Part shown: positions 1 through 56,024 of the stretch, one piece after another
Layout: every line of letters starts with the position of its first letter
Numbering within the stretch: position 1 is the first letter of the stretch
Virus record (IMG/VR): IMGVR_UViG_3300013767_000202
Coordinates: 1 to 56,024 of that record
Source: a virus
Lineage: Duplodnaviria > Caudoviricetes
Reading direction: 5' to 3' (one strand)
DNA length: 56,024 nt
Program-made: the position numbers and the translations under genes
Notes under the pieces: generated by a model
Database searches by the model: none
Told to the model about the DNA's origin: nothing
The model's input: the letters and a program-made list of their open reading frames with translations, nothing else

Positions 1-1050
1 TCATTTCGTGGGCTTCGCAATGGCACCGACGCGACGATAAACGCGCTCTGTTATGTCGCCTTTGGTATGACCCAGCAGGAGACTTGCATCCTCAATACTG
101 GTGATCTCTGACGCTGCTTTAGGTCGGATGTCGCGGAATTGGAACTGACGGATCTTGCTTGCCAGAGCTGCATCTCCATTCTCCAAAGCGGCTTTCGCTG
201 CCTCTTCCCGCGCATCGTCCCATCTGTGCCGGAGCATTGCTGCTGTCACCCTCCGGCCTTCGTCCGTCAGGATCATATAGGGCGAACTGTGCCTCTCGTT
301 TTGCGCTTGAATGCTCCGTATCAGCGCACCAAATTCCGTCTCCCTTCCTTCCACTTCCAGCAAGATCCTGAGCTTCTTGTGGGTCTTGTTCTGCTCGACA
401 TTCAATGCGCCGCCCTCGATATCATCCTTCCTCATCACCAGCACGTCCGCCGGCCTTTGGCCGCTCAGGTAGGCTAGGTCCATTGCGGTCTTCAGCTCTT
501 GAGCCGCTTTCTTGTACACCGCACTCCATACTGCATCGTTTGCGTAGAAGTCCCGAGGGGTCTCCTTGTTCTTTCTGATGCCTTGGCATGGGTTTTCGCG
601 AACTGTAAGCCCCCATTCCCTTGCCATGTTGAAGACGTGGGACAGCGTGGCGATCTCCCTATTTGCCCGAACTTTTGCACTCCTGGCATCACGATATTGC
701 GCGATCTGTGCAGGGGTGATTGCATCAATTGGAGCGTCGTCGAAGTAGGGACGGAGTTGCCGCAATTCTGCTCGGTTGTCCTTCTGGGTGCGCTCGCCTT
801 TCTTAGGTATGACGTCGCGCTCGTATCGATCAAAGATCGCGCGCATGAAGCACAGATCTTTCGGTTTGTCCTTGGCTTCCAGTTCTGCCCACTTGAGGCG
901 CGCCAGGTTCAGATCGCCGCCGAGCGACACCTCCTTCCCCTGTGTGTCCAAATAGTAATAACTGACCCAGATCTTCCCGTTCTTGCGCGTCCGCTGCCTG
1001 ACGTACATTCGCGGTGGCAGGTTACGGTTTTGGGTCTTCCTTGGGCGCAT
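1..1050 (-). CDS. int: Tyrosine recombinase phage integrase
   Basis: 349 aa; catalytic-type motifs GQR, FRDIR, LLGH, VYRR; adjacent to DUF4224 gene. Confidence 0.93.
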   Translation of the reverse strand: MRPRKTQNRNLPPRMYVRQRTRKNGKIWVSYYYLDTQGKEVSLGGDLNLARLKWAELEAKDKPKDLCFMRAIFDRYERDVIPKKGERTQKDNRAELRQLRPYFDDAPIDAITPAQIAQYRDARSAKVRANREIATLSHVFNMAREWGLTVRENPCQGIRKNKETPRDFYANDAVWSAVYKKAAQELKTAMDLAYLSGQRPADVLVMRKDDIEGGALNVEQNKTHKKLRILLEVEGRETEFGALIRSIQAQNERHSSPYMILTDEGRRVTAAMLRHRWDDAREEAAKAALENGDAALASKIRQFQFRDIRPKAASEITSIEDASLLLGHTKGDITERVYRRVGAIAKPTK

Positions 1051-1051
1051 A

Positions 1052-1294
1052 TCACCTCACCTTTGAAATGTCTGGAGTCCAAGCAGGAGCGGCGGCTGGT
1101 GGCGGCATAAGTGGCACCACCTGCAGTGTCACGCCAAGCTTCATACGGACATATTGGCGGCCAACAAGTGGTCGTCCGCTGCGACTCTCGACGAACGTCC
1201 AGCCACGATCGCGGAGCCATCGGCGTTGCCACCCTCTGGCTTTGTAGCCGGTCAGCTCGGCCAGCTCCTCGTCTGAGAGGATTTCGGTTTCCAT
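1052..1294 (-). CDS. DUF4224-like excisionase/DNA-binding protein
   Basis: METEILSDEELAELTGYK...QRRWL...GRPLV pattern, directly upstream of int; start after GGAG. Confidence 0.75.
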   Translation of the reverse strand: METEILSDEELAELTGYKARGWQRRWLRDRGWTFVESRSGRPLVGRQYVRMKLGVTLQVVPLMPPPAAAPAWTPDISKVR

Positions 1295-1332
1295 GAGGTA
1301 TTGCTCCATGCCGCGCTGCGGCAGAAGGGGGA

Positions 1333-1635
1333 TTAGGGTTTGAACTCGACAGCCGAGCAAAGAGTGCGCGCATGATCGAGCAGTGGAGCCGACCAGTCCT
1401 CGCCAACGCCAACGCCAACGCCAACGCCGTCGTCGAAGGCGAACAGCATTCCGCCCAGGGCTTTGCGCAGCGCTTCGTTCTCTGCGTTCAGCCCGGTGAT
1501 TTCATCGATCGACTGCTTGTGAAGTGCGATGTCGGTGGCGAGAGGCGTAGGTGGCGTTTGAGAAATACCGCTGTACTTGCGCGTGCGCCCCTTCAGGCGC
1601 TCCAGGAGCGGGCGCCCGTCTAATGCATTACTCAT
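1333..1635 (-). CDS. Hypothetical phage protein with GV repeat
   Basis: ORF from ATG 1635 with GGAG RBS. Confidence 0.6.
   Translation of the reverse strand: MSNALDGRPLLERLKGRTRKYSGISQTPPTPLATDIALHKQSIDEITGLNAENEALRKALGGMLFAFDDGVGVGVGVGEDWSAPLLDHARTLCSAVEFKP
1401..1428. repeat. Hexamer tandem repeat (CGCCAA)x4+
   Basis: cgccaacgccaacgccaacgccaacgcc, in-frame, encodes GVGVGVG on the minus strand. Confidence 0.9.
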
Positions 1636-1675
1636 GTGTTTCTCCGTGCCGCGCTGCGGCAGAAGGTGGTGAGGA

Positions 1676-1846
1676 TTACGCAGAGCGCTTGCCGTCGGCG
1701 TCGAGCCTGTAGTAGCTGCGGCAGTTGCAGCGTGGGCAGACCAGATCGCGCACACCACCGAGACAGTTGCTCGGTACGCTGACGCGCTCGCCGTGTTTGT
1801 GTTTGTTCCGGCACCTGGTGCACTGCACTTTCTCTTCTTCGAGCAT
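1676..1846 (-). CDS. Small zinc-ribbon protein (56 aa, not in ORF track)
   Basis: Hand translation MLEEEKVQCTRC...CPRCNCRSYY; two CxxC motifs; GAGGA RBS. Confidence 0.65.
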   Translation of the reverse strand: MLEEEKVQCTRCRNKHKHGERVSVPSNCLGGVRDLVCPRCNCRSYYRLDADGKRSA

Positions 1847-2007
1847 GCGAATTCCTCGCCCGCCGTGTGGCAGGCAGTTCAGATTGTTGAATGGGGTGTT
1901 TCAGATCTTGCTGATGGGCCCCAGCGTTGCGCCGTGGCATTGTTTCTGCGTTCGCCCGGCCCGTTGTCCTGGCAGGAGCCGACTACGTGCGGGCCGCGGC
2001 GAACTCT

Positions 2008-2190
2008 TCAGTCCCTGTAGCCGGCGCTGATGCGGTCGGCGATCCCTTTCAGGCGCTCTGCCATTCCCCACATGTCGTTGTTGTCGCGGCGGGAGACGAC
2101 GGCGGAGCGGTGGACGTTGCGGCCGATCAGGATGCTTGCCGCGAACCTGATTAGCCACGCCTCGGCCTTCCGGCGAAAGAACCGGTTCAT
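2008..2190 (-). CDS. Hypothetical phage protein
   Basis: 60 aa, ATGA-coupled to upstream gene. Confidence 0.55.
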   Translation of the reverse strand: MNRFFRRKAEAWLIRFAASILIGRNVHRSAVVSRRDNNDMWGMAERLKGIADRISAGYRD

Positions 2191-2561
2191 GGCATCAGCT
2201 CCGCGGGGATGCTGACTACCAAGCCGAACTCAGTCGCGACGACCGCACGGCACACAGCAATCAGCGGCGTACTCCCCTCAGCGCTGTGTAGAGGCTCCTC
2301 ATCATCACGAAACAGATCGGCGCGCCACTGACCTTCGTACTCCGGCATCAGGCAAATGCGGTGCTTCTCAATCAGTGGGGCACCGACGCTCCCGTCGGTA
2401 GATGGCGACCAGTGCGTGCCGATGCAGCGGTCCCCCGAATACCAGTAGACGTGTTTCAGGCCATCCGGCGTGTGCTGTCGCATTCCTTCAGCCTTCGCAA
2501 CAGCCCAGTCCAGCGCCGCTCCGATCAGGTCGGCGGTCTTCACTTCGATCATGTCTGTCAT
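2187..2561 (-). CDS. DUF2591/NinX-like phage protein
   Basis: ALDWAVAKAEG, WSPSTD, TPLIAVCRAVV motifs. Confidence 0.75.
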   Translation of the reverse strand: MTDMIEVKTADLIGAALDWAVAKAEGMRQHTPDGLKHVYWYSGDRCIGTHWSPSTDGSVGAPLIEKHRICLMPEYEGQWRADLFRDDEEPLHSAEGSTPLIAVCRAVVATEFGLVVSIPAELMP

Positions 2562-2628
2562 GGCTTCGGCCCCTTGTAGCAGTACACATAGGCGAACCAG
2601 GCGAGGGCTGGCGCTGAGAGAAAAATCA

Positions 2629-3078
2629 TCAGCAGTACCCCCAGACCAGGCCCTGGATGTGTTCGTTCGGAATGATCAGCTTGTCAGCGACGGGCGCCTC
2701 ATTGGCCACAGACAGATCACCGAAGTAACCCAGCGCCGCACGAGCGCGCTCCAACGTCAGCTCGGCATGCCCCAGCTGACGCGACTTGCGGATCTTGTAG
2801 GAGCGCAGAGCATGCGCTTTGTCGGGGTATGCGAAACGCTTACCGCCGGAATCCTTCGATACGCGCTTGCGACGCTTCTTCACGTCTTCAGCGGTCCAGC
2901 TGTACTGGTAGCCGTTGATCATGTTCACCGTGTAGTCGTCGGCGATATACCAGTACTGCGCAGTTTCACCGATCACCTGATAGGTGACGCAATGAACCTC
3001 AAGGCCGTCCGGACCAATGTCATCAACGTAACGGTAATGGTCTGGGCCGAGCTTTTTCTTTTCCATGGGCGCACTCAT
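2629..3078 (-). CDS. Hypothetical phage protein
   Basis: 149 aa ORF with AAGGA RBS in the leftward operon. Confidence 0.65.
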   Translation of the reverse strand: MSAPMEKKKLGPDHYRYVDDIGPDGLEVHCVTYQVIGETAQYWYIADDYTVNMINGYQYSWTAEDVKKRRKRVSKDSGGKRFAYPDKAHALRSYKIRKSRQLGHAELTLERARAALGYFGDLSVANEAPVADKLIIPNEHIQGLVWGYC

Positions 3079-3117
3079 CCTTGCCGCTATAGCGGCTGAC
3101 TTTGAAGGGGGAGGGAG

Positions 3118-3816
3118 TTAAGGCTTGGCGTGAATTTCGAGGAGGTGCTCGATTTGGTTCGACATCTGGCCACCGTCCTGCGCGGTTACGACAAGTTCAA
3201 GCGCCCAGTCTTCCAACCAGTTGCGCGGTACGCCGATAATCTGCGTGTCAGGCGCATCGGTGCAGTCAAGCGGCCAGGCCCTGAGTATCTTGTCCCCGCG
3301 ATATGCCAGCAGGGCGTCGCCGGTTTCTTTGTCAGTCCATTTGCCGTCGGCGTCCAGCATGGCGAACGTCAGCGCCACATCGCGCTCACCGTCCCAGTTG
3401 TCGATGTGGCGTACGGCATAGAGACCTGGCTTGTAGGCTGGAGGCTTGCCGTCCGTGCCGAGCGATCTGGCCGCGATATCCCTGATAACCTCAACAGAGG
3501 CGACCCGCATACTGCATTCATCTTCGGCGAAGGCGTCGGCGCGGTCGTGAATTCGCGTCAACGCGACTTTTTGCTCGGAAATCAGCTGATCCGCTGCGTT
3601 CAGGCGCAGCTGCAGGGCGGCATTCTCGGCGGTGACCCGGTCGAGTTCGGCGCGGTTAATCAGCTCGACGTAAACGTCATCGGTGCCGTTGACCAGGCGC
3701 TGCTGAAGCTCTTCGATCAGTTTCATGTCCGGCTGGAAGTCGTTCTCGCCAAGCTCGGTTGCGTCGAAGGCGCCGCCCAGCACCAAAATCGCCAATGTTT
3801 GTATTTCACTCATCAT
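3118..3816 (-). CDS. Hypothetical phage protein (coiled-coil, mosaic)
   Basis: 232 aa ORF, operon context. Confidence 0.65.
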   Translation of the reverse strand: MMSEIQTLAILVLGGAFDATELGENDFQPDMKLIEELQQRLVNGTDDVYVELINRAELDRVTAENAALQLRLNAADQLISEQKVALTRIHDRADAFAEDECSMRVASVEVIRDIAARSLGTDGKPPAYKPGLYAVRHIDNWDGERDVALTFAMLDADGKWTDKETGDALLAYRGDKILRAWPLDCTDAPDTQIIGVPRNWLEDWALELVVTAQDGGQMSNQIEHLLEIHAKP

Positions 3817-3826
3817 GCAATCCTTT

Positions 3827-4342
3827 TCAATTGTCGGTACCGGTGTAGGTGCCAGTCAGGACTGGACGTCTGGTTCGTTTGGCAAACCCCTCCGCTGTTG
3901 CGATAGGAATTCCGGTGATGGCGCTGATTTCCTTCATTGACATCCCGCCGTCGTATAGTTGCCTGACTTTCAGCACTGCTGAGTCAGGGTGCTTCAGCTT
4001 TCCGTTTGTTCTCCCGCGCGCCGTGGTGCCGTGGGCATCACGATCCCGCATGTTCTGAACATGCAGCACCCAGCGGAGATTGCTTGAGGCGTTGTTGTGG
4101 CGATCGCCATCGCTGTGAGCAACTTCATGCTCAGGTGATGGGCTTTCGCCGAGGAAGGTGATGGCGATCAACCGGTGAGCTAGAAAGGTTTTGAACACCA
4201 TCTTGTTCCACAGCTGGACATTCAAGTACCCGGACTTGTGCGGGGACTGCTTCAGCACGCGACCCGTCTTGGTATTTCTCACGCGCCCGAAATTGCTGGC
4301 CTCGTATGGCCAACCGGGAACAGGTTTCCAGACTTCACTCAT
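3827..4342 (-). CDS. NUMOD4-motif HNH homing endonuclease
   Basis: EVWKPVPG..YEASNFGRVR (NUMOD4); HRLIA..F...VAHSDGDRHNNASSNLRW (HNH). Confidence 0.9.
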   Translation of the reverse strand: MSEVWKPVPGWPYEASNFGRVRNTKTGRVLKQSPHKSGYLNVQLWNKMVFKTFLAHRLIAITFLGESPSPEHEVAHSDGDRHNNASSNLRWVLHVQNMRDRDAHGTTARGRTNGKLKHPDSAVLKVRQLYDGGMSMKEISAITGIPIATAEGFAKRTRRPVLTGTYTGTDN

Positions 4343-4484
4343 GGCAGCGACCCATGTACATCTCGGCGCCGTCGGCGGACATGATGTGCTGGTACGGGGT
4401 GAGCTTGGCGCGGGCGATGAGCCATTCGGCGATTGCCGGGCGGCCCAGGAGCTTGGCGATTAGGCGCCAAAAGAAGTTGATCAT
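4335..4484 (-). pseudogene. Possibly truncated 49-aa N-terminus of a conserved Pseudomonas phage protein
   Basis: MINFFWRLIAKLLGRPAIAEWLIARAKLTPYQHIMSADGAEMYMGR then stops at the start of the HNH gene; longer homologs are recalled, not verified. Confidence 0.45.
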
Positions 4485-5080
4485 GCTGCGTGCTCCTTCT
4501 GGTAGAAGTCCCACGCGGCTTTGTCGCCCTGGGCCACGTACCAGGTCAGGGTTCCGTCTCCATCGTGATCACTTACCGATCCTCCGTACTGCGAGCCAGG
4601 GAACTGGAACTTGGCCGACATAGAAACCCGTGGCCACCCGATGCTCCACTCGGTAAAGGTCAGATCAGGACGCTCTGCCAGTACCTTTGCCTTGAAGGCC
4701 TCGCCCTTGGCGTTCGCGTCTGAGATCTCCTTGTCCCGCGCATCTTTGCAGCCCTGATCGCAGTAAGCGTGCCGGCCGTCGTAGACGATCTGGAGCGGGT
4801 TACCTTCGTCGTCTTCCTCGTCATCGTAGAGCTGGTTCTCGCAGTTGTTGCAGTACAGCCACCAACCCTGCTCGTGGTAGGCCTTGGCCGGGATGAAGCT
4901 CTGACCTGCGAACTGATCAGCCCACGGCGCGCGCCGGCAGAAATCCACCTCTTCGAAGGTCAGGTTCAACTCGTTGCCACCTTCGCGGCGCGCTGTAGCA
5001 CTGTTGGTGGCGAAGGTAATGACGTGCTCACCTTCGGAGCCTTCACCGACGTGATAGGCCTTCATCTTTTCTGTGGGCAT
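4481..5080 (-). CDS. Hypothetical phage protein (CxxC motifs)
   Basis: ORF with WWLYCNNC and YCDQGC; start MPTEK chosen. Confidence 0.65.
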   Translation of the reverse strand: MPTEKMKAYHVGEGSEGEHVITFATNSATARREGGNELNLTFEEVDFCRRAPWADQFAGQSFIPAKAYHEQGWWLYCNNCENQLYDDEEDDEGNPLQIVYDGRHAYCDQGCKDARDKEISDANAKGEAFKAKVLAERPDLTFTEWSIGWPRVSMSAKFQFPGSQYGGSVSDHDGDGTLTWYVAQGDKAAWDFYQKEHAA

Positions 5081-5186
5081 GGGGCGTCCTATCCGGGGCA
5101 TGCCCGGGTGACTGATGAACGAAGAGGTGTTGAGGTTCAATCTGTAGGCTAGGATCAGCTCAAACTGACATCATCCGTATCTTTAG

Positions 5187-5582
5187 GTGGGGCGAATTGG
5201 CGTGGAGAGAAGGACAATAGGGATTGTTTTGGCGATTGGGCTGGCCGGTCTCGTTGGAAAGGGGATGATCGATAGTAGAAATCGACCAAACACCAGCACG
5301 CTGCCCGCTAATGTGGCGCTTGGATCGCAGAGTTCAGAGCGTTCCCTTGAGGAAATGTACCCGGCACCATGGATCAAGGCTGAAGAATTCAGTATCACGC
5401 GCGCACTTAACGAGGCAGGCGCTGATAACTGCAGCAAGTACCGGTATCGTGTGAGCAGCGGCAGCAAGACGGAGTTTCTGGTTTATTGCACTCTCGGCGG
5501 GAAGGCGACCAAGGCATTCATGGTGTGGCCGAACATTCATAAGGTACTTGGGCCTTATCCGCCAGATCCTTCGCTGCCGTGA
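5187..5582 (+). CDS. Membrane-anchored/exported moron protein
   Basis: Opposite strand to neighbours; N-terminal hydrophobic segment TIGIVLAIGLAGLVG. Confidence 0.6.
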   Translation: MGRIGVERRTIGIVLAIGLAGLVGKGMIDSRNRPNTSTLPANVALGSQSSERSLEEMYPAPWIKAEEFSITRALNEAGADNCSKYRYRVSSGSKTEFLVYCTLGGKATKAFMVWPNIHKVLGPYPPDPSLP

Positions 5583-5636
5583 CCCTCGCCAGCTGGCGTG
5601 ATTGTTGAGTAGGTGGAATGCAGTGGAAGAGGGCGA

Positions 5637-6004
5637 CTACAGCGATGCTTCACCGGTATCAATCTTGCGAAGCTCAAGCACTTCAATGCGCTGCGTGCCG
5701 TCGGTGATCACCCAGCAGGGCAGGTCGAGGTTCTGAAATGTGCCACGGTAGGCCCGGTAAGCGCCCAGGGCTGCTTTTCGAAAGCAGTCCGCCGAGACGC
5801 GCCCGATCTGGATTGGCTTACCCCCCCCAGCAGACTCAGCTCGAACACCACGGCGTTTTGAATGCGCTTTGCTGCGGCCCGAATGGTGTTCGGTGCCAGT
5901 TGAAACTCCTTTGCAACCTCGACCACGTGCTTGTAGAGCAGGGCATCGTGGATCTGTTGGTCGCGGGCGCCGTTACGCAGGCCCGCGTAGATGACTGCTT
6001 GCAT
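5637..6004 (-). pseudogene. Hypothetical protein frameshifted at a G8 tract
   Basis: ORF from 6004 shifts at C8 (5821-5828, + strand); the alternative frame continues GKPIQIGRVSADCFRK...EASL* to 5637. Confidence 0.6.
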
Positions 6005-6031
6005 GGGTACTCTCCAGGGAAGGCGCCGGCA

Positions 6032-7411
6032 TCAAGCTGGCTTTTTCGGATAGGTCTTGGTCAGCGCACCATTGACGACATGACCGCGCTTTAGCGCGAC
6101 GCGAGCCAGCTTCTCTCGATCCTTGGCGCTGTGGCTGGCCTGCCCGAGCAGGCCGAAGTAACTGTTGGCCGTCTCGCGTAACTCCTCAGTCGGCGCCGCG
6201 GCCGTGCGCTTCAGCGCCTGCGCCACGGACCGTTTACGAGTTGTGCGGCGCCAGGGCTTGATCACATGCCCGACGAAGTCGACGCCGCGGTCGACCGGCT
6301 GCAGGATCGTTTTCTTCGGGTTGAGTCGGGCGCCCAAGCTCGGCAGGAACGCCTCAATCTGGGCCAGCCACTGATTGAGCTGCTGCGGTGACTCGTGCAA
6401 CAGGACGAAGTCGTCGACGTACCTGATGTAGTGCTTGGCCTTGAGCGCGTGCTTGCAGAACTGGTCCAGGGCATCCAGATACACATTCGCGAAGAACTGC
6501 GACGACAGATTGCCGATTGGCAGCCCGAGGTGCGCCGGCTGCGCGGTCAGGCGCTTATGCTGCGGCACCCGGTTGAACAGATGCGCGGGGCTGCGCACCT
6601 CGTAGTTCTCCCGCGGATCGTGCATCAGGATCTGTTCGGCGAGGGCCCGCCACCAAGGTTCGTTGATTCGGGCGGCCAGCTGCCGGGCAAGCACACGCTT
6701 GTCGATCGACACGAAGAAGTTGGCCAGGTCCAGCTTTAGATACCAGCATGGCCTCGACCAGTTCTGGCTGGCACTGCGGATCTTCGCCTCAAGCCGCTTT
6801 GCGGCGTACAGCGTGCCGCGTCCGGGGATACAAGCGCAGCTGTCCGCTATGAAGCTGCGCTCGATAGCTGGGCCGATGTGGTTGTACAGCAGGTGATGCA
6901 CGATGCGGTCGCGGAAGTCGGCAGCCCAGACCTCGCGGGCTTTTGGCCTTGTGATGACGAAACAGATGGAGCGGCCTGGCCGGTAAGTGCCAGCGATCAG
7001 GTCGTCGTAAAGCTCCAGCAGGTTGATCTCCATGTCCTGCTCGTATCGCCTGGCGCTTGCGGTATTCCGCTTGCGCCGCCGGCAATCGTAGTAGGCCTGG
7101 ACAAGATCCTCGAACTGGAAAGGGGCAACACTTGAATCTGCGGACGGGGCGCACGAGGCGCTCGTTGTTCTTGTCGTCGTAGTTGAGCCAGCCATTCTCA
7201 AAGTCCATGTTGTAGGCGTTGTTGGCTGAGTACTGCGACTTGTCGTGCTATCTACATCGCTCTGCCGAAGGCAATGCCGATCAGCAGAGAAACTGCGCGA
7301 GACCAGCCCGAACGCTTTAGATCGGCGGTATCTCTGATGCGCATGGCGGTGTCCAGCTGGACAGCGGCACGACCAGATTCGGCGCACAGGCAGGAGGGCC
7401 GTAACCCTCAA
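6032..7411 (-). CDS. DGR reverse transcriptase (start uncertain: TTG 7411 or ATG 7195)
   Basis: FRDRIVHH, YLKLDLANFFVSI, GLPIGNLSSQFFANVYL (DGR-type SQ motif), YIRYVDDF, GVDFVG. Confidence 0.95.
   Translation of the reverse strand: MRVTALLPVRRIWSCRCPAGHRHAHQRYRRSKAFGLVSRSFSADRHCLRQSDVDSTTSRSTQPTTPTTWTLRMAGSTTTTRTTSASCAPSADSSVAPFQFEDLVQAYYDCRRRKRNTASARRYEQDMEINLLELYDDLIAGTYRPGRSICFVITRPKAREVWAADFRDRIVHHLLYNHIGPAIERSFIADSCACIPGRGTLYAAKRLEAKIRSASQNWSRPCWYLKLDLANFFVSIDKRVLARQLAARINEPWWRALAEQILMHDPRENYEVRSPAHLFNRVPQHKRLTAQPAHLGLPIGNLSSQFFANVYLDALDQFCKHALKAKHYIRYVDDFVLLHESPQQLNQWLAQIEAFLPSLGARLNPKKTILQPVDRGVDFVGHVIKPWRRTTRKRSVAQALKRTAAAPTEELRETANSYFGLLGQASHSAKDREKLARVALKRGHVVNGALTKTYPKKPA
7134..7238 (-). 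repeat. DGR template repeat (TR)
   Basis: ~105 nt with 7 AAY codons in the VR frame (SQYSANNAYNMDFENGWLNYDDKNNERLVRPVRRF); differs from three VRs only at adenines. Confidence 0.95.
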
Positions 7412-7761
7412 GCAGCGGGCGCGGTTGCGGATTTCTTCCAGGCGTTCGCCTGGCGGCCGACTGAGGCCGTGAGCTTCATAACCTTGGCGTGCTGACCCCG
7501 GCTTATGGCGCCAGAGTCAGAAAGAGCCCTGAACAGGTAGTTGAGCGCCCAGGTGTTCTCGATTACCTGGGTAAGGTGCTGACGCTTGTCTCGCGCCATG
7601 TTGGCCCGCCCAATCAGCAGCAGGATTTCAAGGCCTATGTCTCGAATTTTACTGCCGGCGACTTGCTTCAAGTCGCGAGGAATATGGCGGACCAGGTTGA
7701 GAGAGAACTGGAACAGCTCGTCGGCCACCTTGTGGATTTCCAGCTCCGTGTGCAGGGCCAT
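7408..7761 (-). CDS. avd: DGR accessory variability determinant (Avd, four-helix bundle)
   Basis: 117 aa basic helical protein (IPRDLK...G..IR...GRAN...VGRQANAWKK) between target gene and TR/RT. Confidence 0.85.
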   Translation of the reverse strand: MALHTELEIHKVADELFQFSLNLVRHIPRDLKQVAGSKIRDIGLEILLLIGRANMARDKRQHLTQVIENTWALNYLFRALSDSGAISRGQHAKVMKLTASVGRQANAWKKSATAPAA

Positions 7762-7782
7762 CCTGGCTTCCTCGAAAAGCGA

Positions 7783-7798
7783 GGGCGCCTCGGCGCCC
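7783..7798 (-). promoter_or_regulatory. GC-rich hairpin/cruciform 3' of VR1 (candidate retrohoming element)
   Basis: GGGCGCC-GA-GGCGCCC about 33 nt downstream of VR1. Confidence 0.6.
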
Positions 7799-7818
7799 AT
7801 GAATGAAGGATTGAATGA

Positions 7819-8412
7819 TCAGAAGTACTTTCTGCGGACGGGGCGCACGAGGCGCTCGTAGCTCTTGTCGTCGCAGAGGAGCCAGCCATTCTCAAAGTCC
7901 ATGCCGTAGGCGTAGCCGGCTGAGTACTGCGAACTGGTCCAGTGCCAAGGCTTTCTGAACAGATGTGGCACTGTGATTTCGAGATGGGTTGCCTCACGCC
8001 TGGCCATGAGATAGAAGTCCTTGTGCCCATCGCGCTCGAAGCTTGCGCAGAACCGGGCGGCAGGGTGGTCGTGTTCTCGGTTGCTGCTTGCCAGAAAAGC
8101 AGTGTTGGCCTGTCCGTCCCATGGCGATTTGGCGCCGTCGTGTTCATGGCCGTAGCCACCCCACTCGACGTCGGTTTCGGCATCTGCGCCCGTCGGGACG
8201 ATCAGGTAGTAGGGGCGATCACCGCCCTGGAACAGTCCGCCATTCACACCGCCTTCGCCCGGCCAGATTTCGCCGATGGCGGGAATGCCGCTTGCAGACG
8301 CGACTGGCACAGCGCCGATCGCCAGAGAAGCCAGCTTGAGCACCACCGATTTATCTGGGCTGCTGATCGTCAGGTCGCCGCAGGTGTAGGTCGTCAGTTG
8401 ATTCGCTTGCAT
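7819..8412 (-). CDS. DGR target protein 1 (DUF1566-like/CLec fold)
   Basis: C-terminal VR1; WHWTSSQYS...RLVRPVRR; no signal peptide. Confidence 0.88.
   Translation of the reverse strand: MQANQLTTYTCGDLTISSPDKSVVLKLASLAIGAVPVASASGIPAIGEIWPGEGGVNGGLFQGGDRPYYLIVPTGADAETDVEWGGYGHEHDGAKSPWDGQANTAFLASSNREHDHPAARFCASFERDGHKDFYLMARREATHLEITVPHLFRKPWHWTSSQYSAGYAYGMDFENGWLLCDDKSYERLVRPVRRKYF
7831..7932 (-). repeat. DGR variable repeat VR1
   Basis: 102 nt aligned to TR 7137-7238, 10 mismatches, all at TR adenines. Confidence 0.95.
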
Positions 8413-8530
8413 GGGATGCTCCTGTGAGCTGAATAGGGTGCAGGCGGCCGGAGCTTCCCGACACGCTTCTGGTCTGATCGTCATCCTGACGACCCCGGAA
8501 TCGCCTGCAAAAAAGGAATGAAGAAGCGAA

Positions 8531-9007
8531 TTAGCGAATTGGAAGGCTGCGGACGGGGCGCACGAGGCGCTCGTAGAACTTGTCGACGTAGCCGAGCCAG
8601 CCATCCTCAAAGTCCATGACGTAGGCGTAGTGGGCTGAGTACTGCGTGCTCAGCCAATGCCAGCGATCCTCGCGGAGGGTGATCAGGCCTTCCTGCTTGG
8701 CGGTCATCATGAGTGCCGCCTCCAGGCAAGAGGGGATATGCGCGCCAAGCTCAAGTGCCTTGATGGCGATCTGGCTACCAGCCTCGGCCATGGCGCGGGT
8801 GTTCGCGGCGCCGTCGCTGTAGCTTTTTGCGCCGGCGATGTCTTCGCCATACTCACCCCAGGCCACAGAAAACTCGATATCTGGGAGGATCAGGGCATGC
8901 TCTTGGCTACCCAGCCAGTAGCGTGCGAAGAAGGTTCCGCCGGCGAGCGGCTGTCCACGCTCTGGGAGTTCGGCGGCGGCAACGGATTGTTGTGCATGTT
9001 GAGTCAT
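8531..9007 (-). CDS. DGR target protein 2 (DUF1566-like/CLec fold)
   Basis: C-terminal VR2; DGAANT motif, WHWLSTQYS...RLVRPVRS. Confidence 0.88.
   Translation of the reverse strand: MTQHAQQSVAAAELPERGQPLAGGTFFARYWLGSQEHALILPDIEFSVAWGEYGEDIAGAKSYSDGAANTRAMAEAGSQIAIKALELGAHIPSCLEAALMMTAKQEGLITLREDRWHWLSTQYSAHYAYVMDFEDGWLGYVDKFYERLVRPVRSLPIR
8547..8646 (-). repeat. DGR variable repeat VR2
   Basis: 100 nt aligned to TR 7138-7237, 11 mismatches, all at TR adenines. Confidence 0.95.
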
Positions 9008-9110
9008 GGTTTTCTCCTGGTGTGCGCCGCCCTCCGTGACCGGTGGTGGCAATTTGGTTTGGGTTGGGGTATTTGTGTTCGGCCCGGCATGGAGCCGGAA
9101 GGAGATGCAG

Positions 9111-9362
9111 ATGGTTGATTACACAAAAGGTCGATACAACGTCTTTGCGAGTCGTGGCCCAACCAGCATTATTGTCGGCCGTATAGACGAAGATGAGTTC
9201 GTTCGAAACGACTCTGGAAAATTGCTTTACCGCATAGATGATGATGAGTTTTATGCAGTGGATGGTGGTGCGTACATCGGCCGAATTGAGTCATCAGCTG
9301 ATGGGCGAGCTATGGTTCTTGACCGAAGCCACAATGCTCTTTTCACCATCGTTCCTGAATGA
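9111..9362 (+). CDS. Hypothetical moron protein
   Basis: 83 aa on the opposite strand, AAGGAG RBS. Confidence 0.55.
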   Translation: MVDYTKGRYNVFASRGPTSIIVGRIDEDEFVRNDSGKLLYRIDDDEFYAVDGGAYIGRIESSADGRAMVLDRSHNALFTIVPE

Positions 9363-9371
9363 CGTCATGGC

Positions 9372-9755
9372 TTATTTCGGAATGTCTATTTCGTCGTCAG
9401 GCTCTGGTGGATCGTCGGTGAGCGACTTGATGCCGGCGGCCTGAATGATGCGCGACACCTTTTCAGTAACAGCAAAAGGTGTCGTGACACATCGAAGCAT
9501 TGAGGACTGCGTTTCGAAGTCGGCGGCGATCAGGTTCATCAGCAACAGTTGGTGAACCTCCTGCTGATTGTTGATGCCGTGGGCCTTCATGACCCGCTTG
9601 AGGTCGGGCTTGAACACGCCGGCGACCTCAACCGTAAACTTCTCGACGCCCAATGCAGCGTTCTTGTTTGCCGCCTTCTCGCGCTTCTTGCGCTGTTTTA
9701 TGGCCTCCGCTGTCAGTTGCGGCTCTTCCGGCGTCAGCACCTGTTCTTCGGCCAT
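9372..9755 (-). CDS. Hypothetical phage protein
   Basis: 127 aa, GAGG RBS. Confidence 0.65.
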   Translation of the reverse strand: MAEEQVLTPEEPQLTAEAIKQRKKREKAANKNAALGVEKFTVEVAGVFKPDLKRVMKAHGINNQQEVHQLLLMNLIAADFETQSSMLRCVTTPFAVTEKVSRIIQAAGIKSLTDDPPEPDDEIDIPK

Positions 9756-9836
9756 GGCCTACCTCTTCAATTCCGCTGGCCGGCAAGTCCAGCCAGGTCT
9801 GTCGGCGGCGCGTGGCCGCCCGGTTGGTGGTTCGTT

Positions 9837-10301
9837 TCACGCTGCAACCTTCACCTGATTCCAGGCACCGGCGGCGTAGAACAGCTTTGCGGCCTGCGCC
9901 TCTTCCAGCGTGATCTCGGCAGGAACGGCGATCCACCCTGAAGCGAGTATGTGGTTCGGGTTGCAGCCGTTGCGCAGCCCCAGGTAGTAATGCTCGATCG
10001 CGTCGGTCAGGCGCTCGACCTTGTACATGCCCTGCGGTGAGATCTCCGTGGACTTCAGGTACTCGGTGCCCATCTCATCGCGGCACATGGCGGCGATGTA
10101 GATCGTCCAGTGATAGGAGAAGTCGAACAGGGCGTTGGCGATCGCCAGACTCCGGATCTGCCGGCAGTTCTTCCAGTTCACCATGATCTGGGAGCCGCTC
10201 GGGTCGATGTTCACGACCGCGACATGATTGGTGCTGAGAAGCGCCCGGCAACTACGCTCGGCCCGGGCGAAACCGTTGTTGGGTTTGCGTTTCGATTTCA
10301 T
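9837..10301 (-). CDS. Conserved Pseudomonas phage hypothetical protein
   Basis: 154 aa, coupled in operon. Confidence 0.65.
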   Translation of the reverse strand: MKSKRKPNNGFARAERSCRALLSTNHVAVVNIDPSGSQIMVNWKNCRQIRSLAIANALFDFSYHWTIYIAAMCRDEMGTEYLKSTEISPQGMYKVERLTDAIEHYYLGLRNGCNPNHILASGWIAVPAEITLEEAQAAKLFYAAGAWNQVKVAA

Positions 10302-10540
10302 AGCGAGTTCGCCATTTTGCGCAGTGCCTTGCGGTCGGCAGCCGATATCGGCTTCGGGCGCCGCTTGAGGACCGTTTCAGGGTCTATCTTGCTCGAGCGC
10401 TTGGCGGGTTCTGGATTCAACGGCGGACTTTCGAGTTGTTCGATTTTCCCGTTGGCGGCCAAGTATTGGGCGATCTGGTCGGAAAGGGCGGCAGCAGCAC
10501 CACGCCGCTGCTCGACCAGGTTGAGGTGGTTGCTGATCAT
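10298..10540 (-). CDS. Hypothetical phage protein
   Basis: MISNHLNLVEQ start after GAGG; coupled. Confidence 0.6.
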   Translation of the reverse strand: MISNHLNLVEQRRGAAAALSDQIAQYLAANGKIEQLESPPLNPEPAKRSSKIDPETVLKRRPKPISAADRKALRKMANSL

Positions 10541-10547
10541 GCTGACC

Positions 10548-11111
10548 TCACTTGATCCGGATCGAGCTTTCGCCGCGCTCAAGGTGAGCCCAGGCCGGTT
10601 CCGGTAGCAGTTCATGCTCCGCGTCTTCGCCGGCTTCGATGCGCTTGCGCACAGCTTCGTTGTGATCACGGATTTCCTTGAGCCGGACGGCGATGACTTT
10701 TTTGTCGGGTGTGATCACGCTCTTCACTGAGACAAACTCGTCGGGTACGGCTTGTTCGTTGTCGACGATCACTTTCTCGGGCGAGAGCGCGAGTGTGATA
10801 GTGAACAGTGGCCGCTTGATCGACTTGATGTCTGCGGCCTCCATGTTTCGGCGAAGGTAATCGGTGAGCTGGCCCACGGTGTTTTTCTTGATGCGCTTGA
10901 GTTCGTTGAGGCGGTCGACCTCCTTGTCGATGGCGTCGATATCACCTTCGATGTTGCGGCGCAGCATGACGACGTTATCGGCCTTCACTTCGAACTCGCC
11001 CTTGATGCCATCCATGGTGTCTTGGATAGCTTGGCGTAGGCCTTCGTCGTCGGTGTCAGCAAGCACCGCGAGTTCGGCCATCTGCGCATTAAGTTTGTAG
11101 AGGTCAGTCAT
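10548..11111 (-). CDS. Siphovirus Gp157-family protein
   Basis: MTDLYKL...DTMDGIKGEFEVKA...IPDEF-like, PDKK..I, AHLERGESSIRIK pattern. Confidence 0.8.
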   Translation of the reverse strand: MTDLYKLNAQMAELAVLADTDDEGLRQAIQDTMDGIKGEFEVKADNVVMLRRNIEGDIDAIDKEVDRLNELKRIKKNTVGQLTDYLRRNMEAADIKSIKRPLFTITLALSPEKVIVDNEQAVPDEFVSVKSVITPDKKVIAVRLKEIRDHNEAVRKRIEAGEDAEHELLPEPAWAHLERGESSIRIK

Positions 11112-11857
11112 GCAGCACCTTCCATAGCGTCTTCCAAGTCTGCTTTGCGAGCATCCTTGGCGCGAGTGAACTTGAGTTTGTGGGCCGCGCAATCTGGATC
11201 GGTTTTGCGCAAGTCCAGCTTGCGCATTGCCGACTTGTAGAGCTGTTCCAGCTCATTGAGCGACTGCGCGGTACCAATCAGATGGAGCGTCTCGGCCCGC
11301 CACTCGCGATACTCGGCAGCCAGGCGCTCCTTCGCTTCGATCTTGTCCTCGGCACGCTCAATCTCGGCTTCTCCCAGGCGTTCGTTGACGTAGTGAATGT
11401 CGTCATACAGACCCAGGCGAACGTCCGCGGAAAAGCCAAGTTGGCTCAGGCATTTGCCGATCGCGTCCGTGAGGGACTTCTTCGGTGCGTCGAAGTCGGT
11501 ACTGATGCTTCCGAATTTGTTCTGCGTAATGAACGGCGTGTGCCCGTAGTGGGTGATGGTCTTGCGCTCGCCGTCACCACCCAGGTACCACAGGGAGACC
11601 TTGAGCGTGTGCACCTGGGCGTTGGCCAGCACTGTTCCTTCCTTGTTTAGCAGCGGGCCACCGATGTCGAAGCGCTCTTCGATCACCTCATAACCCCAGC
11701 CAGTACCACATGGGCCGAACTGCTCTGTAGCGCGCTTGGCCAGGTACTGGGCATTAACCGCGGTGCCAGTGAAACCACCGAGGCCGATGTATTCCTTGGT
11801 GAATTTGGGATCGGTCTTTTCGACCTCTTCCCACAGGGCGAGGTTGGGTGTAGGCAT
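11108..11857 (-). CDS. Rad52/Sak-like single-strand annealing protein
   Basis: FGPCGTGWGY, DAPKKSLTDAIGKCLSQLGFSADV motifs; next to gp157. Confidence 0.65.
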   Translation of the reverse strand: MPTPNLALWEEVEKTDPKFTKEYIGLGGFTGTAVNAQYLAKRATEQFGPCGTGWGYEVIEERFDIGGPLLNKEGTVLANAQVHTLKVSLWYLGGDGERKTITHYGHTPFITQNKFGSISTDFDAPKKSLTDAIGKCLSQLGFSADVRLGLYDDIHYVNERLGEAEIERAEDKIEAKERLAAEYREWRAETLHLIGTAQSLNELEQLYKSAMRKLDLRKTDPDCAAHKLKFTRAKDARKADLEDAMEGAA

Positions 11858-11996
11858 GACTATCTCCCGCCGCGTAGGTACGCAGCTTTGAAAGATGAAG
11901 GTTATTGGGCGAGGTGATCAGAGAGAGTGCTGACCAGCATTGCGCATGTGTAGAGAACTAGGGGTGGGAAGGAGTCGCGCAGGTAGAAAAGGGCGA

Positions 11997-12170
11997 TCAC
12001 GACTCGACCAGCGACAGAAGCCGTTCGCCCAGGGCGATCCTGGCGCTAGCTTGCTCTTTCTTGATGCCTGTGGCTTGGGCCACTTCTGAAAGGGACAAAC
12101 CTTCGCGCCGTAGCTTCGCGCAGCGGATCGCCAGTTGCTGGCTGCGCTTGTGCGCGCCGGTGCCGCTCAT
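11997..12170 (-). CDS. Small HTH-like protein
   Basis: LRREGLSLSEVAQATGI; ATGA-coupled. Confidence 0.55.
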   Translation of the reverse strand: MSGTGAHKRSQQLAIRCAKLRREGLSLSEVAQATGIKKEQASARIALGERLLSLVES

Positions 12171-12616
12171 GCTGCATCCGCTTTGAGCTGTTCCGCTCTG
12201 TCTGCGGCTCGGTCGGCATCCAGTTCCTCGACGCGCGCTCGGCCGTACTCGTTGGCCCACGGCCTGATAAGCGCCTCGGCAACGTCGTGGAGCGCCGTGG
12301 GGTGCGTTTTGTTCTTTGGCTGCCCCAAGGCCTCGCAAGCCAGATCGAAGGTCTTGCCGTGCACCCGGCGTCCGTCTGCGATGACTTCACAGATCATTCG
12401 CTCAATCGGATATTCGCGGTTGTCGGTCAGCAGCGGGGCGATGTGTTCCTGGGCGCCCAGGTGCTCGGCCAGCGCCTCCCACAGCGATTGCGGAGTCACC
12501 AAAGCAACCGTCTTGCCGTGAGCTCGCGGCGCCGTGACGTTGTCACCGCAGATCAGCGAGTTGATTGCGTCATGGAGCCAGTCCGGCCCTTCAGCGGTGT
12601 CGAGGAAATCAGTCAT
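12167..12616 (-). CDS. Hypothetical phage protein
   Basis: 149 aa, AGGAG RBS. Confidence 0.65.
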   Translation of the reverse strand: MTDFLDTAEGPDWLHDAINSLICGDNVTAPRAHGKTVALVTPQSLWEALAEHLGAQEHIAPLLTDNREYPIERMICEVIADGRRVHGKTFDLACEALGQPKNKTHPTALHDVAEALIRPWANEYGRARVEELDADRAADRAEQLKADAA

Positions 12617-12619
12617 GGT

Positions 12620-12868
12620 CTACTCCTGGGATTCAAGCTTGCGCGCCAAAGCGCAGGCCTCGTTGTGATCGCGACGAAAGCCACGGGCTTTGCCGGTGCG
12701 ACCATCCACGACATGGAAGAAGGCCACACCTGCCGGCTTCACAACGAAGCGAGGCATCGCCACCGGTGATGGCCGGCCGATCAGTGCGTAGAGGTCTTCC
12801 GTAGCGATGCGAGAACGAAGACGTAGTGCTGCGCGTACTTCTTTGCCGAGCTGAACACTTGGGTGCAT
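12620..12868 (-). CDS. Hypothetical phage protein
   Basis: 82 aa, GGAG RBS. Confidence 0.65.
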   Translation of the reverse strand: MHPSVQLGKEVRAALRLRSRIATEDLYALIGRPSPVAMPRFVVKPAGVAFFHVVDGRTGKARGFRRDHNEACALARKLESQE

Positions 12869-13033
12869 GACTGTCTCCAGAGTGGCGTGGTGTTAATCCA
12901 ACAAAACTCGCAATGCACTCATCCGCTCCGCTGGTTGCCGCTGGGCGCGGAGGGGAGTGCATTCGCAGTTGTGTTGAAAAGGGTGGGTACCGGTCTTTCC
13001 CGGCTGTCAGGGGAAAAGCATTGAAGGAATGAA

Positions 13034-13515
13034 TTACTGAAGGAATCTGCGGACGGGCGCACGAGGCGCTCGTTGAGCTTGACGTCGTAGTTGAGCCAGC
13101 CACCCTCAAAGTCCATGCTGCAGGCGTAGTTGGCTGAGTACTGCGTGCTTGAAATGTAGTACCAATCCGTTGCGAACGACCCTGGGGCGTACTGCCAAGC
13201 GTGATGCAGTTCGCCGATGGATGCGAGATAGAAGTCGGCGTGGCTGTCGGCGGTGTAGCTGGCAGCGGCGATGGCTGCGGGGTGCTTACCTTCGCGGGCC
13301 AGCAGGATCGCAGTGTTCGCGCGACCATCAGCGCGGCTTTCGGCTTCGACCTTCACACCGTAATCGCCATAGGCGTGGCGCCCTGGAAGATCTTTCTCCG
13401 CAGCGATGACGTGGCAAAGGCCTTCTGGGTACTGGCGGAGACCGAGATAGATGCCACCCTGGCCCGGCCAAACTTCGCCGATGGCCGGCGGGGTGAGTTG
13501 CTGTTGTGCGTTCAT
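13034..13515 (-). CDS. Remote DGR target protein 3 (DUF1566-like); 1-nt deletion in VR extends the ORF to 12919
   Basis: Paralog of target 1 (PAIGEVWPGQGG, DG.ANT, HPAA, DFYL); restoring one C gives ...RPVRRFLQ* at 13034. Confidence 0.85.
13043..13145 (-). repeat. DGR variable repeat VR3
   Basis: Aligned to TR 7134-7237: 8 substitutions all at TR adenines plus one C deletion (CCCC to CCC). Confidence 0.93.
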
Positions 13516-13637
13516 CGGGAAGTCCTGTTTGAGAATGAAGGCCGCATGTGCGGGCACTGATCGCGGCGCGGACCAATTTCTGCAAGCTGGCCATGCTTCA
13601 CCGGCAGTTAACGACAGGCTGTCGCGGCGCTGGTTGT

Positions 13638-14423
13638 TCAGTCGTAGATGCCGTAGCTCAGGTCATCTGTGTCGCAGTCGATCAACAAAATGGCGTTGCC
13701 GAAGTACAGGGACGCCAACATACGCTCCCACTTCGAATACACCTGCATGTCGATGGCGATCTTCTTGTCGTCCAGTTTGGCGCTGTAGACCTCGCCAAAC
13801 GCCATGATCGGTTTCCAGCGGTCACCGGTTTCACGCTCGCCCTTGATGCTGACGTGCAGTGCGTGTTTCAGGCTGTAGTTGCTGCGCGCTGAAGACGAGT
13901 AATGGCTGCTCCGGTAACTGTCTTCCGGCTCTGGATCGAAGTAGATGTGGATCGTCTTGTGGGAATAGCTGCCGTCGCCTTCTTCGACGCGAATTTCTGG
14001 GCGCTCCCATCGGCCTTCGGCGGCGCTCTCTTTGTGGTGCTCCACGAACTCGTCGAGCAGTTTCTTCAACGAAACCTCGCCGGTCAGCAAGCCCTCACCG
14101 GTGAGCACATCAGCTATGGACTTTTCGGCGCGCTCCAAGATGAGCGAACCCATGGCTGCTTGTTCCCAGCGCTGGCTTAGGGCGTTGGCGACGAGGGCGT
14201 TGTAGCGCTGAAGCTCGAACATGTCGGTGACGTTGGCCGGCAGTGCAGACTTGACGGCTTCCTTTATTGCTCCGCCGAAGTCGCCGTAGGAACGAAAGGT
14301 GCCACTCACAACTTCTTTGAACAGCTTGTCGATGCCCTCGTCGATCAGTTCACGCGGGCGGTCGGACTGGGCGTATGCAGTGACGCGCTCGGCAAGTAGC
14401 GCTTGAAGGGTTTGTTCGCTCAT
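13638..14423 (-). CDS. Conserved hypothetical phage protein
   Basis: MSEQTLQALL start after GGAG; 261 aa. Confidence 0.7.
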   Translation of the reverse strand: MSEQTLQALLAERVTAYAQSDRPRELIDEGIDKLFKEVVSGTFRSYGDFGGAIKEAVKSALPANVTDMFELQRYNALVANALSQRWEQAAMGSLILERAEKSIADVLTGEGLLTGEVSLKKLLDEFVEHHKESAAEGRWERPEIRVEEGDGSYSHKTIHIYFDPEPEDSYRSSHYSSSARSNYSLKHALHVSIKGERETGDRWKPIMAFGEVYSAKLDDKKIAIDMQVYSKWERMLASLYFGNAILLIDCDTDDLSYGIYD

Positions 14424-14492
14424 TTGATGCTCCGTGCTTGATCGGTTGTTTTCCCAATGCACCCGTCACCAGGTGCATCAGTGAAAAGACCG

Positions 14493-14711
14493 TCATGCAG
14501 CTACGAGTGCAATCTGAGCCAGCAGCTCAGTCACAGCCTCGTCCGGGGTGCAGCCGTCGGCGTAGAGGTCGTGCAGGTCGCTTTCTTCCTGCGAGCCCAG
14601 GGCGACTTGGTGGCCGAGCAGTTGGGATGCCTGGTCGATCCAGCGGTAGTAGGTGCGCTCTTCAGCGTCGGTGCGGCATTCATCAGCCGCCATGGTTGCC
14701 ATGTTGAACAT
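14493..14711 (-). CDS. Hypothetical phage protein
   Basis: 72 aa, GGAGG RBS. Confidence 0.65.
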   Translation of the reverse strand: MFNMATMAADECRTDAEERTYYRWIDQASQLLGHQVALGSQEESDLHDLYADGCTPDEAVTELLAQIALVAA

Positions 14712-14776
14712 CGTGTTGCCCTCCGGTTGTCATCCCAAAGCCCGCTCATTGAGCGGGCTTCAGTGATGCTTTCCGT

Positions 14777-15160
14777 TCAGACAGTCAGTGCTGGACATTC
14801 AGCCCGGCGCACCACGCGCACCTGCATCGTGCGCCTATCCGGCACCCGTCGATCGCGCAGCATTGAGTCGCCATCGAGCATCGAGTGCATGGCAACCAGC
14901 GCGGCGAGAACGAAGCACGCCGGAGAAATGATCTGCCGCTTCATGGCCTCGGCCACAAGGGCAGTGCGGCGCGTGACGCCGAGCTTGAACATCGCGTTGG
15001 TAAGGCGATTTTTCACGCCGCCTGGCGTGATGCCCGACTCTCTGGCGATCTCTTTCGAGGTTAATCCCTGGGCAATCCAGAGAAGGAATTGAAGCTCTCG
15101 CGGCGCAAGACCACGTCCGAGGTGGCCCTTCCATGCGCCGTTGATGATTGTTGCTTCCAT
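14777..15160 (-). CDS. LuxR-type HTH transcriptional regulator
   Basis: LAPRELQFLLWIAQGLTSKEIARESGI...V...L..AMFKLGV..R. Confidence 0.85.
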   Translation of the reverse strand: MEATIINGAWKGHLGRGLAPRELQFLLWIAQGLTSKEIARESGITPGGVKNRLTNAMFKLGVTRRTALVAEAMKRQIISPACFVLAALVAMHSMLDGDSMLRDRRVPDRRTMQVRVVRRAECPALTV

Positions 15161-15702
15161 CGTTGTGACTCCCGGTTGGTTTCCCGCTGCACCCGGCAAG
15201 CCAGGTGCAATGGTGAAACGGTCGTTAAGTGCCCGGTCCCGCTACTGGCGTCGGACCGGGTTTGTTGCGTCAGCGATGTTGGCCAGTTGCCCGCCGCTGA
15301 TTGCAGGGCTGGCCGGTCGTCTTCGGTGGGGCCTCGAGCTTCCTCCCCGCAGCGTCAAACAGCATCTGTCCGCCTTGGATCACAGGTCCTTACAACATGC
15401 ACGCTACAGCTCTGTGTGCCCGGCTGGGTGAGGCAGGGTGCATGAGGTCCGGCACCCCTCATAGCCGAAGCTCGGGGCGCTAATTTTTGAATCTGTCTCG
15501 CTACGCTTATCTGGGTCATTCGCCAGTTCGGTATCCCTCGTCCGCCGCAGGTTCTCCCTGCGTTTCCTTCCAGCGCCCCAGTCACTCCCAGGGTGGTAGG
15601 TCAGATCGGATCGCCGGTCTCCAGTAGAGGCGTAGCGGCCAATCGTTAGGTTTTGTTGAGAGCCTTTGCATCGACCCTCCCTGTCCCTGCCGGACAGGAG
15701 GC

Positions 15703-15751
15703 CCCGCTGTTATTTCCGCAGCGGGAGCGTGTTTTGAATTTTTAAAGAGCG
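15703..15751 (-). promoter_or_regulatory. nutL-like site (boxA plus hairpin)
   Basis: CGCTCTTTAAAAA (boxA-like) followed by CCCGCTG..CAGCGGG hairpin, just downstream of pL. Confidence 0.55.
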
Positions 15752-15796
15752 GCGCGGCTTTCGCTGCTGGGCCGGTGATGTGCTGGCTTGGAATAA

Positions 15797-15838
15797 ACAA
15801 TACCAATGGCAATATTATTCGTCAATGCCAATGGCATT
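15797..15838 (-). promoter_or_regulatory. pL promoter with two CI operators (OL)
   Basis: TTGACG-N17-TATTGT on minus; AATGCCAATGGCATT (15824-15838) and AATACCAATGGCAAT match the OR palindromes. Confidence 0.8.
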
Positions 15839-15857
15839 ATTATTTTGGATGGGCATG

Positions 15858-15887
15858 AAAAAGCCCGCTCAGTGGCGGGCTTGTTTT
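15858..15887. terminator. Rho-independent terminator (bidirectional)
   Basis: AAAAAGCCCGC-tcagtg-GCGGGCTTgtttt. Confidence 0.7.
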
Positions 15888-15916
15888 GAATCGTGCTGCT
15901 GTGGTGAGCGCGCAGG

Positions 15917-16495
15917 CTAGAGCTTCCCAGCAGCATCCTGGATTTTTTCGCCGATGTCCTGGACAACCTTGGTTCTTGAGGCAAGGGTCCTCAGCGTGGC
16001 CGAACTGGTGTTGATATCGTCACTGTATTTTTCAATGGCTATTTCTATTTTTTTTCCTTGCCAGCGTAGATTTTCGTTGGTGAATGAGGCACCACCTTTA
16101 GTCTTTACTGATTCTGTCGTGCGCTTTGTTGGCTGACCATATTTGGTAATGAATAGCTGCACCAGCTGAAGGTAGTTTTCAGAATTCGTGGTCAGGTAGA
16201 AATAATCAACCGGCCCATTCTTCGCCATTACGGAAAGCCCGTAACCAATCCCGATGGATGGCGCACCCTTAGTGGAATAGAGGCCCTGATACGGAGTTCC
16301 TCGACACATATCCTTGGGGATCTCGTAACCCGCTGGACACTCTGGGACAGAGTAAACAAATTTTTGGTCAAATTTGACGCCCATAAAACTATCGGGCTCT
16401 TGAGCCCATGATGCTGGCTCGGCGGCTTTTTTGGCTGCGACTGCCGAAGTAGCCATGCAGGCGCCGAGCAGGAAAATTGCCATCTTTGACTTCAT
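15917..16495 (-). CDS. Exported protein (moron)
   Basis: Sec signal MKSKMAIFLLGACMATSAVA; in the cI-pL interval. Confidence 0.7.
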   Translation of the reverse strand: MKSKMAIFLLGACMATSAVAAKKAAEPASWAQEPDSFMGVKFDQKFVYSVPECPAGYEIPKDMCRGTPYQGLYSTKGAPSIGIGYGLSVMAKNGPVDYFYLTTNSENYLQLVQLFITKYGQPTKRTTESVKTKGGASFTNENLRWQGKKIEIAIEKYSDDINTSSATLRTLASRTKVVQDIGEKIQDAAGKL

Positions 16496-16583
16496 TGGAT
16501 CCCTCCCGTAATTGAGCCCGCACTTTACCATTCGTGGCGTACAGCCACCATTGGCGGGCTACGGATCAGATCGGGGAGGGCAG

Positions 16584-16612
16584 AAACAAGAAGCCCGGCT
16601 CTGGGCCGGGCT
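16584..16612 (-). terminator. Rho-independent terminator after methylase
   Basis: AGCCCGGC-ccaga-GCCGGGCT-tcttgttt. Confidence 0.6.
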
Positions 16613-16617
16613 AGGAG

Positions 16618-17496
16618 TTAGGTCGCCACAGTGGCTCTAGGTATTTTCGCATCAGGCACGGAGATGCCTTCTTTGAAGAACATGACCTCGTCGCCAACAT
16701 ATCGCGCCTGGGCGGTGTAGTGCAGTCCGTAAGTTAGAGCCTCGTTCTGGCTGTACATCTCACAGATTTCTGGTGCGCTATCGTACGAGACTACCCATGG
16801 TCTCTCGAAGTCAGTCGACTGCAGCAATTGAGCAATTTGCAGATGATCATCGTGCTTGTAGAAGTTTCGGTATAGGCCGCGCCCTTTAACGTAGTACGGC
16901 GGGTCAAGGTAGATCAGTGATTGCTCTGGCAGAAACTCTGCTGCGCGACTGAGCAAAAGAAAGGCGTCCTCGCAATATACCGAAATCCGATCTGCATTCA
17001 GCGCGATTCGTTCAAGCCTGGCTGCAATCATCTCCTTGCTGAATCGCGCATCGAGTTTGTAGGCGCCAGTCTGCGATTTTCCCCCGATGACTCCACCCTT
17101 GAGGATGCCGGATCGGTTTGTGCGGTTCACGAAAAGTGTAGCGAAACCCCTCTCGGCAAGGGAGAGCTCAGGGTCTTGTCCAAGCATCACGGAGCGCCAG
17201 TGATGCCATTGCTCCATGGTGATTGGTGTGTCCCGTAGTAGTTTTAGAATTCCATCCGGATCGGTTGTCGCGGCTGACCAGAAGGCGAATACGGCCGGAT
17301 CGAGATCATTGACATGAATATGCGTTGCATGCCCGTCGAAAAGAAGCTCTAAGGCAACTCCGGCTCCGCCAGCAAACGGCTCGAGATAGTGCCCGCCCGC
17401 CAGGCCATTAGCCCGCATCACCTCGGCAATGAAAGGCGCAAAGCGAGCCTTACCGCCTGGGTAGCGTAGGGGGCTGTATAGCTTGTTGGAGTACAT
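16618..17496 (-). CDS. DNA adenine methyltransferase (Dam/D12 class)
   Basis: SPLRYPGGK, EPFAGGAG (motif I), NDLD, YLDPPY (motif IV), VSYD. Confidence 0.92.
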   Translation of the reverse strand: MYSNKLYSPLRYPGGKARFAPFIAEVMRANGLAGGHYLEPFAGGAGVALELLFDGHATHIHVNDLDPAVFAFWSAATTDPDGILKLLRDTPITMEQWHHWRSVMLGQDPELSLAERGFATLFVNRTNRSGILKGGVIGGKSQTGAYKLDARFSKEMIAARLERIALNADRISVYCEDAFLLLSRAAEFLPEQSLIYLDPPYYVKGRGLYRNFYKHDDHLQIAQLLQSTDFERPWVVSYDSAPEICEMYSQNEALTYGLHYTAQARYVGDEVMFFKEGISVPDAKIPRATVAT

Positions 17497-17560
17497 TGAG
17501 TCTCATCCCTTGAGGTGCGCGCGACCTCAGTTTAACGGCCGGCAGTATACTTGGCCAGCC

Positions 17561-19306
17561 CTATTCCGGAACGGCAGAAGCTGTTTTTTTTGCCTCAGGT
17601 GCATCAAGAATTTTGAGCAATGCCGAATCGATACCATGACCATTGACCATGGTGCTCCGCAGGCTTTTCCGGAGACTCTCTCTGAATGCCTCTGCAAACT
17701 CCGCGTTATGCTTAACCCAGGCTCTATAAGGATTTTTGGCTGTTCCTCCATTGACCATGCTCAAAAATGTCGCGTTTTTTGCGAAGGCCTTGAAGTGACC
17801 TCGAAGGCGCTGATCCTCTGGCCCGGATTTTTTCCGGTAGTTAGCCACGAGCTGCACCATGTCAATGATCTCTTCGGCAGGGTCAATCTGAAGCACCTCA
17901 GAAATTTTATCGCATAACGAAATGAAAACAGGCTTGTTAAATCCAGAGGTGTTTTTCCAATAAGGGTCTTCTGGTGGGAGGTTATATAGGAATTCAAAGA
18001 TGAGTTGGTCCGGCGGCAGGGCTCCGGGAAGTTTAAGAATACTGTCCATGCCTTTCACTCCCTCGACATCTCCGTCAAGAATTATAAGGCTTTTACTGCA
18101 AAATTCTGGGATTTTTCGCTTTACTAACTTTATGTATTCAGAACAGCCGAGGGCCACATCTTTTAATGTATTTGTGATTTTTTTGGTGGTTCGATCGTTA
18201 ACTATAGACGCATAAAGGTCGTATGCTTCCTTGTCCTCGAAATACAAGTTTATTTGAGGTAGCAGATTTGTGTCTACAGCAATAGTTTGCACATGAAGGT
18301 CGGCATATATCTGTGGCCAAGTAACATTTTCAAATACTTGTATTGGTCCGTAGCTGTCGCTCAAATATATGTTTTGGTAATTTTCTTTGTCTACCAGGCT
18401 TAATTTTTGAAGGTCCTCGATCATTGTGGGGGAGTGGGAGGTCATGATCACTTGTAAGTTTAGATCTTTGCATTCCTCGGTGAGAATTTTAATTAATTGT
18501 TTTTGTGCCGCTGGAAACAATCCAGCATCCGCTTCATCAATAAGTAAAAGCCCGCCTTTGTAGTCGGCATATTCTTCTTTTAGCTTTCTGAATGAAAAGA
18601 TGGCCAGCAATATTTGACCAGCATTATCTTCGCCGGCTGAAACCGAATCGTGATCATAGTTATCGCCGTGTGCAGTGGCAGACTTTATCGTGCCAGTGGT
18701 TGCCGTTACAGATGTCGCGGAGCGCTTGCTTAACAGCCTATTACTGAGCGCTACGAAAGCACGGCGATGCTCAGACAGAAACTCTATATCATGCTCCGAA
18801 TATTTCGGGCGTTGAGATATTGGAGTTAAACGCTTGAGGCTTAGATAAATAACTGGGTGCGTTGCGTTGCGGCTCGTATTCTCTCCATCTGAAAGTGTAT
18901 TTCCTCGGACGATTGGTCTAGGCTTACTTCTGTCTTTCGAGTCGTATAGTTTTAATATTAGGTCAGCCTCGTCAGATGTATAGCCATCATATATAGATAC
19001 CGAAGTTTCCATGGAGTCCGGCCTGTCGAATTTCTTCGATAATCTGAAGTGCTCTGAAACTCTTGACTCAAACTTGGCGCCTGTAAGCGTTTGGAATGAA
19101 AGTAATTCGTCTTTGTTGTAGTCTTTTTCGAAACTAAAGACTTGAGCAGCAATGCCTAGGATGGAAGATTTTGAAGTGCCATTTTTTCCGCAAAGAAGTG
19201 TAATTCGCCTACCCAGCGGTACAGTTAAATCTTTTAATCCCCTGAAGTGAGATATGTTTATTTTTTTAATGTGTGTATGTTTGTCTCTGTTATTTTTTTG
19301 TCCCAC
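17561..19306 (-). CDS. ABC/AAA ATPase with C-terminal TOPRIM-like domain (OLD-like)
   Basis: Walker A GKNGTSKS, signature SAGE, Walker B LLIDEAD, H-loop TSHS; C-terminal YFED...LGC...ILDGD. Confidence 0.82.
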   Translation of the reverse strand: MGQKNNRDKHTHIKKINISHFRGLKDLTVPLGRRITLLCGKNGTSKSSILGIAAQVFSFEKDYNKDELLSFQTLTGAKFESRVSEHFRLSKKFDRPDSMETSVSIYDGYTSDEADLILKLYDSKDRSKPRPIVRGNTLSDGENTSRNATHPVIYLSLKRLTPISQRPKYSEHDIEFLSEHRRAFVALSNRLLSKRSATSVTATTGTIKSATAHGDNYDHDSVSAGEDNAGQILLAIFSFRKLKEEYADYKGGLLLIDEADAGLFPAAQKQLIKILTEECKDLNLQVIMTSHSPTMIEDLQKLSLVDKENYQNIYLSDSYGPIQVFENVTWPQIYADLHVQTIAVDTNLLPQINLYFEDKEAYDLYASIVNDRTTKKITNTLKDVALGCSEYIKLVKRKIPEFCSKSLIILDGDVEGVKGMDSILKLPGALPPDQLIFEFLYNLPPEDPYWKNTSGFNKPVFISLCDKISEVLQIDPAEEIIDMVQLVANYRKKSGPEDQRLRGHFKAFAKNATFLSMVNGGTAKNPYRAWVKHNAEFAEAFRESLRKSLRSTMVNGHGIDSALLKILDAPEAKKTASAVPE

Positions 19307-19367
19307 TTTAGCGTCCCTGCAATAGAATTTTTTGTAAGGCTTTTTAGTTTGTTATGAGTGACGCGGC

Positions 19368-19613
19368 TTAGGACATATTATTACTCGACCGGATAGCATG
19401 CCCCGCCTTCACCTCTTCCGCACACCCCGCCAGCTTGTCCTCAGATTCCGGGAAGCTCTCGATGATCCTGGCCAGCTCTCGCGCATCACCCTCAAACCCT
19501 GCCTCAGATAGCCTTATGGCCATCTTCATCAGATCCACGCCCGACCACTTGAGCAGGGCCGCAGCCTCTTTTAGGTCCCGCCGTAGCTGCTGATTTGGTT
19601 TGGTGAGGGACAT
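19368..19613 (-). CDS. Hypothetical protein downstream of cI
   Basis: MSLTKPNQQLRRDL start after AGGAGG. Confidence 0.65.
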   Translation of the reverse strand: MSLTKPNQQLRRDLKEAAALLKWSGVDLMKMAIRLSEAGFEGDARELARIIESFPESEDKLAGCAEEVKAGHAIRSSNNMS

Positions 19614-19653
19614 GGTGACCTCCTGCAAATCCAGTAGCGCCAGGTGAGTCGAC

Positions 19654-20424
19654 TTACAGCTTCCGCGCATTCCAAACGAGCAGGACACGAGCCTGTATGT
19701 GAACCCGCTCAAGCTGTGCACCCTCGATCATGATCGCTGGGTAAACAGGGTTATCCGAAATCATGCGAAGCGATCCGCCGGTCATGCGCTGGAGTCGCTT
19801 AATGAACAAGTCGCCGTCCAAGGTAAAGACGTAAACGGCATCGGTGCGTATCTCGGTGATGCCGCGATCAACCAGCAGGGAATCACCATTTCGGAATGTC
19901 CCTTCCATGCTGTCGCCGTCACCATCAATGATCGCGAGATTCTCCGGCTTCGAGTAGGAAAGCCCTTGGGTTTTCAGCCAATCGAGGTGGACGGTTATAT
20001 CTCGGATCACCTCGATGTGGTGTTCCGGCGGCGTGCGACCATTTCCCATGGAGCCAGCGATATCTAGGTGGGGGATGGTAATAAAGCTTGAGTCTGGAGT
20101 TTTCCTGCGTGAATCAATTGCAATCACATTGCTTTCCTTGGCACTGCTCGATCCTATTGCTTGGGCAATTTTTGCCATTTCATCAGCTAGTCGCTCGCTG
20201 AACTCGCGGACATCCACTTTCAATATGCTCGCGAATGAGGCGGCTACAGATGAATTGAGAGGATTGACGCCGTTGAGGTAGTGGCTCACCGAGCTCTGGT
20301 TCATTTCCAGAGCGTGCGCCAGTTTCTCCTGGGTCAACCCGAGCTCATTTTTTTTCGAATTGAAGATGGCCTTCAGTCGAAGGCACTCATCTTTCTTGTC
20401 TTGCGGTAAGGGCTTCTTGCTCAT
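19654..20424 (-). CDS. cI: CI-like repressor (HTH plus S24 peptidase)
   Basis: LTQEKLAHALEMNQSSVSHYLNG HTH; GDSM and FIKRL catalytic Ser/Lys; divergent from cro. Confidence 0.92.
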   Translation of the reverse strand: MSKKPLPQDKKDECLRLKAIFNSKKNELGLTQEKLAHALEMNQSSVSHYLNGVNPLNSSVAASFASILKVDVREFSERLADEMAKIAQAIGSSSAKESNVIAIDSRRKTPDSSFITIPHLDIAGSMGNGRTPPEHHIEVIRDITVHLDWLKTQGLSYSKPENLAIIDGDGDSMEGTFRNGDSLLVDRGITEIRTDAVYVFTLDGDLFIKRLQRMTGGSLRMISDNPVYPAIMIEGAQLERVHIQARVLLVWNARKL

Positions 20425-20435
20425 CCCCGAATCGT

Positions 20436-20501
20436 ATTCCCATCGGTAATATAGCCACAAATGCCAATGGCATTTACTTTCAAAAATGCCATAGGTAATA
20501 T
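20436..20501. promoter_or_regulatory. OR1-OR3 operators and pR
   Basis: 15-bp sites at 20436, 20460 and 20485 (consensus AATGCCAnnGGYAWT), 24-25 bp spacing; pR TTTACT-N17-TAATAT. Confidence 0.8.
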
Positions 20502-20532
20502 CTCGGCATGAAAAACCGCGGAGAGCTCTCCC

Positions 20533-20739
20533 ATGAACCGAATTCACATTACTGATTTTGCCCGCTGTCTTGGGCAGTGCGAGGCAGCCGACCTGCTGAA
20601 TATGACGCAGGGCGCGCTTAGCAAGGCGATAAGAGTGGGGCGCGATATTTACGTCACGCCTTATCCAGACGGGCGATGCGAAGCCGAAGAAGTTAGGCCG
20701 TTTCCATCGCAGAACCAGACAAAAAAGCAGGCTGCATAA
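20533..20739 (+). CDS. cro: Cro repressor
   Basis: GQCEAADLLNMTQGALSKAIRVGRDI...AEEVRPFPS, lambda Cro-like. Confidence 0.9.
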   Translation: MNRIHITDFARCLGQCEAADLLNMTQGALSKAIRVGRDIYVTPYPDGRCEAEEVRPFPSQNQTKKQAA

Positions 20740-20813
20740 CTGGCAAATCTGCCCACCAATCCATGCAGCCAGTATCGGCCTTGCCGGCCTGCGCAGATAG
20801 AAGCCTGAAGTCA

Positions 20814-20829
20814 CTGTTAATTCATCCAG
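20814..20829. promoter_or_regulatory. Candidate LexA/SOS box upstream of Rha antirepressor
   Basis: CTGTTAATTCATCCAG (CTG-N10-CAG). Confidence 0.45.
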
Positions 20830-20900
20830 TGACCAAATCCCAGACACAAAAAAGCCACCGGACGAGGGTGGCTTATTCGCAAAACTAGAGAGGCCCGATT

Positions 20901-21707
20901 ATGCATAGCCAACCTACTTCAAGCAATACCCCCAACAGTGTCGCGACACGTTTTTCGAATTCTGAAAACGTGTCGCGCACCACCATGTCGTCCCGCGAGA
21001 TCGCGAATGTCACCGGCAAACGCCACGACAACGTAAAGCGCGATATCGTCGCGATGCTCAAAGACCTGAAAGTAGATGTACTCAGTTTTGAGGACATCTA
21101 TCTGGATGGGCGCAATCGGGAACAGGTGCAATACCTGCTCGACCGCGAACACACCGACTGCCTGCTCACCGGCTATAGCGCTCCGATGCGCATGAAGGTG
21201 ATCCGCCGCTGGCGCGAACTGGAACAACAGCAGGGCGCTCGCGAGCAGGTTCTGCTCAGCGGCACCAAGGTAGTTGGTGAAATCGCCATCATGGAGTGTT
21301 TCACCCGCCTGCTGAAACCCGCGCCGTCGTGCCAGATGGCAATGCTCACGAAGATCGCCCAGAACAACGGTCTTGACCCGAAGTTTCTCCCAGGCTACGC
21401 CGTCGACGCCGCGTCAGATGCTAGCGGCGGATCCTCGATGCCCACCAAGTCAGCCACGGCCTTGCTGAAAGACAACGGCATTCGCGTGTCACCCGCCGCG
21501 TTCAACCGCGCACTGGAAACCAAGGGCTTTCTGAAGCGGATCCAGCGCAAGAACTCCAAACAGGAAATGGTTCCGTTCTGGTCGGTGACCGAGAAAGGCA
21601 TGACCTACGGCAAGAACCTGACCAACCCCCAATCCCCACGCGAAACCCAGCCTCACTGGTATGTGGATCGTTTCCCTGAGCTGGCCAAACTTGTCGGGAA
21701 GGCCTGA
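20901..21707 (+). CDS. Rha-family regulator/antirepressor
   Basis: TMSSREIA.VTGKRHDNVKRDI (Rha); C-terminal VTEKG..YGKN...ETQPHWY. Confidence 0.82.
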   Translation: MHSQPTSSNTPNSVATRFSNSENVSRTTMSSREIANVTGKRHDNVKRDIVAMLKDLKVDVLSFEDIYLDGRNREQVQYLLDREHTDCLLTGYSAPMRMKVIRRWRELEQQQGAREQVLLSGTKVVGEIAIMECFTRLLKPAPSCQMAMLTKIAQNNGLDPKFLPGYAVDAASDASGGSSMPTKSATALLKDNGIRVSPAAFNRALETKGFLKRIQRKNSKQEMVPFWSVTEKGMTYGKNLTNPQSPRETQPHWYVDRFPELAKLVGKA

Positions 21708-21708
21708 T

Positions 21709-22314
21709 ATGCAATTCACCGTCACGATCAATCAGGTGAAGGCGCTGGAGTGGGGGCTGAACTCTCAGCAGGCCCTGTTGTTCGCCTTCGTCTACGGCTG
21801 CCCGAGTTGGACGAAGCCAATCAAGACTGACGACGGGATCTTCTTCGCGCTGAGCAAGGCCAAGATCATCGAGGAGCTGCCGCTGCTCACTGACAAGCCG
21901 GACACTGCCTATCGCATGCTGAAGGCCCTGGAAAAGGCCGGCCTGCTGGAGATTCGAGAGGTCGAGAGCGAAGACGTTATCCAAGCCTGCTTCACTGATA
22001 AGGCCAGACGCTGGTCTCCTGCGTTCTCCATCGGCATGGATTCCACTCCGTGCGTCTATGTGCGCAGGCCGGTAAGGCGCTCTAGCAAGAAACCAATTCC
22101 AAAGCAGCTTCGCGCCCAAGTCTTTGAGCGTGACAGCTACGTGTGTCTGCGCTGCGGGTGCAGTGATCTTCATCGACTGCGTGCCGACCATGTTTTCCCG
22201 GAAAGCAAAGGCGGACTGGCGACGCTCGAAAACCTGCAAACCCTCTGCATGTCCTGCAACACCTGGAAGGCCGTTAAAACAATCGACTTTCGTGTATCTG
22301 GAGGCAGGCCATGA
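21709..22314 (+). CDS. Replication-protein N-terminus fused to HNH nuclease
   Basis: MQFTVTINQ...LLTDKPDTAYR N-terminus; C-terminal VFERD..CLRC...DHVFPESKGG...NLQTLCMSCN. Confidence 0.75.
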   Translation: MQFTVTINQVKALEWGLNSQQALLFAFVYGCPSWTKPIKTDDGIFFALSKAKIIEELPLLTDKPDTAYRMLKALEKAGLLEIREVESEDVIQACFTDKARRWSPAFSIGMDSTPCVYVRRPVRRSSKKPIPKQLRAQVFERDSYVCLRCGCSDLHRLRADHVFPESKGGLATLENLQTLCMSCNTWKAVKTIDFRVSGGRP

Positions 22315-23276
22315 AGCTGATCGATGTGTTGGATAGGCCTATCGCCTTTCAGCGCGCATTCGTTTCACTCGACGCCGGCATCACTGGCGCCCTGATGCTT
22401 TCCCAGGCTGTCTACTGGTCGAAGCGCACCGACGCGGAAGGCGGATGGTTCTACAAAACTATGGAAGAGTGGGAGGCAGAAACCGGCCTTACCCGTTCGG
22501 AGCAGGAGGGGGCGAGAAAGAAATTGGTGAAGGCCGGCGTGCTCGAAGAGCAGCGCAAGGGTGTTCCTTGCCGCCTTTTCTTCCGGGTGAGCTTTGATGC
22601 CCTGGCTGCAAACTTGGGTGCGGAAAAGCCGAAAACCAGTAAGCGTAAATCCCGCAATCCAGTTTGCGGAAAACCTGCAAACAAGGATGCGGAAAATCAG
22701 CAAACAGGATTACAGGAATCAAGCACGCAAGGCTGCGGAAAACCCGCAAACATTACAGAGAATACAGCAGAGACTACTACAGAGATTACAGCAGAGAGTT
22801 CTACGCCCCAGGCTGCCGCCAAGGCCGCGACGGGGGAGATCATTCCGTTCACCCCCCAGCAGCCGCGGTGTGCCATCCCCGAGGACATGCCGGGCCCGAA
22901 GGACCCTGAGTGCAAGACCTACAAGACCTGGGCGAACTACGCCATGGCCTACCGCAAGCGCCACGGCGCCTGGCCTGTGTGGAACGCGAAGGTAGGCGGA
23001 CAGGTCGGTCAACTGGTTGCCCGCCTGGGTGCCGATGTCGCCCATCACGTCGCTGCGTACTTCCTGAACATCAACGAAGCGAAAGTCGTAACGAACATGC
23101 ACAGCATCGGCGACCTGCTGGCCAAGGCTGAGACCTACCACACCCAGTGGCTGACAAATCGCCAAATGACCGGTACCGCGGCGCGCCAGATCGAGCAGAC
23201 CCAAACCAACATCAGCGCAGCCGAGCAGGCCCTGGAAGCGCTCCGGGCGAAGAGGGCCGCAACCAATGCTCAATGA
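22311..23276 (+). CDS. Phage replication initiator (O-like)
   Basis: RPIAFQ, LSQAVYW, WFYKT.EEWE.ETGL N-terminus; internal iterons. Confidence 0.8.
   Translation: MKLIDVLDRPIAFQRAFVSLDAGITGALMLSQAVYWSKRTDAEGGWFYKTMEEWEAETGLTRSEQEGARKKLVKAGVLEEQRKGVPCRLFFRVSFDALAANLGAEKPKTSKRKSRNPVCGKPANKDAENQQTGLQESSTQGCGKPANITENTAETTTEITAESSTPQAAAKAATGEIIPFTPQQPRCAIPEDMPGPKDPECKTYKTWANYAMAYRKRHGAWPVWNAKVGGQVGQLVARLGADVAHHVAAYFLNINEAKVVTNMHSIGDLLAKAETYHTQWLTNRQMTGTAARQIEQTQTNISAAEQALEALRAKRAATNAQ
22619..22752 (+). repeat. Replication origin iterons (6 x 23 bp)
   Basis: TGCGGAAAA-type units at 22619, 22642, 22665, 22688, 22711 and 22734, followed by 12-bp ACAGAG repeats. Confidence 0.8.
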
Positions 23277-24045
23277 CATTCAGCAAGACCAATTGCTCCT
23301 GTCCCTGTACGCCACTGCTGAGGCGATGGGGCAGCAACTCTCTCAGCCCGCTGCGCTAATGATGATTGAGGACCTGTGCCAGCACGACGAGCCAGCGCTT
23401 GTGGCTGCACTTCGTGCTTGTCGGGTCGAGGGTGGTCGACTCACGACTGCGTCGATCCTGAAGCACGCCCAGTCGGCCGATGGGCGCCCGGGCAAGGACG
23501 AGGCCTGGTCGATCGCTCTGACTGCCAGCGACGAGAGTGAAACCGTAGTGATGACCGCTGAAATCCAGCAGGCCATGACCGCCGCGGCGCCGATCCTGCA
23601 ACTGGGTGACAAAGTCGGGGCCCGCATGGCGTTCATGAGTGCCTACGAGCGACTGATTGCCAATGCTCGCGCCGAAGCACTGCCTGCGTCCTGGAGCGTC
23701 TCGCTCGGCCATGACCCTGTGCGACGTCTGACGGCGATTGAGTCGGCAGTCCGTATGCAGCTGATCACCCAACAGGCCGGCACCCAGTACCTGGCAGATC
23801 TGCGCATCGCGCCCATCACCGCAGACGGTCAGACCATTGCCGGGCTCATCACCGGCTCCACCGTGAATCCGTCGCCACACCTGCGCGAGAAGCTCGCCGA
23901 AGTCCGCAAGGTCGTCAATTTGGCAAAGGTGCGGCAAGACCGCCAACGACTCAAGAAGGCCCAGGCCGATCGGGTTGACACCTATCTGCGCAAGCGCGTG
24001 GCTCGAGCAGCCATCGCTGCCGCACAACGCAAGGAGGGCTTTTGA
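23266..24045 (+). CDS. Replication-associated protein (P position)
   Basis: Follows the initiator; DGRPGKDEAW motif. Confidence 0.6.
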   Translation: MLNDIQQDQLLLSLYATAEAMGQQLSQPAALMMIEDLCQHDEPALVAALRACRVEGGRLTTASILKHAQSADGRPGKDEAWSIALTASDESETVVMTAEIQQAMTAAAPILQLGDKVGARMAFMSAYERLIANARAEALPASWSVSLGHDPVRRLTAIESAVRMQLITQQAGTQYLADLRIAPITADGQTIAGLITGSTVNPSPHLREKLAEVRKVVNLAKVRQDRQRLKKAQADRVDTYLRKRVARAAIAAAQRKEGF

Positions 24046-24557
24046 TGGCCATGAATGAATCCAGGCAACAACAAATGCTTGCCGGGCAAACAGCCCTGGC
24101 CCGCAAGGTGTTCGAGGTCGTCCCGATCCAGCAGTACTGGTCGGCCCTCGATATTCACAACGCGCTCAAGGCGTCCGAGGTGAGCACCACTCAATTTCGC
24201 GTAGTGCGTGCCTGTCTCAGCGAGCTGAAGGATCAGGGCCTTATCCGTGAGCCCGTGAATGGTCATTTCCAGCGCACCGCCGCCACCCCTAAACCAAGGA
24301 AAGAACAGACCATGTCGAAGCCAGCAGCCCAAACCGTAGTTTCCATCAAGAAGACCGAAGCCGGCGCGCTCGACGCTCTGGCTGCGCTCTCCGGCGAGGT
24401 GACCGTTCTTGCTGATGAGTTTGGCCGACGGATGAAGGTCATGGCTGGCCGCATCGAAGAGGTGGCGCTTTCCGTGGCGACAGAGCAGGAAGGCAATGCG
24501 GAGGCCCTGGGCAAGCTGAAGCAGTTGCAGGCTCTACTGAAGGGAATCTCGGAATGA
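24045..24557 (+). CDS. Hypothetical wHTH-like protein
   Basis: CLSELKDQGLIRE motif; coupled. Confidence 0.6.
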   Translation: MAMNESRQQQMLAGQTALARKVFEVVPIQQYWSALDIHNALKASEVSTTQFRVVRACLSELKDQGLIREPVNGHFQRTAATPKPRKEQTMSKPAAQTVVSIKKTEAGALDALAALSGEVTVLADEFGRRMKVMAGRIEEVALSVATEQEGNAEALGKLKQLQALLKGISE

Positions 24558-25036
24558 CCATCGACAAAGAGAAACTGAAGGCGCTGGCTGATCGCGTAAT
24601 GACGGATCGACGCTTCTGCACTGATGAACACCACAAAGACCTTGCTAGGGGAGTCCTGGCCCTGATCGCCGAGAACGAGGCGCTGCGCGACGATATTGAG
24701 CAGAACCAGTACGACACCAACGCATGGCGCAATGGTGAAGAGTCAGTCTGGATCGAGGTCTTTAACAGCGAAGGCGACGATCCATTTATCAGCGCTATCA
24801 CCGGCCAGATCACCGTCGAACAGTTGGCCTTGATCCAGGCTGAGATCCTTGAATATCGGGAGGACTATTTCGAGAAGGGGTCAGGTCTTTACGTTTTCAG
24901 GTGTGCCCACTGCCAGGCGCATTACGACAACGTAGGCATGACGGAGCCGGCGCACTGGGAGACTGACTTCGAGTCGTACAGTCCTTTCCCGTGGGAAGAA
25001 GAGCGCGCCGCCATGGGTAAGGGAGAGCAGCCATGA
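24554..25036 (+). CDS. Ead/Ea22-like hypothetical protein
   Basis: MTIDKEKLKALA...VLALIAENEAL. Confidence 0.6.
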   Translation: MTIDKEKLKALADRVMTDRRFCTDEHHKDLARGVLALIAENEALRDDIEQNQYDTNAWRNGEESVWIEVFNSEGDDPFISAITGQITVEQLALIQAEILEYREDYFEKGSGLYVFRCAHCQAHYDNVGMTEPAHWETDFESYSPFPWEEERAAMGKGEQP

Positions 25037-25500
25037 CCAGCGTCATCCACAAACCTCGTCACTTCTGGTCGGCCGGTCCGTCACGGATTCGTGAGGTGCT
25101 GCGACTTGCCTACCTGTTCGCCACCGAACTCTCCTCCACTGGCGCCGTCGAGGTGATCGTTCGCCCGGTCAAGTCCCGCCGCACTCTGGAGCAGAACGCC
25201 AAGCTGTGGGCGATGCTCGGCGATATCTCGCGACAGGTTGAATGGCCAGTGAATGGCGTCATGCAGAAACTCGACAGCGAGGACTGGAAGGCGCTGATGA
25301 CTGCTGCAGCTCGCCAAGAAATCCGTATGGCCCAAGGCATCAGCGGCGGTGTGGTGATGCTGGGCGAAAGCACCAAGCGCATGACCGTGGCCGAGCTGGG
25401 CGATGTGATCGAGTGCATGTACGTTTTCGGCGCCGAGAAGGGCATCACCTGGAGCGAGCCGAAAGGGCAGATGCCTGAGCAATGGGAGGCGGCAGCTTGA
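25033..25500 (+). CDS. ninB: NinB recombination protein
   Basis: RTLEQNAKLWAML.DISRQV.W...EDWK...STKRMTVAE. Confidence 0.85.
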   Translation: MTSVIHKPRHFWSAGPSRIREVLRLAYLFATELSSTGAVEVIVRPVKSRRTLEQNAKLWAMLGDISRQVEWPVNGVMQKLDSEDWKALMTAAARQEIRMAQGISGGVVMLGESTKRMTVAELGDVIECMYVFGAEKGITWSEPKGQMPEQWEAAA

Positions 25501-26168
25501 AGCGCACCCCACTACAGCGCAAAACTCCACTCACGTCCGGCGGTCCACGCCGCAAGCGCTGCCCGTCCTGTCGGCTGATGTTCGTGCCTGTACGCACATC
25601 CCAGGCTGTATGCGGAGAGATCGAGTGCGCCATCGCTCACGGCCAGTCAGAGAAGGGGCAGGCAACCGCTCGCAAGGCCTTGGCGGATTTTGGGCGGCGC
25701 GAGATCGAAGTCCGAAAGGAAAAGCTGAAGACTCGCACCGATCACCTCAAGGATGCCGAGAAGGCCGTGCGCGATTACCGGCGTACCTACGAACTGAGTA
25801 TCGGCAGCGGCTGCATCAGTTGCGGGGAATCGCAGGAATCGATTCTGGCGGCGCAGGGCTGGAAGACTGGAGGTGCGTTCGATGCCGGCCACTTCCTCGG
25901 CAAGGGTGCCCGTCCTGAACTGAGGCTGGTGCCGAACAACATCTGGTTGCAGTGCAAAAGCTGCAACGCAGGCTCGTCCAAGTACGCCAGGAAGGGCCAG
26001 ACGGTTTCGCAAAGCTTCCGCACTGGCCTGATCGAGCGTATCGGCCTTGAGGCGGTCGAGGCGCTGGAGGCCGACCACAACCCGCGAAAGCACACCATCG
26101 AAGACCTGAAGGCGATCACCGCCGAATTCCGGGCGAAGACCAGAGAACTGAAGAGGGCAGCAGCATGA
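25497..26168 (+). CDS. ninG: NinG/Rap endonuclease
   Basis: CISCG, FDAGHF, ELR..NIWLQCKSCN, LIERIG. Confidence 0.85.
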   Translation: MKRTPLQRKTPLTSGGPRRKRCPSCRLMFVPVRTSQAVCGEIECAIAHGQSEKGQATARKALADFGRREIEVRKEKLKTRTDHLKDAEKAVRDYRRTYELSIGSGCISCGESQESILAAQGWKTGGAFDAGHFLGKGARPELRLVPNNIWLQCKSCNAGSSKYARKGQTVSQSFRTGLIERIGLEAVEALEADHNPRKHTIEDLKAITAEFRAKTRELKRAAA

Positions 26169-26860
26169 TCTATCCAGGCGTATTGAACGCAGTTGTTTCG
26201 GCCCTTGCTGCCGAAGCTATTGACAACACCAGCAAGCAGGCGTGGCAGAAGCTGTACAACTCTGCCGACGAGGAAGAGGGCGGAGATCTGGCAACACTGG
26301 TTCGCTCCCGCGGCGCCGAAACCATCGACCGCACCCAAGTGGACTGCTGGGTATCCGCCAGACTGCACCATGGCCTCGATCCGAAGCACTGGGATGCTCT
26401 GGTGGCGAAGTACAGCACCCATAGGGGGCGTAAGGTGCAGGCTATCGCAGCATTGCAGACCCTGATCAAAACCCCGGCACCGAAGCTGTTCCTGTTCAAA
26501 GCGACCACTGCCTGGGCTATCCCGCAGCTCAAGGGTGCACGGCCGAAGGTGGCGACGTCCGTGTCGATCGAGATTCCGCTCGATGCTCCGGCATGGCGCC
26601 GCGAATCGATGGTGAAGGCGGCAGTGGCGGCCGGCCAGGCCAAAGCGAAGAAAGACGAATCTCGGTCCGCCGACATGATTGTCCTGAAGGACAGCTTCTA
26701 CGACATGAACACCTGGGATAACGACGGCACGCCGGAGTCGACACGGCGCCGCTGGCGGCAGGATATCGGCCGCGCCGCTGACGACCTAGTCAATGAGGCG
26801 CTGGCCCATGCCGGCGAGATTCTGGAGGCTGAAGGATTGCTGATTGAGCGAGCTGCGTGA
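26165..26860 (+). CDS. Putative late antiterminator (Q position)
   Basis: Position between ninG and late promoter/terminator; C-terminal PESTRRRW HTH-like segment. Confidence 0.6.
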   Translation: MIYPGVLNAVVSALAAEAIDNTSKQAWQKLYNSADEEEGGDLATLVRSRGAETIDRTQVDCWVSARLHHGLDPKHWDALVAKYSTHRGRKVQAIAALQTLIKTPAPKLFLFKATTAWAIPQLKGARPKVATSVSIEIPLDAPAWRRESMVKAAVAAGQAKAKKDESRSADMIVLKDSFYDMNTWDNDGTPESTRRRWRQDIGRAADDLVNEALAHAGEILEAEGLLIERAA

Positions 26861-26867
26861 TTGTCTG

Positions 26868-26964
26868 TTGACATCAGTTAGCAGATGAGCGAAATTATCC
26901 CCATCCTGTCATTCCTGCGTGTGTAGGACTGACAAACGAAACCCGGCCAAGCGCCGGGTTTTTT
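26868..26964 (+). promoter_or_regulatory. pR'-like late promoter and tR' terminator
   Basis: TTGACA at 26868 (-10 weak); AAACCCGGC-caagc-GCCGGGTTTTTT at 26939-26964. Confidence 0.55.
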
Positions 26965-26988
26965 CATGGGCAATGTTTAACCCGGCAC

Positions 26989-27074
26989 CTGCACACTGGT
27001 ATGATTGCGACATGAGCAGGATCACGACCTGCCAACCCGCTTCGGGGGACTCGGTTCGATCCCGGCTACGCAGC
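26989..27074 (+). pseudogene. Degenerate tRNA-like element
   Basis: 5-bp GCAGG/CCTGC stem with 7-nt loop, long variable arm, GGTTCGATCC T-loop; acceptor stem only 5/7 paired, D arm poor. Confidence 0.35.
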
Positions 27075-27181
27075 CTTCCTTGATAGCGATCCTTTTTTTG
27101 ACGATGGTTATTTTGACCGCACTTTCAAGCTTCATTGGATCGCTGACCGCAACAGCTCAATTTGCGGGCAAGGAGTTACAG

Positions 27182-27292
27182 ATGATCAAAAAATCGATAG
27201 CAGTACTCGTTAACGCAACATTTTTATCAACCGTCGCCGTCCTGGCGGGGTGCGTAGCAAACGGCAAAGTCCCTGATTTATCCGAGGTATAA
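27182..27292 (+). CDS. Small lipoprotein moron (36 aa)
   Basis: AAGGAG RBS, LAGC lipobox, own terminator 27301-27328. Confidence 0.55.
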   Translation: MIKKSIAVLVNATFLSTVAVLAGCVANGKVPDLSEV

Positions 27293-27386
27293 CCTCTCGA
27301 AACAGCCCTGCAGATGCGGGGCTGTTTTGTTTTCACCACATGAAGCCCCGGCATTTGTCGGGGCTTTTTCGTTTCCGGAGTATCAA

Positions 27387-27698
27387 ATGGCTGAACCAGC
27401 ATCTACAGCTGCGGCTGCGCTTGTTGCGAAGTACGGCGTAGCTGTGGCTGGTTTCGCAGGCGCCTGTGTATCGCTGACCCTGTTACAGGGGCTGACACGC
27501 AAGCAAGCATTCTGGGCGGTGGCTACCGGCTTCCTGTCCGCAATCTTTACCACCCCCTTGGCCGTTCACCAGTTCGGCCTTCCGCCAGACAGTGACACCC
27601 AGAACGGTGTCGCCTTCCTGATTGGCCTATTGGCGATGAACATCATCCCAGGCCTGAAGTCGCTGGCGGGGCGGTTCGGCGTTACCGGAGGTGCTTGA
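27387..27698 (+). CDS. Putative holin
   Basis: 103 aa with about 3 TM segments, first late gene. Confidence 0.7.
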   Translation: MAEPASTAAAALVAKYGVAVAGFAGACVSLTLLQGLTRKQAFWAVATGFLSAIFTTPLAVHQFGLPPDSDTQNGVAFLIGLLAMNIIPGLKSLAGRFGVTGGA

Positions 27699-27700
27699 TC

Positions 27701-27961
27701 ATGAATCCTATTTTGGGAGTCGTAGACGCATTTCTGTGCGTGCTGGTCGTGATAGCAGCGGTCGATTACCTGCGCCGCGTCCGACCGATCGAGCAGCCCA
27801 TGCTCAGCATCTCGTTCTATCTGGTGGCCATTGGCGCGTTCGGTGATTTCGCCGCGGCGCTCCAGGGTCACTACGTGAGCCCGTTCACCGTGATGATCCA
27901 TGCCGGAGTGGTGGCGTATGCCTGGGTTCGGCGTGGGCATGTGTTTGAAGTAGCGGGGTAG
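27701..27961 (+). CDS. Second holin/antiholin-like membrane protein
   Basis: 86 aa with 3 hydrophobic segments. Confidence 0.6.
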   Translation: MNPILGVVDAFLCVLVVIAAVDYLRRVRPIEQPMLSISFYLVAIGAFGDFAAALQGHYVSPFTVMIHAGVVAYAWVRRGHVFEVAG

Positions 27962-28013
27962 GTCGCGACACGTTTCGCGAATAAGCAAACTGTGTCGCGA
28001 AACAGGAGAAAAC

Positions 28014-28484
28014 ATGACGACCATTGCCTACAAGGACGGCGTTATCGCCTTCGACTCTCGCCAGACCCGGAACGATCGCATCGTTTCTGACGATTGCCAG
28101 AAGTTCCAGGTTGTCGATGGGGTCAGCTTCTTCCTGTCTGGCGCCGTATGTGATGAGAAAGCCTTGATCGCCGCCTACTTCGGCACGCCGTCGTCAGTTC
28201 CTGTGGAGTGCTCTGGATATGTCGTCGACAGCGGCAAGCTGCTGATGGTCGGCCATGACGACAAGACTGGAATCTGGAAACAAGAACTCGACTTGTCCAA
28301 CCCCGACGCCATTGGCAGTGGCACCCCATATGCCCTGGCTGCAATGGATATGGGTGCAAGTGCTGAGGAAGCGGTGCGTGCTGCAATGAAGCGGGATATA
28401 TACACGGGCGGCAAGATTCGCACGGTGATCATCAACGAGGGGATGGCTGATGCAAAGACCAATGCCCCCAGCGTCACTGCTTGA
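28014..28484 (+). CDS. Proteasome-beta/HslV-like Ntn hydrolase
   Basis: N-terminal MTTIAYKDGVIAFDS; AIGSG..YALAAM; AMKRDIYTGG. Confidence 0.75.
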   Translation: MTTIAYKDGVIAFDSRQTRNDRIVSDDCQKFQVVDGVSFFLSGAVCDEKALIAAYFGTPSSVPVECSGYVVDSGKLLMVGHDDKTGIWKQELDLSNPDAIGSGTPYALAAMDMGASAEEAVRAAMKRDIYTGGKIRTVIINEGMADAKTNAPSVTA

Positions 28485-29073
28485 ACTGTCCGACATGTCG
28501 GACTTCGGCATCCGCCTGACCCCAGCGCCCGAGGTTTGGGAATGGCTCCAGGCCGAGATCCTTTCCGACACCGGCAGCATCCACAACGAAGAACACGCCC
28601 ATCTGATCGATGCGGACATTCGTGTGATGTGGGCGTCTTCTGCCTTCACGAAGAAGGGGCGCACGGTGGTGGGCCAGGCCGAACAGGTCGCGTTTCGCGC
28701 TGGTGGTTGGCAGAAAGCCCGGATGGAGCAGCAGATGCGTGATTGGTTCGGCGACGTGCCGGCCTACATCATCACTCTGGCTGCTGACTACTGCGCCCAG
28801 TGCTCCCACGCTGACTTCTGCGCGCTGGTCGAGCATGAGCTGTATCACATCGCCCAGGCGACCGATAAGTACGGCCAGCCAGCATTCACCCAGGAAGGCC
28901 TGCCCAAGCTGGAGATGCGCGGACACGACGTTGAAGAGTTCGTCGGTGTCGTCCGCCGCTACGGCGCGAGCCCGGCTGTCCAGGAGCTGGTGGACGCTGC
29001 AAACAATCCTGCCGAGGTGGGGAAAATGAACATTGCGAGGGCCTGCGGAACCTGCCTACTCAAGTCGGCCTGA
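28450..29073 (+). CDS. Putative phage metallopeptidase
   Basis: LVEHELYH, HDVEEFVGVVRRYG. Confidence 0.8.
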   Translation: MQRPMPPASLLELSDMSDFGIRLTPAPEVWEWLQAEILSDTGSIHNEEHAHLIDADIRVMWASSAFTKKGRTVVGQAEQVAFRAGGWQKARMEQQMRDWFGDVPAYIITLAADYCAQCSHADFCALVEHELYHIAQATDKYGQPAFTQEGLPKLEMRGHDVEEFVGVVRRYGASPAVQELVDAANNPAEVGKMNIARACGTCLLKSA

Positions 29074-29104
29074 TTTTTGACAGGTTTTGACGGATGACAA
29101 ACCC

Positions 29105-29566
29105 ATGGCAGCACTACGAAGCGAGGTCAAAGCCTTCATTGTTCAGGCTCTGGCCTGCTTCGATTCACCCAGTCAGGTGGTGGAGGCCGTCAAGAAGGAA
29201 TTTGGGGTCGAGGTGAGTCGCCAGCAGTGCGAGTCGCATGACCCCACCAAGTATGCAGGCAGGGGCCTGGCCCAAAAGTGGGCTGACCTGTTCCATGAGT
29301 GCCGCAAGCGCTTTCGTGAAGAGACTGCTGACATTCCAATCGCCAACCGCGCCTATCGCCTCCGCGGCCTGGCCAGGATGGCCGAGAAGGCCGAGAACAT
29401 GCGCAACCTGGCCCTGACCGCCCAGCTTTACGAGCAGGCCGCCAAGGAGTGCGGGGATATGTACGTCAACCGGGCCCGCAAGGAAGAGCCGGACGACGAG
29501 CCGCTGATCCCGACCCGCATCCAGGTCGACGTGGTGGATGCGAGGAAGCCGAATGCCGAGCCTTAA
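29105..29566 (+). CDS. Terminase small subunit (DUF2280-like)
   Basis: KAFIVQALACFDSPSQV, IPIANRAYRL, QAAKECG; upstream of TerL. Confidence 0.8.
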   Translation: MAALRSEVKAFIVQALACFDSPSQVVEAVKKEFGVEVSRQQCESHDPTKYAGRGLAQKWADLFHECRKRFREETADIPIANRAYRLRGLARMAEKAENMRNLALTAQLYEQAAKECGDMYVNRARKEEPDDEPLIPTRIQVDVVDARKPNAEP

Positions 29567-30854
29567 CATTCCCCAGGCTCAGTTCCTCACGCTGCCCCAC
29601 AAGTTCCGCGCCTTCGTTGCCGGCTTCGGCTCCGGGAAGACCTGGGTAGGTTGCTCCGCGCTGAGCAAGCACTTCATGGAGTGGCCCGGCGTCAATGCTG
29701 GCTACTTCGCGCCAACCTATCCGCAGATCAGGGATATCTTCTATCCGACCATGGATGAGGTGGCCTATGACTGGGGACTGAAGACCAAGATCAACCAGGC
29801 GAACCATGAGGTTCACATCTACAGCGGTCGGCAATGCCGCGGCACTGTGATCTGCCGGTCAATGGAGAAGCCCCAGACCATCGTCGGCTTCAAGATCGGC
29901 CATGCTCTGGTGGACGAGCTGGACGTGCTGACGTCGATCAAGGCGCAGCAGGCCTGGCGCAAGATCATTGCCCGGATGCGCTACAACTTGCCGGGCCTGA
30001 AGAACGGGGTAGACGTCACCACAACGCCTGAGGGCTTCAAGTTCGTCTTCCAGCAGTTCGTGAAGCAATTGCGCGACAAGCCGGCGCTCAAGGAGATGTA
30101 TGGCCTGGTCCAGGCCAGCACCTTCGACAACGAGCTGAACCTGCCCGACGACTACATTCCGTCGCTGATGGAGTCGTACCCCGAGCAGCTGATCAGGGCC
30201 TACTTGAATGGCCAGTTCGTCAACCTGACCTCGGGCTCGATCTACCACGCCTACGACCGCAAGCTGAACCAGTGCTTCGACACGGTCCAGGCTGGCGAGC
30301 CCTTGTTTATCGGGATGGATTTCAACGTCGGCAAGATGGCGGCTATTACCCATGTTAAACGCGACCAGGGGCTGCCCAGGGCGGTCGATGAGCTGATCGA
30401 TGGCTACGACACGCCTGACATGATCCGCCGCATCAAGGAGCGCTACTGGCAGCACGACGGCAACGACTTCAAGAAGACGTGCGAGATCAGGATCTACCCG
30501 GACGCCTCGGGCGACTCGCGCAAGTCGGTCAACGCCAGCATGACGGACATCGCCATGCTCAAACAGGCCGGTTTCTCTGTCATTGCGCCGGCGGCCAACC
30601 CGCCAGTAAAGGACCGGATCAACGCCATGAACGCCATGTTCTGCAATGCCCAGGGCGAGAGGCGTTATCTGGTGAACCCGTTTACCTGCCCGACCTACGC
30701 CGACGGCCTGGAACAGCAGGTGTGGGCGTCCAATGGTGAGCCCGACAAGTCACAAGGAAACGACCACGCCAACGATGGCGGCGGTTACTTCATCCACCGC
30801 GAGTACCCGATCATCAAACCGGTCACCGCTATCAAAATGGGATACGCCCGATGA
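29553..30854 (+). CDS. Terminase large subunit
   Basis: AGFGSGKT Walker A, LVDE Walker B, TTTPEG, GMDFN, DHANDG. Confidence 0.92.
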   Translation: MPSLNIPQAQFLTLPHKFRAFVAGFGSGKTWVGCSALSKHFMEWPGVNAGYFAPTYPQIRDIFYPTMDEVAYDWGLKTKINQANHEVHIYSGRQCRGTVICRSMEKPQTIVGFKIGHALVDELDVLTSIKAQQAWRKIIARMRYNLPGLKNGVDVTTTPEGFKFVFQQFVKQLRDKPALKEMYGLVQASTFDNELNLPDDYIPSLMESYPEQLIRAYLNGQFVNLTSGSIYHAYDRKLNQCFDTVQAGEPLFIGMDFNVGKMAAITHVKRDQGLPRAVDELIDGYDTPDMIRRIKERYWQHDGNDFKKTCEIRIYPDASGDSRKSVNASMTDIAMLKQAGFSVIAPAANPPVKDRINAMNAMFCNAQGERRYLVNPFTCPTYADGLEQQVWASNGEPDKSQGNDHANDGGGYFIHREYPIIKPVTAIKMGYAR

Positions 30855-32269
30855 GCAACGACGTCTCCTTCAAACGGGCGGACTACATCGAGGCCCTGGG
30901 CCGATGGGCAACAGTGCGCGATGTGTGTGCCGGCCAGCACAGGGTTGTCGATCGGCTGCCGTACATCAACGCACACGACAAGTCGCCGGAGAACCAGGAC
31001 CGGAACAGGGCCTACCGCGAGCGAGCAGTGTTCAAGAACGCCACCGGGCACACCCGAAATGGGTTGCTGGGCCTGGCGTTTCACAAAGACCCGACACTGG
31101 TGGTATCGAAGAAGCTGGAGTACCTGCAGGACAACGCCAACGGCTCCGGCGTGAGCATCTACCAGCACTCCCAGGGCACGCTTGAGAAGGTGCTGGAGGC
31201 TGGTCGGCATGGCCTCTATGTCGACTATCACCAGGACGATGGCATAGGCGGCCACTCCGTGATCCTGTCCTACTGTGCTGAAGACATCATCAACTGGCGC
31301 ACCGGGATGGTGAATGGCCATAGTGTGTTGACCCTGGTGGTGCTGCGAGAGGCGCCGGAGGAGGAAGACGGCTTCGGCTTCAAGGTGATTGAGCAGTATC
31401 GAGAGCTGGCATTGGAGACCGATGGCTTCGTCTGTCGGGTCTGGCGGCGATCTGGACCGAAAGGCGGCGGCCCGCTGGCGATCGTTGAGGAGTTCAGGCC
31501 TGAAGGCGGCGCCGGGCGCCTCAAAGAGATTCCGTTCACTTTTGTCGGCGCCCAGAACAACGACCCGACCATTGATGAGTCGCCGCTCTACGACATCGCC
31601 ATGATCAACCTGGGCCACTACCGGAACAGCGCCGACTATGAAGACAGCGTCTTCTGGTGCGGCCAGGCCCAGCCGTGGATCTCCGGCTTGGATGAGCAGT
31701 GGCGCGACTGGATGGAGAAAAACGGAGTCTATGTCGGCTCCAGGGCGCCGATGATGCTGCCTGCTGGTGGTTCCTTCGGGTATGCGCAGCCCTTGCCCAA
31801 TACGCTGGTCAAGGAGGCCATGGCCGACAAGAACCAGATGATGATCGAGCTGGGCGCTCGCATGGTCGTGGCGTCTCTGTCGTCAAAGACCGCAACCGAG
31901 GCCCGCGGCGATCAGTCTGCATCGACTTCGGTCCTCGCCGGATGTGTGGCCAACGTCAGTGAGGCCTACACCAGGGCGCTCATGTGGTGCTGTTCCTACA
32001 TGGGCATCACTGACAAGAAGGTCGCCTACCAGGTCAACCAAGAGTTCGTGGAGCTGACAGCGGATCCGCAGATGATCACCGCGCTCGTCGGGCTCTGGCA
32101 GAACGGTGGGTTCGCGAAGGCTGACCTGCGGGCCTACCTGCGCAAGCTGGGGCTGATCGCTCCTGAACGCACGGACCAGCAGATCGATGGCGAGCTGCAG
32201 GAGCAGGGCGACGGCCTGGGCCTGGACGACGAGGACGAACCAAATGGCGGCAAACCAAGCAATCCTTGA
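30851..32269 (+). CDS. Portal protein (DUF4055-like)
   Basis: 472 aa after TerL; YRERAVF.N, IPF.FVG, HYRNSADYE. Confidence 0.85.
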   Translation: MSNDVSFKRADYIEALGRWATVRDVCAGQHRVVDRLPYINAHDKSPENQDRNRAYRERAVFKNATGHTRNGLLGLAFHKDPTLVVSKKLEYLQDNANGSGVSIYQHSQGTLEKVLEAGRHGLYVDYHQDDGIGGHSVILSYCAEDIINWRTGMVNGHSVLTLVVLREAPEEEDGFGFKVIEQYRELALETDGFVCRVWRRSGPKGGGPLAIVEEFRPEGGAGRLKEIPFTFVGAQNNDPTIDESPLYDIAMINLGHYRNSADYEDSVFWCGQAQPWISGLDEQWRDWMEKNGVYVGSRAPMMLPAGGSFGYAQPLPNTLVKEAMADKNQMMIELGARMVVASLSSKTATEARGDQSASTSVLAGCVANVSEAYTRALMWCCSYMGITDKKVAYQVNQEFVELTADPQMITALVGLWQNGGFAKADLRAYLRKLGLIAPERTDQQIDGELQEQGDGLGLDDEDEPNGGKPSNP

Positions 32270-33335
32270 CGCCACGATCCGGCATGCGGTCTTTCTCGAG
32301 AAACTGAAGGCGGGGGAGGTGAGCAAGTTCGCCCCCTTCCTCAAGGAGATTGATCGCTCGATCCGGGATCGGCTCACCCGGTCGGACCTGACTGAGTACA
32401 ACGTCAAGCGCCTGGAAGCGCTGCTGAAGGAGGTCGACAGCCTGCTGCTGGGCATCTTTGACCGGTACAGCACGCAACTGAACCTCGACCTGGTCGACAT
32501 CGCCAACTATGAGGCTGAGTTCGAAGCCGCCAGCCTTGCCCGGTCCGCGCCGGTTGGCGTATCGCTGGATGTGGCGGCGCCCACTGTTGCCGCTGTTCGC
32601 ACTGCGGTCCTGACAAACCCGCTCAGCGTGCGCGGCACCGGTGGCGGGAAGCTGCTGAAGGCCTTCATCAAGGGCTGGACCACTGCCGAGCGCGAGCGCG
32701 TTACAGGCACGATCCGGCAGGGCTACTTCGAAGGGCAGACGAACTTCCAGATTATCCGAAACATCCGCGGTACCAAGGCGGCCGGCTACAAGGACGGCGT
32801 CCTGGCCACAACCAGCCGCAATGCCAGCACTGTCGTGCACACTGCGATTCAGCATGTGTCGTCCCAGGCTCGCATGGAGGTGGCCAAGGCCAACACGGAC
32901 ATCGTGTCCGAGGTTGAGATGGTCGCCACGCTGGACAGCAAGACCAGCCAGACCTGCCGATCGATGGATAAGCGACGGTTTCCGGTCGACTCCGGGCCCC
33001 GGCCACCGTTCCACCCGAACTGCCGGACGACCTTTGTGCTCATCACCAAGCTCAGTGCGGTTTTCGCCAAGGGTGCTACCCGGGCCTCTGTCGGTGATGG
33101 CGGGCCCCAGCAGGTCAGTGCAAGCCTGGACTACTACCAGTGGCTTCAGCAGCAGCCTGCGGCGTTTCAGGACGTGGCAGTCGGTCCTGTTCGGGGCAAG
33201 TTGTTTCGGGAGGGTGGGTTGACCGTGGAGCGGTTCGCAGAGCTGCAGCTTGATCGCAACTTCGCGCCGCTGACCCTGGCTCAGATGAAGAGTTTGGAGC
33301 CGCTGGCCTTTGAGCGTGCCGGTATCAATAGATAA
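32244..33335 (+). CDS. Minor head protein (SPP1 gp7/Mu F)
   Basis: ATLDSKTS..CR..D, PPFHPNCRT. Confidence 0.85.
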   Translation: MAANQAILDATIRHAVFLEKLKAGEVSKFAPFLKEIDRSIRDRLTRSDLTEYNVKRLEALLKEVDSLLLGIFDRYSTQLNLDLVDIANYEAEFEAASLARSAPVGVSLDVAAPTVAAVRTAVLTNPLSVRGTGGGKLLKAFIKGWTTAERERVTGTIRQGYFEGQTNFQIIRNIRGTKAAGYKDGVLATTSRNASTVVHTAIQHVSSQARMEVAKANTDIVSEVEMVATLDSKTSQTCRSMDKRRFPVDSGPRPPFHPNCRTTFVLITKLSAVFAKGATRASVGDGGPQQVSASLDYYQWLQQQPAAFQDVAVGPVRGKLFREGGLTVERFAELQLDRNFAPLTLAQMKSLEPLAFERAGINR

Positions 33336-33452
33336 ATCCGCGCCACAAAAAAGCGAGACACGAAAACGTGGCGCGCAAATCTGGAGCCTCGGTAAAGCCG
33401 GGGCTTTTTTATGTCCGCCAGGCGGACCAATCAATCCCCAGGGGATAGCACC

Positions 33453-34217
33453 ATGCCTTTTGATTTCGATCCGGCCGCCCACGGCCTAAACCTCGATGAA
33501 ACCCAGGTTGCCGCACTGAAAACCGCTCTCGGCGGTGAGGTGCAGAAGTACCTAGATGGCGAGGTGACCGGCCTCAAGTCCAAGAATCAGGAGCTTATCG
33601 GCTCCAACAAGACCATCAAGACCGAACTGGACAAGCTGAAAGGTCAGTTCGATGGCCTGGATATCGAGGCGGTAAGGGGGCTGCTGGCCAGGGCCGGCCA
33701 GGACGAGGAAACCAAGCTGCTCACTGAAGGCAAGGTGGACGAAGTCTTCAACCGTCGCACCGAGCGCTTGCGTGGCGACTACGACAAGCAACTGAAGACT
33801 GTTACCGCACGGGCCGAGAAGGCCGAAGCATTTGCCGCCAAGTTCCAGGGCAAGGTCCTGGGTGATTCTGTACGCGGTGCAGCGCTGAAGGCCGGCGCAC
33901 TCCCTGAAGCAACCGACGACATCATCCTGCGCGCCAAAGGCGTGTTCACCCTGAACGAAGAGGGCGAAGCGGTTGCCGTTGATGAAGCTGGCGAGGTCAT
34001 CCTCGGCAAGGACGGCAAGACCCCTCTGACACCGCTCGAATGGGCGGAGTCTCTGCGCGAAAGCGCGCCTCACCTGTGGCCAAGGGCCTCAGGCACTCAA
34101 GCCCCGGGCGGGGGTAGCGGCCAGGCTGCATTCAAGCGCTCCGAAATGACCGCCGAGCAGAAGCGTGACTACCAGCGCAAGCACGGCCAAACCGCATATT
34201 TGCAACTGCCCAAGTAA
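33453..34217 (+). CDS. Capsid scaffolding protein
   Basis: GLKSKNQEL coiled coil, APHLWP.ASG; precedes major capsid. Confidence 0.75.
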   Translation: MPFDFDPAAHGLNLDETQVAALKTALGGEVQKYLDGEVTGLKSKNQELIGSNKTIKTELDKLKGQFDGLDIEAVRGLLARAGQDEETKLLTEGKVDEVFNRRTERLRGDYDKQLKTVTARAEKAEAFAAKFQGKVLGDSVRGAALKAGALPEATDDIILRAKGVFTLNEEGEAVAVDEAGEVILGKDGKTPLTPLEWAESLRESAPHLWPRASGTQAPGGGSGQAAFKRSEMTAEQKRDYQRKHGQTAYLQLPK

Positions 34218-34229
34218 GGGGATTCATCC

Positions 34230-35180
34230 ATGCCAACCACTGTTAACAGCGACCTGATCATCTACAACGATGAGGCGCAGACCGCATACCTGGAGCGTGT
34301 CCAGGACAACCTGGATGTGTTCAACGCATCGTCCAACGGCGCAATCGTCCTCGACAACGAGCTGATCGAAGGCGACTTCCGCAAGCGCGCCTTCTACAAG
34401 ATCGGCGGCTCGCTGGAACACCGCGACGTCAACTCCACCGGCAAGGTAACTGCCAAGAAGATCGGCGCCGGCGAAGCAGTGGGCGTTAAGGCGCCATGGA
34501 AGTACGGCCCGTACCAGACCACCGAAGAGGCGTTCAAGCGTCGCGGCCGTCCGGTGGACGAGTTCTCCCAGATCATCGGCGCCGACGTGGCTGACGCGAC
34601 TCTGGAAGGCTTCATCCAGTACGCCACTGCAGCCCTGCGGGCGTCGATTGGCTCCAACGCCGGGATGGTGGTCACTGCCAACATCGAAACCGACGGCAAA
34701 AAGACCCTGACGCGCGGCATGCGCAAGTTCGGTGACAAGTTCGGCCGCATTGCTCTGTGGGTCATGCACTCCAGTGCCTACTTCGACATCGTCGACGAGG
34801 CCATCACCAACAAGATCTACGAAGAAGCTGGCGTCGTGATCTACGGCGGCCTGCCGGGCACCCTCGGCAAGCCGGTACTGGTAACCGACACCGCGCCTGC
34901 GGACGTGATCTTCGGGCTGCTGCCGAATGCGGTGGTCATCACCGAGTCCCAGGCCCCGGGCTTCCGCTCGTACCCTGTGAACGATGAAGAGAACCTGGGC
35001 ATCGGCTACCGCGCTGAGGGCACCGTGAACATTGATGTTCTGGGCTACAGCTGGAAGGAGTCTGCTGGTGGCGCCAACCCAACACTGGCTGCGGTAGGTT
35101 CGGCAGCCAACTGGGCCAAGCATGCCGACAGCAACAAAGTCACCGCCGGCGTGATGATCACGCTGACCGCTAAGCCCTGA
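34230..35180 (+). CDS. Major capsid protein
   Basis: 316 aa after scaffold; WVMHS, TLGKPVLVTD. Confidence 0.85.
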   Translation: MPTTVNSDLIIYNDEAQTAYLERVQDNLDVFNASSNGAIVLDNELIEGDFRKRAFYKIGGSLEHRDVNSTGKVTAKKIGAGEAVGVKAPWKYGPYQTTEEAFKRRGRPVDEFSQIIGADVADATLEGFIQYATAALRASIGSNAGMVVTANIETDGKKTLTRGMRKFGDKFGRIALWVMHSSAYFDIVDEAITNKIYEEAGVVIYGGLPGTLGKPVLVTDTAPADVIFGLLPNAVVITESQAPGFRSYPVNDEENLGIGYRAEGTVNIDVLGYSWKESAGGANPTLAAVGSAANWAKHADSNKVTAGVMITLTAKP

Positions 35181-35225
35181 TAGCCATCCTGGAAGCGGTC
35201 AGCAATGGCCGCTACGGAGATTTCC

Positions 35226-35816
35226 ATGGAACTGATTTACACGAACCAGCTTGAAGGCTTCGATCCGGACAAGCGCTACCGGACCGCCAGCCTGTTTCGC
35301 GGTATCGAGCGCGATACGACGGCGGTGGTGGTCGTTGGCGACTATCCGGACATTGTCGCTGCCTATGAGGCAGCAGGTGTTGATGTTTCGGTCGTAGAGG
35401 CCCCAGCCGAACCTGTCCCAAGCGCCAAGGCGCCTGCATCTGGTGACCTGGCAGACCAAGCTGCAAAGCTGCGAGCTGAAAACGGCGCGGTCATTCTCCT
35501 GCTTGATAGTCTGGATGCTGGCGAAATCCAGCGACCCGAGTCTGGCGAGCTGGCGGCCCGTCTGTTTGAATCGCTGGGCATCATCCATGCCTCGGTCGGC
35601 GAATTGACCACTGAGCGTGATGGCTTGCTCCTGACTGTCGATGCGCTGCGCGGTGAGGTCGAAGCTCTGAAGAAGGTCGCACCTGCGCCGCCAGTTGACG
35701 AGGCTGGGGAAATTGCAGTGCTGAAGGCAACGCTTGACGAAGCGAAGGTGCAGTATCGGGCCAACGCCTCGAAAGAATCGCTTGAAAAGCTCATTGCCGA
35801 GCTGCCCAAGGCCTGA
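35226..35816 (+). CDS. Head-associated protein with C-terminal HeH/LEM-like motif
   Basis: Follows capsid; LKATLDEAKVQYRANASKESLEKL. Confidence 0.6.
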   Translation: MELIYTNQLEGFDPDKRYRTASLFRGIERDTTAVVVVGDYPDIVAAYEAAGVDVSVVEAPAEPVPSAKAPASGDLADQAAKLRAENGAVILLLDSLDAGEIQRPESGELAARLFESLGIIHASVGELTTERDGLLLTVDALRGEVEALKKVAPAPPVDEAGEIAVLKATLDEAKVQYRANASKESLEKLIAELPKA

Positions 35817-35875
35817 TACTGCTGGCTGCCGGTTACCTGGCAGCCAATTTTCAACCCATACCAGCGAGTTGACGC

Positions 35876-36379
35876 ATGACACTCATCATCGAGGACGGTA
35901 CCGGCAAGCCTGGCGCCGAAAGCTACGCATCCGCCGAGGATCTGGCCATGTACGCCATGAAGTTTGGCGTGACCATCCCCGCTGAGGTGCCTGCACAGGA
36001 AGCGCTGCTTCGCCGGGCGGCTCTGGCAATGGATGGTATGACCTGGAAAGGGCGCAAGACCAGCAGCGAACAGGCTCTGGCCTGGCCGCGCCGGGAAGTG
36101 CTGTTGGATCAGGAGATCAAGCCCAACAACTACCTGCCGGCGCGGATCCAGTACGGCCAGATGGCCCTGGCCGCAGAGATCCATCAGGACGACATTGATC
36201 CGGTAGAGAAGCGCAAGGGGGCGGTCTTGCTTGATCGTGTTGAGGGTGCGGTGACGCGGCAGTACGCGGCAATTCCAAGCACCAGTAACCGACTGCTGCC
36301 GGCGGCGCCGGATCGGCCAAGCGCTACGCAGTTCGCCGACTATCTACAAAAGCGTGGATTGTTCTCTGTCAGGGTATGA
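35876..36379 (+). CDS. Head-tail adaptor (DnaT-like family)
   Basis: LIIEDGTG..GAESY, QALAWPR. Confidence 0.75.
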   Translation: MTLIIEDGTGKPGAESYASAEDLAMYAMKFGVTIPAEVPAQEALLRRAALAMDGMTWKGRKTSSEQALAWPRREVLLDQEIKPNNYLPARIQYGQMALAAEIHQDDIDPVEKRKGAVLLDRVEGAVTRQYAAIPSTSNRLLPAAPDRPSATQFADYLQKRGLFSVRV

Positions 36380-36465
36380 AAAGATACTGGCCACTTTGAA
36401 AAAAGTACTTGCTTAAGCTTGCTTGAGTAACTAAAGTTCCTTTCATTCCAACGAGGGAGCAAGAA

Positions 36466-36789
36466 ATGTTACCAAATCCAAAAAGCAGCAATTTCCCCTC
36501 GGCCTTGCGTAGCGCTCGTAAAGACGCTGGTTTTACGCTGACCGAGTTGGCCGAAGCCGCTGGTATCTCCGGCGTCATGCCGGGTCGATACGAGCGCGGG
36601 GAATCACAGCCCACCATGGGAACCTGGCAAGAACTCAACAAAGCACTTTTCGAAGTAGATGACGAAGAAGTAGAAGCTGAAGCCAAGAAGCAAGATGTCG
36701 GTAGTTCGCTTTCTGAATCTACGCTAGAGCAGATACTGGAAGAGTTGAAAGGCCGTGGATTCAGCACGGTAACGCTGTCTTACAGTTAA
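36466..36789 (+). CDS. XRE-family HTH protein (moron)
   Basis: LRSARKDAGFTLTELAEAAGIS....GRYERGESQP; own terminator. Confidence 0.8.
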   Translation: MLPNPKSSNFPSALRSARKDAGFTLTELAEAAGISGVMPGRYERGESQPTMGTWQELNKALFEVDDEEVEAEAKKQDVGSSLSESTLEQILEELKGRGFSTVTLSYS

Positions 36790-36800
36790 ATTCGATTTAC

Positions 36801-36828
36801 AAAAGCCCAGCCATCGCGCTGGGCTTTT
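36801..36828 (+). terminator. Rho-independent terminator
   Basis: AAAAGCCCAGC-catcgc-GCTGGGCTTTT. Confidence 0.7.
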
Positions 36829-36844
36829 CACATCTGGAGCCACC

Positions 36845-37213
36845 ATGGCCTTCTACGACGAAATGGCCGTGATGGCTCTGGAGATGATCACAGAGTTCGG
36901 CCAGCCCGTGCTGATCCGTGACATCCAGCCCGGCGAGTACGACCCGGAGACGGGTACCGCGGGGCCTGGCACCTCAACGGAACAGACTGCCCAAGGCATC
37001 CTGCTCGACTTCACTGGCCTGGAGTTCCAGAGCAACAGCCTGATCAAGCAGGGCGACAAGAAGCTCAAGATCGCTGCACAGGGGCTTGAGTGGGTCCCTG
37101 ATCTGCTGAACAAGGTGGTCATTCAGGGCCGGACCTGGTCCATCGTTCCGCCGTTGAAAGAGATCAACCCGTCCGGTACGCCGATCCTGTACGAACTGCA
37201 GGTGCGGTCATGA
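36845..37213 (+). CDS. Head closure protein
   Basis: GEYDPETG, IKQGDKK, LYELQVR; synteny. Confidence 0.7.
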   Translation: MAFYDEMAVMALEMITEFGQPVLIRDIQPGEYDPETGTAGPGTSTEQTAQGILLDFTGLEFQSNSLIKQGDKKLKIAAQGLEWVPDLLNKVVIQGRTWSIVPPLKEINPSGTPILYELQVRS

Positions 37214-37863
37214 GCAAATACGCCGGCATGAACGGAAGCTTCGCCGAGAACATTCGGCAGTTTGCCGAGCAGGCTCAGGCAGGGCTGGACGCTACCTTCC
37301 GCGAAATCGTGATCGAGATCGGCAGCAGCGTTATTCGCATGTCGCCAGTGGGCAACCCCGAGATCTGGGCGGCAAACGTGGCGCATCGTCAGGCCAATAC
37401 CCGGGCGGCTGACGACTACGACTTCAAGGTGGCCGTCCGCAACACGCTGATCAATCTGGACGACAGCAACTTCATCAAGGCCGGCAAGCTGAAACGCGGT
37501 GTGAAGTACGCCAAGCCCCTGACCAAGACCGAGCGCGACCAGAACTTCAATGTGAACGGCCTGGTGGCAGGGAAGGGTTACGTCGGCGGGCGCTTCCGTG
37601 GGAACTGGCAGTTCTCGATTGATACGCCGGCCGAGGGCGTGCTGGACCAGGTCGACCTGGTGGGGAGCGTGACGCTGGCGAAGTTAAAGCTGCAGGTCGA
37701 ACAACTGACCATCGGCCAGACGGCCTACATCGTGAATAATTTAATTTATAGCGTGCCGCTCGAGTACGGACATTCCAAACAGGCACCGGGCGGCATGGTG
37801 CGCATTACGCTCGCGCGGTTCCAGCAGATCGTCGACGAAGCCATCAGGAACAACCAGGTATGA
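37210..37863 (+). CDS. Tail completion protein (HK97 gp10-like)
   Basis: GRFRGNWQ, LEYGHSKQAP.GMVR. Confidence 0.75.
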   Translation: MSKYAGMNGSFAENIRQFAEQAQAGLDATFREIVIEIGSSVIRMSPVGNPEIWAANVAHRQANTRAADDYDFKVAVRNTLINLDDSNFIKAGKLKRGVKYAKPLTKTERDQNFNVNGLVAGKGYVGGRFRGNWQFSIDTPAEGVLDQVDLVGSVTLAKLKLQVEQLTIGQTAYIVNNLIYSVPLEYGHSKQAPGGMVRITLARFQQIVDEAIRNNQV

Positions 37864-38276
37864 GCCACAACACCATCGCTGCGATATACGAGACCCGACT
37901 GATCGCTTGGGCGAAGGCCTTGCCGACACCGCTCAAGGTTTTGGTGGAGAACGAGGCATACACGCCCGTGGACGGCGCTACATACCTGAAGGCGTTCACG
38001 CTGCCAGGTGATACCGCGAGCAACACGCTTGCCGGCGATCACAGGCTGTTCACTGGCGTGTTTCAGGTCAGCATCGTGACGCCGTCCGGCAAATATCGCG
38101 GCGCTGCCGGTGCGCTGGCTGACCAGATCGCCGCACTGTTCCCGCTGTACGAGCGAAATACGAAGGGCGCACTGACCGTGGTGACCATGACACCGGTTGA
38201 CCAAGGGCCAGGTATTCCAGACGACACAACCTACACCGTTCCGGTTTCGTTCGCGTACCGGGCCGACACCAACTAA
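37860..38276 (+). CDS. Tail terminator (DUF4128-like)
   Basis: GVFQVSIVTPSG.G, YTVPVSF.YRAD. Confidence 0.7.
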   Translation: MSHNTIAAIYETRLIAWAKALPTPLKVLVENEAYTPVDGATYLKAFTLPGDTASNTLAGDHRLFTGVFQVSIVTPSGKYRGAAGALADQIAALFPLYERNTKGALTVVTMTPVDQGPGIPDDTTYTVPVSFAYRADTN

Positions 38277-38345
38277 TCCGCCCATTGGGCAAACCCAGAA
38301 CCCGCCTTGTGCGGGTTTTGTCATTTCTACGAAGAGGAAAAACCC

Positions 38346-38993
38346 ATGGGCTTCAAGATCCCCAACGGCGGCACCTTCCAGCATGCCGCAACCTATGAGG
38401 CTGCGCTGGCTTTCACTGCCATCTCCAACGCATCCGAGGCGGTAGCCACTGTCGTTGGTGCCGATTTGGACGCCGGCGATATCGTCTTGCTCAATTCCGG
38501 CTGGAGCAAGCTGGATAACAAGGTTGTTCGCGTGAAGTCCGCAACCGCCGTTGCAATCACCCTGGAAGCGATCGATACCACCGACACTCAAATCTTCCCG
38601 GCTGGTAACGGCGCCGGAACCATGCGAAAGGTGCTGACCTGGGTGCAGATTCCGCAGGTCACCGACCTAGCATTTTCCGGCGGCGAGCAGAACTATCTGG
38701 ACGTGGTGTTTCTGGAGAACGACCAGGGCAAACAGATCCCGACCGACAAGTCCGCCGCCAGCATGGTGCTGACCATCGCTGATGACCCGGCTCAGGCCTT
38801 CAATGCCGTGCTGCTCAAAGCTGACGCGGGCAAGCAGGTGCAGGCTGCGCGCCTGAATCTTCCGGGCAACGACACGCTTCTGTATGGGGCTTACACCTCG
38901 TTCTCGAAACAGCCAGCCGTCTCTCGCAACAACCTGCTGACCCGCACCGTCAACCTGGCGTTGCAGGCCGAGCCAACCCGCTACCTGTCGTAA
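38346..38993 (+). CDS. Major tail tube protein
   Basis: 215 aa; WVQIPQV...SGGEQ...FLE; synteny. Confidence 0.8.
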   Translation: MGFKIPNGGTFQHAATYEAALAFTAISNASEAVATVVGADLDAGDIVLLNSGWSKLDNKVVRVKSATAVAITLEAIDTTDTQIFPAGNGAGTMRKVLTWVQIPQVTDLAFSGGEQNYLDVVFLENDQGKQIPTDKSAASMVLTIADDPAQAFNAVLLKADAGKQVQAARLNLPGNDTLLYGAYTSFSKQPAVSRNNLLTRTVNLALQAEPTRYLS

Positions 38994-39002
38994 GGAAGGA
39001 TC

Positions 39003-39383
39003 ATGGCTAAGTTCAAAATCGCCCAGAACCCAACCTTCAAGGCTGAAGTGATGATCCCTCGCGTAGGCGGCGACCCAGTGAAGGTGCCGTTTGAGTTCAA
39101 GTACCTGGATCGCACCGAGCTGGCCGCGCTTTATGCCGAGTGGGGCGAGCGCAACAAGGCGCTGGGCCTGAAGGTCGAGGACATGGACCTCAAGGAGTTC
39201 ACCGCGGCGCAGATCGACATCCAGGTCGACCAGATCAAGGCAGTGGTCGTCAGCTGGGGCTTCGATGAGAAGTTCACCGACGAGAACATCCGCATCCTGG
39301 TCAGCTCGATCGTCTCGACGCCCAGCGCGGTGCTGGCGGCGTACTCCGAGGCCTTCAACCAGTCCCGCCTGGGAAACTCCTAA
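39003..39383 (+). CDS. Tail assembly chaperone (G)
   Basis: PTFKAEV.IP, ends RLGNS with slippery site. Confidence 0.8.
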   Translation: MAKFKIAQNPTFKAEVMIPRVGGDPVKVPFEFKYLDRTELAALYAEWGERNKALGLKVEDMDLKEFTAAQIDIQVDQIKAVVVSWGFDEKFTDENIRILVSSIVSTPSAVLAAYSEAFNQSRLGNS

Positions 39384-39700
39384 GCGTCGCACGCGCCCTC
39401 TACGAGCAAGGGCCTTCGGCTGAAGAGCTGAAGACCTTTGGCTTTATGGTCGGCGACCTTACCGGCCAGGACTGCGAGGTTTGGCCGGACAACTGGCCGG
39501 CGTTCACGGTTTTTGAGGCGATGAGCACCCAGTGGCGAGTGGGCGCGTGCGGCGCTACCGGCCTGGACTACGGCGTTCTGCCGGGCGTCATCCGAATGTG
39601 CGGCGTACCACTCGCTGAGCGGCAAGGCATCTTCAGCGACATCCGACAGATGGAGGCTGAAGCCCTGCAGGTGATGGCGGAACAGAGAGAACACAAATGA
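39371..39700 (+). CDS. Tail chaperone GT extension via -1 frameshift (DUF1799-like)
   Basis: G GGA AAC at 39371-39377; the -1 frame is open into EVWPDNW...TQWR.G..GLDY. Confidence 0.8.
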   Translation, partial: GKLLSVARALYEQGPSAEELKTFGFMVGDLTGQDCEVWPDNWPAFTVFEAMSTQWRVGACGATGLDYGVLPGVIRMCGVPLAERQGIFSDIRQMEAEALQVMAEQREHK

Positions 39701-42700
39701 GCACTACCTTCGCATCGCTCGGCATCGCGGTCGAGTCGTCGCAAGCCGTCAAAGCGGCTGATGACCTGGACAAGCTGGTCGATGCGGCAGAAGGCGCCGA
39801 GAAGGCGATCGACGACCTTGGCAAGTCTGGTGCCGGGCTGGCTGATACTGGCAAGAAGATCGTTCAGGCCGAGACGGAAGTCGCCCAGGGCATCGACAAG
39901 TCCACGGAAGCCATGGAGCGGCAGGCTGGAGCGAGTCGTAAGAGAGGTGATAGCGCGGCTTATCAAATGGCTATCACAAAGCAGCTAGAGACAGCCGTTG
40001 CCAGCGCGTCCGGGTCGAGAGAGAACCTCTCAAGGGCGAATGATTTGTACGTCAAGGCTCAAGAAAAGGGCCTGCTTCTTACCGAAGATCAGATTCGCCT
40101 TGAAGGACTACTTGAAAAGGCTGACCAAAAGCTGGAGTCGTCCCTTCTAAAACAAGCAGCGGCGGCCGAGAGGGAGGTAATCCAGAAGCAAAAGCTGGTC
40201 GATGCTCAGAACCGCCAGATTGAGGGATGGAAGCGTGCGGTCAACGGCATTGACCCGGTGACCAAGAAGCTTGCGGATCTTGAGGCGCGTGAGAAGGCCC
40301 TAAACGAGCTGCATAAAATTGGTGAGTATGACGCCAAGCGGTATAGCGAAGCCTTAGCCAAGATTGGCAAGGAGCGAGCCGGACTGACCGAGGCCACCGG
40401 CGCATTCGACAAGCTGAAGCTCGGCACGAAACAGGCGCAAGAAAACGTAATTCAACTGGGTAATGCCCTGTCGTCCGGCGACTGGGGGAGTGGCGTTCGT
40501 GCGGTTGCTCAGCTCGGGGCTGGCGCGGGCGCATCTGCCTCCGGCCTGCTGGCAACCCTGGGCCCCATTGCCCTGGTCACTGCTGCTGTTGGCGCTCTCG
40601 GGCTCGCCTATTACAAGGGCAGCAAGGAGCAGAGCGCGTACAACGAGTCATTGATTCTTACCGGCAACTATGCCGGCACCAGTGCAAACCAGCTCTCCGA
40701 CATGGCGCGTCAGGTTAGTGCGACTGTTGGCACTACCGGAGCGGCGGCCGAAGTTCTGGCGACCATGGCGGGCAACGGAAAGCTAGCCGGCAGCAGCTTT
40801 GTTGAAATCGCTGAAGCGGCGCTTTCGATGGAGAAGGCCACGGGCAAGTCCGTCGATGCGACGGTGGCGGAGTTCGTCAAGATCGCCGATGACCCGGTCG
40901 CCGCCGCGAAGTCGCTGAACGATCAGTACCACTTCCTGACGGCGTCGGTGTACTCGCAGATAGTCGCGCTGAAGGAGCAGGGCAACGAGGTTGGCGCAGT
41001 CAAGCTGCTCACCGACACCTATGCCGATACCGTCAAGTCGCGCGCCGGCGAGATCACTCAGAACCTTGGGCTGGTAGAGCAGGGCTGGAAGGCCATCAAG
41101 TCGGCAGCAGCCGAAGCGTTGGGCGTTACTCTGGACGTGGGCCGCACCCAGTCGATCGACACTCAGATCGCCAACTACCAAAAGCTTGTTGATGATCGGA
41201 AGTCCGGCTTTCTGGCCAAGCTTTTCCCTGACGATCTGGGGGCAGGTAGCCAGTCCACAAAATTCCTCGAAGAGCAGATTGCCGCGCTCAAGAAGCGGAA
41301 GGTTGAAATTGAGGCCAGCTCTAAAGCCCAGGGCGAAAACACGCGAATACAGGATGAGGCGCAAGCAGCACATCGTCGCCTGAAGGCCACCAGTGATGCC
41401 AACCTTTCCAATGAGGAAAAACGCAACAAGCTGATCAAGGAGTACAAGCGGGACGTTGAAGCGCTGCGCAAAGCGAACCCGAATGACCCGCTGGTTCAGG
41501 CCGATTTCGTTGCAAAGACCATTGAGAACATCAAGGACAAGAACAAGGATCCGAAAGCCGCGGCCGGCGCCGTCGACCTGACCGCCTTCAACAACTCGAA
41601 AAACACGCTCACTGGCATTCTGTCCGAATACAAGAACGCCCAGAAGGAACTGGACGCGGCACAGAAAGCCGGCCTGGTCTCTCAGGCCGACTATCTGCTG
41701 AAACGCCAGGCCATGATCGGCAACGAGCGCGACGAGGTCACCGCGGCCTATGAGGCTGAGATCGCGGCGCTCGAGTCGGCCAAGACCAAGACGGGGGCTT
41801 CGGTAGCTCAGCGCATTCAGCTGGACCAGAGGATCGCCGACGCCAAGGCTGCGATGGTCAAGGCTCAGCGGGACGCCGATACCGAGTTGAGTGTGCTGGC
41901 GAAGAACGAAGAGGGCCGGCTGAAGAAGCAGACCCAGGCCGTTCAGACCTACAGCGACGCCCTGCAGCAGCAAGTCGATACTCTGCGCGAGCAGGGCCGG
42001 CGCGCCGCGACGGGACTTGGCCAAGGTGACCGCCAGCGCGAGCTGACGAACCAGCGGAACGGCATCGACGATCGCTTCAACCAGCAGAAGCTGGAGCTGG
42101 CCAACCAGTACGGCGACGGCTCGCGCGGCATGAGCCCCGAGGAGTACGGCCAGAAACTGGCAGCGCTGAAAGCCACGCAGCAGGACCTGCACGACACCGT
42201 CCAGGCCAACTACGACGAAATGACGACCGCCCAGGGGGACTGGAGCGCCGGAGCGTCGTCCGCTTGGCAGAACTACCTGGACTCAGCGCAGAACGTCGCC
42301 GGCCAAACGAAAAGCCTGTTCAGCAACGCCTTCAGCTCGATGGAAGACGCGGTCGTCAACTTCGCCACGACTGGGAAACTGTCGTTTGCCGACTTCACCA
42401 AGTCAATTCTCGCGGACATGGCGCGCATTGCGACTCGGCAAGCCAGCTCGGCGCTGCTGAGCAGTCTGGTGGGTGCAGGTATCAGCTACTTCTCGGGAGG
42501 TGGTTCCAGCACAACATCAGCGGGCTCGACGGCGGCCGGGTACAGCCCTGGCACCATCAACAGCTGGGCCGCTGCTCAGGCCAATGGAGGTGCCTGGGAT
42601 TCTGGCGCGCAGCTGTTCGCCAACGGCGGAGCCTTCACCAACAGCATCGTGAGCAAGCCTACTGCCTTCGGGATGGCCGGTGGACAGAAGGGGATCATGG

Positions 42701-42975
42701 GCGAAGCCGGTCCGGAGGCAATCGTGCCGCTGGCCAGGACCGCTGGTGGGCAGCTCGGTATTCGTGCGCTTGGTGGCGGGAGTGGTGACGGATCCACTCA
42801 AATCAGTGTGCAGGTGACCGTCGCCAGTGACGGCTCCACCAGCGCTTCTTCCGATGCCCCCGGTTTTCAGCAGTTCGGGAAAGAGCTTGGCGACTTCGTC
42901 GAGCAGAAGTACCGGCAGCTGCAGCGCAAGGACCTGGGCCAAGGCGGCAGCATTTACAGGGCAATCAAAGGGTGA
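39697..42975 (+). CDS. Tape measure protein
   Basis: 1092 aa Ala-rich helical; LILTGNYAG, MGEAGPEAIVPL. Confidence 0.92.
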   Translation: MSTTFASLGIAVESSQAVKAADDLDKLVDAAEGAEKAIDDLGKSGAGLADTGKKIVQAETEVAQGIDKSTEAMERQAGASRKRGDSAAYQMAITKQLETAVASASGSRENLSRANDLYVKAQEKGLLLTEDQIRLEGLLEKADQKLESSLLKQAAAAEREVIQKQKLVDAQNRQIEGWKRAVNGIDPVTKKLADLEAREKALNELHKIGEYDAKRYSEALAKIGKERAGLTEATGAFDKLKLGTKQAQENVIQLGNALSSGDWGSGVRAVAQLGAGAGASASGLLATLGPIALVTAAVGALGLAYYKGSKEQSAYNESLILTGNYAGTSANQLSDMARQVSATVGTTGAAAEVLATMAGNGKLAGSSFVEIAEAALSMEKATGKSVDATVAEFVKIADDPVAAAKSLNDQYHFLTASVYSQIVALKEQGNEVGAVKLLTDTYADTVKSRAGEITQNLGLVEQGWKAIKSAAAEALGVTLDVGRTQSIDTQIANYQKLVDDRKSGFLAKLFPDDLGAGSQSTKFLEEQIAALKKRKVEIEASSKAQGENTRIQDEAQAAHRRLKATSDANLSNEEKRNKLIKEYKRDVEALRKANPNDPLVQADFVAKTIENIKDKNKDPKAAAGAVDLTAFNNSKNTLTGILSEYKNAQKELDAAQKAGLVSQADYLLKRQAMIGNERDEVTAAYEAEIAALESAKTKTGASVAQRIQLDQRIADAKAAMVKAQRDADTELSVLAKNEEGRLKKQTQAVQTYSDALQQQVDTLREQGRRAATGLGQGDRQRELTNQRNGIDDRFNQQKLELANQYGDGSRGMSPEEYGQKLAALKATQQDLHDTVQANYDEMTTAQGDWSAGASSAWQNYLDSAQNVAGQTKSLFSNAFSSMEDAVVNFATTGKLSFADFTKSILADMARIATRQASSALLSSLVGAGISYFSGGGSSTTSAGSTAAGYSPGTINSWAAAQANGGAWDSGAQLFANGGAFTNSIVSKPTAFGMAGGQKGIMGEAGPEAIVPLARTAGGQLGIRALGGGSGDGSTQISVQVTVASDGSTSASSDAPGFQQFGKELGDFVEQKYRQLQRKDLGQGGSIYRAIKG

Positions 42976-42978
42976 CCT

Positions 42979-43317
42979 ATGGCGCTTGAAACGTTCACCT
43001 GGCAGATCGAGAAAGGCGCCGAAGGCGAGGTTAGTCAGCGCACCCGGACCAAGCAGTTCGGCGACGGCTACAGCCAGACGGTATCGGATGGCATCAACAA
43101 CAAGACGCAGTCCTGGCCATTCAGCCACACCGGTAGCGCCGCGCGGATCAAAGAAATCATGGCCTTTCTCGATCGCCACAAGGGCACCAGGGCGTTCCTC
43201 TGGACGCCGCCGCTGGGCGAGCTCGGGCTCTACAAGTGCAGCGGCTACAAACCAGCTCACAAGGGCGGCAACGTTTACACGCTGACCGGCACCTTCGAGC
43301 AAACCTTTCACCCATAG
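42979..43317 (+). CDS. Minor tail protein M (distal tail)
   Basis: QFGDGYSQ..DGIN, FLDRH.G.RAFLWTPP. Confidence 0.85.
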   Translation: MALETFTWQIEKGAEGEVSQRTRTKQFGDGYSQTVSDGINNKTQSWPFSHTGSAARIKEIMAFLDRHKGTRAFLWTPPLGELGLYKCSGYKPAHKGGNVYTLTGTFEQTFHP

Positions 43318-43328
43318 GGAGCAGCCAC

Positions 43329-44081
43329 ATGGCATTGATCGCGGACATCCAGAAGCTGGAGCCCGGCGGGGAAGTGCGCCTGTTTGAAATCGACGGCACG
43401 GAGTACGGCGCCGATGTTCTGCGCTTTCACGGGCACGCAATCCCGCACACGCCAGCCGAGCTTGCCGCCTATGCTGGCTCTCCGGATGAGCTGCCGGCGA
43501 AGTCGATCTGGTGGCAGGGCCACGAGTACGCAGCCTGGCCGGTGAAGATTGAGGGCATCGGCGCGGACAGCGATGGCAGTGCGACTCGGCCGAGCTTTAC
43601 CGCGGCCAACGTCAACGGTCGCATCACAGCGCTGTGCCTGGCCTTCGATGATCTGCTGAAGTTTCAGCTCACGGTCCGCGAGACGCTGGTCCAGTACCTG
43701 GATGCGGCCAACTTTCCCGAGGGCAACCCCACGGCTGACCCGACCCAGGAAGCGCTGGAGATCTGGTACATCGACCAGAAGACCGGCGAAGACGGCGAGC
43801 AGGTCCAGTGGGAGCTGTCCTCCCCGGGAGAGATCGACAACCACGGACTGCCCGGACGGCAGATGACGACCTTCTGCCACTGGGCCATGACTGGCGGTTA
43901 CCGAGGCCCGAACTGTGGCCACACCAGTAGCGCCATGTTCGACGACGAGGACAACCCCACGGATGACCCGAGCAAGGATCAGTGCAAGGGTGGCTTGAAG
44001 TCCTGCAAGTTGCGGTTCGGCGAAAACCAACCGCTCAGTCACGGTGGATTCCCTGCCGTGTCACTGATTGCCCGGAGCTGA
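43329..44081 (+). CDS. Minor tail protein L
   Basis: YLDAANF, C.W...YRGPNC, C...LKSCKLRF..GGFP. Confidence 0.9.
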   Translation: MALIADIQKLEPGGEVRLFEIDGTEYGADVLRFHGHAIPHTPAELAAYAGSPDELPAKSIWWQGHEYAAWPVKIEGIGADSDGSATRPSFTAANVNGRITALCLAFDDLLKFQLTVRETLVQYLDAANFPEGNPTADPTQEALEIWYIDQKTGEDGEQVQWELSSPGEIDNHGLPGRQMTTFCHWAMTGGYRGPNCGHTSSAMFDDEDNPTDDPSKDQCKGGLKSCKLRFGENQPLSHGGFPAVSLIARS

Positions 44082-44083
44082 CC

Positions 44084-44848
44084 ATGCGCAAGCACATCCT
44101 GAGCGCCATACAGGCGCATGCCGAACAGTGTTATCCCGCTGAATGCTGCGGCCTGGTGCTGGCCGTCGGACGGAAGCGGCAGTACTTCCCGTGCCGGAAC
44201 ATAGCGACAGAGCCGAACGAAGAGTTCCGGCTCGATCCGGAGGACTACGCCGCGGCGGAAGACCTGGGCGAGGTGATCGGTATCGTTCACTCGCACCCGG
44301 ACGCTACCAGTCGGCCATCGTCGCGCGACCTGGCAATGTGCGAGGCCACGGCCTTGCCCTGGCACATTCTGAGCTGGCCCGAGGCGGATTTGCGCACGAT
44401 CACACCAACCGGCGATACGCCGTTGCTGAAGCGTCCCTTCGTGCACGGTGTGTGGGACTGCTGGCAGGTCAGCGCGGACTGGTACAAGCGCGAATGGGGG
44501 TTGGAGTTCGAAGCCTTCCAGCGCGCTGATGGCTGGTGGGAAGACCCGGCCGGGCCGAGCCTCTACGAGCAGGCCTACGAAGCAGCCGGGTTCGCGCGGG
44601 TCGACCGGCCGCGGCGCGGCGACATGATCGTCATGTCCGTGGGTCGCACAGCACACCCGAACCATGCGGGGATCTATCTCGGCACAGATCCAGCGCTGCC
44701 AGGGGAGGCTGCCGAGGTGTTCGGACCTGGGCCTTTCCTGCTGCACCACCTGTATGGCAGACCCAGCGAGATTGTCGTGTTCGGCGGCCCCTGGCTCGAT
44801 CGAACGCGCCTGATCCTCAGGCACAAAGATGCACAACCAACCACATGA
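44084..44848 (+). CDS. Tail assembly protein K (JAB plus NlpC/P60)
   Basis: ECCG, VHSHPD, DCW, NHAGIY. Confidence 0.9.
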   Translation: MRKHILSAIQAHAEQCYPAECCGLVLAVGRKRQYFPCRNIATEPNEEFRLDPEDYAAAEDLGEVIGIVHSHPDATSRPSSRDLAMCEATALPWHILSWPEADLRTITPTGDTPLLKRPFVHGVWDCWQVSADWYKREWGLEFEAFQRADGWWEDPAGPSLYEQAYEAAGFARVDRPRRGDMIVMSVGRTAHPNHAGIYLGTDPALPGEAAEVFGPGPFLLHHLYGRPSEIVVFGGPWLDRTRLILRHKDAQPTT

Positions 44849-44872
44849 TGCGGCAGGGCCGCGGGAGCAACT

Positions 44873-45073
44873 ATGAGTCAGCCATTTGAAGCTGCAGGCG
44901 ATCAGTTCACCAGCAGGTGGTCGATCATCATCGATGGTGGTCGGTTCGCAGGGGTTGGGATTGGCTTGCCCGAAGATTGTGGAAAGAATACACAATCGAA
45001 AGCCGACCTATATGAGCATCGGCTTTCGAGATTGGAAAAGGCGCTCGGCCTTGACCCTATTTGTGATGACTGA
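44873..45073 (+). CDS. Small hypothetical protein
   Basis: 66 aa, GGGAG RBS, RLSRLEKALGL. Confidence 0.45.
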   Translation: MSQPFEAAGDQFTSRWSIIIDGGRFAGVGIGLPEDCGKNTQSKADLYEHRLSRLEKALGLDPICDD

Positions 45074-45284
45074 AGAAGCTGTTGATAGCTGTCACGTCGG
45101 GCGCAACAGCACCTGATGGATGAGTCTTGGCGAGTTCTACGGCATAAGCTTGAGCCGCCTCAATAGCCCCCGCGCCTTGCGTCTCTTTAAGCTGATTCGC
45201 CAGGCCTGAGAGTATGCAGTTCAGCGTAAGAAGAGATGAGCCGGTATAGTTCAGAATCTCTTGGATGTTGGTGTCATTGCTCAC
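45057..45284 (-). CDS. Hypothetical moron protein
   Basis: 75 aa, AGGAGG RBS, opposite strand. Confidence 0.55.
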   Translation of the reverse strand: MSNDTNIQEILNYTGSSLLTLNCILSGLANQLKETQGAGAIEAAQAYAVELAKTHPSGAVAPDVTAINSFFSHHK

Positions 45285-45378
45285 GGCGACCTCCTAGGTC
45301 ATAAACGCGCCGAAATTGGCGCAACCCCAGTCCTTGGGCTTGCAGGCAAAGGACTGGGGAAATCCCTTATGGTGAAAT

Positions 45379-45927
45379 CTATGCATACTTTGGTCCGAGG
45401 ACACTGGACAGGAAGTCTAGAGCCTCTGCGGCTTGGCTTGTCGCTTCGGCCTTTTGAGCAAATCGAGACACGTGCCATATATCAACCGACCAGCCTGTCA
45501 GATTCTCTTCTTTCAGGTGAATCCGGTGAATCTCTATGGCGAAAGGACGTGCTTGATCTGGGAATTTGTCGCTATCCGCCACAAAGCCAAGCACTTCACC
45601 GGCAACCATGAGTTGGGCGCCATAATCTTGGAATGCTCGACGATCTCGGTAGATAATGCCTACGCCAAATACCGAAGAAAAGTGGCCGTTCTCGTCCTCG
45701 ACCTGCGATGCGCAGCGAAAGGTCTCAAACCTCAGGTTGGGGCTATTGATAGCGACAACCAGGGACTTCAACTTTGGATCACGCTGTAATTCTGGTATTT
45801 CTTCAATGCGACCAGGCTCTTTGCTTAGCCATATCATGGGATGGATATCATCCTCTGGATCAGCTCTGTAGGGGAGATTTCGTAGTTCCGTACAGATTCG
45901 CAGATCGATCGCTGCCCACTTGCCCAT
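45379..45927 (-). CDS. Hypothetical moron protein
   Basis: 182 aa, AGGAG RBS, lower GC, opposite strand. Confidence 0.65.
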   Translation of the reverse strand: MGKWAAIDLRICTELRNLPYRADPEDDIHPMIWLSKEPGRIEEIPELQRDPKLKSLVVAINSPNLRFETFRCASQVEDENGHFSSVFGVGIIYRDRRAFQDYGAQLMVAGEVLGFVADSDKFPDQARPFAIEIHRIHLKEENLTGWSVDIWHVSRFAQKAEATSQAAEALDFLSSVLGPKYA

Positions 45928-46090
45928 TGCTAGCTCCTAGGTCATCCATGTGAGGGCGGGAGGCTACTATCGGCGGACGGCGGGGCGTTACTGGGGATTC
46001 GTACAGGCAACGAGCTTCCGTAGTGACTTGACACGGTACAATGATACGATACGTTGTTACGTATAGCCGTTACGCCGGAGATCAAGAGAA

Positions 46091-46594
46091 ATGAAAGCTG
46101 GGAACCTTCCCGCCAAGCCGCATCCGATGGAGATCATGAGCAACATCATGACCTTTGAGGCTGCTCGTTCTCTTGATTTGCTCAGGGTCATCGACGGTAC
46201 TGTTGAGGCACTTGTTTTTACTAGGCGCAATATCGAAGCGCTGTCCGAGGCGTGTGACAAGCTCCTGGTTCGGGCGGATACCGAAGCTCTTGCTGGCGAG
46301 AATCTGGAGAGCGAAGTGATTCCTTCACTTGAAAAGGTTCAAGACTCACTGCATCTGATGTGCTCCGTGCTTAGCCATAAACAAGCAGCGGCTCACGAGG
46401 CTCCGGAACTGGAGGCTGAAGATGGTGTGGCTGATGCTTACGACCAGGTCATTGAGGCTGCAACCACCCTCAACAGCAAGGTCGAGAACCTTCGTTGGGT
46501 GTTGCTGGAGCGGGGTGCGGATGCGGAAGGGGCTCACAAGCCTAAAATCATGCGCAATACTTCTGATATCGATAGCTTCCTCGACGACCTGTGA
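46091..46594 (+). CDS. Putative antitoxin
   Basis: Acidic helical protein ending ...TSDIDSFLDDL, GTGA-coupled to a RelE-like gene. Confidence 0.6.
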   Translation: MKAGNLPAKPHPMEIMSNIMTFEAARSLDLLRVIDGTVEALVFTRRNIEALSEACDKLLVRADTEALAGENLESEVIPSLEKVQDSLHLMCSVLSHKQAAAHEAPELEAEDGVADAYDQVIEAATTLNSKVENLRWVLLERGADAEGAHKPKIMRNTSDIDSFLDDL

Positions 46595-46881
46595 GGTTGC
46601 CAATAACCGACTTCGACCTCGGTAAATCATCTTTTCAGAATGATTATAGAAGCCTGCCTCCTGAGATAAAGGAGGCTTTCAAAGAACGCTACAAAATGCT
46701 CTTAGATGATCCGCAACCAAAGAAGCTGCGTCTTGAGAAGCTTTCAGGCTATAAAAAACCAGGCATCTACACCATCCACATTACGGCCAATCACAGCCAC
46801 AAGCTCAGCTTCGAGCTGGTCGGGTCCGTGGCTGTGTTACGTCGGATCGGTACGCATAAAGATATTGATCGAAAACCTTAG
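46591..46881 (+). CDS. RelE/YafQ-superfamily toxin
   Basis: 96 aa basic; F..DY..L, LRLEKLSG, VLRRIGTH. Confidence 0.75.
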   Translation: MRLPITDFDLGKSSFQNDYRSLPPEIKEAFKERYKMLLDDPQPKKLRLEKLSGYKKPGIYTIHITANHSHKLSFELVGSVAVLRRIGTHKDIDRKP

Positions 46882-46890
46882 GTTCAGCAC

Positions 46891-46919
46891 AAAAGCCCAG
46901 CCCACCCGCTGGGCTTTTT
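46891..46919 (+). terminator. Rho-independent terminator
   Basis: AAAAGCCCAGC-ccacc-cGCTGGGCTTTTT. Confidence 0.7.
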
Positions 46920-46972
46920 CGTTTCTGGTCACCTGGTGCTACAGTCCGCGCAAATCTCAACGAGGGAGCGAC

Positions 46973-47401
46973 ATGAAATTGCTCATAGGGGTGGCGGCCT
47001 TGGTTGCGCTGGCTGGGTGCTCGACATCTCAAGTGTCGGCGGACAAGGCCAAGCCTGTGCCGGCTGATAGAGTTTTGGCATTCTCGAAAAAGCCATCTGG
47101 ACCGCACGGCACGGTCATCGTCACGCGAGATACAGGATTTGTAGGTGGTGCGTGCTACGTAGGAGTGCTGGTCGATGGTAAGTTTTCAGCGCGCATCGAT
47201 ACTGGAGAGGTGGTTCGCTTGTACGTCCCTGCTGGAGAGCACTTAATTGGGCTGTCAGGCGATGAGCGCAGTGGAGGAACGTGCGGCTGGGGCAGTTTGA
47301 GAAAGGAACAATCAACAATTGTTCAGGACGGAAGCGTTAAAAAATTCAGGATAGGCGGTGACACCCAAGTCGGCCTTGATATCAGGCCAACATCCATGTG
47401 A
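46973..47401 (+). CDS. Lipoprotein moron
   Basis: MKLLIGVAALVALAGC lipobox; VTRDTGFVGGAC. Confidence 0.8.
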   Translation: MKLLIGVAALVALAGCSTSQVSADKAKPVPADRVLAFSKKPSGPHGTVIVTRDTGFVGGACYVGVLVDGKFSARIDTGEVVRLYVPAGEHLIGLSGDERSGGTCGWGSLRKEQSTIVQDGSVKKFRIGGDTQVGLDIRPTSM

Positions 47402-47460
47402 CCGCTAGATCAGGCATTCAGACCACCTTCGGGTGGTTTTTTATTATCTGGAGAAAAGTA

Positions 47461-48072
47461 ATGGCCGCACTCGCTATCGAATATCAGCCGATGACGACAA
47501 TCTTGTTGTATGGGCAACTCCGCCAGTTCGGGCGCTCTTTCCGACTTTCCGCCAGGTCGCCCGCCGAGGCGATTAAAGCACTTTGTGTCCAGATTCCTGG
47601 GTTTGAGCGATTCATCTCAAATGCAAAGTCGAGAGGTATCGAGTTCGCTATATTTCGCGGGAGCAAGAATCTCGAAGAAAAAGAGCTTAGCTACGGCGGA
47701 GCTGGAGATATTCGTATTGCTCCGGTCATCTGCGGGAGCAAGCGTGGCGGTGTACTTCAAACAGTCGTGGGCGTTGTTTTGCTTGCCGTAGGGGCGGTAT
47801 TGACTTATGCCTCTGGCGGCACAGCCACACCTTTTACTTCTGGAATGATGATGATGGGGGCCTCCCTTGCACTTGGCGGCGTAATCCAAATGCTCAGCCC
47901 CCAGGCGGGCGGGCTCAAGACCAGCGCCGCCCCCGAGAATACCCCCGGCTATGCCTTCGGCAGCGCTAAAAACACCACGGCATCCGGCAACCCGGTCCCG
48001 CTCTGCTATGGCGAGCGTCGCTGGGGCGGGGCAATCATCAGCGCCGCAATTTACGCCGAAGATCAGACGTGA
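47461..48072 (+). CDS. Tail assembly protein I
   Basis: SPAEAIKAL, IRIAPVI.GSK, GNPVPLCYG..GGAIISA. Confidence 0.9.
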   Translation: MAALAIEYQPMTTILLYGQLRQFGRSFRLSARSPAEAIKALCVQIPGFERFISNAKSRGIEFAIFRGSKNLEEKELSYGGAGDIRIAPVICGSKRGGVLQTVVGVVLLAVGAVLTYASGGTATPFTSGMMMMGASLALGGVIQMLSPQAGGLKTSAAPENTPGYAFGSAKNTTASGNPVPLCYGERRWGGAIISAAIYAEDQT

Positions 48073-48078
48073 AGCGAC

Positions 48079-48432
48079 TCAATCCGCCTTCGTAATAATC
48101 TCCTCACCCTGTTTATACGCCTGGGCCAATTTATCAACTGAGTAGGCTGGGTCCAGCAGGTAGCAGACCTTCTCTGTATTTAGTAGGCGCCAGGCTGAAA
48201 TATAAGTATTCGACTTTGCTTGCGCTTTCAGAAAAGTGAGTGCGGCAGTAGCAACTGCAACGCTGACACTCAGCAAAACGTTTTCTGGCACTTTTTGCGA
48301 GGCGACTACAACCGCTCCCACGGTTGCGTAAAGCCCAAGCAAATAATGTGTGATTGTCCAGCCAATAAAGCAGCCATACCAACCCCGCAGCATCCTGTTT
48401 ATTTCTGGTGGCACTTTCCTTTCTTCGCTCAT
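48079..48432 (-). CDS. Two-TM SLATT/DUF4231-like protein (moron)
   Basis: Two hydrophobic helices then Y.SAWRLL..E; antisense between I and J. Confidence 0.6.
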   Translation of the reverse strand: MSEERKVPPEINRMLRGWYGCFIGWTITHYLLGLYATVGAVVVASQKVPENVLLSVSVAVATAALTFLKAQAKSNTYISAWRLLNTEKVCYLLDPAYSVDKLAQAYKQGEEIITKAD

Positions 48433-48557
48433 TTTGCTTGCTCCGTCCGCTGGTGGGGTGGCCTGTTCTGTACCTGGCAGGCCGATCCTGATGAGTTAAA
48501 TGAAGTTGAAAACGCCAAAAATTCAACCCGAACCAACGTCAACAAGAGGTGACCTCT

Positions 48558-51500
48558 ATGGGAGCTGCTTGCTCAATCGATATTCACGGCGCCAAGGGCG
48601 GCTCCGAAAAGCCGAAGACCCCGACCGAGGCGCCGGATAGCCTGCGTTCGGTGGCCGTGGCCAAGATGCTGATCGCAATCGGCGAAGGCGAGTTCGCCGG
48701 AACTCCGACCGCACAGAACATCTTCCTCGACAACACGCCTCTGCAGGATCCGCAGGGCAACATGAACTTCCCGAACGTGAAATGGGAGTACCGCAGCGGC
48801 TCAGTCGAGCAGGGGTATATCCAGGGCATTCCATCGATCGAGAACGAGACCTCGCTCGGTGTCGAGTTGCGCAGCGGCACGCCCTGGGTGCGCGCTATCA
48901 ACAACACTGAACTATCGGCAGTGCGCTTACGCTTTGCCTGGCCAATGTTGCAATCCGTCGACCCCAAAAGCGGCGACATCAACGGTTACCGGATTGAATA
49001 CAAGGTCGAGGTGGCCACCGATGGCGGCGCGTATCAGCAGGTGCTGAGCGAGGCCGTCGATGGCAAGACCACCAGCACCTACGAGCGAACCCGACGCATC
49101 GATCTACCGGCGGCCACCAGCGGCTGGATGATCCGCGTGACCCGCGTCACGCCCAACCAGAACAACAACAAAATAGCCGACACCATGCAGATCGCCGGCT
49201 TCACTGAGGTGATCGACGCAAAGCTGCGGTACCCGAACACCGCACTGCTCTATATCGAGTTCTCGGCCGAGCAATTTCGCAACATCCCGGCAGTGACCAT
49301 TCGCTGCAAAGGCAGGAGGGTCCAGGTCCCGAGCAACTACGATCCGGACAGTCGGACCTATACAGGAATTTGGGACGGCACTTTCAAGCAGGCCTGGACC
49401 GATAACCCGGTCTGGATGACCTATGACATCACCGTCAACGACCGCTTCGGCCTTGGCCGCCGCATCAAGCCGTGGCAGGTCGATAAATGGGAGTTGTACC
49501 GGATCGCCCAGTACTGCGACCAGCTGGTGCCGGACGGGAAGGGCGGCCAGGAACCGCGCTTTATCTGCAACCTGAACCTGCAGGGCAAGGCCGACGCTTG
49601 GTCTCTGCTCCGCGACATCTCGACGATTTATCGAGGCATGACCTACTGGGCCCAGGGCCAGGTCTTCTCGCTTTCCGATATGCCGCGCGCCACCGACTTC
49701 GACTTTGCGTACACCCGGGCAAACGTCATCGATGGCAAGTTCACGTACACGAGCGCGTCGGAGCGCACTCGCTACAGTCGCGCGCTGATCAGCTACGACA
49801 ACCCGGCGAACAACTACGACACCGACGTCACCGCCGTGACCGATGCGAAGCTGCAGCGGCGCTATGGCGACAACCCGCTGGAGATCAGTGCGATCGGCTG
49901 TACTCGTGAGTCGGAGGCGCAGCGCCGCGGCAAGTGGGCGTTGCTGACGAACTCCAAGGATCGCGGGATTACCTTCAAGGTTGGCCTCGATGGGCGTATT
50001 CCACTGCCTGGCTACGTCATCCCGGTGGCGGACGAGCTGCTGGCCGGTCGCGCAATCGGAGGGCGCATCTCGGCGGTGTCAGGCCGGGTGATCACCCTGG
50101 ACCGCGACACCCAGGCCAAGGCCGGCGACCGGCTTATCCTCAACCTGCCCAACGGCAAGTGCGAAGGGCGCACCGTGCAACTGGTGAGCGGCCGGAAGGC
50201 CACCGTGACCACGGCCTACTCAATGGCGCCGGAGCCGCAACTGGTTTGGGCGCTGGATGCTGACGACCTGGCGGTGCCGCTGTATCGCGTGACGAGCGTG
50301 TCGCGGCCGGAGCCGGGCGTGTTTGAGATCTCGGCCGTGCAGTACGACCCCAGCAAGTTCGCGCATATCGACACCGGTGCCCGCCTGGAAGAGCGGCCAA
50401 TCAGCGTGATCCCGATCACCGTCGTACCGGCGCCGGCAAGCGTCTCCCTGACTGCAAACTCGGTGGTGTCCCAGGGCCTGGCCGTGGCCACGATGACCAT
50501 CAGTTGGTCCGCGGTGAATGGTGCAGTCGCCTATGACGTGGAATGGCGCAAGGACAGCGGCAACTGGATCAAGGTGCAGCGCACGGGCTCGACCAGCGTC
50601 GACGTGACTGGCATTTACGCCGGCGCCTATCTGGCCCGGGTGAGGGCGGTGAGCGCCTTCGACATTTCGTCGATCTGGAAGAGTTCGAACCTGACCCAGC
50701 TCAAGGGCAAGGAAGGCCTGCCGCCTGCGGTGTCGTACCTGACGCCAACGAGTCTCGTCTATGGCATCCGCCTTGACTGGGGCTTCCCTGCCGGCGCCGA
50801 GGACACCCAGCGCACAGAGATCTGGTACAGCAAGACCACGTCGCTTGCCGATGCGATCAAGCTCGGCGACTTCGCGTATCCGCAGGCCCGGCACGAAATG
50901 CAGGGCATCCTGGCCGGCGCGTCATTTTTCTTCTGGGCTCGACTCGTGGACCGCACCGGCAACGTCGGCCCCTGGTATCCGACGGGGATCGGCGTCAACG
51001 GTCAGGCCAGTTCTGACCAGGCCGAGTACGAGAAGTACTTCTCCGGCCAGATCGGCGAGTCCGCGCTCGGCAAGCATCTGGGCGATCGGATCAACTTGAT
51101 CGACGGCCCGGCTGACTTGCCGGGGTCAGTCAACAATCGCATCCAGGTCGTGTCGGGCGAGGTGTCGGCGATCAGCGAGAAGGTCGACGGTGTCTTTGCT
51201 CAAGTGAACCCGCCGATGGCGGGCTCCACCGAGGATCTGGCGGGCTCTACGGAAAGCTTCGTTGGTGTCTGGTCGCTGCAGTCGGCGGTGATTGATGGTG
51301 ATGTGGCCACCGGCAAGCGAGTTGACAACGTTCAGGTCCAGATGGGCCAGAACGCCGCCGCGATTCAAGAGGTCAGCCAGGCCCAAGTCGCGCTCGACGG
51401 TAAGGCCTCAACGATGTGGTCAGTGAAGATGCAGATCGATTCGGCGGGGCGCTACGTCGCTGCGGGCATCGGCCTCGGCATCGAGAACGGTCCGGCCGGC

Positions 51501-51839
51501 TTGCAGAGCCAGTTCCTTGTGAGCGCTGATCGCTTCGCAGTGGTGAATGGCATGGGGGGCGGGGCGCTCGCTGTGCCGTTTGTTGTCCAGGATGGTCAGG
51601 TTTTCATCAACCAAGCGTTTATCAATCAGGCCTTTATAAAAGAGCTGGTGCTCGGCATGACGTTGCGCTCTGCGGCGCTCAACTCGCAAGGGCTTCCACT
51701 GCTTGAGATCAACATTCCGGCGGGGACGTTCACCTTGCGCGGTCAGTCCAGCACCGGATACACGCTACTAAACAACAACGGGATCTACGTGTATGACCTG
51801 AACTACATCGAGCGCGCCGCACTCGGGAAGATGACGTAA
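48558..51839 (+). CDS. Host specificity/tail tip protein J
   Basis: GEGE, LRYPNTAL, WDGTFK.AWTDNP, EPRF.CN, FN3 region, FLVSADRFAV. Confidence 0.92.
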   Translation: MGAACSIDIHGAKGGSEKPKTPTEAPDSLRSVAVAKMLIAIGEGEFAGTPTAQNIFLDNTPLQDPQGNMNFPNVKWEYRSGSVEQGYIQGIPSIENETSLGVELRSGTPWVRAINNTELSAVRLRFAWPMLQSVDPKSGDINGYRIEYKVEVATDGGAYQQVLSEAVDGKTTSTYERTRRIDLPAATSGWMIRVTRVTPNQNNNKIADTMQIAGFTEVIDAKLRYPNTALLYIEFSAEQFRNIPAVTIRCKGRRVQVPSNYDPDSRTYTGIWDGTFKQAWTDNPVWMTYDITVNDRFGLGRRIKPWQVDKWELYRIAQYCDQLVPDGKGGQEPRFICNLNLQGKADAWSLLRDISTIYRGMTYWAQGQVFSLSDMPRATDFDFAYTRANVIDGKFTYTSASERTRYSRALISYDNPANNYDTDVTAVTDAKLQRRYGDNPLEISAIGCTRESEAQRRGKWALLTNSKDRGITFKVGLDGRIPLPGYVIPVADELLAGRAIGGRISAVSGRVITLDRDTQAKAGDRLILNLPNGKCEGRTVQLVSGRKATVTTAYSMAPEPQLVWALDADDLAVPLYRVTSVSRPEPGVFEISAVQYDPSKFAHIDTGARLEERPISVIPITVVPAPASVSLTANSVVSQGLAVATMTISWSAVNGAVAYDVEWRKDSGNWIKVQRTGSTSVDVTGIYAGAYLARVRAVSAFDISSIWKSSNLTQLKGKEGLPPAVSYLTPTSLVYGIRLDWGFPAGAEDTQRTEIWYSKTTSLADAIKLGDFAYPQARHEMQGILAGASFFFWARLVDRTGNVGPWYPTGIGVNGQASSDQAEYEKYFSGQIGESALGKHLGDRINLIDGPADLPGSVNNRIQVVSGEVSAISEKVDGVFAQVNPPMAGSTEDLAGSTESFVGVWSLQSAVIDGDVATGKRVDNVQVQMGQNAAAIQEVSQAQVALDGKASTMWSVKMQIDSAGRYVAAGIGLGIENGPAGLQSQFLVSADRFAVVNGMGGGALAVPFVVQDGQVFINQAFINQAFIKELVLGMTLRSAALNSQGLPLLEINIPAGTFTLRGQSSTGYTLLNNNGIYVYDLNYIERAALGKMT

Positions 51840-52135
51840 TGGACTATTACGGAGCAAGGACGAAAAACGCGGCAGGGGCGGTGACGCTCGACACATCAAC
51901 GATGACTGTTCGCTCGATAGTGACGAAACAAGTCACCGTGCCGCCCATCACCAGCGACTTCACCAGCTACATCAGCATGCCGGAAATAACCGCACAGTCT
52001 TTTGTGTGCGTGACTTTGCCTGACCCGACCAATGAAAACGCCATCCTACCTTCCGTGTTCTGGTCAGCGGGGCAGCTTAGGGTTCGGCGTGGGCAAGGGA
52101 TGGTGCTCAACGTTTTTATCCTGACCTACCGATAG
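51839..52135 (+). CDS. Tail-tip associated protein
   Basis: YGARTKNAAGAVTLD; coupled to J. Confidence 0.6.
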   Translation: MDYYGARTKNAAGAVTLDTSTMTVRSIVTKQVTVPPITSDFTSYISMPEITAQSFVCVTLPDPTNENAILPSVFWSAGQLRVRRGQGMVLNVFILTYR

Positions 52136-52144
52136 GAGTTGGGC

Positions 52145-52870
52145 ATGGACTATGGATTCAGATCGCGCAACGGTCAGAACTTCTTTCAGATCGACAGCGA
52201 TAACAGGGTGCTGAACGTTGCCGCTTCCGGTACCTACACGATTGGGAAGCCACCGACTGCACCGGTGACCATCACTCAGGCAATCATCACTTATCCGTCA
52301 CCGATAACTACCGCTGAAGCGCCGCATGTTTTCCTGAACCCCTACAATCAGGGCATGTATCACTCACTAGTGCAGATGGGCGGTCCTGGGAACTGGACGG
52401 GCTTCTATTTCAAGCTGCATCTAATGACACCTTTCAACAGCTCCGACTGCAGCGGCTGCTGGCTGGTCGCAACGTTTCGCTCGACATCTCCGCCCAGCGA
52501 ATACGACTTGCGGTTGCGCAATGCCGCTGGCGAGCAAATCTTCGTTGGGGCGGACAACCTGCTGGTCATGACAGGCCTGCCCGTTAACGAGGGCTGGTCT
52601 TGGGATAATCGAGGCGGCTCCGTTTCGGGCATCTATTGGAGCGGGTTCCAAATGCCCTGGACCGGTTCCTATGACGACTACTTTCTTGCTTCCACCCTGC
52701 TGGGTGGGAAGAACTACAACGGCAACACTGTTCGGGAAACGCCATGCGGGTTTCATGCAGGAGTGCGCAACACGCTGAATGGATATATGGGCGCGCTACA
52801 AGGAACTGAAGTGGGTGCCGACAAGAATGGTCGCACCACTTTTGCCGCCCGGCCTATGCGATCCCTGTAA
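52145..52870 (+). CDS. Tail-tip associated protein
   Basis: YGFRSRNG..FQIDS, Y.LRLRNAAGE.IF. Confidence 0.6.
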   Translation: MDYGFRSRNGQNFFQIDSDNRVLNVAASGTYTIGKPPTAPVTITQAIITYPSPITTAEAPHVFLNPYNQGMYHSLVQMGGPGNWTGFYFKLHLMTPFNSSDCSGCWLVATFRSTSPPSEYDLRLRNAAGEQIFVGADNLLVMTGLPVNEGWSWDNRGGSVSGIYWSGFQMPWTGSYDDYFLASTLLGGKNYNGNTVRETPCGFHAGVRNTLNGYMGALQGTEVGADKNGRTTFAARPMRSL

Positions 52871-52933
52871 CCGATCGACAGCACAACGACCCGCCACGGC
52901 GGGTTTTTTATTGACAAAAATTGGAGTAAACGC

Positions 52934-53407
52934 ATGAGTAAACAGACGATTCAGCTCGGGACTGCCCCTACAGGCGTGGGCGGTGATACACCGCGAAGCG
53001 CGTTTCAAAAGGCGCAGAGCAACTTTGATGAGTTGTATGCGCGGGACGCTCAGCTCGGTACTGCGGCAAACGCAAACATAGGCACCGCCGCAGGTAACGT
53101 CATGCCGGTCGGGGCCGGTGGTTGGCTAGGGGCTTCGGTAATAGACACCAGCGCCAACAACCAGCGAGCCACAGGTCTTTACAGTTTTTATAACTCGGCT
53201 GCTCTGCCGCACTCCCTTGTGCAGATGTTTAGCTCGGACTGGGGGCAAGACTCACGCAACCAATGTCAGCTAATTATGGGGGTGGCCACCAGTCGGCTGT
53301 GGTACAGAACTATTACTAAAGATCAGTTGGGATATTCCGCCCCCGTTGAGTTCTACAGCACAGGCAACACAACCCGCGCCGCTGACGGCACCCTGAAAGC
53401 GATCTGA
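52934..53407 (+). CDS. Short tail fibre-like protein
   Basis: I.LGTAPTG.GGDTPRSAF.K...NFDELY, GTAAGNVM.VGAGG, NTTRAADGTLKAI. Confidence 0.7.
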   Translation: MSKQTIQLGTAPTGVGGDTPRSAFQKAQSNFDELYARDAQLGTAANANIGTAAGNVMPVGAGGWLGASVIDTSANNQRATGLYSFYNSAALPHSLVQMFSSDWGQDSRNQCQLIMGVATSRLWYRTITKDQLGYSAPVEFYSTGNTTRAADGTLKAI

Positions 53408-53420
53408 AGGCGATCTGACC

Positions 53421-53777
53421 ATGGCAAGAGCAGCAATCAATATTCTGGGCGCCACGGGCGCTACTCACGACTTTGTGACCAATGGTGCCGGTGCGGTTGA
53501 ATCCTCGCGAGAATCCGTTGGCGTTTATCACATCACCGGATGCCTGGGCATGGTCCCGTTCCCGCCGGTTGATGATGGCTGGGGCTACACCGTAAATCAG
53601 GTGGATGGCCGGGCAGATGTCGAGACCGAGTTTGCCAATGACCTGCTGACCGTGACGGTCACCAGGGACGGCCAGCCTTACGATCTGAAGCACATGATTA
53701 CCTTGCATATCCTTGTACCGGATGCGCCGACAGTAGAGATGCCGGTGATGACCGACGCACCTGCCGCCGAAGTCTGA
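53421..53777 (+). CDS. Phage tail/fibre-associated protein
   Basis: 118 aa; GVY.ITG.LG, PYDLK. Confidence 0.6.
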   Translation: MARAAINILGATGATHDFVTNGAGAVESSRESVGVYHITGCLGMVPFPPVDDGWGYTVNQVDGRADVETEFANDLLTVTVTRDGQPYDLKHMITLHILVPDAPTVEMPVMTDAPAAEV

Positions 53778-53835
53778 CCCCCAATCGAATTTCGATACCC
53801 GCCATGTGCGGGTTTTTTTTGCCCGGAGAAAAGCA

Positions 53836-54345
53836 ATGGCAAGACTTTCCGAAGCCCGCGCTGGCAGCCGCAATGCGCTCGCCTTCCTTGACATGTTGGC
53901 CTGGTCAGAGGGCACCAGCACTTCGCCGGCCACTGCCATGGATGGATACGACGTGATCGTCACTGGCATCGACAAGAAACCAGAGGTGTTCAAAGACTTC
54001 ACGGATCACCCCTTTGCCAAGGGCCGGGCGTCCAAGGTGATCAACAGCAGGGGGCTGACTTCGAACGCGTCTGGCCGTTACCAGCAGATGTTGCGGGACT
54101 GGCCGCACTACCGCGCCCAGCTCCAACTGCCGGACTTCAGTCCAATCAGCCAGGATCTGCTGGCCCTGCAGCATATTCGTGAGTGCCGAACTCTGCCCGA
54201 TGTTCATGCCGGCCGGATCGAGACCGCCATTAACAAGTGCCGTAATATCTGGGCCAGCCTGCCGGGGGCAGGGTACGGCCAGCGTGAGCACCGACTCGAT
54301 GACCTGATCAAGCAGTACCGGTTGGCGGGCGGGGTGCTGTCGTGA
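53836..54345 (+). CDS. Endolysin (lambda R-like lytic transglycosylase, GH104)
   Basis: AFLDMLAWSEGT, ASGRYQ, DFSP.SQD, WASLPGAGYGQ. Confidence 0.92.
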   Translation: MARLSEARAGSRNALAFLDMLAWSEGTSTSPATAMDGYDVIVTGIDKKPEVFKDFTDHPFAKGRASKVINSRGLTSNASGRYQQMLRDWPHYRAQLQLPDFSPISQDLLALQHIRECRTLPDVHAGRIETAINKCRNIWASLPGAGYGQREHRLDDLIKQYRLAGGVLS

Positions 54346-54851
54346 GTTCGCTTGCTGGGAAGGCTATCGGTGCACTTCTGCTGATCCTGCTGGCGTCCGG
54401 CGCAACATGGAAGGTCCAGGACTGGCGCTACGGCCAGCAACTGGCAGAGCAGGCAAGGGCTCAGGGCGAGACGCTGAATGAACTGACCCTGGCTGCGGCA
54501 ACCCAGCAGCGCACCGAACAGGAAAAACGCCTTGCGCTCGAGCAGCGCCTGGCCGCCGCCGATAGAACCCATCACCAGGAGCTGAGCAATGCTCAAACCC
54601 ATCAAGCTCGCCTGCGCGACCGCCTTGCTACTGCTGACTTGCGGCTGTCAGTCCTCCTCGACGCCAAGGACGGCGTTGCCGGCTGCACAGTGCCTGCCGC
54701 CGCCACCGCCGGCGGCCTGGTTCATGGAGCCCCGCGCGCCCGACTTGACCCAGCGCATGCTCAACGAGTTATCGGAATCACCGGCGACGGCGACCAAGGA
54801 CTGATCGCACTGGCAGCATGCCAGGCGTATGTGCGAGAGATCGCTCGTTAA
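54342..54851 (+). CDS. i-spanin (Rz)
   Basis: N-terminal TM, coiled coil, LRLSV, GD.GLIAL.ACQAY. Confidence 0.85.
   Translation: MSSLAGKAIGALLLILLASGATWKVQDWRYGQQLAEQARAQGETLNELTLAAATQQRTEQEKRLALEQRLAAADRTHHQELSNAQTHQARLRDRLATADLRLSVLLDAKDGVAGCTVPAAATAGGLVHGAPRARLDPAHAQRVIGITGDGDQGLIALAACQAYVREIAR
54589..54804 (+). CDS. o-spanin (Rz1), embedded
   Basis: Lipobox LTCGC, Pro-rich PPPPPAAWFME, nested in Rz in another frame. Confidence 0.8.
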   Translation: MLKPIKLACATALLLLTCGCQSSSTPRTALPAAQCLPPPPPAAWFMEPRAPDLTQRMLNELSESPATATKD

Positions 54852-55128
54852 TCAGGATTGCGGCATCCCCTTCAGCCGCGCACAATTCGGAACATGTCAC
54901 CGACTGTCTGCCAGATCTCGCGGGGATTGTTTCGTTGCATATTATGCATGGAGAGCCGGCGCACCATTCGCACATCAGGCGGCCGCGGTAGGCTGGCTTA
55001 CTGATCGTGCGCGGATAGAGACCTTCGCGCGAGCAGCTGCACCTGCATACCAGCCGGCTTGATTCTGGGCGGTCCTCAATAACGGTCAGACTTCCGAACC
55101 GGAGACCTGTTCGATCAAATCTCTGCAT
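54778..55128 (-). CDS. Cys-rich putative DNA-binding protein (possibly truncated)
   Basis: DRTGLRFGSLTVI...CRCSC and CxxC motifs; 3' end overlaps Rz antisense. Confidence 0.45.
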   Translation of the reverse strand: MQRFDRTGLRFGSLTVIEDRPESSRLVCRCSCSREGLYPRTISKPAYRGRLMCEWCAGSPCIICNETIPARSGRQSVTCSELCAAEGDAAILINERSLAHTPGMLPVRSVLGRRRR

Positions 55129-55294
55129 GAAGAATTGCCCATGCAATGGCCTTCTTCTTGCTGCCGCCATGCACCTCAAGCAGGCGCTTCCAGGCCTCTG
55201 CAAGTTCTGGCTCTGTCTGTGGGTTGATCAGGGCCTGAATTTGAATCTGCGCAGCGCGGTAGCGGGCGGCAGCGTCCTTTTGTGCTTTGCTCAT
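55115..55294 (-). CDS. Small 59-aa putative regulator (candidate Aca), not in ORF track
   Basis: Hand translation MSKAQKDAAARYRAAQIQIQALINPQTEPELAEAWKRLLEVHGGSKKKAIAWAILHAEI; ATGA-coupled to the acr-like gene. Confidence 0.55.
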   Translation of the reverse strand: MSKAQKDAAARYRAAQIQIQALINPQTEPELAEAWKRLLEVHGGSKKKAIAWAILHAEI

Positions 55295-55725
55295 GCTTTC
55301 ACCAGCTCGCCTTCTCGGCCGAGCATGTCGATCATATAAGCAGTGCCTTGTTCATCGCTCACTGCCACGCCTCGATAGCCAAGGATTTTTGCGGCTCGAG
55401 CAGTATAGACCTGCGCATCCCATAGTTCGTCGCTGTCGCAGCTATCGAGTTGCTGGCGATCGCTGATAATTTCTTCGGCTGTGCCGGTATCGACATCGAA
55501 TCGCGCGCAGAACTTGGCAACTAGGTCGTCCAGTTTTTCGGCGTCCTCGTGGTAGAACAGATGGCCGGCAGCGATGATCGCGTTATCGTCAATCTCAGTG
55601 CGATAGACAACATGCTCGCCGGCAGTCATCACGTAAACGTTGGAAGAGAAGAAAAGGAACTCACCGAAGCGGCCGTGCTTGTCGATGCTGGTGATTTCTT
55701 CGGGGCTGGTGTGAAAGAGTTCCAT
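55291..55725 (-). CDS. acrIF11: AcrIF11-family anti-CRISPR-like ADP-ribosyltransferase
   Basis: MELFHTSPEEI...G.FG..LF and W..Q....A..LGY.GV...DEQGTAY match the recalled AcrIF11 pattern (MELFHGSYEEI...LGYTSVEMEDEHGT). Confidence 0.7.
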   Translation of the reverse strand: MELFHTSPEEITSIDKHGRFGEFLFFSSNVYVMTAGEHVVYRTEIDDNAIIAAGHLFYHEDAEKLDDLVAKFCARFDVDTGTAEEIISDRQQLDSCDSDELWDAQVYTARAAKILGYRGVAVSDEQGTAYMIDMLGREGELVKA

Positions 55726-55749
55726 GACGTTCTCCTTGGGTGTGGATGC

Positions 55750-55778
55750 AGCATATCTATATCATATGATATATGCAA
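55750..55778 (-). promoter_or_regulatory. Promoter of acr operon with palindromic operator
   Basis: TTGCAT-N17-TATGCT; perfect 16-bp palindrome TATATCATATGATATA (55758-55773) in the spacer. Confidence 0.7.
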
Positions 55779-56024
55779 GGAAATGCACTACCGTTGGTCG
55801 TGCTATTTCTGAGAGGGAATTATGTTCGGTCGGCAGAACGCCGGGGGGAGGGAGGCCGCAGCATGCGTTATCGGCATAACACCTATGGGGGTGGTGATGG
55901 CATGGGGCGCACAGAATTCAAGCTAGAGCTAAAAGTTTTAGGACGCGTCCGAAAATCTGAGATAGGGGCAGCGCTGGAGGCGGCAATAAGCGAGGACCGT
56001 CAGAAACGACAAAGCCCTGAATAA

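Follow-up and report, generated by a model that had tools for sequence, protein, structure and literature searches.

Phage DGRs are commonly viewed as diversifiers of tail fibres, and the Mtd protein of phage BPP-1 is 381 aa in size. In the sections of Wu et al. 2018 drawn on here (PMC5758913), the BPP-1 DGR comprises a reverse transcriptase (RT), Avd, a template repeat (TR) and a variable repeat (VR) in the 3'-terminal part of a gene for a CLec-fold protein, with adenine mutagenesis, a GC-rich 3' end and a hairpin; its one target is Mtd at the tail-fibre tip. The same sections place short DUF1566-only targets in category 'd' and describe Legionella LdtA, a DUF1566 protein with CLec2 VRs, as a surface lipoprotein. 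For cells, the part of PMC10907252 used here presents DGR-diversified CLec sensors of Thiohalocapsa PB-PSB1, which are predicted to be cytoplasmic and are proposed to act in conflict systems.

Two isolated phages resemble the locus studied here more closely. Cruim01 (PP179333), a siphovirus of P. syringae, encodes an RT 82% identical to that of the window, by which we mean the whole 56,024-nt stretch analysed (IMG/VR record IMGVR_UViG_3300013767_000202). As in the window, its repressor-to-integrase arm contains the RT, Avd, an RT-15 RNA (annotated as such in Cruim01) and three targets, of which two are adjacent and one is remote, and 35/35 substitutions in its three VRs fall at adenines; it differs in its own TR sequence and in the flanking accessory genes. 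The terms DGR and reverse transcriptase have 0 occurrences in the Cruim01 paper (PMC11256456). The Burkholderia phage Magia (MT701587), with an RT 64% identical to the window RT, carries on one strand throughout a repressor, a remote short lectin-fold target, recombination genes, adjacent short targets, Avd, TR, RT, HNH and integrase, which is the same two-adjacent-plus-one-remote layout. The consulted part of its announcement (PMC7883833) names genes 47 and 57 as short-ORF targets; our recount adds gene 46 as a third, and the three VRs possess 8, 11 and 15 substitutions, 34/34 at adenines. Magia differs from the window in being a myophage rather than having lambda-like tail genes, in its shorter targets (120-154 aa) and in its host genus. 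Since isolated phages carry this RT lineage and, in the corresponding arm, short CLec targets, it would be an overstatement to call the three-target layout new.

The coordinates of the DGR features in the window are collected in Table 1. The RT translation contains LPIGNLSSQ and RYVDDF, and the signature of DGR-type RTs is a motif 4 with SQ together with YxDD. The RT matches Pfam RVT_1 with 72.9 bits and phrog_1423 ('Reverse transcriptase') with 403 bits, its class being judged by the motifs and these generic profiles. Its reading frame begins within the TR, and the start is uncertain. Avd was recognised by Pfam bAvd with 51.6 bits (cut-off 40) and by phrog_3206 ('Avd protein of DGR'); the match to NCBIfam DivGenRetAVD reaches 40.6 bits, under the cut-off of 80. 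The RT-15 RNA scores 177.3 bits against a gathering score of 82 and covers the full model from 1 to 192; its position 5' of the TR is a difference from BPP-1. As far as the sequence tells, RT, Avd and RT-15 RNA are intact, and the DGR of this prophage is predicted to be intact as well. The initial annotation had named an RT with SQ/YVDD motifs and an Avd, and both are borne out by the motifs and by the RVT_1, bAvd and PHROGs matches.

Table 1. DGR features in the window (positions of the window).
Feature	Position	Strand	Remarks
DGR reverse transcriptase, 387 aa from ATG 7195	6032..7195	-	RVT_1, phrog_1423, IGNLSSQ and YVDD
Template repeat (TR), 100-nt core CGCAG...CCGCAG	7138..7237	-	28 adenines; codes QYSANNAYNMDFENGWLNYDDKNNERLVRPVR in VR frame
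Structured RNA RT-15 (Rfam RF03018)	7236..7424	-	directly 5' of TR, between avd and TR
Avd accessory protein, 130 aa	7408..7800	-	bAvd, phrog_3206
GC-rich hairpin, 6-bp stem, 4-nt loop	7783..7798	-	34 nt 3' of VR1, overlaps avd start
Target 1, 197 aa	7819..8412	-	N-terminal beta-hairpin and helix, then predicted CLec/DUF1566 domain; phrog_4245
VR1	7832..7931	-	10 substitutions vs TR, each at a TR adenine
Target 2, 158 aa	8531..9007	-	essentially the predicted CLec domain alone; phrog_4245, 96.9 bits
VR2	8547..8646	-	11 substitutions vs TR, each at a TR adenine
Target 3, 198 aa as it stands	12919..13515	-	remote from cassette; frameshifted C-terminus; phrog_4245, 91.5 bits
VR3	13043..13145	-	8 substitutions vs TR, each at a TR adenine, and a 1-nt deletion

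A single repeat family with four copies was found by the repeat search (7138-7253, 7832-7947, 8547-8662 and 13046-13161). On the minus strand and in register with the 100-nt core, 29/29 substitutions of the three VRs are located at TR adenines, in a pattern that differs among VR1, VR2 and VR3 (the core of VR3 aligns at 13145-13047); with 28 adenines among the 100 nt of the core, the chance of this is about 9e-17. The recount agrees with what had been noted beforehand, namely one TR and three VRs with 10, 11 and 8 substitutions, all at adenines and each VR with its own pattern. A conserved 26-mer at the repeat 3' end has three occurrences, vs 0 in 100 shuffles. When the whole 56-kb record was searched with the TR, only the four repeat places matched and no further template-like copy was found; therefore J and the fibre genes contain no VR, as had also been claimed. 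The VRs end 5-8 codons ahead of the stop in targets 1 and 2. The GC-rich 3' end is common to the TR and the VRs, with no IMH/IMH* difference defined. A clear hairpin is found 3' of VR1 only, with weaker or no hairpins after VR2 and VR3.

The DGR is carried by a lambda-like prophage, whose leftward arm runs from a CI-like repressor (19654-20847) to the integrase (1-1050). All three targets lie between them among recombination genes, on the repressor-to-integrase (early) strand, as the earlier placement in the leftward early arm among recombination and accessory genes had it. The tape measure, M/L/K/I-like genes and J occupy 39.7-51.8 kb on the opposite strand, 26-41 kb away from the targets. 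Gene order suggests that the targets are transcribed from a pL-type promoter, and that the DGR genes, downstream of the recombination genes, would normally be silenced by the CI-type repressor. One weak promoter-like match is present at 15825-15797; consensus matches number 2, vs 3.0 expected in shuffles.

Relatives of the RT were found at 402 IMG/VR places. A total of 151 VRs from 70 analysed loci display 1953 mismatches at adenine sites, 132 others and 45 gap columns; the variation of VRs across related genomes, a check proposed with the initial annotation, is thus adenine-biased. Among 120 orthologs of target 1, columns 167, 170, 179, 180, 181, 184 and 185 have an entropy of at least 3.0 bits, and all seven are coded by A-containing TR codons. 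These mismatches and hypervariable columns, together with the Cruim01 and Magia counts, indirectly suggest a lineage active in nature. The synteny panel comprised 80 related loci, many of them without any marker found and hence uninformative. Local tblastn detected CI-like genes in 30 of the 80, every one upstream of and co-oriented with the DGR, recombination genes in 38 (every one co-oriented), and integrases in 19 (every one downstream). The DGR is a member of a widespread lineage that occupies the early arm, between repressor and integrase, in temperate Pseudomonas, Burkholderia and Shewanella phages. The RT-less relatives D3, PAN70, Medea1 and Aurca01 keep target homologs in the same arm. 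Targets persist even without the diversifier, since Aurca01 and Medea1 retain orphan VRs, which depart from the Cruim01 TR nearly exclusively at adenines (14, 14 and 16 adenine differences with 0 others; 12 with one other, and 18).

The targets are paralogs of 158-198 aa with 41-44% identity (41% between targets 1 and 2), which fits the earlier estimate of about 160-200 aa. An AGGAG precedes the ATG of target 1 at 8412. Targets 2 and 3 contain little beyond the lectin domain and no obvious attachment module. The AF2 model of target 1 has a pLDDT of 94.4, with the small N-terminal module also confident. Its best match by Foldseek vs PDB is the Lcl C-terminal domain (8q4e_A, E 9.6e-4, TM (target) 0.63, 145 columns), followed by C-type-lectin-like proteins with E above 0.05; in BFVD, 16 matches were obtained at E <= 0.001, of which six carry the name DUF1566. 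Pfam Lcl_C (PF07603) gives target 1 18.1 bits, below the cut-off of 34.9, and does not match targets 2 and 3, while close homologs are named 'DUF1566 domain-containing protein' in the source databases. The targets are predicted to have a C-type-lectin (DUF1566/Lcl_C) fold, the outcome that had been expected of structure prediction. An Mtd-type tail-fibre receptor-binding protein, a type that has N-terminal trimerising domains and a gene among the tail genes, was rejected for these early-arm genes, which have no Mtd-family match in Pfam, PHROGs or NCBIfam. The window shares RT, Avd, TR, terminal VRs and adenine mutagenesis with BPP-1; BPP-1 has its single Mtd target, and the window three short ones. 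The domain type is the DUF1566 of LdtA and category 'd'. Unlike the lipoprotein LdtA, as portrayed in the sections of PMC5758913 cited above, the three targets and all 139 representative relatives of 150-270 aa show neither a lipobox nor a signal-peptide-like start (0/139) in a crude hydropathy screen; a hydrophobic 19-mer occurs in 2/139. The screen hints at an intracellular location, with target 1 as an exception, and it is also compatible with a virion role because tail fibres likewise have no signal peptides. The PB-PSB1 targets are cell-encoded and large, with several domains (STAND/NACHT, MoxR-associated), whereas those of the window are single-domain and phage-encoded.

It is nearly certain that the window holds an intact three-target DGR randomising AAC/AAT-coded residues of short stand-alone CLec (DUF1566) paralogs. 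If the system works like that of BPP-1, as treated in the consulted sections of PMC5758913, the TR would be transcribed with the RT-15 RNA element on its 5' side. RT and Avd would copy the TR RNA, misreading adenines, and the cDNA would take the place of the final ~100 nt in the target genes. Two targets adjoining avd and one 5 kb upstream would be rewritten in this way, at seven or eight AAC/AAT-coded residues. The best explanation overall, to which we assign a probability of about 0.5, is an intact early-arm DGR lineage with intracellular soluble binders as targets. That the targets are non-virion proteins, made with the early genes in the infected or induced cell and turning a variable face to a variable host or competitor molecule, has slightly less than an even chance. 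Recognition of a variable molecule by the variable face would give different phage genomes different specificities, and selection would act on which cells are exploitable after entry. Cytoplasmic anti-defence binders, as put forward in the initial annotation, are a plausible but speculative form of such proteins, and its host-takeover adaptors and hetero-oligomers are speculative too; nothing ties the targets to a defence or anti-defence system.

Unlikely, in our judgement, is a place of the targets on the virion as accessory receptor-binding or decoration proteins, encoded apart from the tail module yet docking on the particle, with the DGR switching adsorption specificity as in BPP-1. Structurally, the domain comes closest to tips of extracellular adhesins (Lcl, Bdellovibrio Bd2740), the best PDB neighbours among them, and in BFVD the CLec/DUF1566 domain caps the C-terminus of long phage proteins of the fibre type (entries of the Peptidase S74, collagen-repeat and 'tail fiber protein' kinds). 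In the portion of Roux et al. used here (PMC8144416), most viral targets of clades 1, 4 and 6 are reported to be tail proteins, and the N-terminal module of target 1 could dock on something. However, the target genes are on the early strand and distant from the tail genes, and the cassette stays with the early arm across different tail backgrounds, namely the lambda-like siphovirus of the window, a second siphovirus (Cruim01) and a myophage (Magia). Targets 2 and 3 have no obvious module for attachment, and no longer fused relative was found among 1091 candidates at E <= 1e-8, which is weak evidence.

The targets might also be made from the prophage and serve the lysogen as variable proteins that sense or block superinfecting phages and other invaders, with target 1 anchored in the inner membrane; we consider this quite unlikely. 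Residues 23-41 of target 1 form a hydrophobic stretch (Kyte-Doolittle 19-mer mean 1.76) that is conserved in its orthologs. The initial annotation had excluded signal peptides and transmembrane segments from all targets, which stands for targets 2 and 3 and is unsafe for target 1 as regards the latter. Because the segment ends in A-S-A, target 1 could be membrane-anchored or exported. A probable defence pair, a PD-Lambda-5_B-like methyltransferase and an ATPase, is located in the same arm, and the cellular CLec sensors proposed for conflict systems (PMC10907252, in the part used) offer a precedent. Against a role in the lysogen, the genes would lie in an arm normally silenced by CI, going by gene order; the targets show no evident effector domain or partner and are matched by no PADLOC model; and a hydrophobic segment is absent from targets 2 and 3.

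That the DGR is a fossil, with VRs written in the past by a system no longer working, seems improbable. VR3 has a 1-nt deletion in a C-run inside its GC-rich 3' end (about 13056-13058), which shifts the frame of target 3, so that its final residues ...VRPVRR give way to an out-of-frame tail of 47 residues and the nearly invariant V192 and the invariant R193 of the family are lost. Target 3 of this copy is probably decaying because of this frameshift. The orphan VRs of RT-less Aurca01 and Medea1 are also in line with a fossil, as is the single VR sequence in the contigs of the sole sequencing run containing this DNA, although such contigs are uninformative for rare variants. RT, Avd, RT-15 RNA and TR, however, are uninterrupted with the catalytic YVDD present, and the 0 non-adenine substitutions over three 100-nt repeats argue for recent copying. 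A defence-type RT (retron, DRT or Abi) beside paralogs conserved for unrelated reasons is effectively refuted by the 29/29 mismatches at adenines of a copy that is non-coding for lectin and lies between avd and RT, with Avd adjacent. The weak generic DRT/retron RT matches in PADLOC and NCBIfam are all far under curated cut-offs (Drt3a 42.6 vs 200; retron and DRT models at best 28-45 bits vs 200-550 in NCBIfam), and the RT is under those of group II models too.

This DGR lineage is common, has several isolated culturable members, and consistently puts its targets among early genes in phages with different tail types. If the targets prove to be virion parts, they would represent small, detachable receptor-binding proteins of a new class. 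Should their site of action be intracellular, adsorption would not be the step at which this DGR drives the evolution of phages, in parallel to what the consulted part of PMC10907252 proposes for cellular DGRs with cytoplasmic CLec sensors. Rather tentatively, and with the odds against it, the targets may constitute a standing library of early lectin-fold binders whose variants block or engage variable host factors, for instance defence or competitor proteins, after DNA entry, an intracellular counterpart of tropism switching. The recurrent layout, two neighbouring targets and one close to the repressor, and the frozen VRs in RT-less relatives would then mark the targets as a conserved early function of lambdoid Pseudomonas and Burkholderia phages, and the retroelement would evolve post-entry host range, not adsorption.

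The repeat search of the window returned one direct-repeat family with four copies, a non-coding template repeat (TR) and three variable repeats (VR1-VR3) that lie in targets 1-3. With the TR and the coding copies in register on the minus strand, 10 (VR1), 11 (VR2) and 8 (VR3) differences were found, all 29 at TR adenines and in a distinct pattern for each VR, which confirms the three-target diversity-generating retroelement (DGR) observed in the initial annotation. The TR core possesses 28 adenines in 100 nt, and 29 of 29 would arise by chance with a probability of about 9e-17. In the VR frame the TR codes for QYSANNAYNMDFENGWLNYDDKNNERLVRPVR, with AAC used six times and AAT once. No fifth TR-like copy was found in the 56-kb record; because the record's only TR-like copies are these four, J and the fibre genes were correctly described as lacking a VR.

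The reverse transcriptase (RT) carries IGNLSSQ and YVDD in its translation. A full-length match to the Rfam RT-15 RNA (177 bits versus 82) is located between avd and the TR; its counterpart in the related phage Cruim01 has been annotated as well. A GC hairpin with a 6-bp stem was found 34 nt beyond VR1; downstream of VR2 and VR3 none was as clear. Promoter and terminator counts in the window did not exceed the shuffle expectation, so that the single minus-strand promoter site is a location hint only. A defence-type RT (retron or DRT) was rejected, since the RT scored far below the curated cut-offs of the retron, DRT, Abi and group II models and the VR substitutions are confined to adenine sites.

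Features of the DGR and of the surrounding prophage
Feature	Position	Strand	Remarks
Tyrosine integrase	1-1050	minus	
HNH endonuclease	3827-4342	minus	
RT	ATG at 7195 (inside TR) to 6032	minus	RVT_1 and PHROG DGR-type RT family matches
TR	7237-7138	minus	non-coding copy
Avd (accessory protein)	7408-7800	minus	above Pfam bAvd threshold
Target 1	7819-8412	minus	197 aa; AGGAG upstream of ATG
Target 2	8531-9007	minus	158 aa
Gp157-family protein	10548-11192	minus	
Annealing/exonuclease-family protein	11108-11857	minus	
Target 3	12919-13515	minus	198 aa
LuxR/sigma-like regulator	14777-15199	minus	
Methyltransferase/ATPase pair	16618-19306 (16.6-19.3 kb)	minus	low GC (0.46-0.51)
CI-like repressor	19654-20847	minus	
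Ant/Cro-like and replication genes	from 20.9 kb	plus	divergent from repressor arm
M/L/K/I-like tail genes	further along, within 39.7-51.8 kb	plus	
Tape measure	39697-42975	plus	
J-type central fibre	48549-51839	plus	

The record is a complete IMG/VR provirus of 56,024 bases with a lambda-like layout. The methyltransferase/ATPase pair separates the CI-like repressor from the early-left genes, which is the position of rexAB in lambda, and is probably a prophage-borne defence system. Its methyltransferase matches PADLOC PD-Lambda-5_B with 364 bits, and its ATPase, with 581 aa, has AriA/PtuA/GajA/Old-type matches. Directly upstream of target 3 lies a 274-aa protein (13638-14462, minus) of phrog_2600, a family of unknown function in PHROG. 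In phage PAN70 the hypothetical PAN70_040, likened to this protein by length alone, precedes an RT-less DUF1566 homolog, and the 274-aa protein and a target-type gene may form a conserved pair. Near the DGR, the leftward arm has a single plus-strand candidate, an ORF of about 84 aa (9110-9362) that fills part of the space separating target 2 from the following early gene. Two neighbouring plus-strand ORFs at 21661-23276 each cover one half of phrog_11527, the first with an HNH domain and the second with an O-like replication initiator domain, which may point to a replication gene split or invaded by an HNH element. A tRNA-Val (CAC) gene was found in the late-early region (26989-27075). At 44900-47400 the K-like and I-like tail genes are separated by an insert of lower GC (0.53-0.58) that contains a lipoprotein-family gene (phrog_890, 46706-47401) and looks like a moron within the tail module.

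The three targets, described in the initial annotation as paralogs of about 160-200 aa, are indeed of this size and 41-44% identical, and all match the C-terminal third of phrog_4245, again of unknown function in PHROG. Close homologs of target 1 are named DUF1566 domain-containing proteins in public sources and come from many Pseudomonas species, and the targets themselves fall below the threshold of the Pfam Lcl_C model. As expected for a CLec/DUF1566 protein, the confident AlphaFold2 model of target 1, built with 105 relatives (pLDDT 94.4), has the Legionella Lcl C-terminal domain as its best PDB match (E 9.6e-4); the next matches, all at E > 0.05, are C-type-lectin-like proteins and the tip of a Bdellovibrio adhesin. 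A homotrimer prediction for target 1 gave no answer (score 0.00, mark 0.42) and counts neither for nor against a trimer. Longer fused relatives were not found at E <= 1e-8 among 1091 candidates, a weak indication. The representative search returned a few multi-domain relatives, such as P0122, a giant tandem-DUF1566 protein of 3693 aa with 17 matched stretches of the lectin domain. PADLOC and NCBIfam gave nothing for targets 1-3. Wu et al. 2018 (PMC5758913) described DGRs with multiple and with remote targets as well as short targets made up of DUF1566 only, and Roux et al. 2021 (PMC8144416) noted that, apart from the VR region, 71% of main-target-cluster sequences lack any recognisable domain.

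RT relatives were found at 402 IMG/VR places, the best 80 of which were surveyed. The TR of the window found a TR-like copy in 70 of these 80 loci, which hold 151 VRs when each locus's own TR serves as reference (two in 54 loci, three or four in 13, and one in 3). Adenine-specific variation across related genomes, whose absence there and in reads would by the initial annotation have pointed to a dead element, was evident: 1953 mismatches fall at adenines versus 132 elsewhere, with 45 gap columns. Mismatches at other sites cluster in a few loci (L017, L023, L025, L058, L063 and L080); these elements may be decaying, or the wrong TR may have been chosen for them. Across 120 orthologs of target 1 (69-100% identical), the columns that vary most, seven with at least 3.0 bits, coincide exactly with residues whose TR codons contain an A. 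The 21 VR-bearing ORFs caught by a first motif rule in the related loci all have tails of 12-13 residues. By a second rule, which takes the longest open frame spanning each VR, stops lie 5-12 codons beyond TR position 100 in 120 of the 151 VRs, and in the other 31 an alternative frame was often picked. Local tblastn searches with repressor, recombination-protein and integrase queries, in which loci without a match are uninformative, placed CI-like genes in 30 of the 80 loci, all upstream of the RT on the same strand, recombination genes in 38, all on the RT strand (30 upstream, 8 downstream), and integrases in 19, all downstream and 16 of them co-oriented. The position of the DGR is conserved in the early arm, whereas the tail type is not.

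Isolated carriers of this RT lineage are Cruim01 and SC_8_H2H8_2017 (RT 80-82% identical to that of the window), the P. aeruginosa phages phPA-G, Haboob and LPPA56 (70-73%), the Burkholderia phages Magia, vB_E192a and vB_PL1 (64%), and Shewanella vB_Sb_QDWS. Cruim01 and Magia share the one-strand gene order of the window, which runs from a remote target close to the repressor through the recombination genes, the two adjacent targets, Avd, the TR and the RT to the integrase, and all substitutions of these two phages are at adenine sites (35/35 and 34/34, respectively). The window possesses lambda-like tail genes; Cruim01 is listed as a siphovirus (PMC11256456), and the announcement of Magia calls it a myophage (PMC7883833). 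In Magia, a third VR (8263-8353 of its locus, L089) lies in gene 46, annotated as hypothetical, and its 11 substitutions all fall at TR adenines; the announcement text covered names genes 47 and 57 only (PMC7883833). Target homologs were also found in the same arm of the RT-less phages D3 (three genes after the repressor), PAN70, Medea1 (two in tandem) and Aurca01. The three VR-like ends of Aurca01 show 14, 14 and 16 adenine differences and no others from the Cruim01 TR, and those of Medea1 show 12 (plus one other) and 18. Since such phages retain two or three DUF1566 genes with "orphan" VRs of this kind, the targets are kept after loss of the diversifier. In Aurca01, avd-TR-RT is replaced by a gene annotated as RecB and a hypothetical gene.

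Judging from their position, we infer that the targets are non-structural proteins made early. Most economically, they form a library of soluble binders that act once the DNA has entered, a reading to which we assign a probability of roughly 0.45; that early lectin-fold binders engaging variable host factors will prove to be the case is rather unlikely. For cellular DGRs, a cytoplasmic location of CLec targets has been suggested (PMC10907252). An anti-defence function can only be hypothesized, and no PADLOC match links the targets to defence or anti-defence. The remaining probability is shared by three explanations. The targets may be virion-associated: viral targets of clades 1, 4 and 6 were classed mostly as tail proteins (Roux et al. 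2021, PMC8144416), and the BFVD matches of the target 1 model comprise tips of long fibre-type proteins as well as short DUF1566 phage proteins, one of them from phage D3. In a crude screen of representatives of 150-270 aa, a signal-like start or lipobox was found in 0 of 139 and a hydrophobic 19-mer in 2 of 139; lacking such export signals, most relatives would stay cytoplasmic unless packaged. The initial claim that the targets have no TM is not safe for target 1, in which a hydrophobic stretch had been missed (residues 23-41, Kyte-Doolittle 1.76, ending in A-S-A). This stretch fits the second explanation, in which the targets serve the lysogen. Decay of the element is the third. VR3 carries a 1-nt deletion in a C-run near its 3' end, also overlooked before, so that target 3 ends in RLVRPSAD and 42 further out-of-frame residues instead of RLVRPVRRFLQ and loses the nearly invariant Val and the invariant Arg of the family. 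The search of sequencing reads returned no RNA run with this sequence and one DNA sample, possibly the source sample, which showed no alternative letters in any VR or at this deletion; it is stored as contigs, which drop rare variants, and single-sequence VRs are therefore uninformative on activity or expression.

The literature text covered contains no discussion of DGR targets in phage early operons except one sentence in the Magia announcement (PMC7883833). Neither early-arm placement as a feature nor a function for it was found there, and the supplementary tables of Wu et al. 2018 and Roux et al. 2021 may list the lineage. The DGR of the window belongs to a known but barely described lineage. 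The three VRs were written by an intact DGR whose lineage diversifies genes of this kind widely.

Follow-up and report, generated by a model that had tools for sequence, protein, structure and literature searches.

Known anti-CRISPR operons and their regulators

Aca genes are the main handle for the neighbourhood discovery of anti-CRISPRs. The established Aca logic is autorepression, in which the bound regulator shuts down its own operon once it has accumulated. With AcrIF11-type operons, two HTH proteins have been reported as Acas, Aca4 (67 aa, HTH_23/KORA) and Aca7 (PMC9410906). Aca14 from Pasteurella multocida is described in a 2026 preprint as a ribbon-helix-helix (RHH) protein, which represses its own operon via an AT-rich inverted repeat in the promoter (10.64898/2026.07.27.740549). 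The concept of an RHH-type Aca is therefore not new. In the main text of that preprint, the partners of Aca14 are AcrIF23, AcrIF6, AcrVA3 and csx20, and AcrIF11 has no mention there. Among the AcrIF11 enzymes, AcrIF11_Pae2 (PDB 8DWQ) and AcrIF11_Pae1 (PDB 6KYF) have solved structures, and according to the AcrIF11 preprint D146 and E147 of AcrIF11_Pae2 shift upon NAD titration.

Here, we analyse a locus in a stretch of 56,024 nucleotides of viral DNA (IMG/VR record IMGVR_UViG_3300013767_000202), below referred to as the window. It is probably the right end of a Pseudomonas prophage and carries an acrIF11-aca operon. On the minus strand, an acrIF11-family gene of 144 aa (55291..55725), assigned from NCBIfam HMM and PDB matches, is followed by a small gene of 59 aa in the aca position (55115..55294), taken from the ORF list. 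The latter is predicted to encode a ribbon-helix-helix dimer and is a candidate autorepressor. The two genes share the bases 55291-55294, which read ATGA on the minus strand, in agreement with the ATGA coupling of the two ORFs proposed in the initial annotation.

The AcrIF11-family enzyme

The first gene had been likened to AcrIF11 in the initial annotation, and both an HMM and a solved-structure match confirm the resemblance. The 144-aa protein matches NCBIfam model NF052490.1 at model positions 1-142 of 142 with 155.1 bits (E 2.1e-45), i.e., three times the cut-off (50) of this curated equivalog model. It also matches PDB 8DWQ over residues 1-143 (E 1.7e-44) and PDB 6KYF (E 5e-4). Judged by its sequence, the protein is clearly an AcrIF11-family ADP-ribosyltransferase, with a predicted ART fold and an activity that is expected from homology.

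The conserved acidic catalytic or NAD-site residues, D146/E147 of Pae2 and D115 of Pae1, were used for the comparison. D124 and E125 of the 144-aa protein align with D146 and E147 of AcrIF11_Pae2, and H5, D124 and E125 are invariant across six homologues. Further, the gene is prophage-borne as are those of AcrIF11_Pae2 and AcrIF11_Pae1, the match is full-length, and the MELFHTSP motif at the N-terminus is kept, as is the D-E pair in SDEQGT. However, the central helical region has diverged from AcrIF11_Pae2 and is shorter by 6-8 residues.

The helical region bears on the question of the target. The initial annotation allowed for a non-Cas target, and the enzyme could be a re-aimed AcrIF11 relative that ADP-ribosylates another defence or host protein in Pseudomonas without type I-F, while the logic of the operon would be unchanged. 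According to a hypothesis in the AcrIF11 preprint, the target specificity depends on the helical region, which is poorly conserved, and this region (residues ~60-105) is also the least conserved part among the homologues of the 144-aa protein. Csy1 was found in neither of the two host genomes carrying the operon, and of 301 genomes sampled from the genus only 11 have it above the cut-off, so these prophages usually reside in hosts that lack a type I-F target. However, type I-F does occur in the genus, and the strong full-length match to AcrIF11_Pae2 as well as the equivalog score argue against a change of target, which we consider unlikely. Anti-CRISPR genes are often carried by hosts without the cognate system.

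A rare family linked to AcrIF11

The 59-aa ORF is a real gene under purifying selection. Between homologous genes of eight loci (28 pairs, 45 codons) there are 305, 223 and 779 differences at codon positions 1, 2 and 3, respectively. The description of its product as basic and helical holds, as the net charge is about +3 when counted by hand and the model is mostly helical. It also holds that the protein is unlike the recognised Acas, since it matches no Aca-type HTH family and no Pfam or NCBIfam model. The protein alone gave no Pfam match at E <= 1, no NCBIfam match and no match to a PDB sequence, and none of 14 family members has an HTH, KORA or RHH match in Pfam at E <= 10.

A search of 5.8 billion proteins gave 15 candidates, from which 14 clusters of homologues were retained at E <= 0.01, and in a set of 1.84 billion only 17 representatives matched the family profile at E <= 1e-3. 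The family is rare and unnamed, and it is distinct from the HTH Acas. For the remote homologues P0017, P0020, P0027, P0022, P0026 and P0028 a cluster look-up led to metagenome sources, and a search for them in viral contigs gave no loci.

Seven related loci were collected, two from genomes, three from viral contigs and two from metagenomes, which together with the window makes eight. An AcrIF11 homologue is located upstream of the 59-aa homologue in all seven (8/8 with the window). The two genes overlap by 4 nt in six of the related loci, and in one a gene of 217 aa is inserted between them. So far, the family is tied only to AcrIF11 homologues.

The gene following AcrIF11 varies

The gene downstream was also compared in 23 viral loci that carry a homologue of this AcrIF11 clade. 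It belongs to the 59-aa family in three loci and is a distant relative in one (L056). In nine loci it encodes a small HTH protein, in one a KORA-type protein and in one Aca2_YdiL, while a 71-aa protein without assignment is found in three loci and nothing is coupled in five. The KORA-type protein, which follows the AcrIF11 homologue in L046, carries the Aca4 signature (27.5 bits, cut-off 26.7). Several loci with other occupants also have an inverted repeat in the promoter spacer. From this comparison the slot after the AcrIF11 clade is best read as a place for interchangeable small regulators. The 71-aa protein (L049-51) was considered as a further member of the 59-aa family and rejected (hhalign P 0.46).

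The strict linkage of the two genes in eight of eight loci would also be expected from a toxin-antitoxin-like pair, in which the ADP-ribosyltransferase would be harmful to the host, with the small RHH protein as its autoregulating antitoxin, cf. RelB/ParD. Repression of the own promoter is well established for RHH antitoxins, with RelB as an example in the literature, and the fold class of the enzyme includes toxins, with a similarity to diphtheria toxin noted in the AcrIF11 preprint. However, 11 of the 23 viral loci pair the AcrIF11 clade with small HTH regulators that are unrelated, and five have nothing coupled to it, and therefore the enzyme does not need the 59-aa partner. In addition, the enzyme gene comes first, the 59-aa protein stops right past helix B without a toxin-binding tail, and Csy1 is reported as the only protein detectably modified by AcrIF11_Pae2 in cell lysate. 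Taken together, this makes a toxin-antitoxin pair very improbable.

A conserved putative operator in the promoter

The putative promoter of the operon was read from the sequence and consists of a -35 hexamer TTGCAT (55773..55778, minus strand) and, 17 nt past it, a -10 hexamer TATGCT (55750..55755, minus strand). The Shine-Dalgarno sequence AAGGAG (55732..55737, minus strand) lies 6 nt ahead of the ATG at 55725. The perfect 16-bp palindrome described in the initial annotation is indeed present: the putative operator TATATCATATGATATA (55758..55773, strandless; 14-bp core at 55759-55772) spans the last base of the -35 hexamer and 15 of the 17 spacer bases. The promoter had, however, been called near-consensus, and this is overstated, because the hexamers match only 3/6 and 4/6 positions, in total 7/12 when counted by hand; a sigma-70 scan with a threshold of 9/12 called no site within 54800-56024.

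Instead, the putative promoter is supported by its conservation across loci rather than by its match to the consensus. The bases TTG-AT of the -35 hexamer are invariant in all eight loci, with TTGCAT in seven and TTGAAT in L013. TAnnnT is found at the -10 position in six aligned loci, and in L012 (GATAAT) and L013 (CATAAT) only after a shift of one base. The AAGGAG sequence is invariant in 8/8 loci. The 14-bp core of the palindrome is identical in seven of the eight, and its 10-bp centre ATCATATGAT in all of them. In contrast, the 40 nt upstream of the -35 hexamer are unconserved, and the synonymous sites of the genes are heavily diverged across the loci. The initial reading of the locus as an acr-aca architecture therefore agrees with the data, as the 59-aa gene occupies the aca position in 8/8 loci with the conserved palindromic operator ahead.

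In the 56-kb window the 14-bp core has a single match even when up to two mismatches are allowed, and none of 100 shuffles matched. Each operon locus contains one copy of the palindrome; a second copy of the operator was sought in the window and in the related loci, and none was found. Two viral contigs with exact 20-mer matches (L007 and L011) were rejected, as they are AT-rich (33% GC), lack related genes, and the matches were judged to be due to chance.

A predicted ribbon-helix-helix protein

A homodimer model of the 59-aa protein obtained a score of 0.47, which is the model's own confidence, while the best control scored 0.00. Between runs, at least 94% of the contacts agree, and the pLDDT of the partner is at least 77. 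Of proteins solved as one-chain pairs, 20 of 30 reached the mark used by the dimer tool, as did one of 23 solved as single chains, a calibration that is only rough because our own alignment was used. The predicted contacts are 17-23, 18-22, 19-21 and 20-20, plus 53-53, and they fit an antiparallel ribbon together with an interface between helix B and helix B'. In the AlphaFold2 monomer, residues 19-22 are helix and not strand, with a pLDDT of 59 over residues 11-20.

Profile comparisons point in the same direction. P0018, a remote homologue that the family profile matches at E 9e-7, hits Pfam RHH_1 with E 6e-4 and 20.1 bits, just below the cut-off of 20.5. An hhalign comparison of the family profile with 13 bona fide RHH_1 domains aligns helix A, the turn and helix B in register with P 4e-4, although at a probability of only 35%. 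A look-alike search in the ESM Atlas gave a lead at rank 20, in a cluster with RHH_1 on 13% of it. The family profile gave only chance-level matches to PDB sequences (best E 0.7, a cullin). The best Foldseek matches of the monomer model have E 4.0 in PDB and 2.8 in BFVD, which is uninformative because the strands of an RHH protein form only in the dimer. The homodimer model and the weak but in-register profile links thus lend support to the initial guess of a ribbon-helix-helix fold.

In the order strand-helix-turn-helix, the G-x-S turn and the antiparallel-ribbon dimer, the prediction resembles repressors of the CopG/Arc/MetJ type (RHH_1), which also share the palindromic operator overlapping the promoter. 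CopG reportedly blocks the access of RNA polymerase. Unlike these repressors, the 59-aa protein has an extra N-terminal helix and is undetected by the Pfam RHH models, and its sequence family is tiny and phage-borne. With Aca4 and Aca7, it shares the operon position, the size class and the inverted repeat within the core promoter (PMC9410906). However, it is without HTH or KORA signal and has a predicted beta-ribbon instead of a recognition helix.

The likeness to Aca14 is closer in design. Both are small proteins in the aca position (66 aa in Aca14 and 59 aa here), predicted as RHH homodimers with a helical extension, and in both cases the core promoter contains an inverted repeat that is AT-rich (10.64898/2026.07.27.740549). 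However, the RHH domain of Aca14 was found by database search, while none of the 14 members of the 59-aa family has an RHH match in Pfam. According to the preprint, the Aca14 repeat overlaps the -10 hexamer and recurs at neighbouring operons, whereas the repeat in the window fills the spacer and occurs once. Further, acr-rhh operons are described there as being as common as acr-aca12 operons, in contrast to the 17 representatives of our family among 1.84 billion. These descriptions suggest that the two families may be distinct in sequence.

Much of this evidence has to be weighed against the possibility that the small protein is not a regulator but a second inhibitor or an AcrIF11 accessory protein or chaperone, with the palindrome bound by a phage repressor or a host protein. 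There is no recognised DNA-binding family and no Foldseek match, the operator is present in a single copy per locus, the evidence that ties the 59-aa protein to the DNA is indirect, and the 8/8 linkage would also fit a specific partner of the enzyme. On the other hand, small gene and operator stay together although the prophage background differs: in the window they follow the lysis genes, and in L002, L003 and L006 they have an integrase as neighbour. The distant relative in L056 has both a changed strand (KRVRVAL) and a changed, imperfect palindrome at the same position in the spacer. Finally, the dimer contacts and profile links point to an RHH protein, and the slot is otherwise filled by DNA-binding proteins. 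We find a role other than regulation quite unlikely.

The 59-aa protein is most likely a new RHH-type Aca autorepressor, because of the linkage, the conserved operator, the RHH contacts and profile links, and the slot for interchangeable regulators; binding and repression are proposed from position and conservation. Its family, which is rare, unnamed and separate from the HTH Acas, is thus a candidate for a new family of RHH-type Acas.

Proposed mechanism and its reach

We suggest that the sigma-70-type promoter (TTGCAT, 17 nt, TATGCT) would drive a short-leader mRNA on entry into the cell or in the lysogen. From its homology to AcrIF11_Pae2, the 144-aa enzyme would act on the assembled type I-F Csy complex, where it would modify Cas8f/Csy1 with NAD, and this modification would block the binding of target DNA. 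The 59-aa gene would be translationally coupled via ATGA, and its product would dimerise as a ribbon-helix-helix protein, with an N-terminal helix (3-15), a beta-strand (~16-23, QIQIQALI), helix A (29-41), a G-G-S turn and helix B (46-55). In this dimer, the two-stranded ribbon could then read the AT-rich palindrome between the -35 and the -10 hexamers. The bound dimer would exclude RNA polymerase, so that the operon is shut down once the protein accumulates. With fold and dimer taken from models, and DNA binding and repression deduced, we regard this explanation as a whole, an acrIF11-aca operon with an RHH-type autorepressor, as reasonably likely.

Most likely, the finding adds one regulator family to the known acr-aca design and not a new principle. 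A second RHH-type Aca of distinct sequence would confirm regulators outside the HTH class as regular members of acr operons, and search tools based on HTH models would miss the locus in the window. If the explanation is true, it also provides a compact repressor-operator pair (59 aa, 14-16 bp) to control a potent enzymatic Acr. The practical reach is limited, as the family is rare and has so far only AcrIF11 homologues as partners.

Longer family members and the adjacent gene

Longer forms of the 59-aa family, with 121-149 aa, exist in L002, L003, L006, P0015 and P0016. They have an extra C-terminal alpha/beta domain of ~60 residues, which gave no Pfam or PHROG family and no Foldseek match below E 0.4, and which in a word-based search matched only itself.

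A third ORF, missed in the initial annotation, is located at 54778..55128 on the minus strand and has 14 nt in common with the 3' end of the 59-aa gene. It has 116 aa when read from the ATG at 55128, while the ORF list gives its start at an upstream TTG. No Pfam family was matched by this ORF. A 216-aa protein encoded downstream of the AcrIF11 homologue in L054 shows 50% identity (E 8e-25) at its N-terminus to the first 80 aa of the ORF, and the same Cys-rich family is also found in L043, L046 and L052. The similarity is lost past the TCSELC motif. From this comparison, the third ORF is evidently a truncated member of a Cys-rich family found repeatedly downstream of acrIF11 loci.

It can be speculated that the RHH-type Aca family is not only new but unrelated in sequence to Aca14, that the long forms are bifunctional regulator-inhibitor fusions whose C-terminal domain is a new anti-defence effector, and that the Cys-rich family is a further counter-defence gene. 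This combined reading is rather doubtful. If the fusions and the Cys-rich counter-defence gene were true, these operons would be small anti-defence islands and not single-purpose acr units.

No terminator or hairpin was found 3' of the 59-aa gene on the operon strand, and the third ORF is probably co-transcribed with the acrIF11 operon.

The AcrIF11-family enzyme and its target

The provirus record (56 kb) is complete, with an integrase at its left end and, far downstream, tail genes, an endolysin and Rz/Rz1 spanins that end at 54851. Just past the lysis genes, at the right end of the provirus and on the minus strand, lies a genuine AcrIF11 operon. The position of its regulator is taken by a member of a rare protein family that has no name. 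The lysis cassette is of the ordinary type and convergent with the acr operon: on the plus strand the endolysin gene (53806-54345) is directly followed by an Rz-like spanin gene (54342-54851), in which an Rz1-like gene (54589-54804, plus strand) is embedded in another frame.

The resemblance of the 144-aa ORF (55291-55725, minus strand) to AcrIF11, first proposed from the sequence alone, is borne out by HMM comparison. The protein scores 155.1 bits against the NCBIfam equivalog NF052490.1 (AcrIF11 family anti-CRISPR ADP-ribosyltransferase, cut-off 50); it matches no Pfam model and a single PHROG, the unnamed family phrog_11282 (E 9e-20). The closest solved structure is 8DWQ (E 1.7e-44, residues 1-143), i.e., AcrIF11_Pae2 (10.1101/2024.08.26.609590), and a second relative is 6KYF (AcrF11, E 5e-4). 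In the alignment to these structures, D124 and E125 coincide with the acidic residues named for the NAD site, D146/E147 in Pae2 and D115 in Pae1 (10.1101/2024.08.26.609590), and H5, D124 and E125 are unchanged in six homologues from related loci. The profile score, the structural relatives and the retained acidic residues thus show, at the level of sequence, that the protein belongs to the AcrIF11 family, while its activity and target are what we infer.

According to the same work, Csy1 is the only protein whose AcrIF11-dependent modification is detectable in lysate (10.1101/2024.08.26.609590). Csy1 was found in neither of the two genomes carrying the operon, and its cut-off was exceeded in 11 of 301 sampled genomes of the same genus. 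Type I-F is therefore present but uncommon in the gene pool; the enzyme could have another target, but this need not be so.

Promoter and operator

The acr ORF shares four bases (55291-55294) with the 59-aa ORF (55115-55294, minus strand), and they read ATGA on the minus strand, as the initial annotation had it. Ahead of the acr start codon (ATG at 55725) the minus strand carries AAGGAG (55737-55732), a putative -10 hexamer TATGCT (55755-55750) and, 17 nt from the latter, a putative -35 hexamer TTGCAT (55778-55773). The promoter had been called near-consensus; this is too strong, as the hexamers agree with the consensus at 7 of 12 positions and a scan of 54800-56024 at a threshold of 9 of 12 called no site. 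The palindrome TATATCATATGATATA (55758-55773) is perfect over 16 bp; it takes up 15 of the 17 spacer bases together with the final -35 base. With up to two mismatches allowed, the window has a single copy of its 14-bp core, and 0 of 100 shuffles matched.

The small gene and its linkage to acrIF11

The 59-aa ORF is a real gene. Between the eight loci (the window and seven related ones) differences at codon positions 1/2/3 number 305/223/779, the pattern typical of a translated gene under purifying selection. Its family is rare and unnamed. In a word-indexed search of 5.8 billion proteins 14 clusters matched, which align with the window protein at 62-83% identity and whose named members are annotated "hypothetical protein" from Pseudomonas. 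At E <= 1e-3 a full HMMER profile search picked up no more than 17 of 1.84 billion representatives, three of them at E <= 1e-10. The protein has no match in Pfam, NCBIfam or PDB sequences, its best E-value against PHROGs is 0.17, and the Pfam models of RHH (ribbon-helix-helix) and HTH domains match none of the 14 family members at a threshold as loose as E <= 10. This agrees with the first impression that it is not recognisable as a known Aca.

The acr-aca architecture proposed for the operon recurs elsewhere. In all seven related loci (two Pseudomonas genomes, three viral contigs and two metagenome contigs) the small gene lies downstream of an AcrIF11 homologue, in six of them with a four-base overlap. 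In viral contig L004 an inserted gene (1331-1984) separates the two and overlaps the small gene by ATGA; its product is a 217-aa HTH protein that matches phrog_323 ('transcriptional regulator, D5-like', E 1e-14). In Pseudomonas putida GM4FR (L002:4621-5111) a frameshift has apparently broken the AcrIF11 homologue into two ORFs (51 and 112 aa), and the small gene downstream is intact. The prophage backgrounds vary, with an integrase after the operon in L002, L003 and L006 and lysis genes before it in the window, so the two genes move together as a cassette.

The promoters of the eight loci are also conserved. TTG-AT, ATCATATGAT and AAGGAG are unchanged in all of them, the full 14-bp palindrome core is kept in seven, and the version in L013 differs at the flanks. 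A TAnnnT hexamer stands at the -10 position in six loci, while in L012 (GATAAT) and L013 (CATAAT) a hexamer is found only after a one-base shift. The 40 nt upstream of the -35 hexamer are without conservation. Each operon locus has one copy of the palindrome. The exact 20-nt -35/operator string also occurs in two viral contigs (L007:1472-1491 and L011:10012-10031); these have 33% GC and no related genes nearby, and we regard the matches as chance in AT-rich DNA.

A predicted ribbon-helix-helix fold

AlphaFold2 on the 14-sequence alignment gives a model (pLDDT 81.8) with helices at residues 3-15, 29-41 and 46-55, weak at residues 11-20 (pLDDT 59). The protein passed a homodimer test with a score of 0.47 (best control 0.00), which is a model confidence and not a measurement; of proteins solved as one-chain pairs 20 of 30 attain the mark, and of those solved as single chains 1 of 23. 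At least 94% of the contacts agree between runs, with a partner pLDDT of at least 77. The lowest-error contacts are 17-23, 18-22, 19-21 and 20-20, as well as 53-53 and 31/34/35-54/55. We read this list as a predicted antiparallel two-stranded ribbon with helix B packed on helix B', as in RHH dimers.

Weak sequence links are consistent with this. P0018, a remote homologue (E 9e-7 to the family profile), scores 20.1 bits (E 6e-4) with Pfam RHH_1, whose cut-off is 20.5. When the extended family alignment is compared by hhalign with 13 RHH_1 domains from Pseudomonas genomes (P 4e-4, probability 35%), helices A and B and the G-x-S turn between them are in register. The earlier guess of an RHH-like protein is thus favoured by the dimer contacts and the in-register profiles, but Foldseek with the monomer model and the family profile against PDB sequences were blank, like the Pfam RHH models for the 14 family members. 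On balance, the protein probably has the RHH fold.

Proteins in the slot after acrIF11

A search with the AcrIF11 alignment gave 23 loci in viral contigs (47-84% identity). The gene after acr was read in each; ten were scanned against Pfam, and the rest, which are near-identical copies, were assigned by inspection. The small-protein family of the window occupies the slot in three loci (on the contigs already named L004-L006) and a distant relative in one (L056; hhalign P 7.5e-5, 50 columns). HTH_3-like proteins of 67-70 aa are found in five, a 61-aa HTH_31 protein in three, and a 73-aa HTH_3 protein, an Aca2_YdiL protein (77.9 bits) and a KORA-type protein in one each, KORA being the Pfam signature listed for Aca4 (PMC9410906). 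Five loci have no coupled small ORF. In the remaining three (L049-L051:2968-3183) the slot holds a 71-aa protein without family assignment, strand-helix-helix by eye and unrelated to the 59-aa family (hhalign P 0.46); it may be another non-HTH Aca candidate.

Several HTH-linked promoters of this set likewise have an inverted repeat in their spacer. The same AcrIF11 clade pairs with interchangeable small DNA-binding proteins and matching promoter repeats, which is the pattern expected of Acas and argues against an obligate partner of the enzyme, e.g. an antitoxin. The L056 relative (2964-3140, after an AcrIF11 homologue on a 51%-GC viral contig) has the strand KRVRVAL where the window family has QIQIQAL, and its promoter spacer holds a different, imperfect palindrome, TATCGTGTACGCGATA, at the same position. 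This single case hints at protein-operator co-variation.

Comparison with known Aca systems

Autorepression of acr-aca operons through a promoter inverted repeat is described as established (PMC9410906). Aca1-12 are listed as HTH proteins; Aca13 lacks a conserved HTH, and the words RHH and ribbon are absent from its paper. Aca14, in a July 2026 preprint (10.64898/2026.07.27.740549), is described as a dimeric RHH protein that binds an AT-rich inverted repeat over the -10 of its own and one neighbouring operon and occurs mainly with AcrIF23, AcrIF6, AcrVA3 and csx20. AcrIF11 is absent from the main text of that preprint, whose Supplementary Figure S11 lists more than 40 acr genes, and the literature searched gave no pairing of AcrIF11 with RHH or ribbon-helix-helix. 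Aca14 has 66 aa and the window protein 59 aa; the Aca14 repeat overlaps the -10, and the window palindrome fills most of the -35/-10 spacer. The missing signal in Pfam RHH models, and a family profile that reaches very few proteins, favour a putative family of its own, separate from Aca14. The 59-aa family is best read as a candidate RHH-type autorepressor; both this design and the fold class have precedents, and what is unnamed is the protein family in the slot.

Additional genes and longer forms

The small protein also exists in longer forms of 121-149 aa, which have an extra C-terminal beta-beta-alpha-alpha-beta domain of about 60 residues (pLDDT 82-87); those of 121-128 aa are at L002:5108-5473, L003:6001-6375 and L006:3975-4361. 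The domain has no Pfam, PHROG or Foldseek match and no sequence relative, and the long forms could be regulator-effector fusions.

Next to the 59-aa gene, and overlapping it at its 3' end, is a third ORF (54778-55128, minus strand; 116 aa when counted from ATG 55128). Over its first 80 residues it shares 50% identity (E 8e-25) with the N-terminus of a Cys-rich protein of 216 aa encoded downstream of the AcrIF11 homologue in L054, and Cys-rich relatives (CxxC...KTCSxxC), matching no Pfam family, also follow acrIF11 in L043, L046 and L052. Past the TCSELC motif the similarity is lost, and the ORF extends into the 3' end of Rz; it therefore looks like a truncated copy of this family, which may represent a further anti-defence or regulatory gene.
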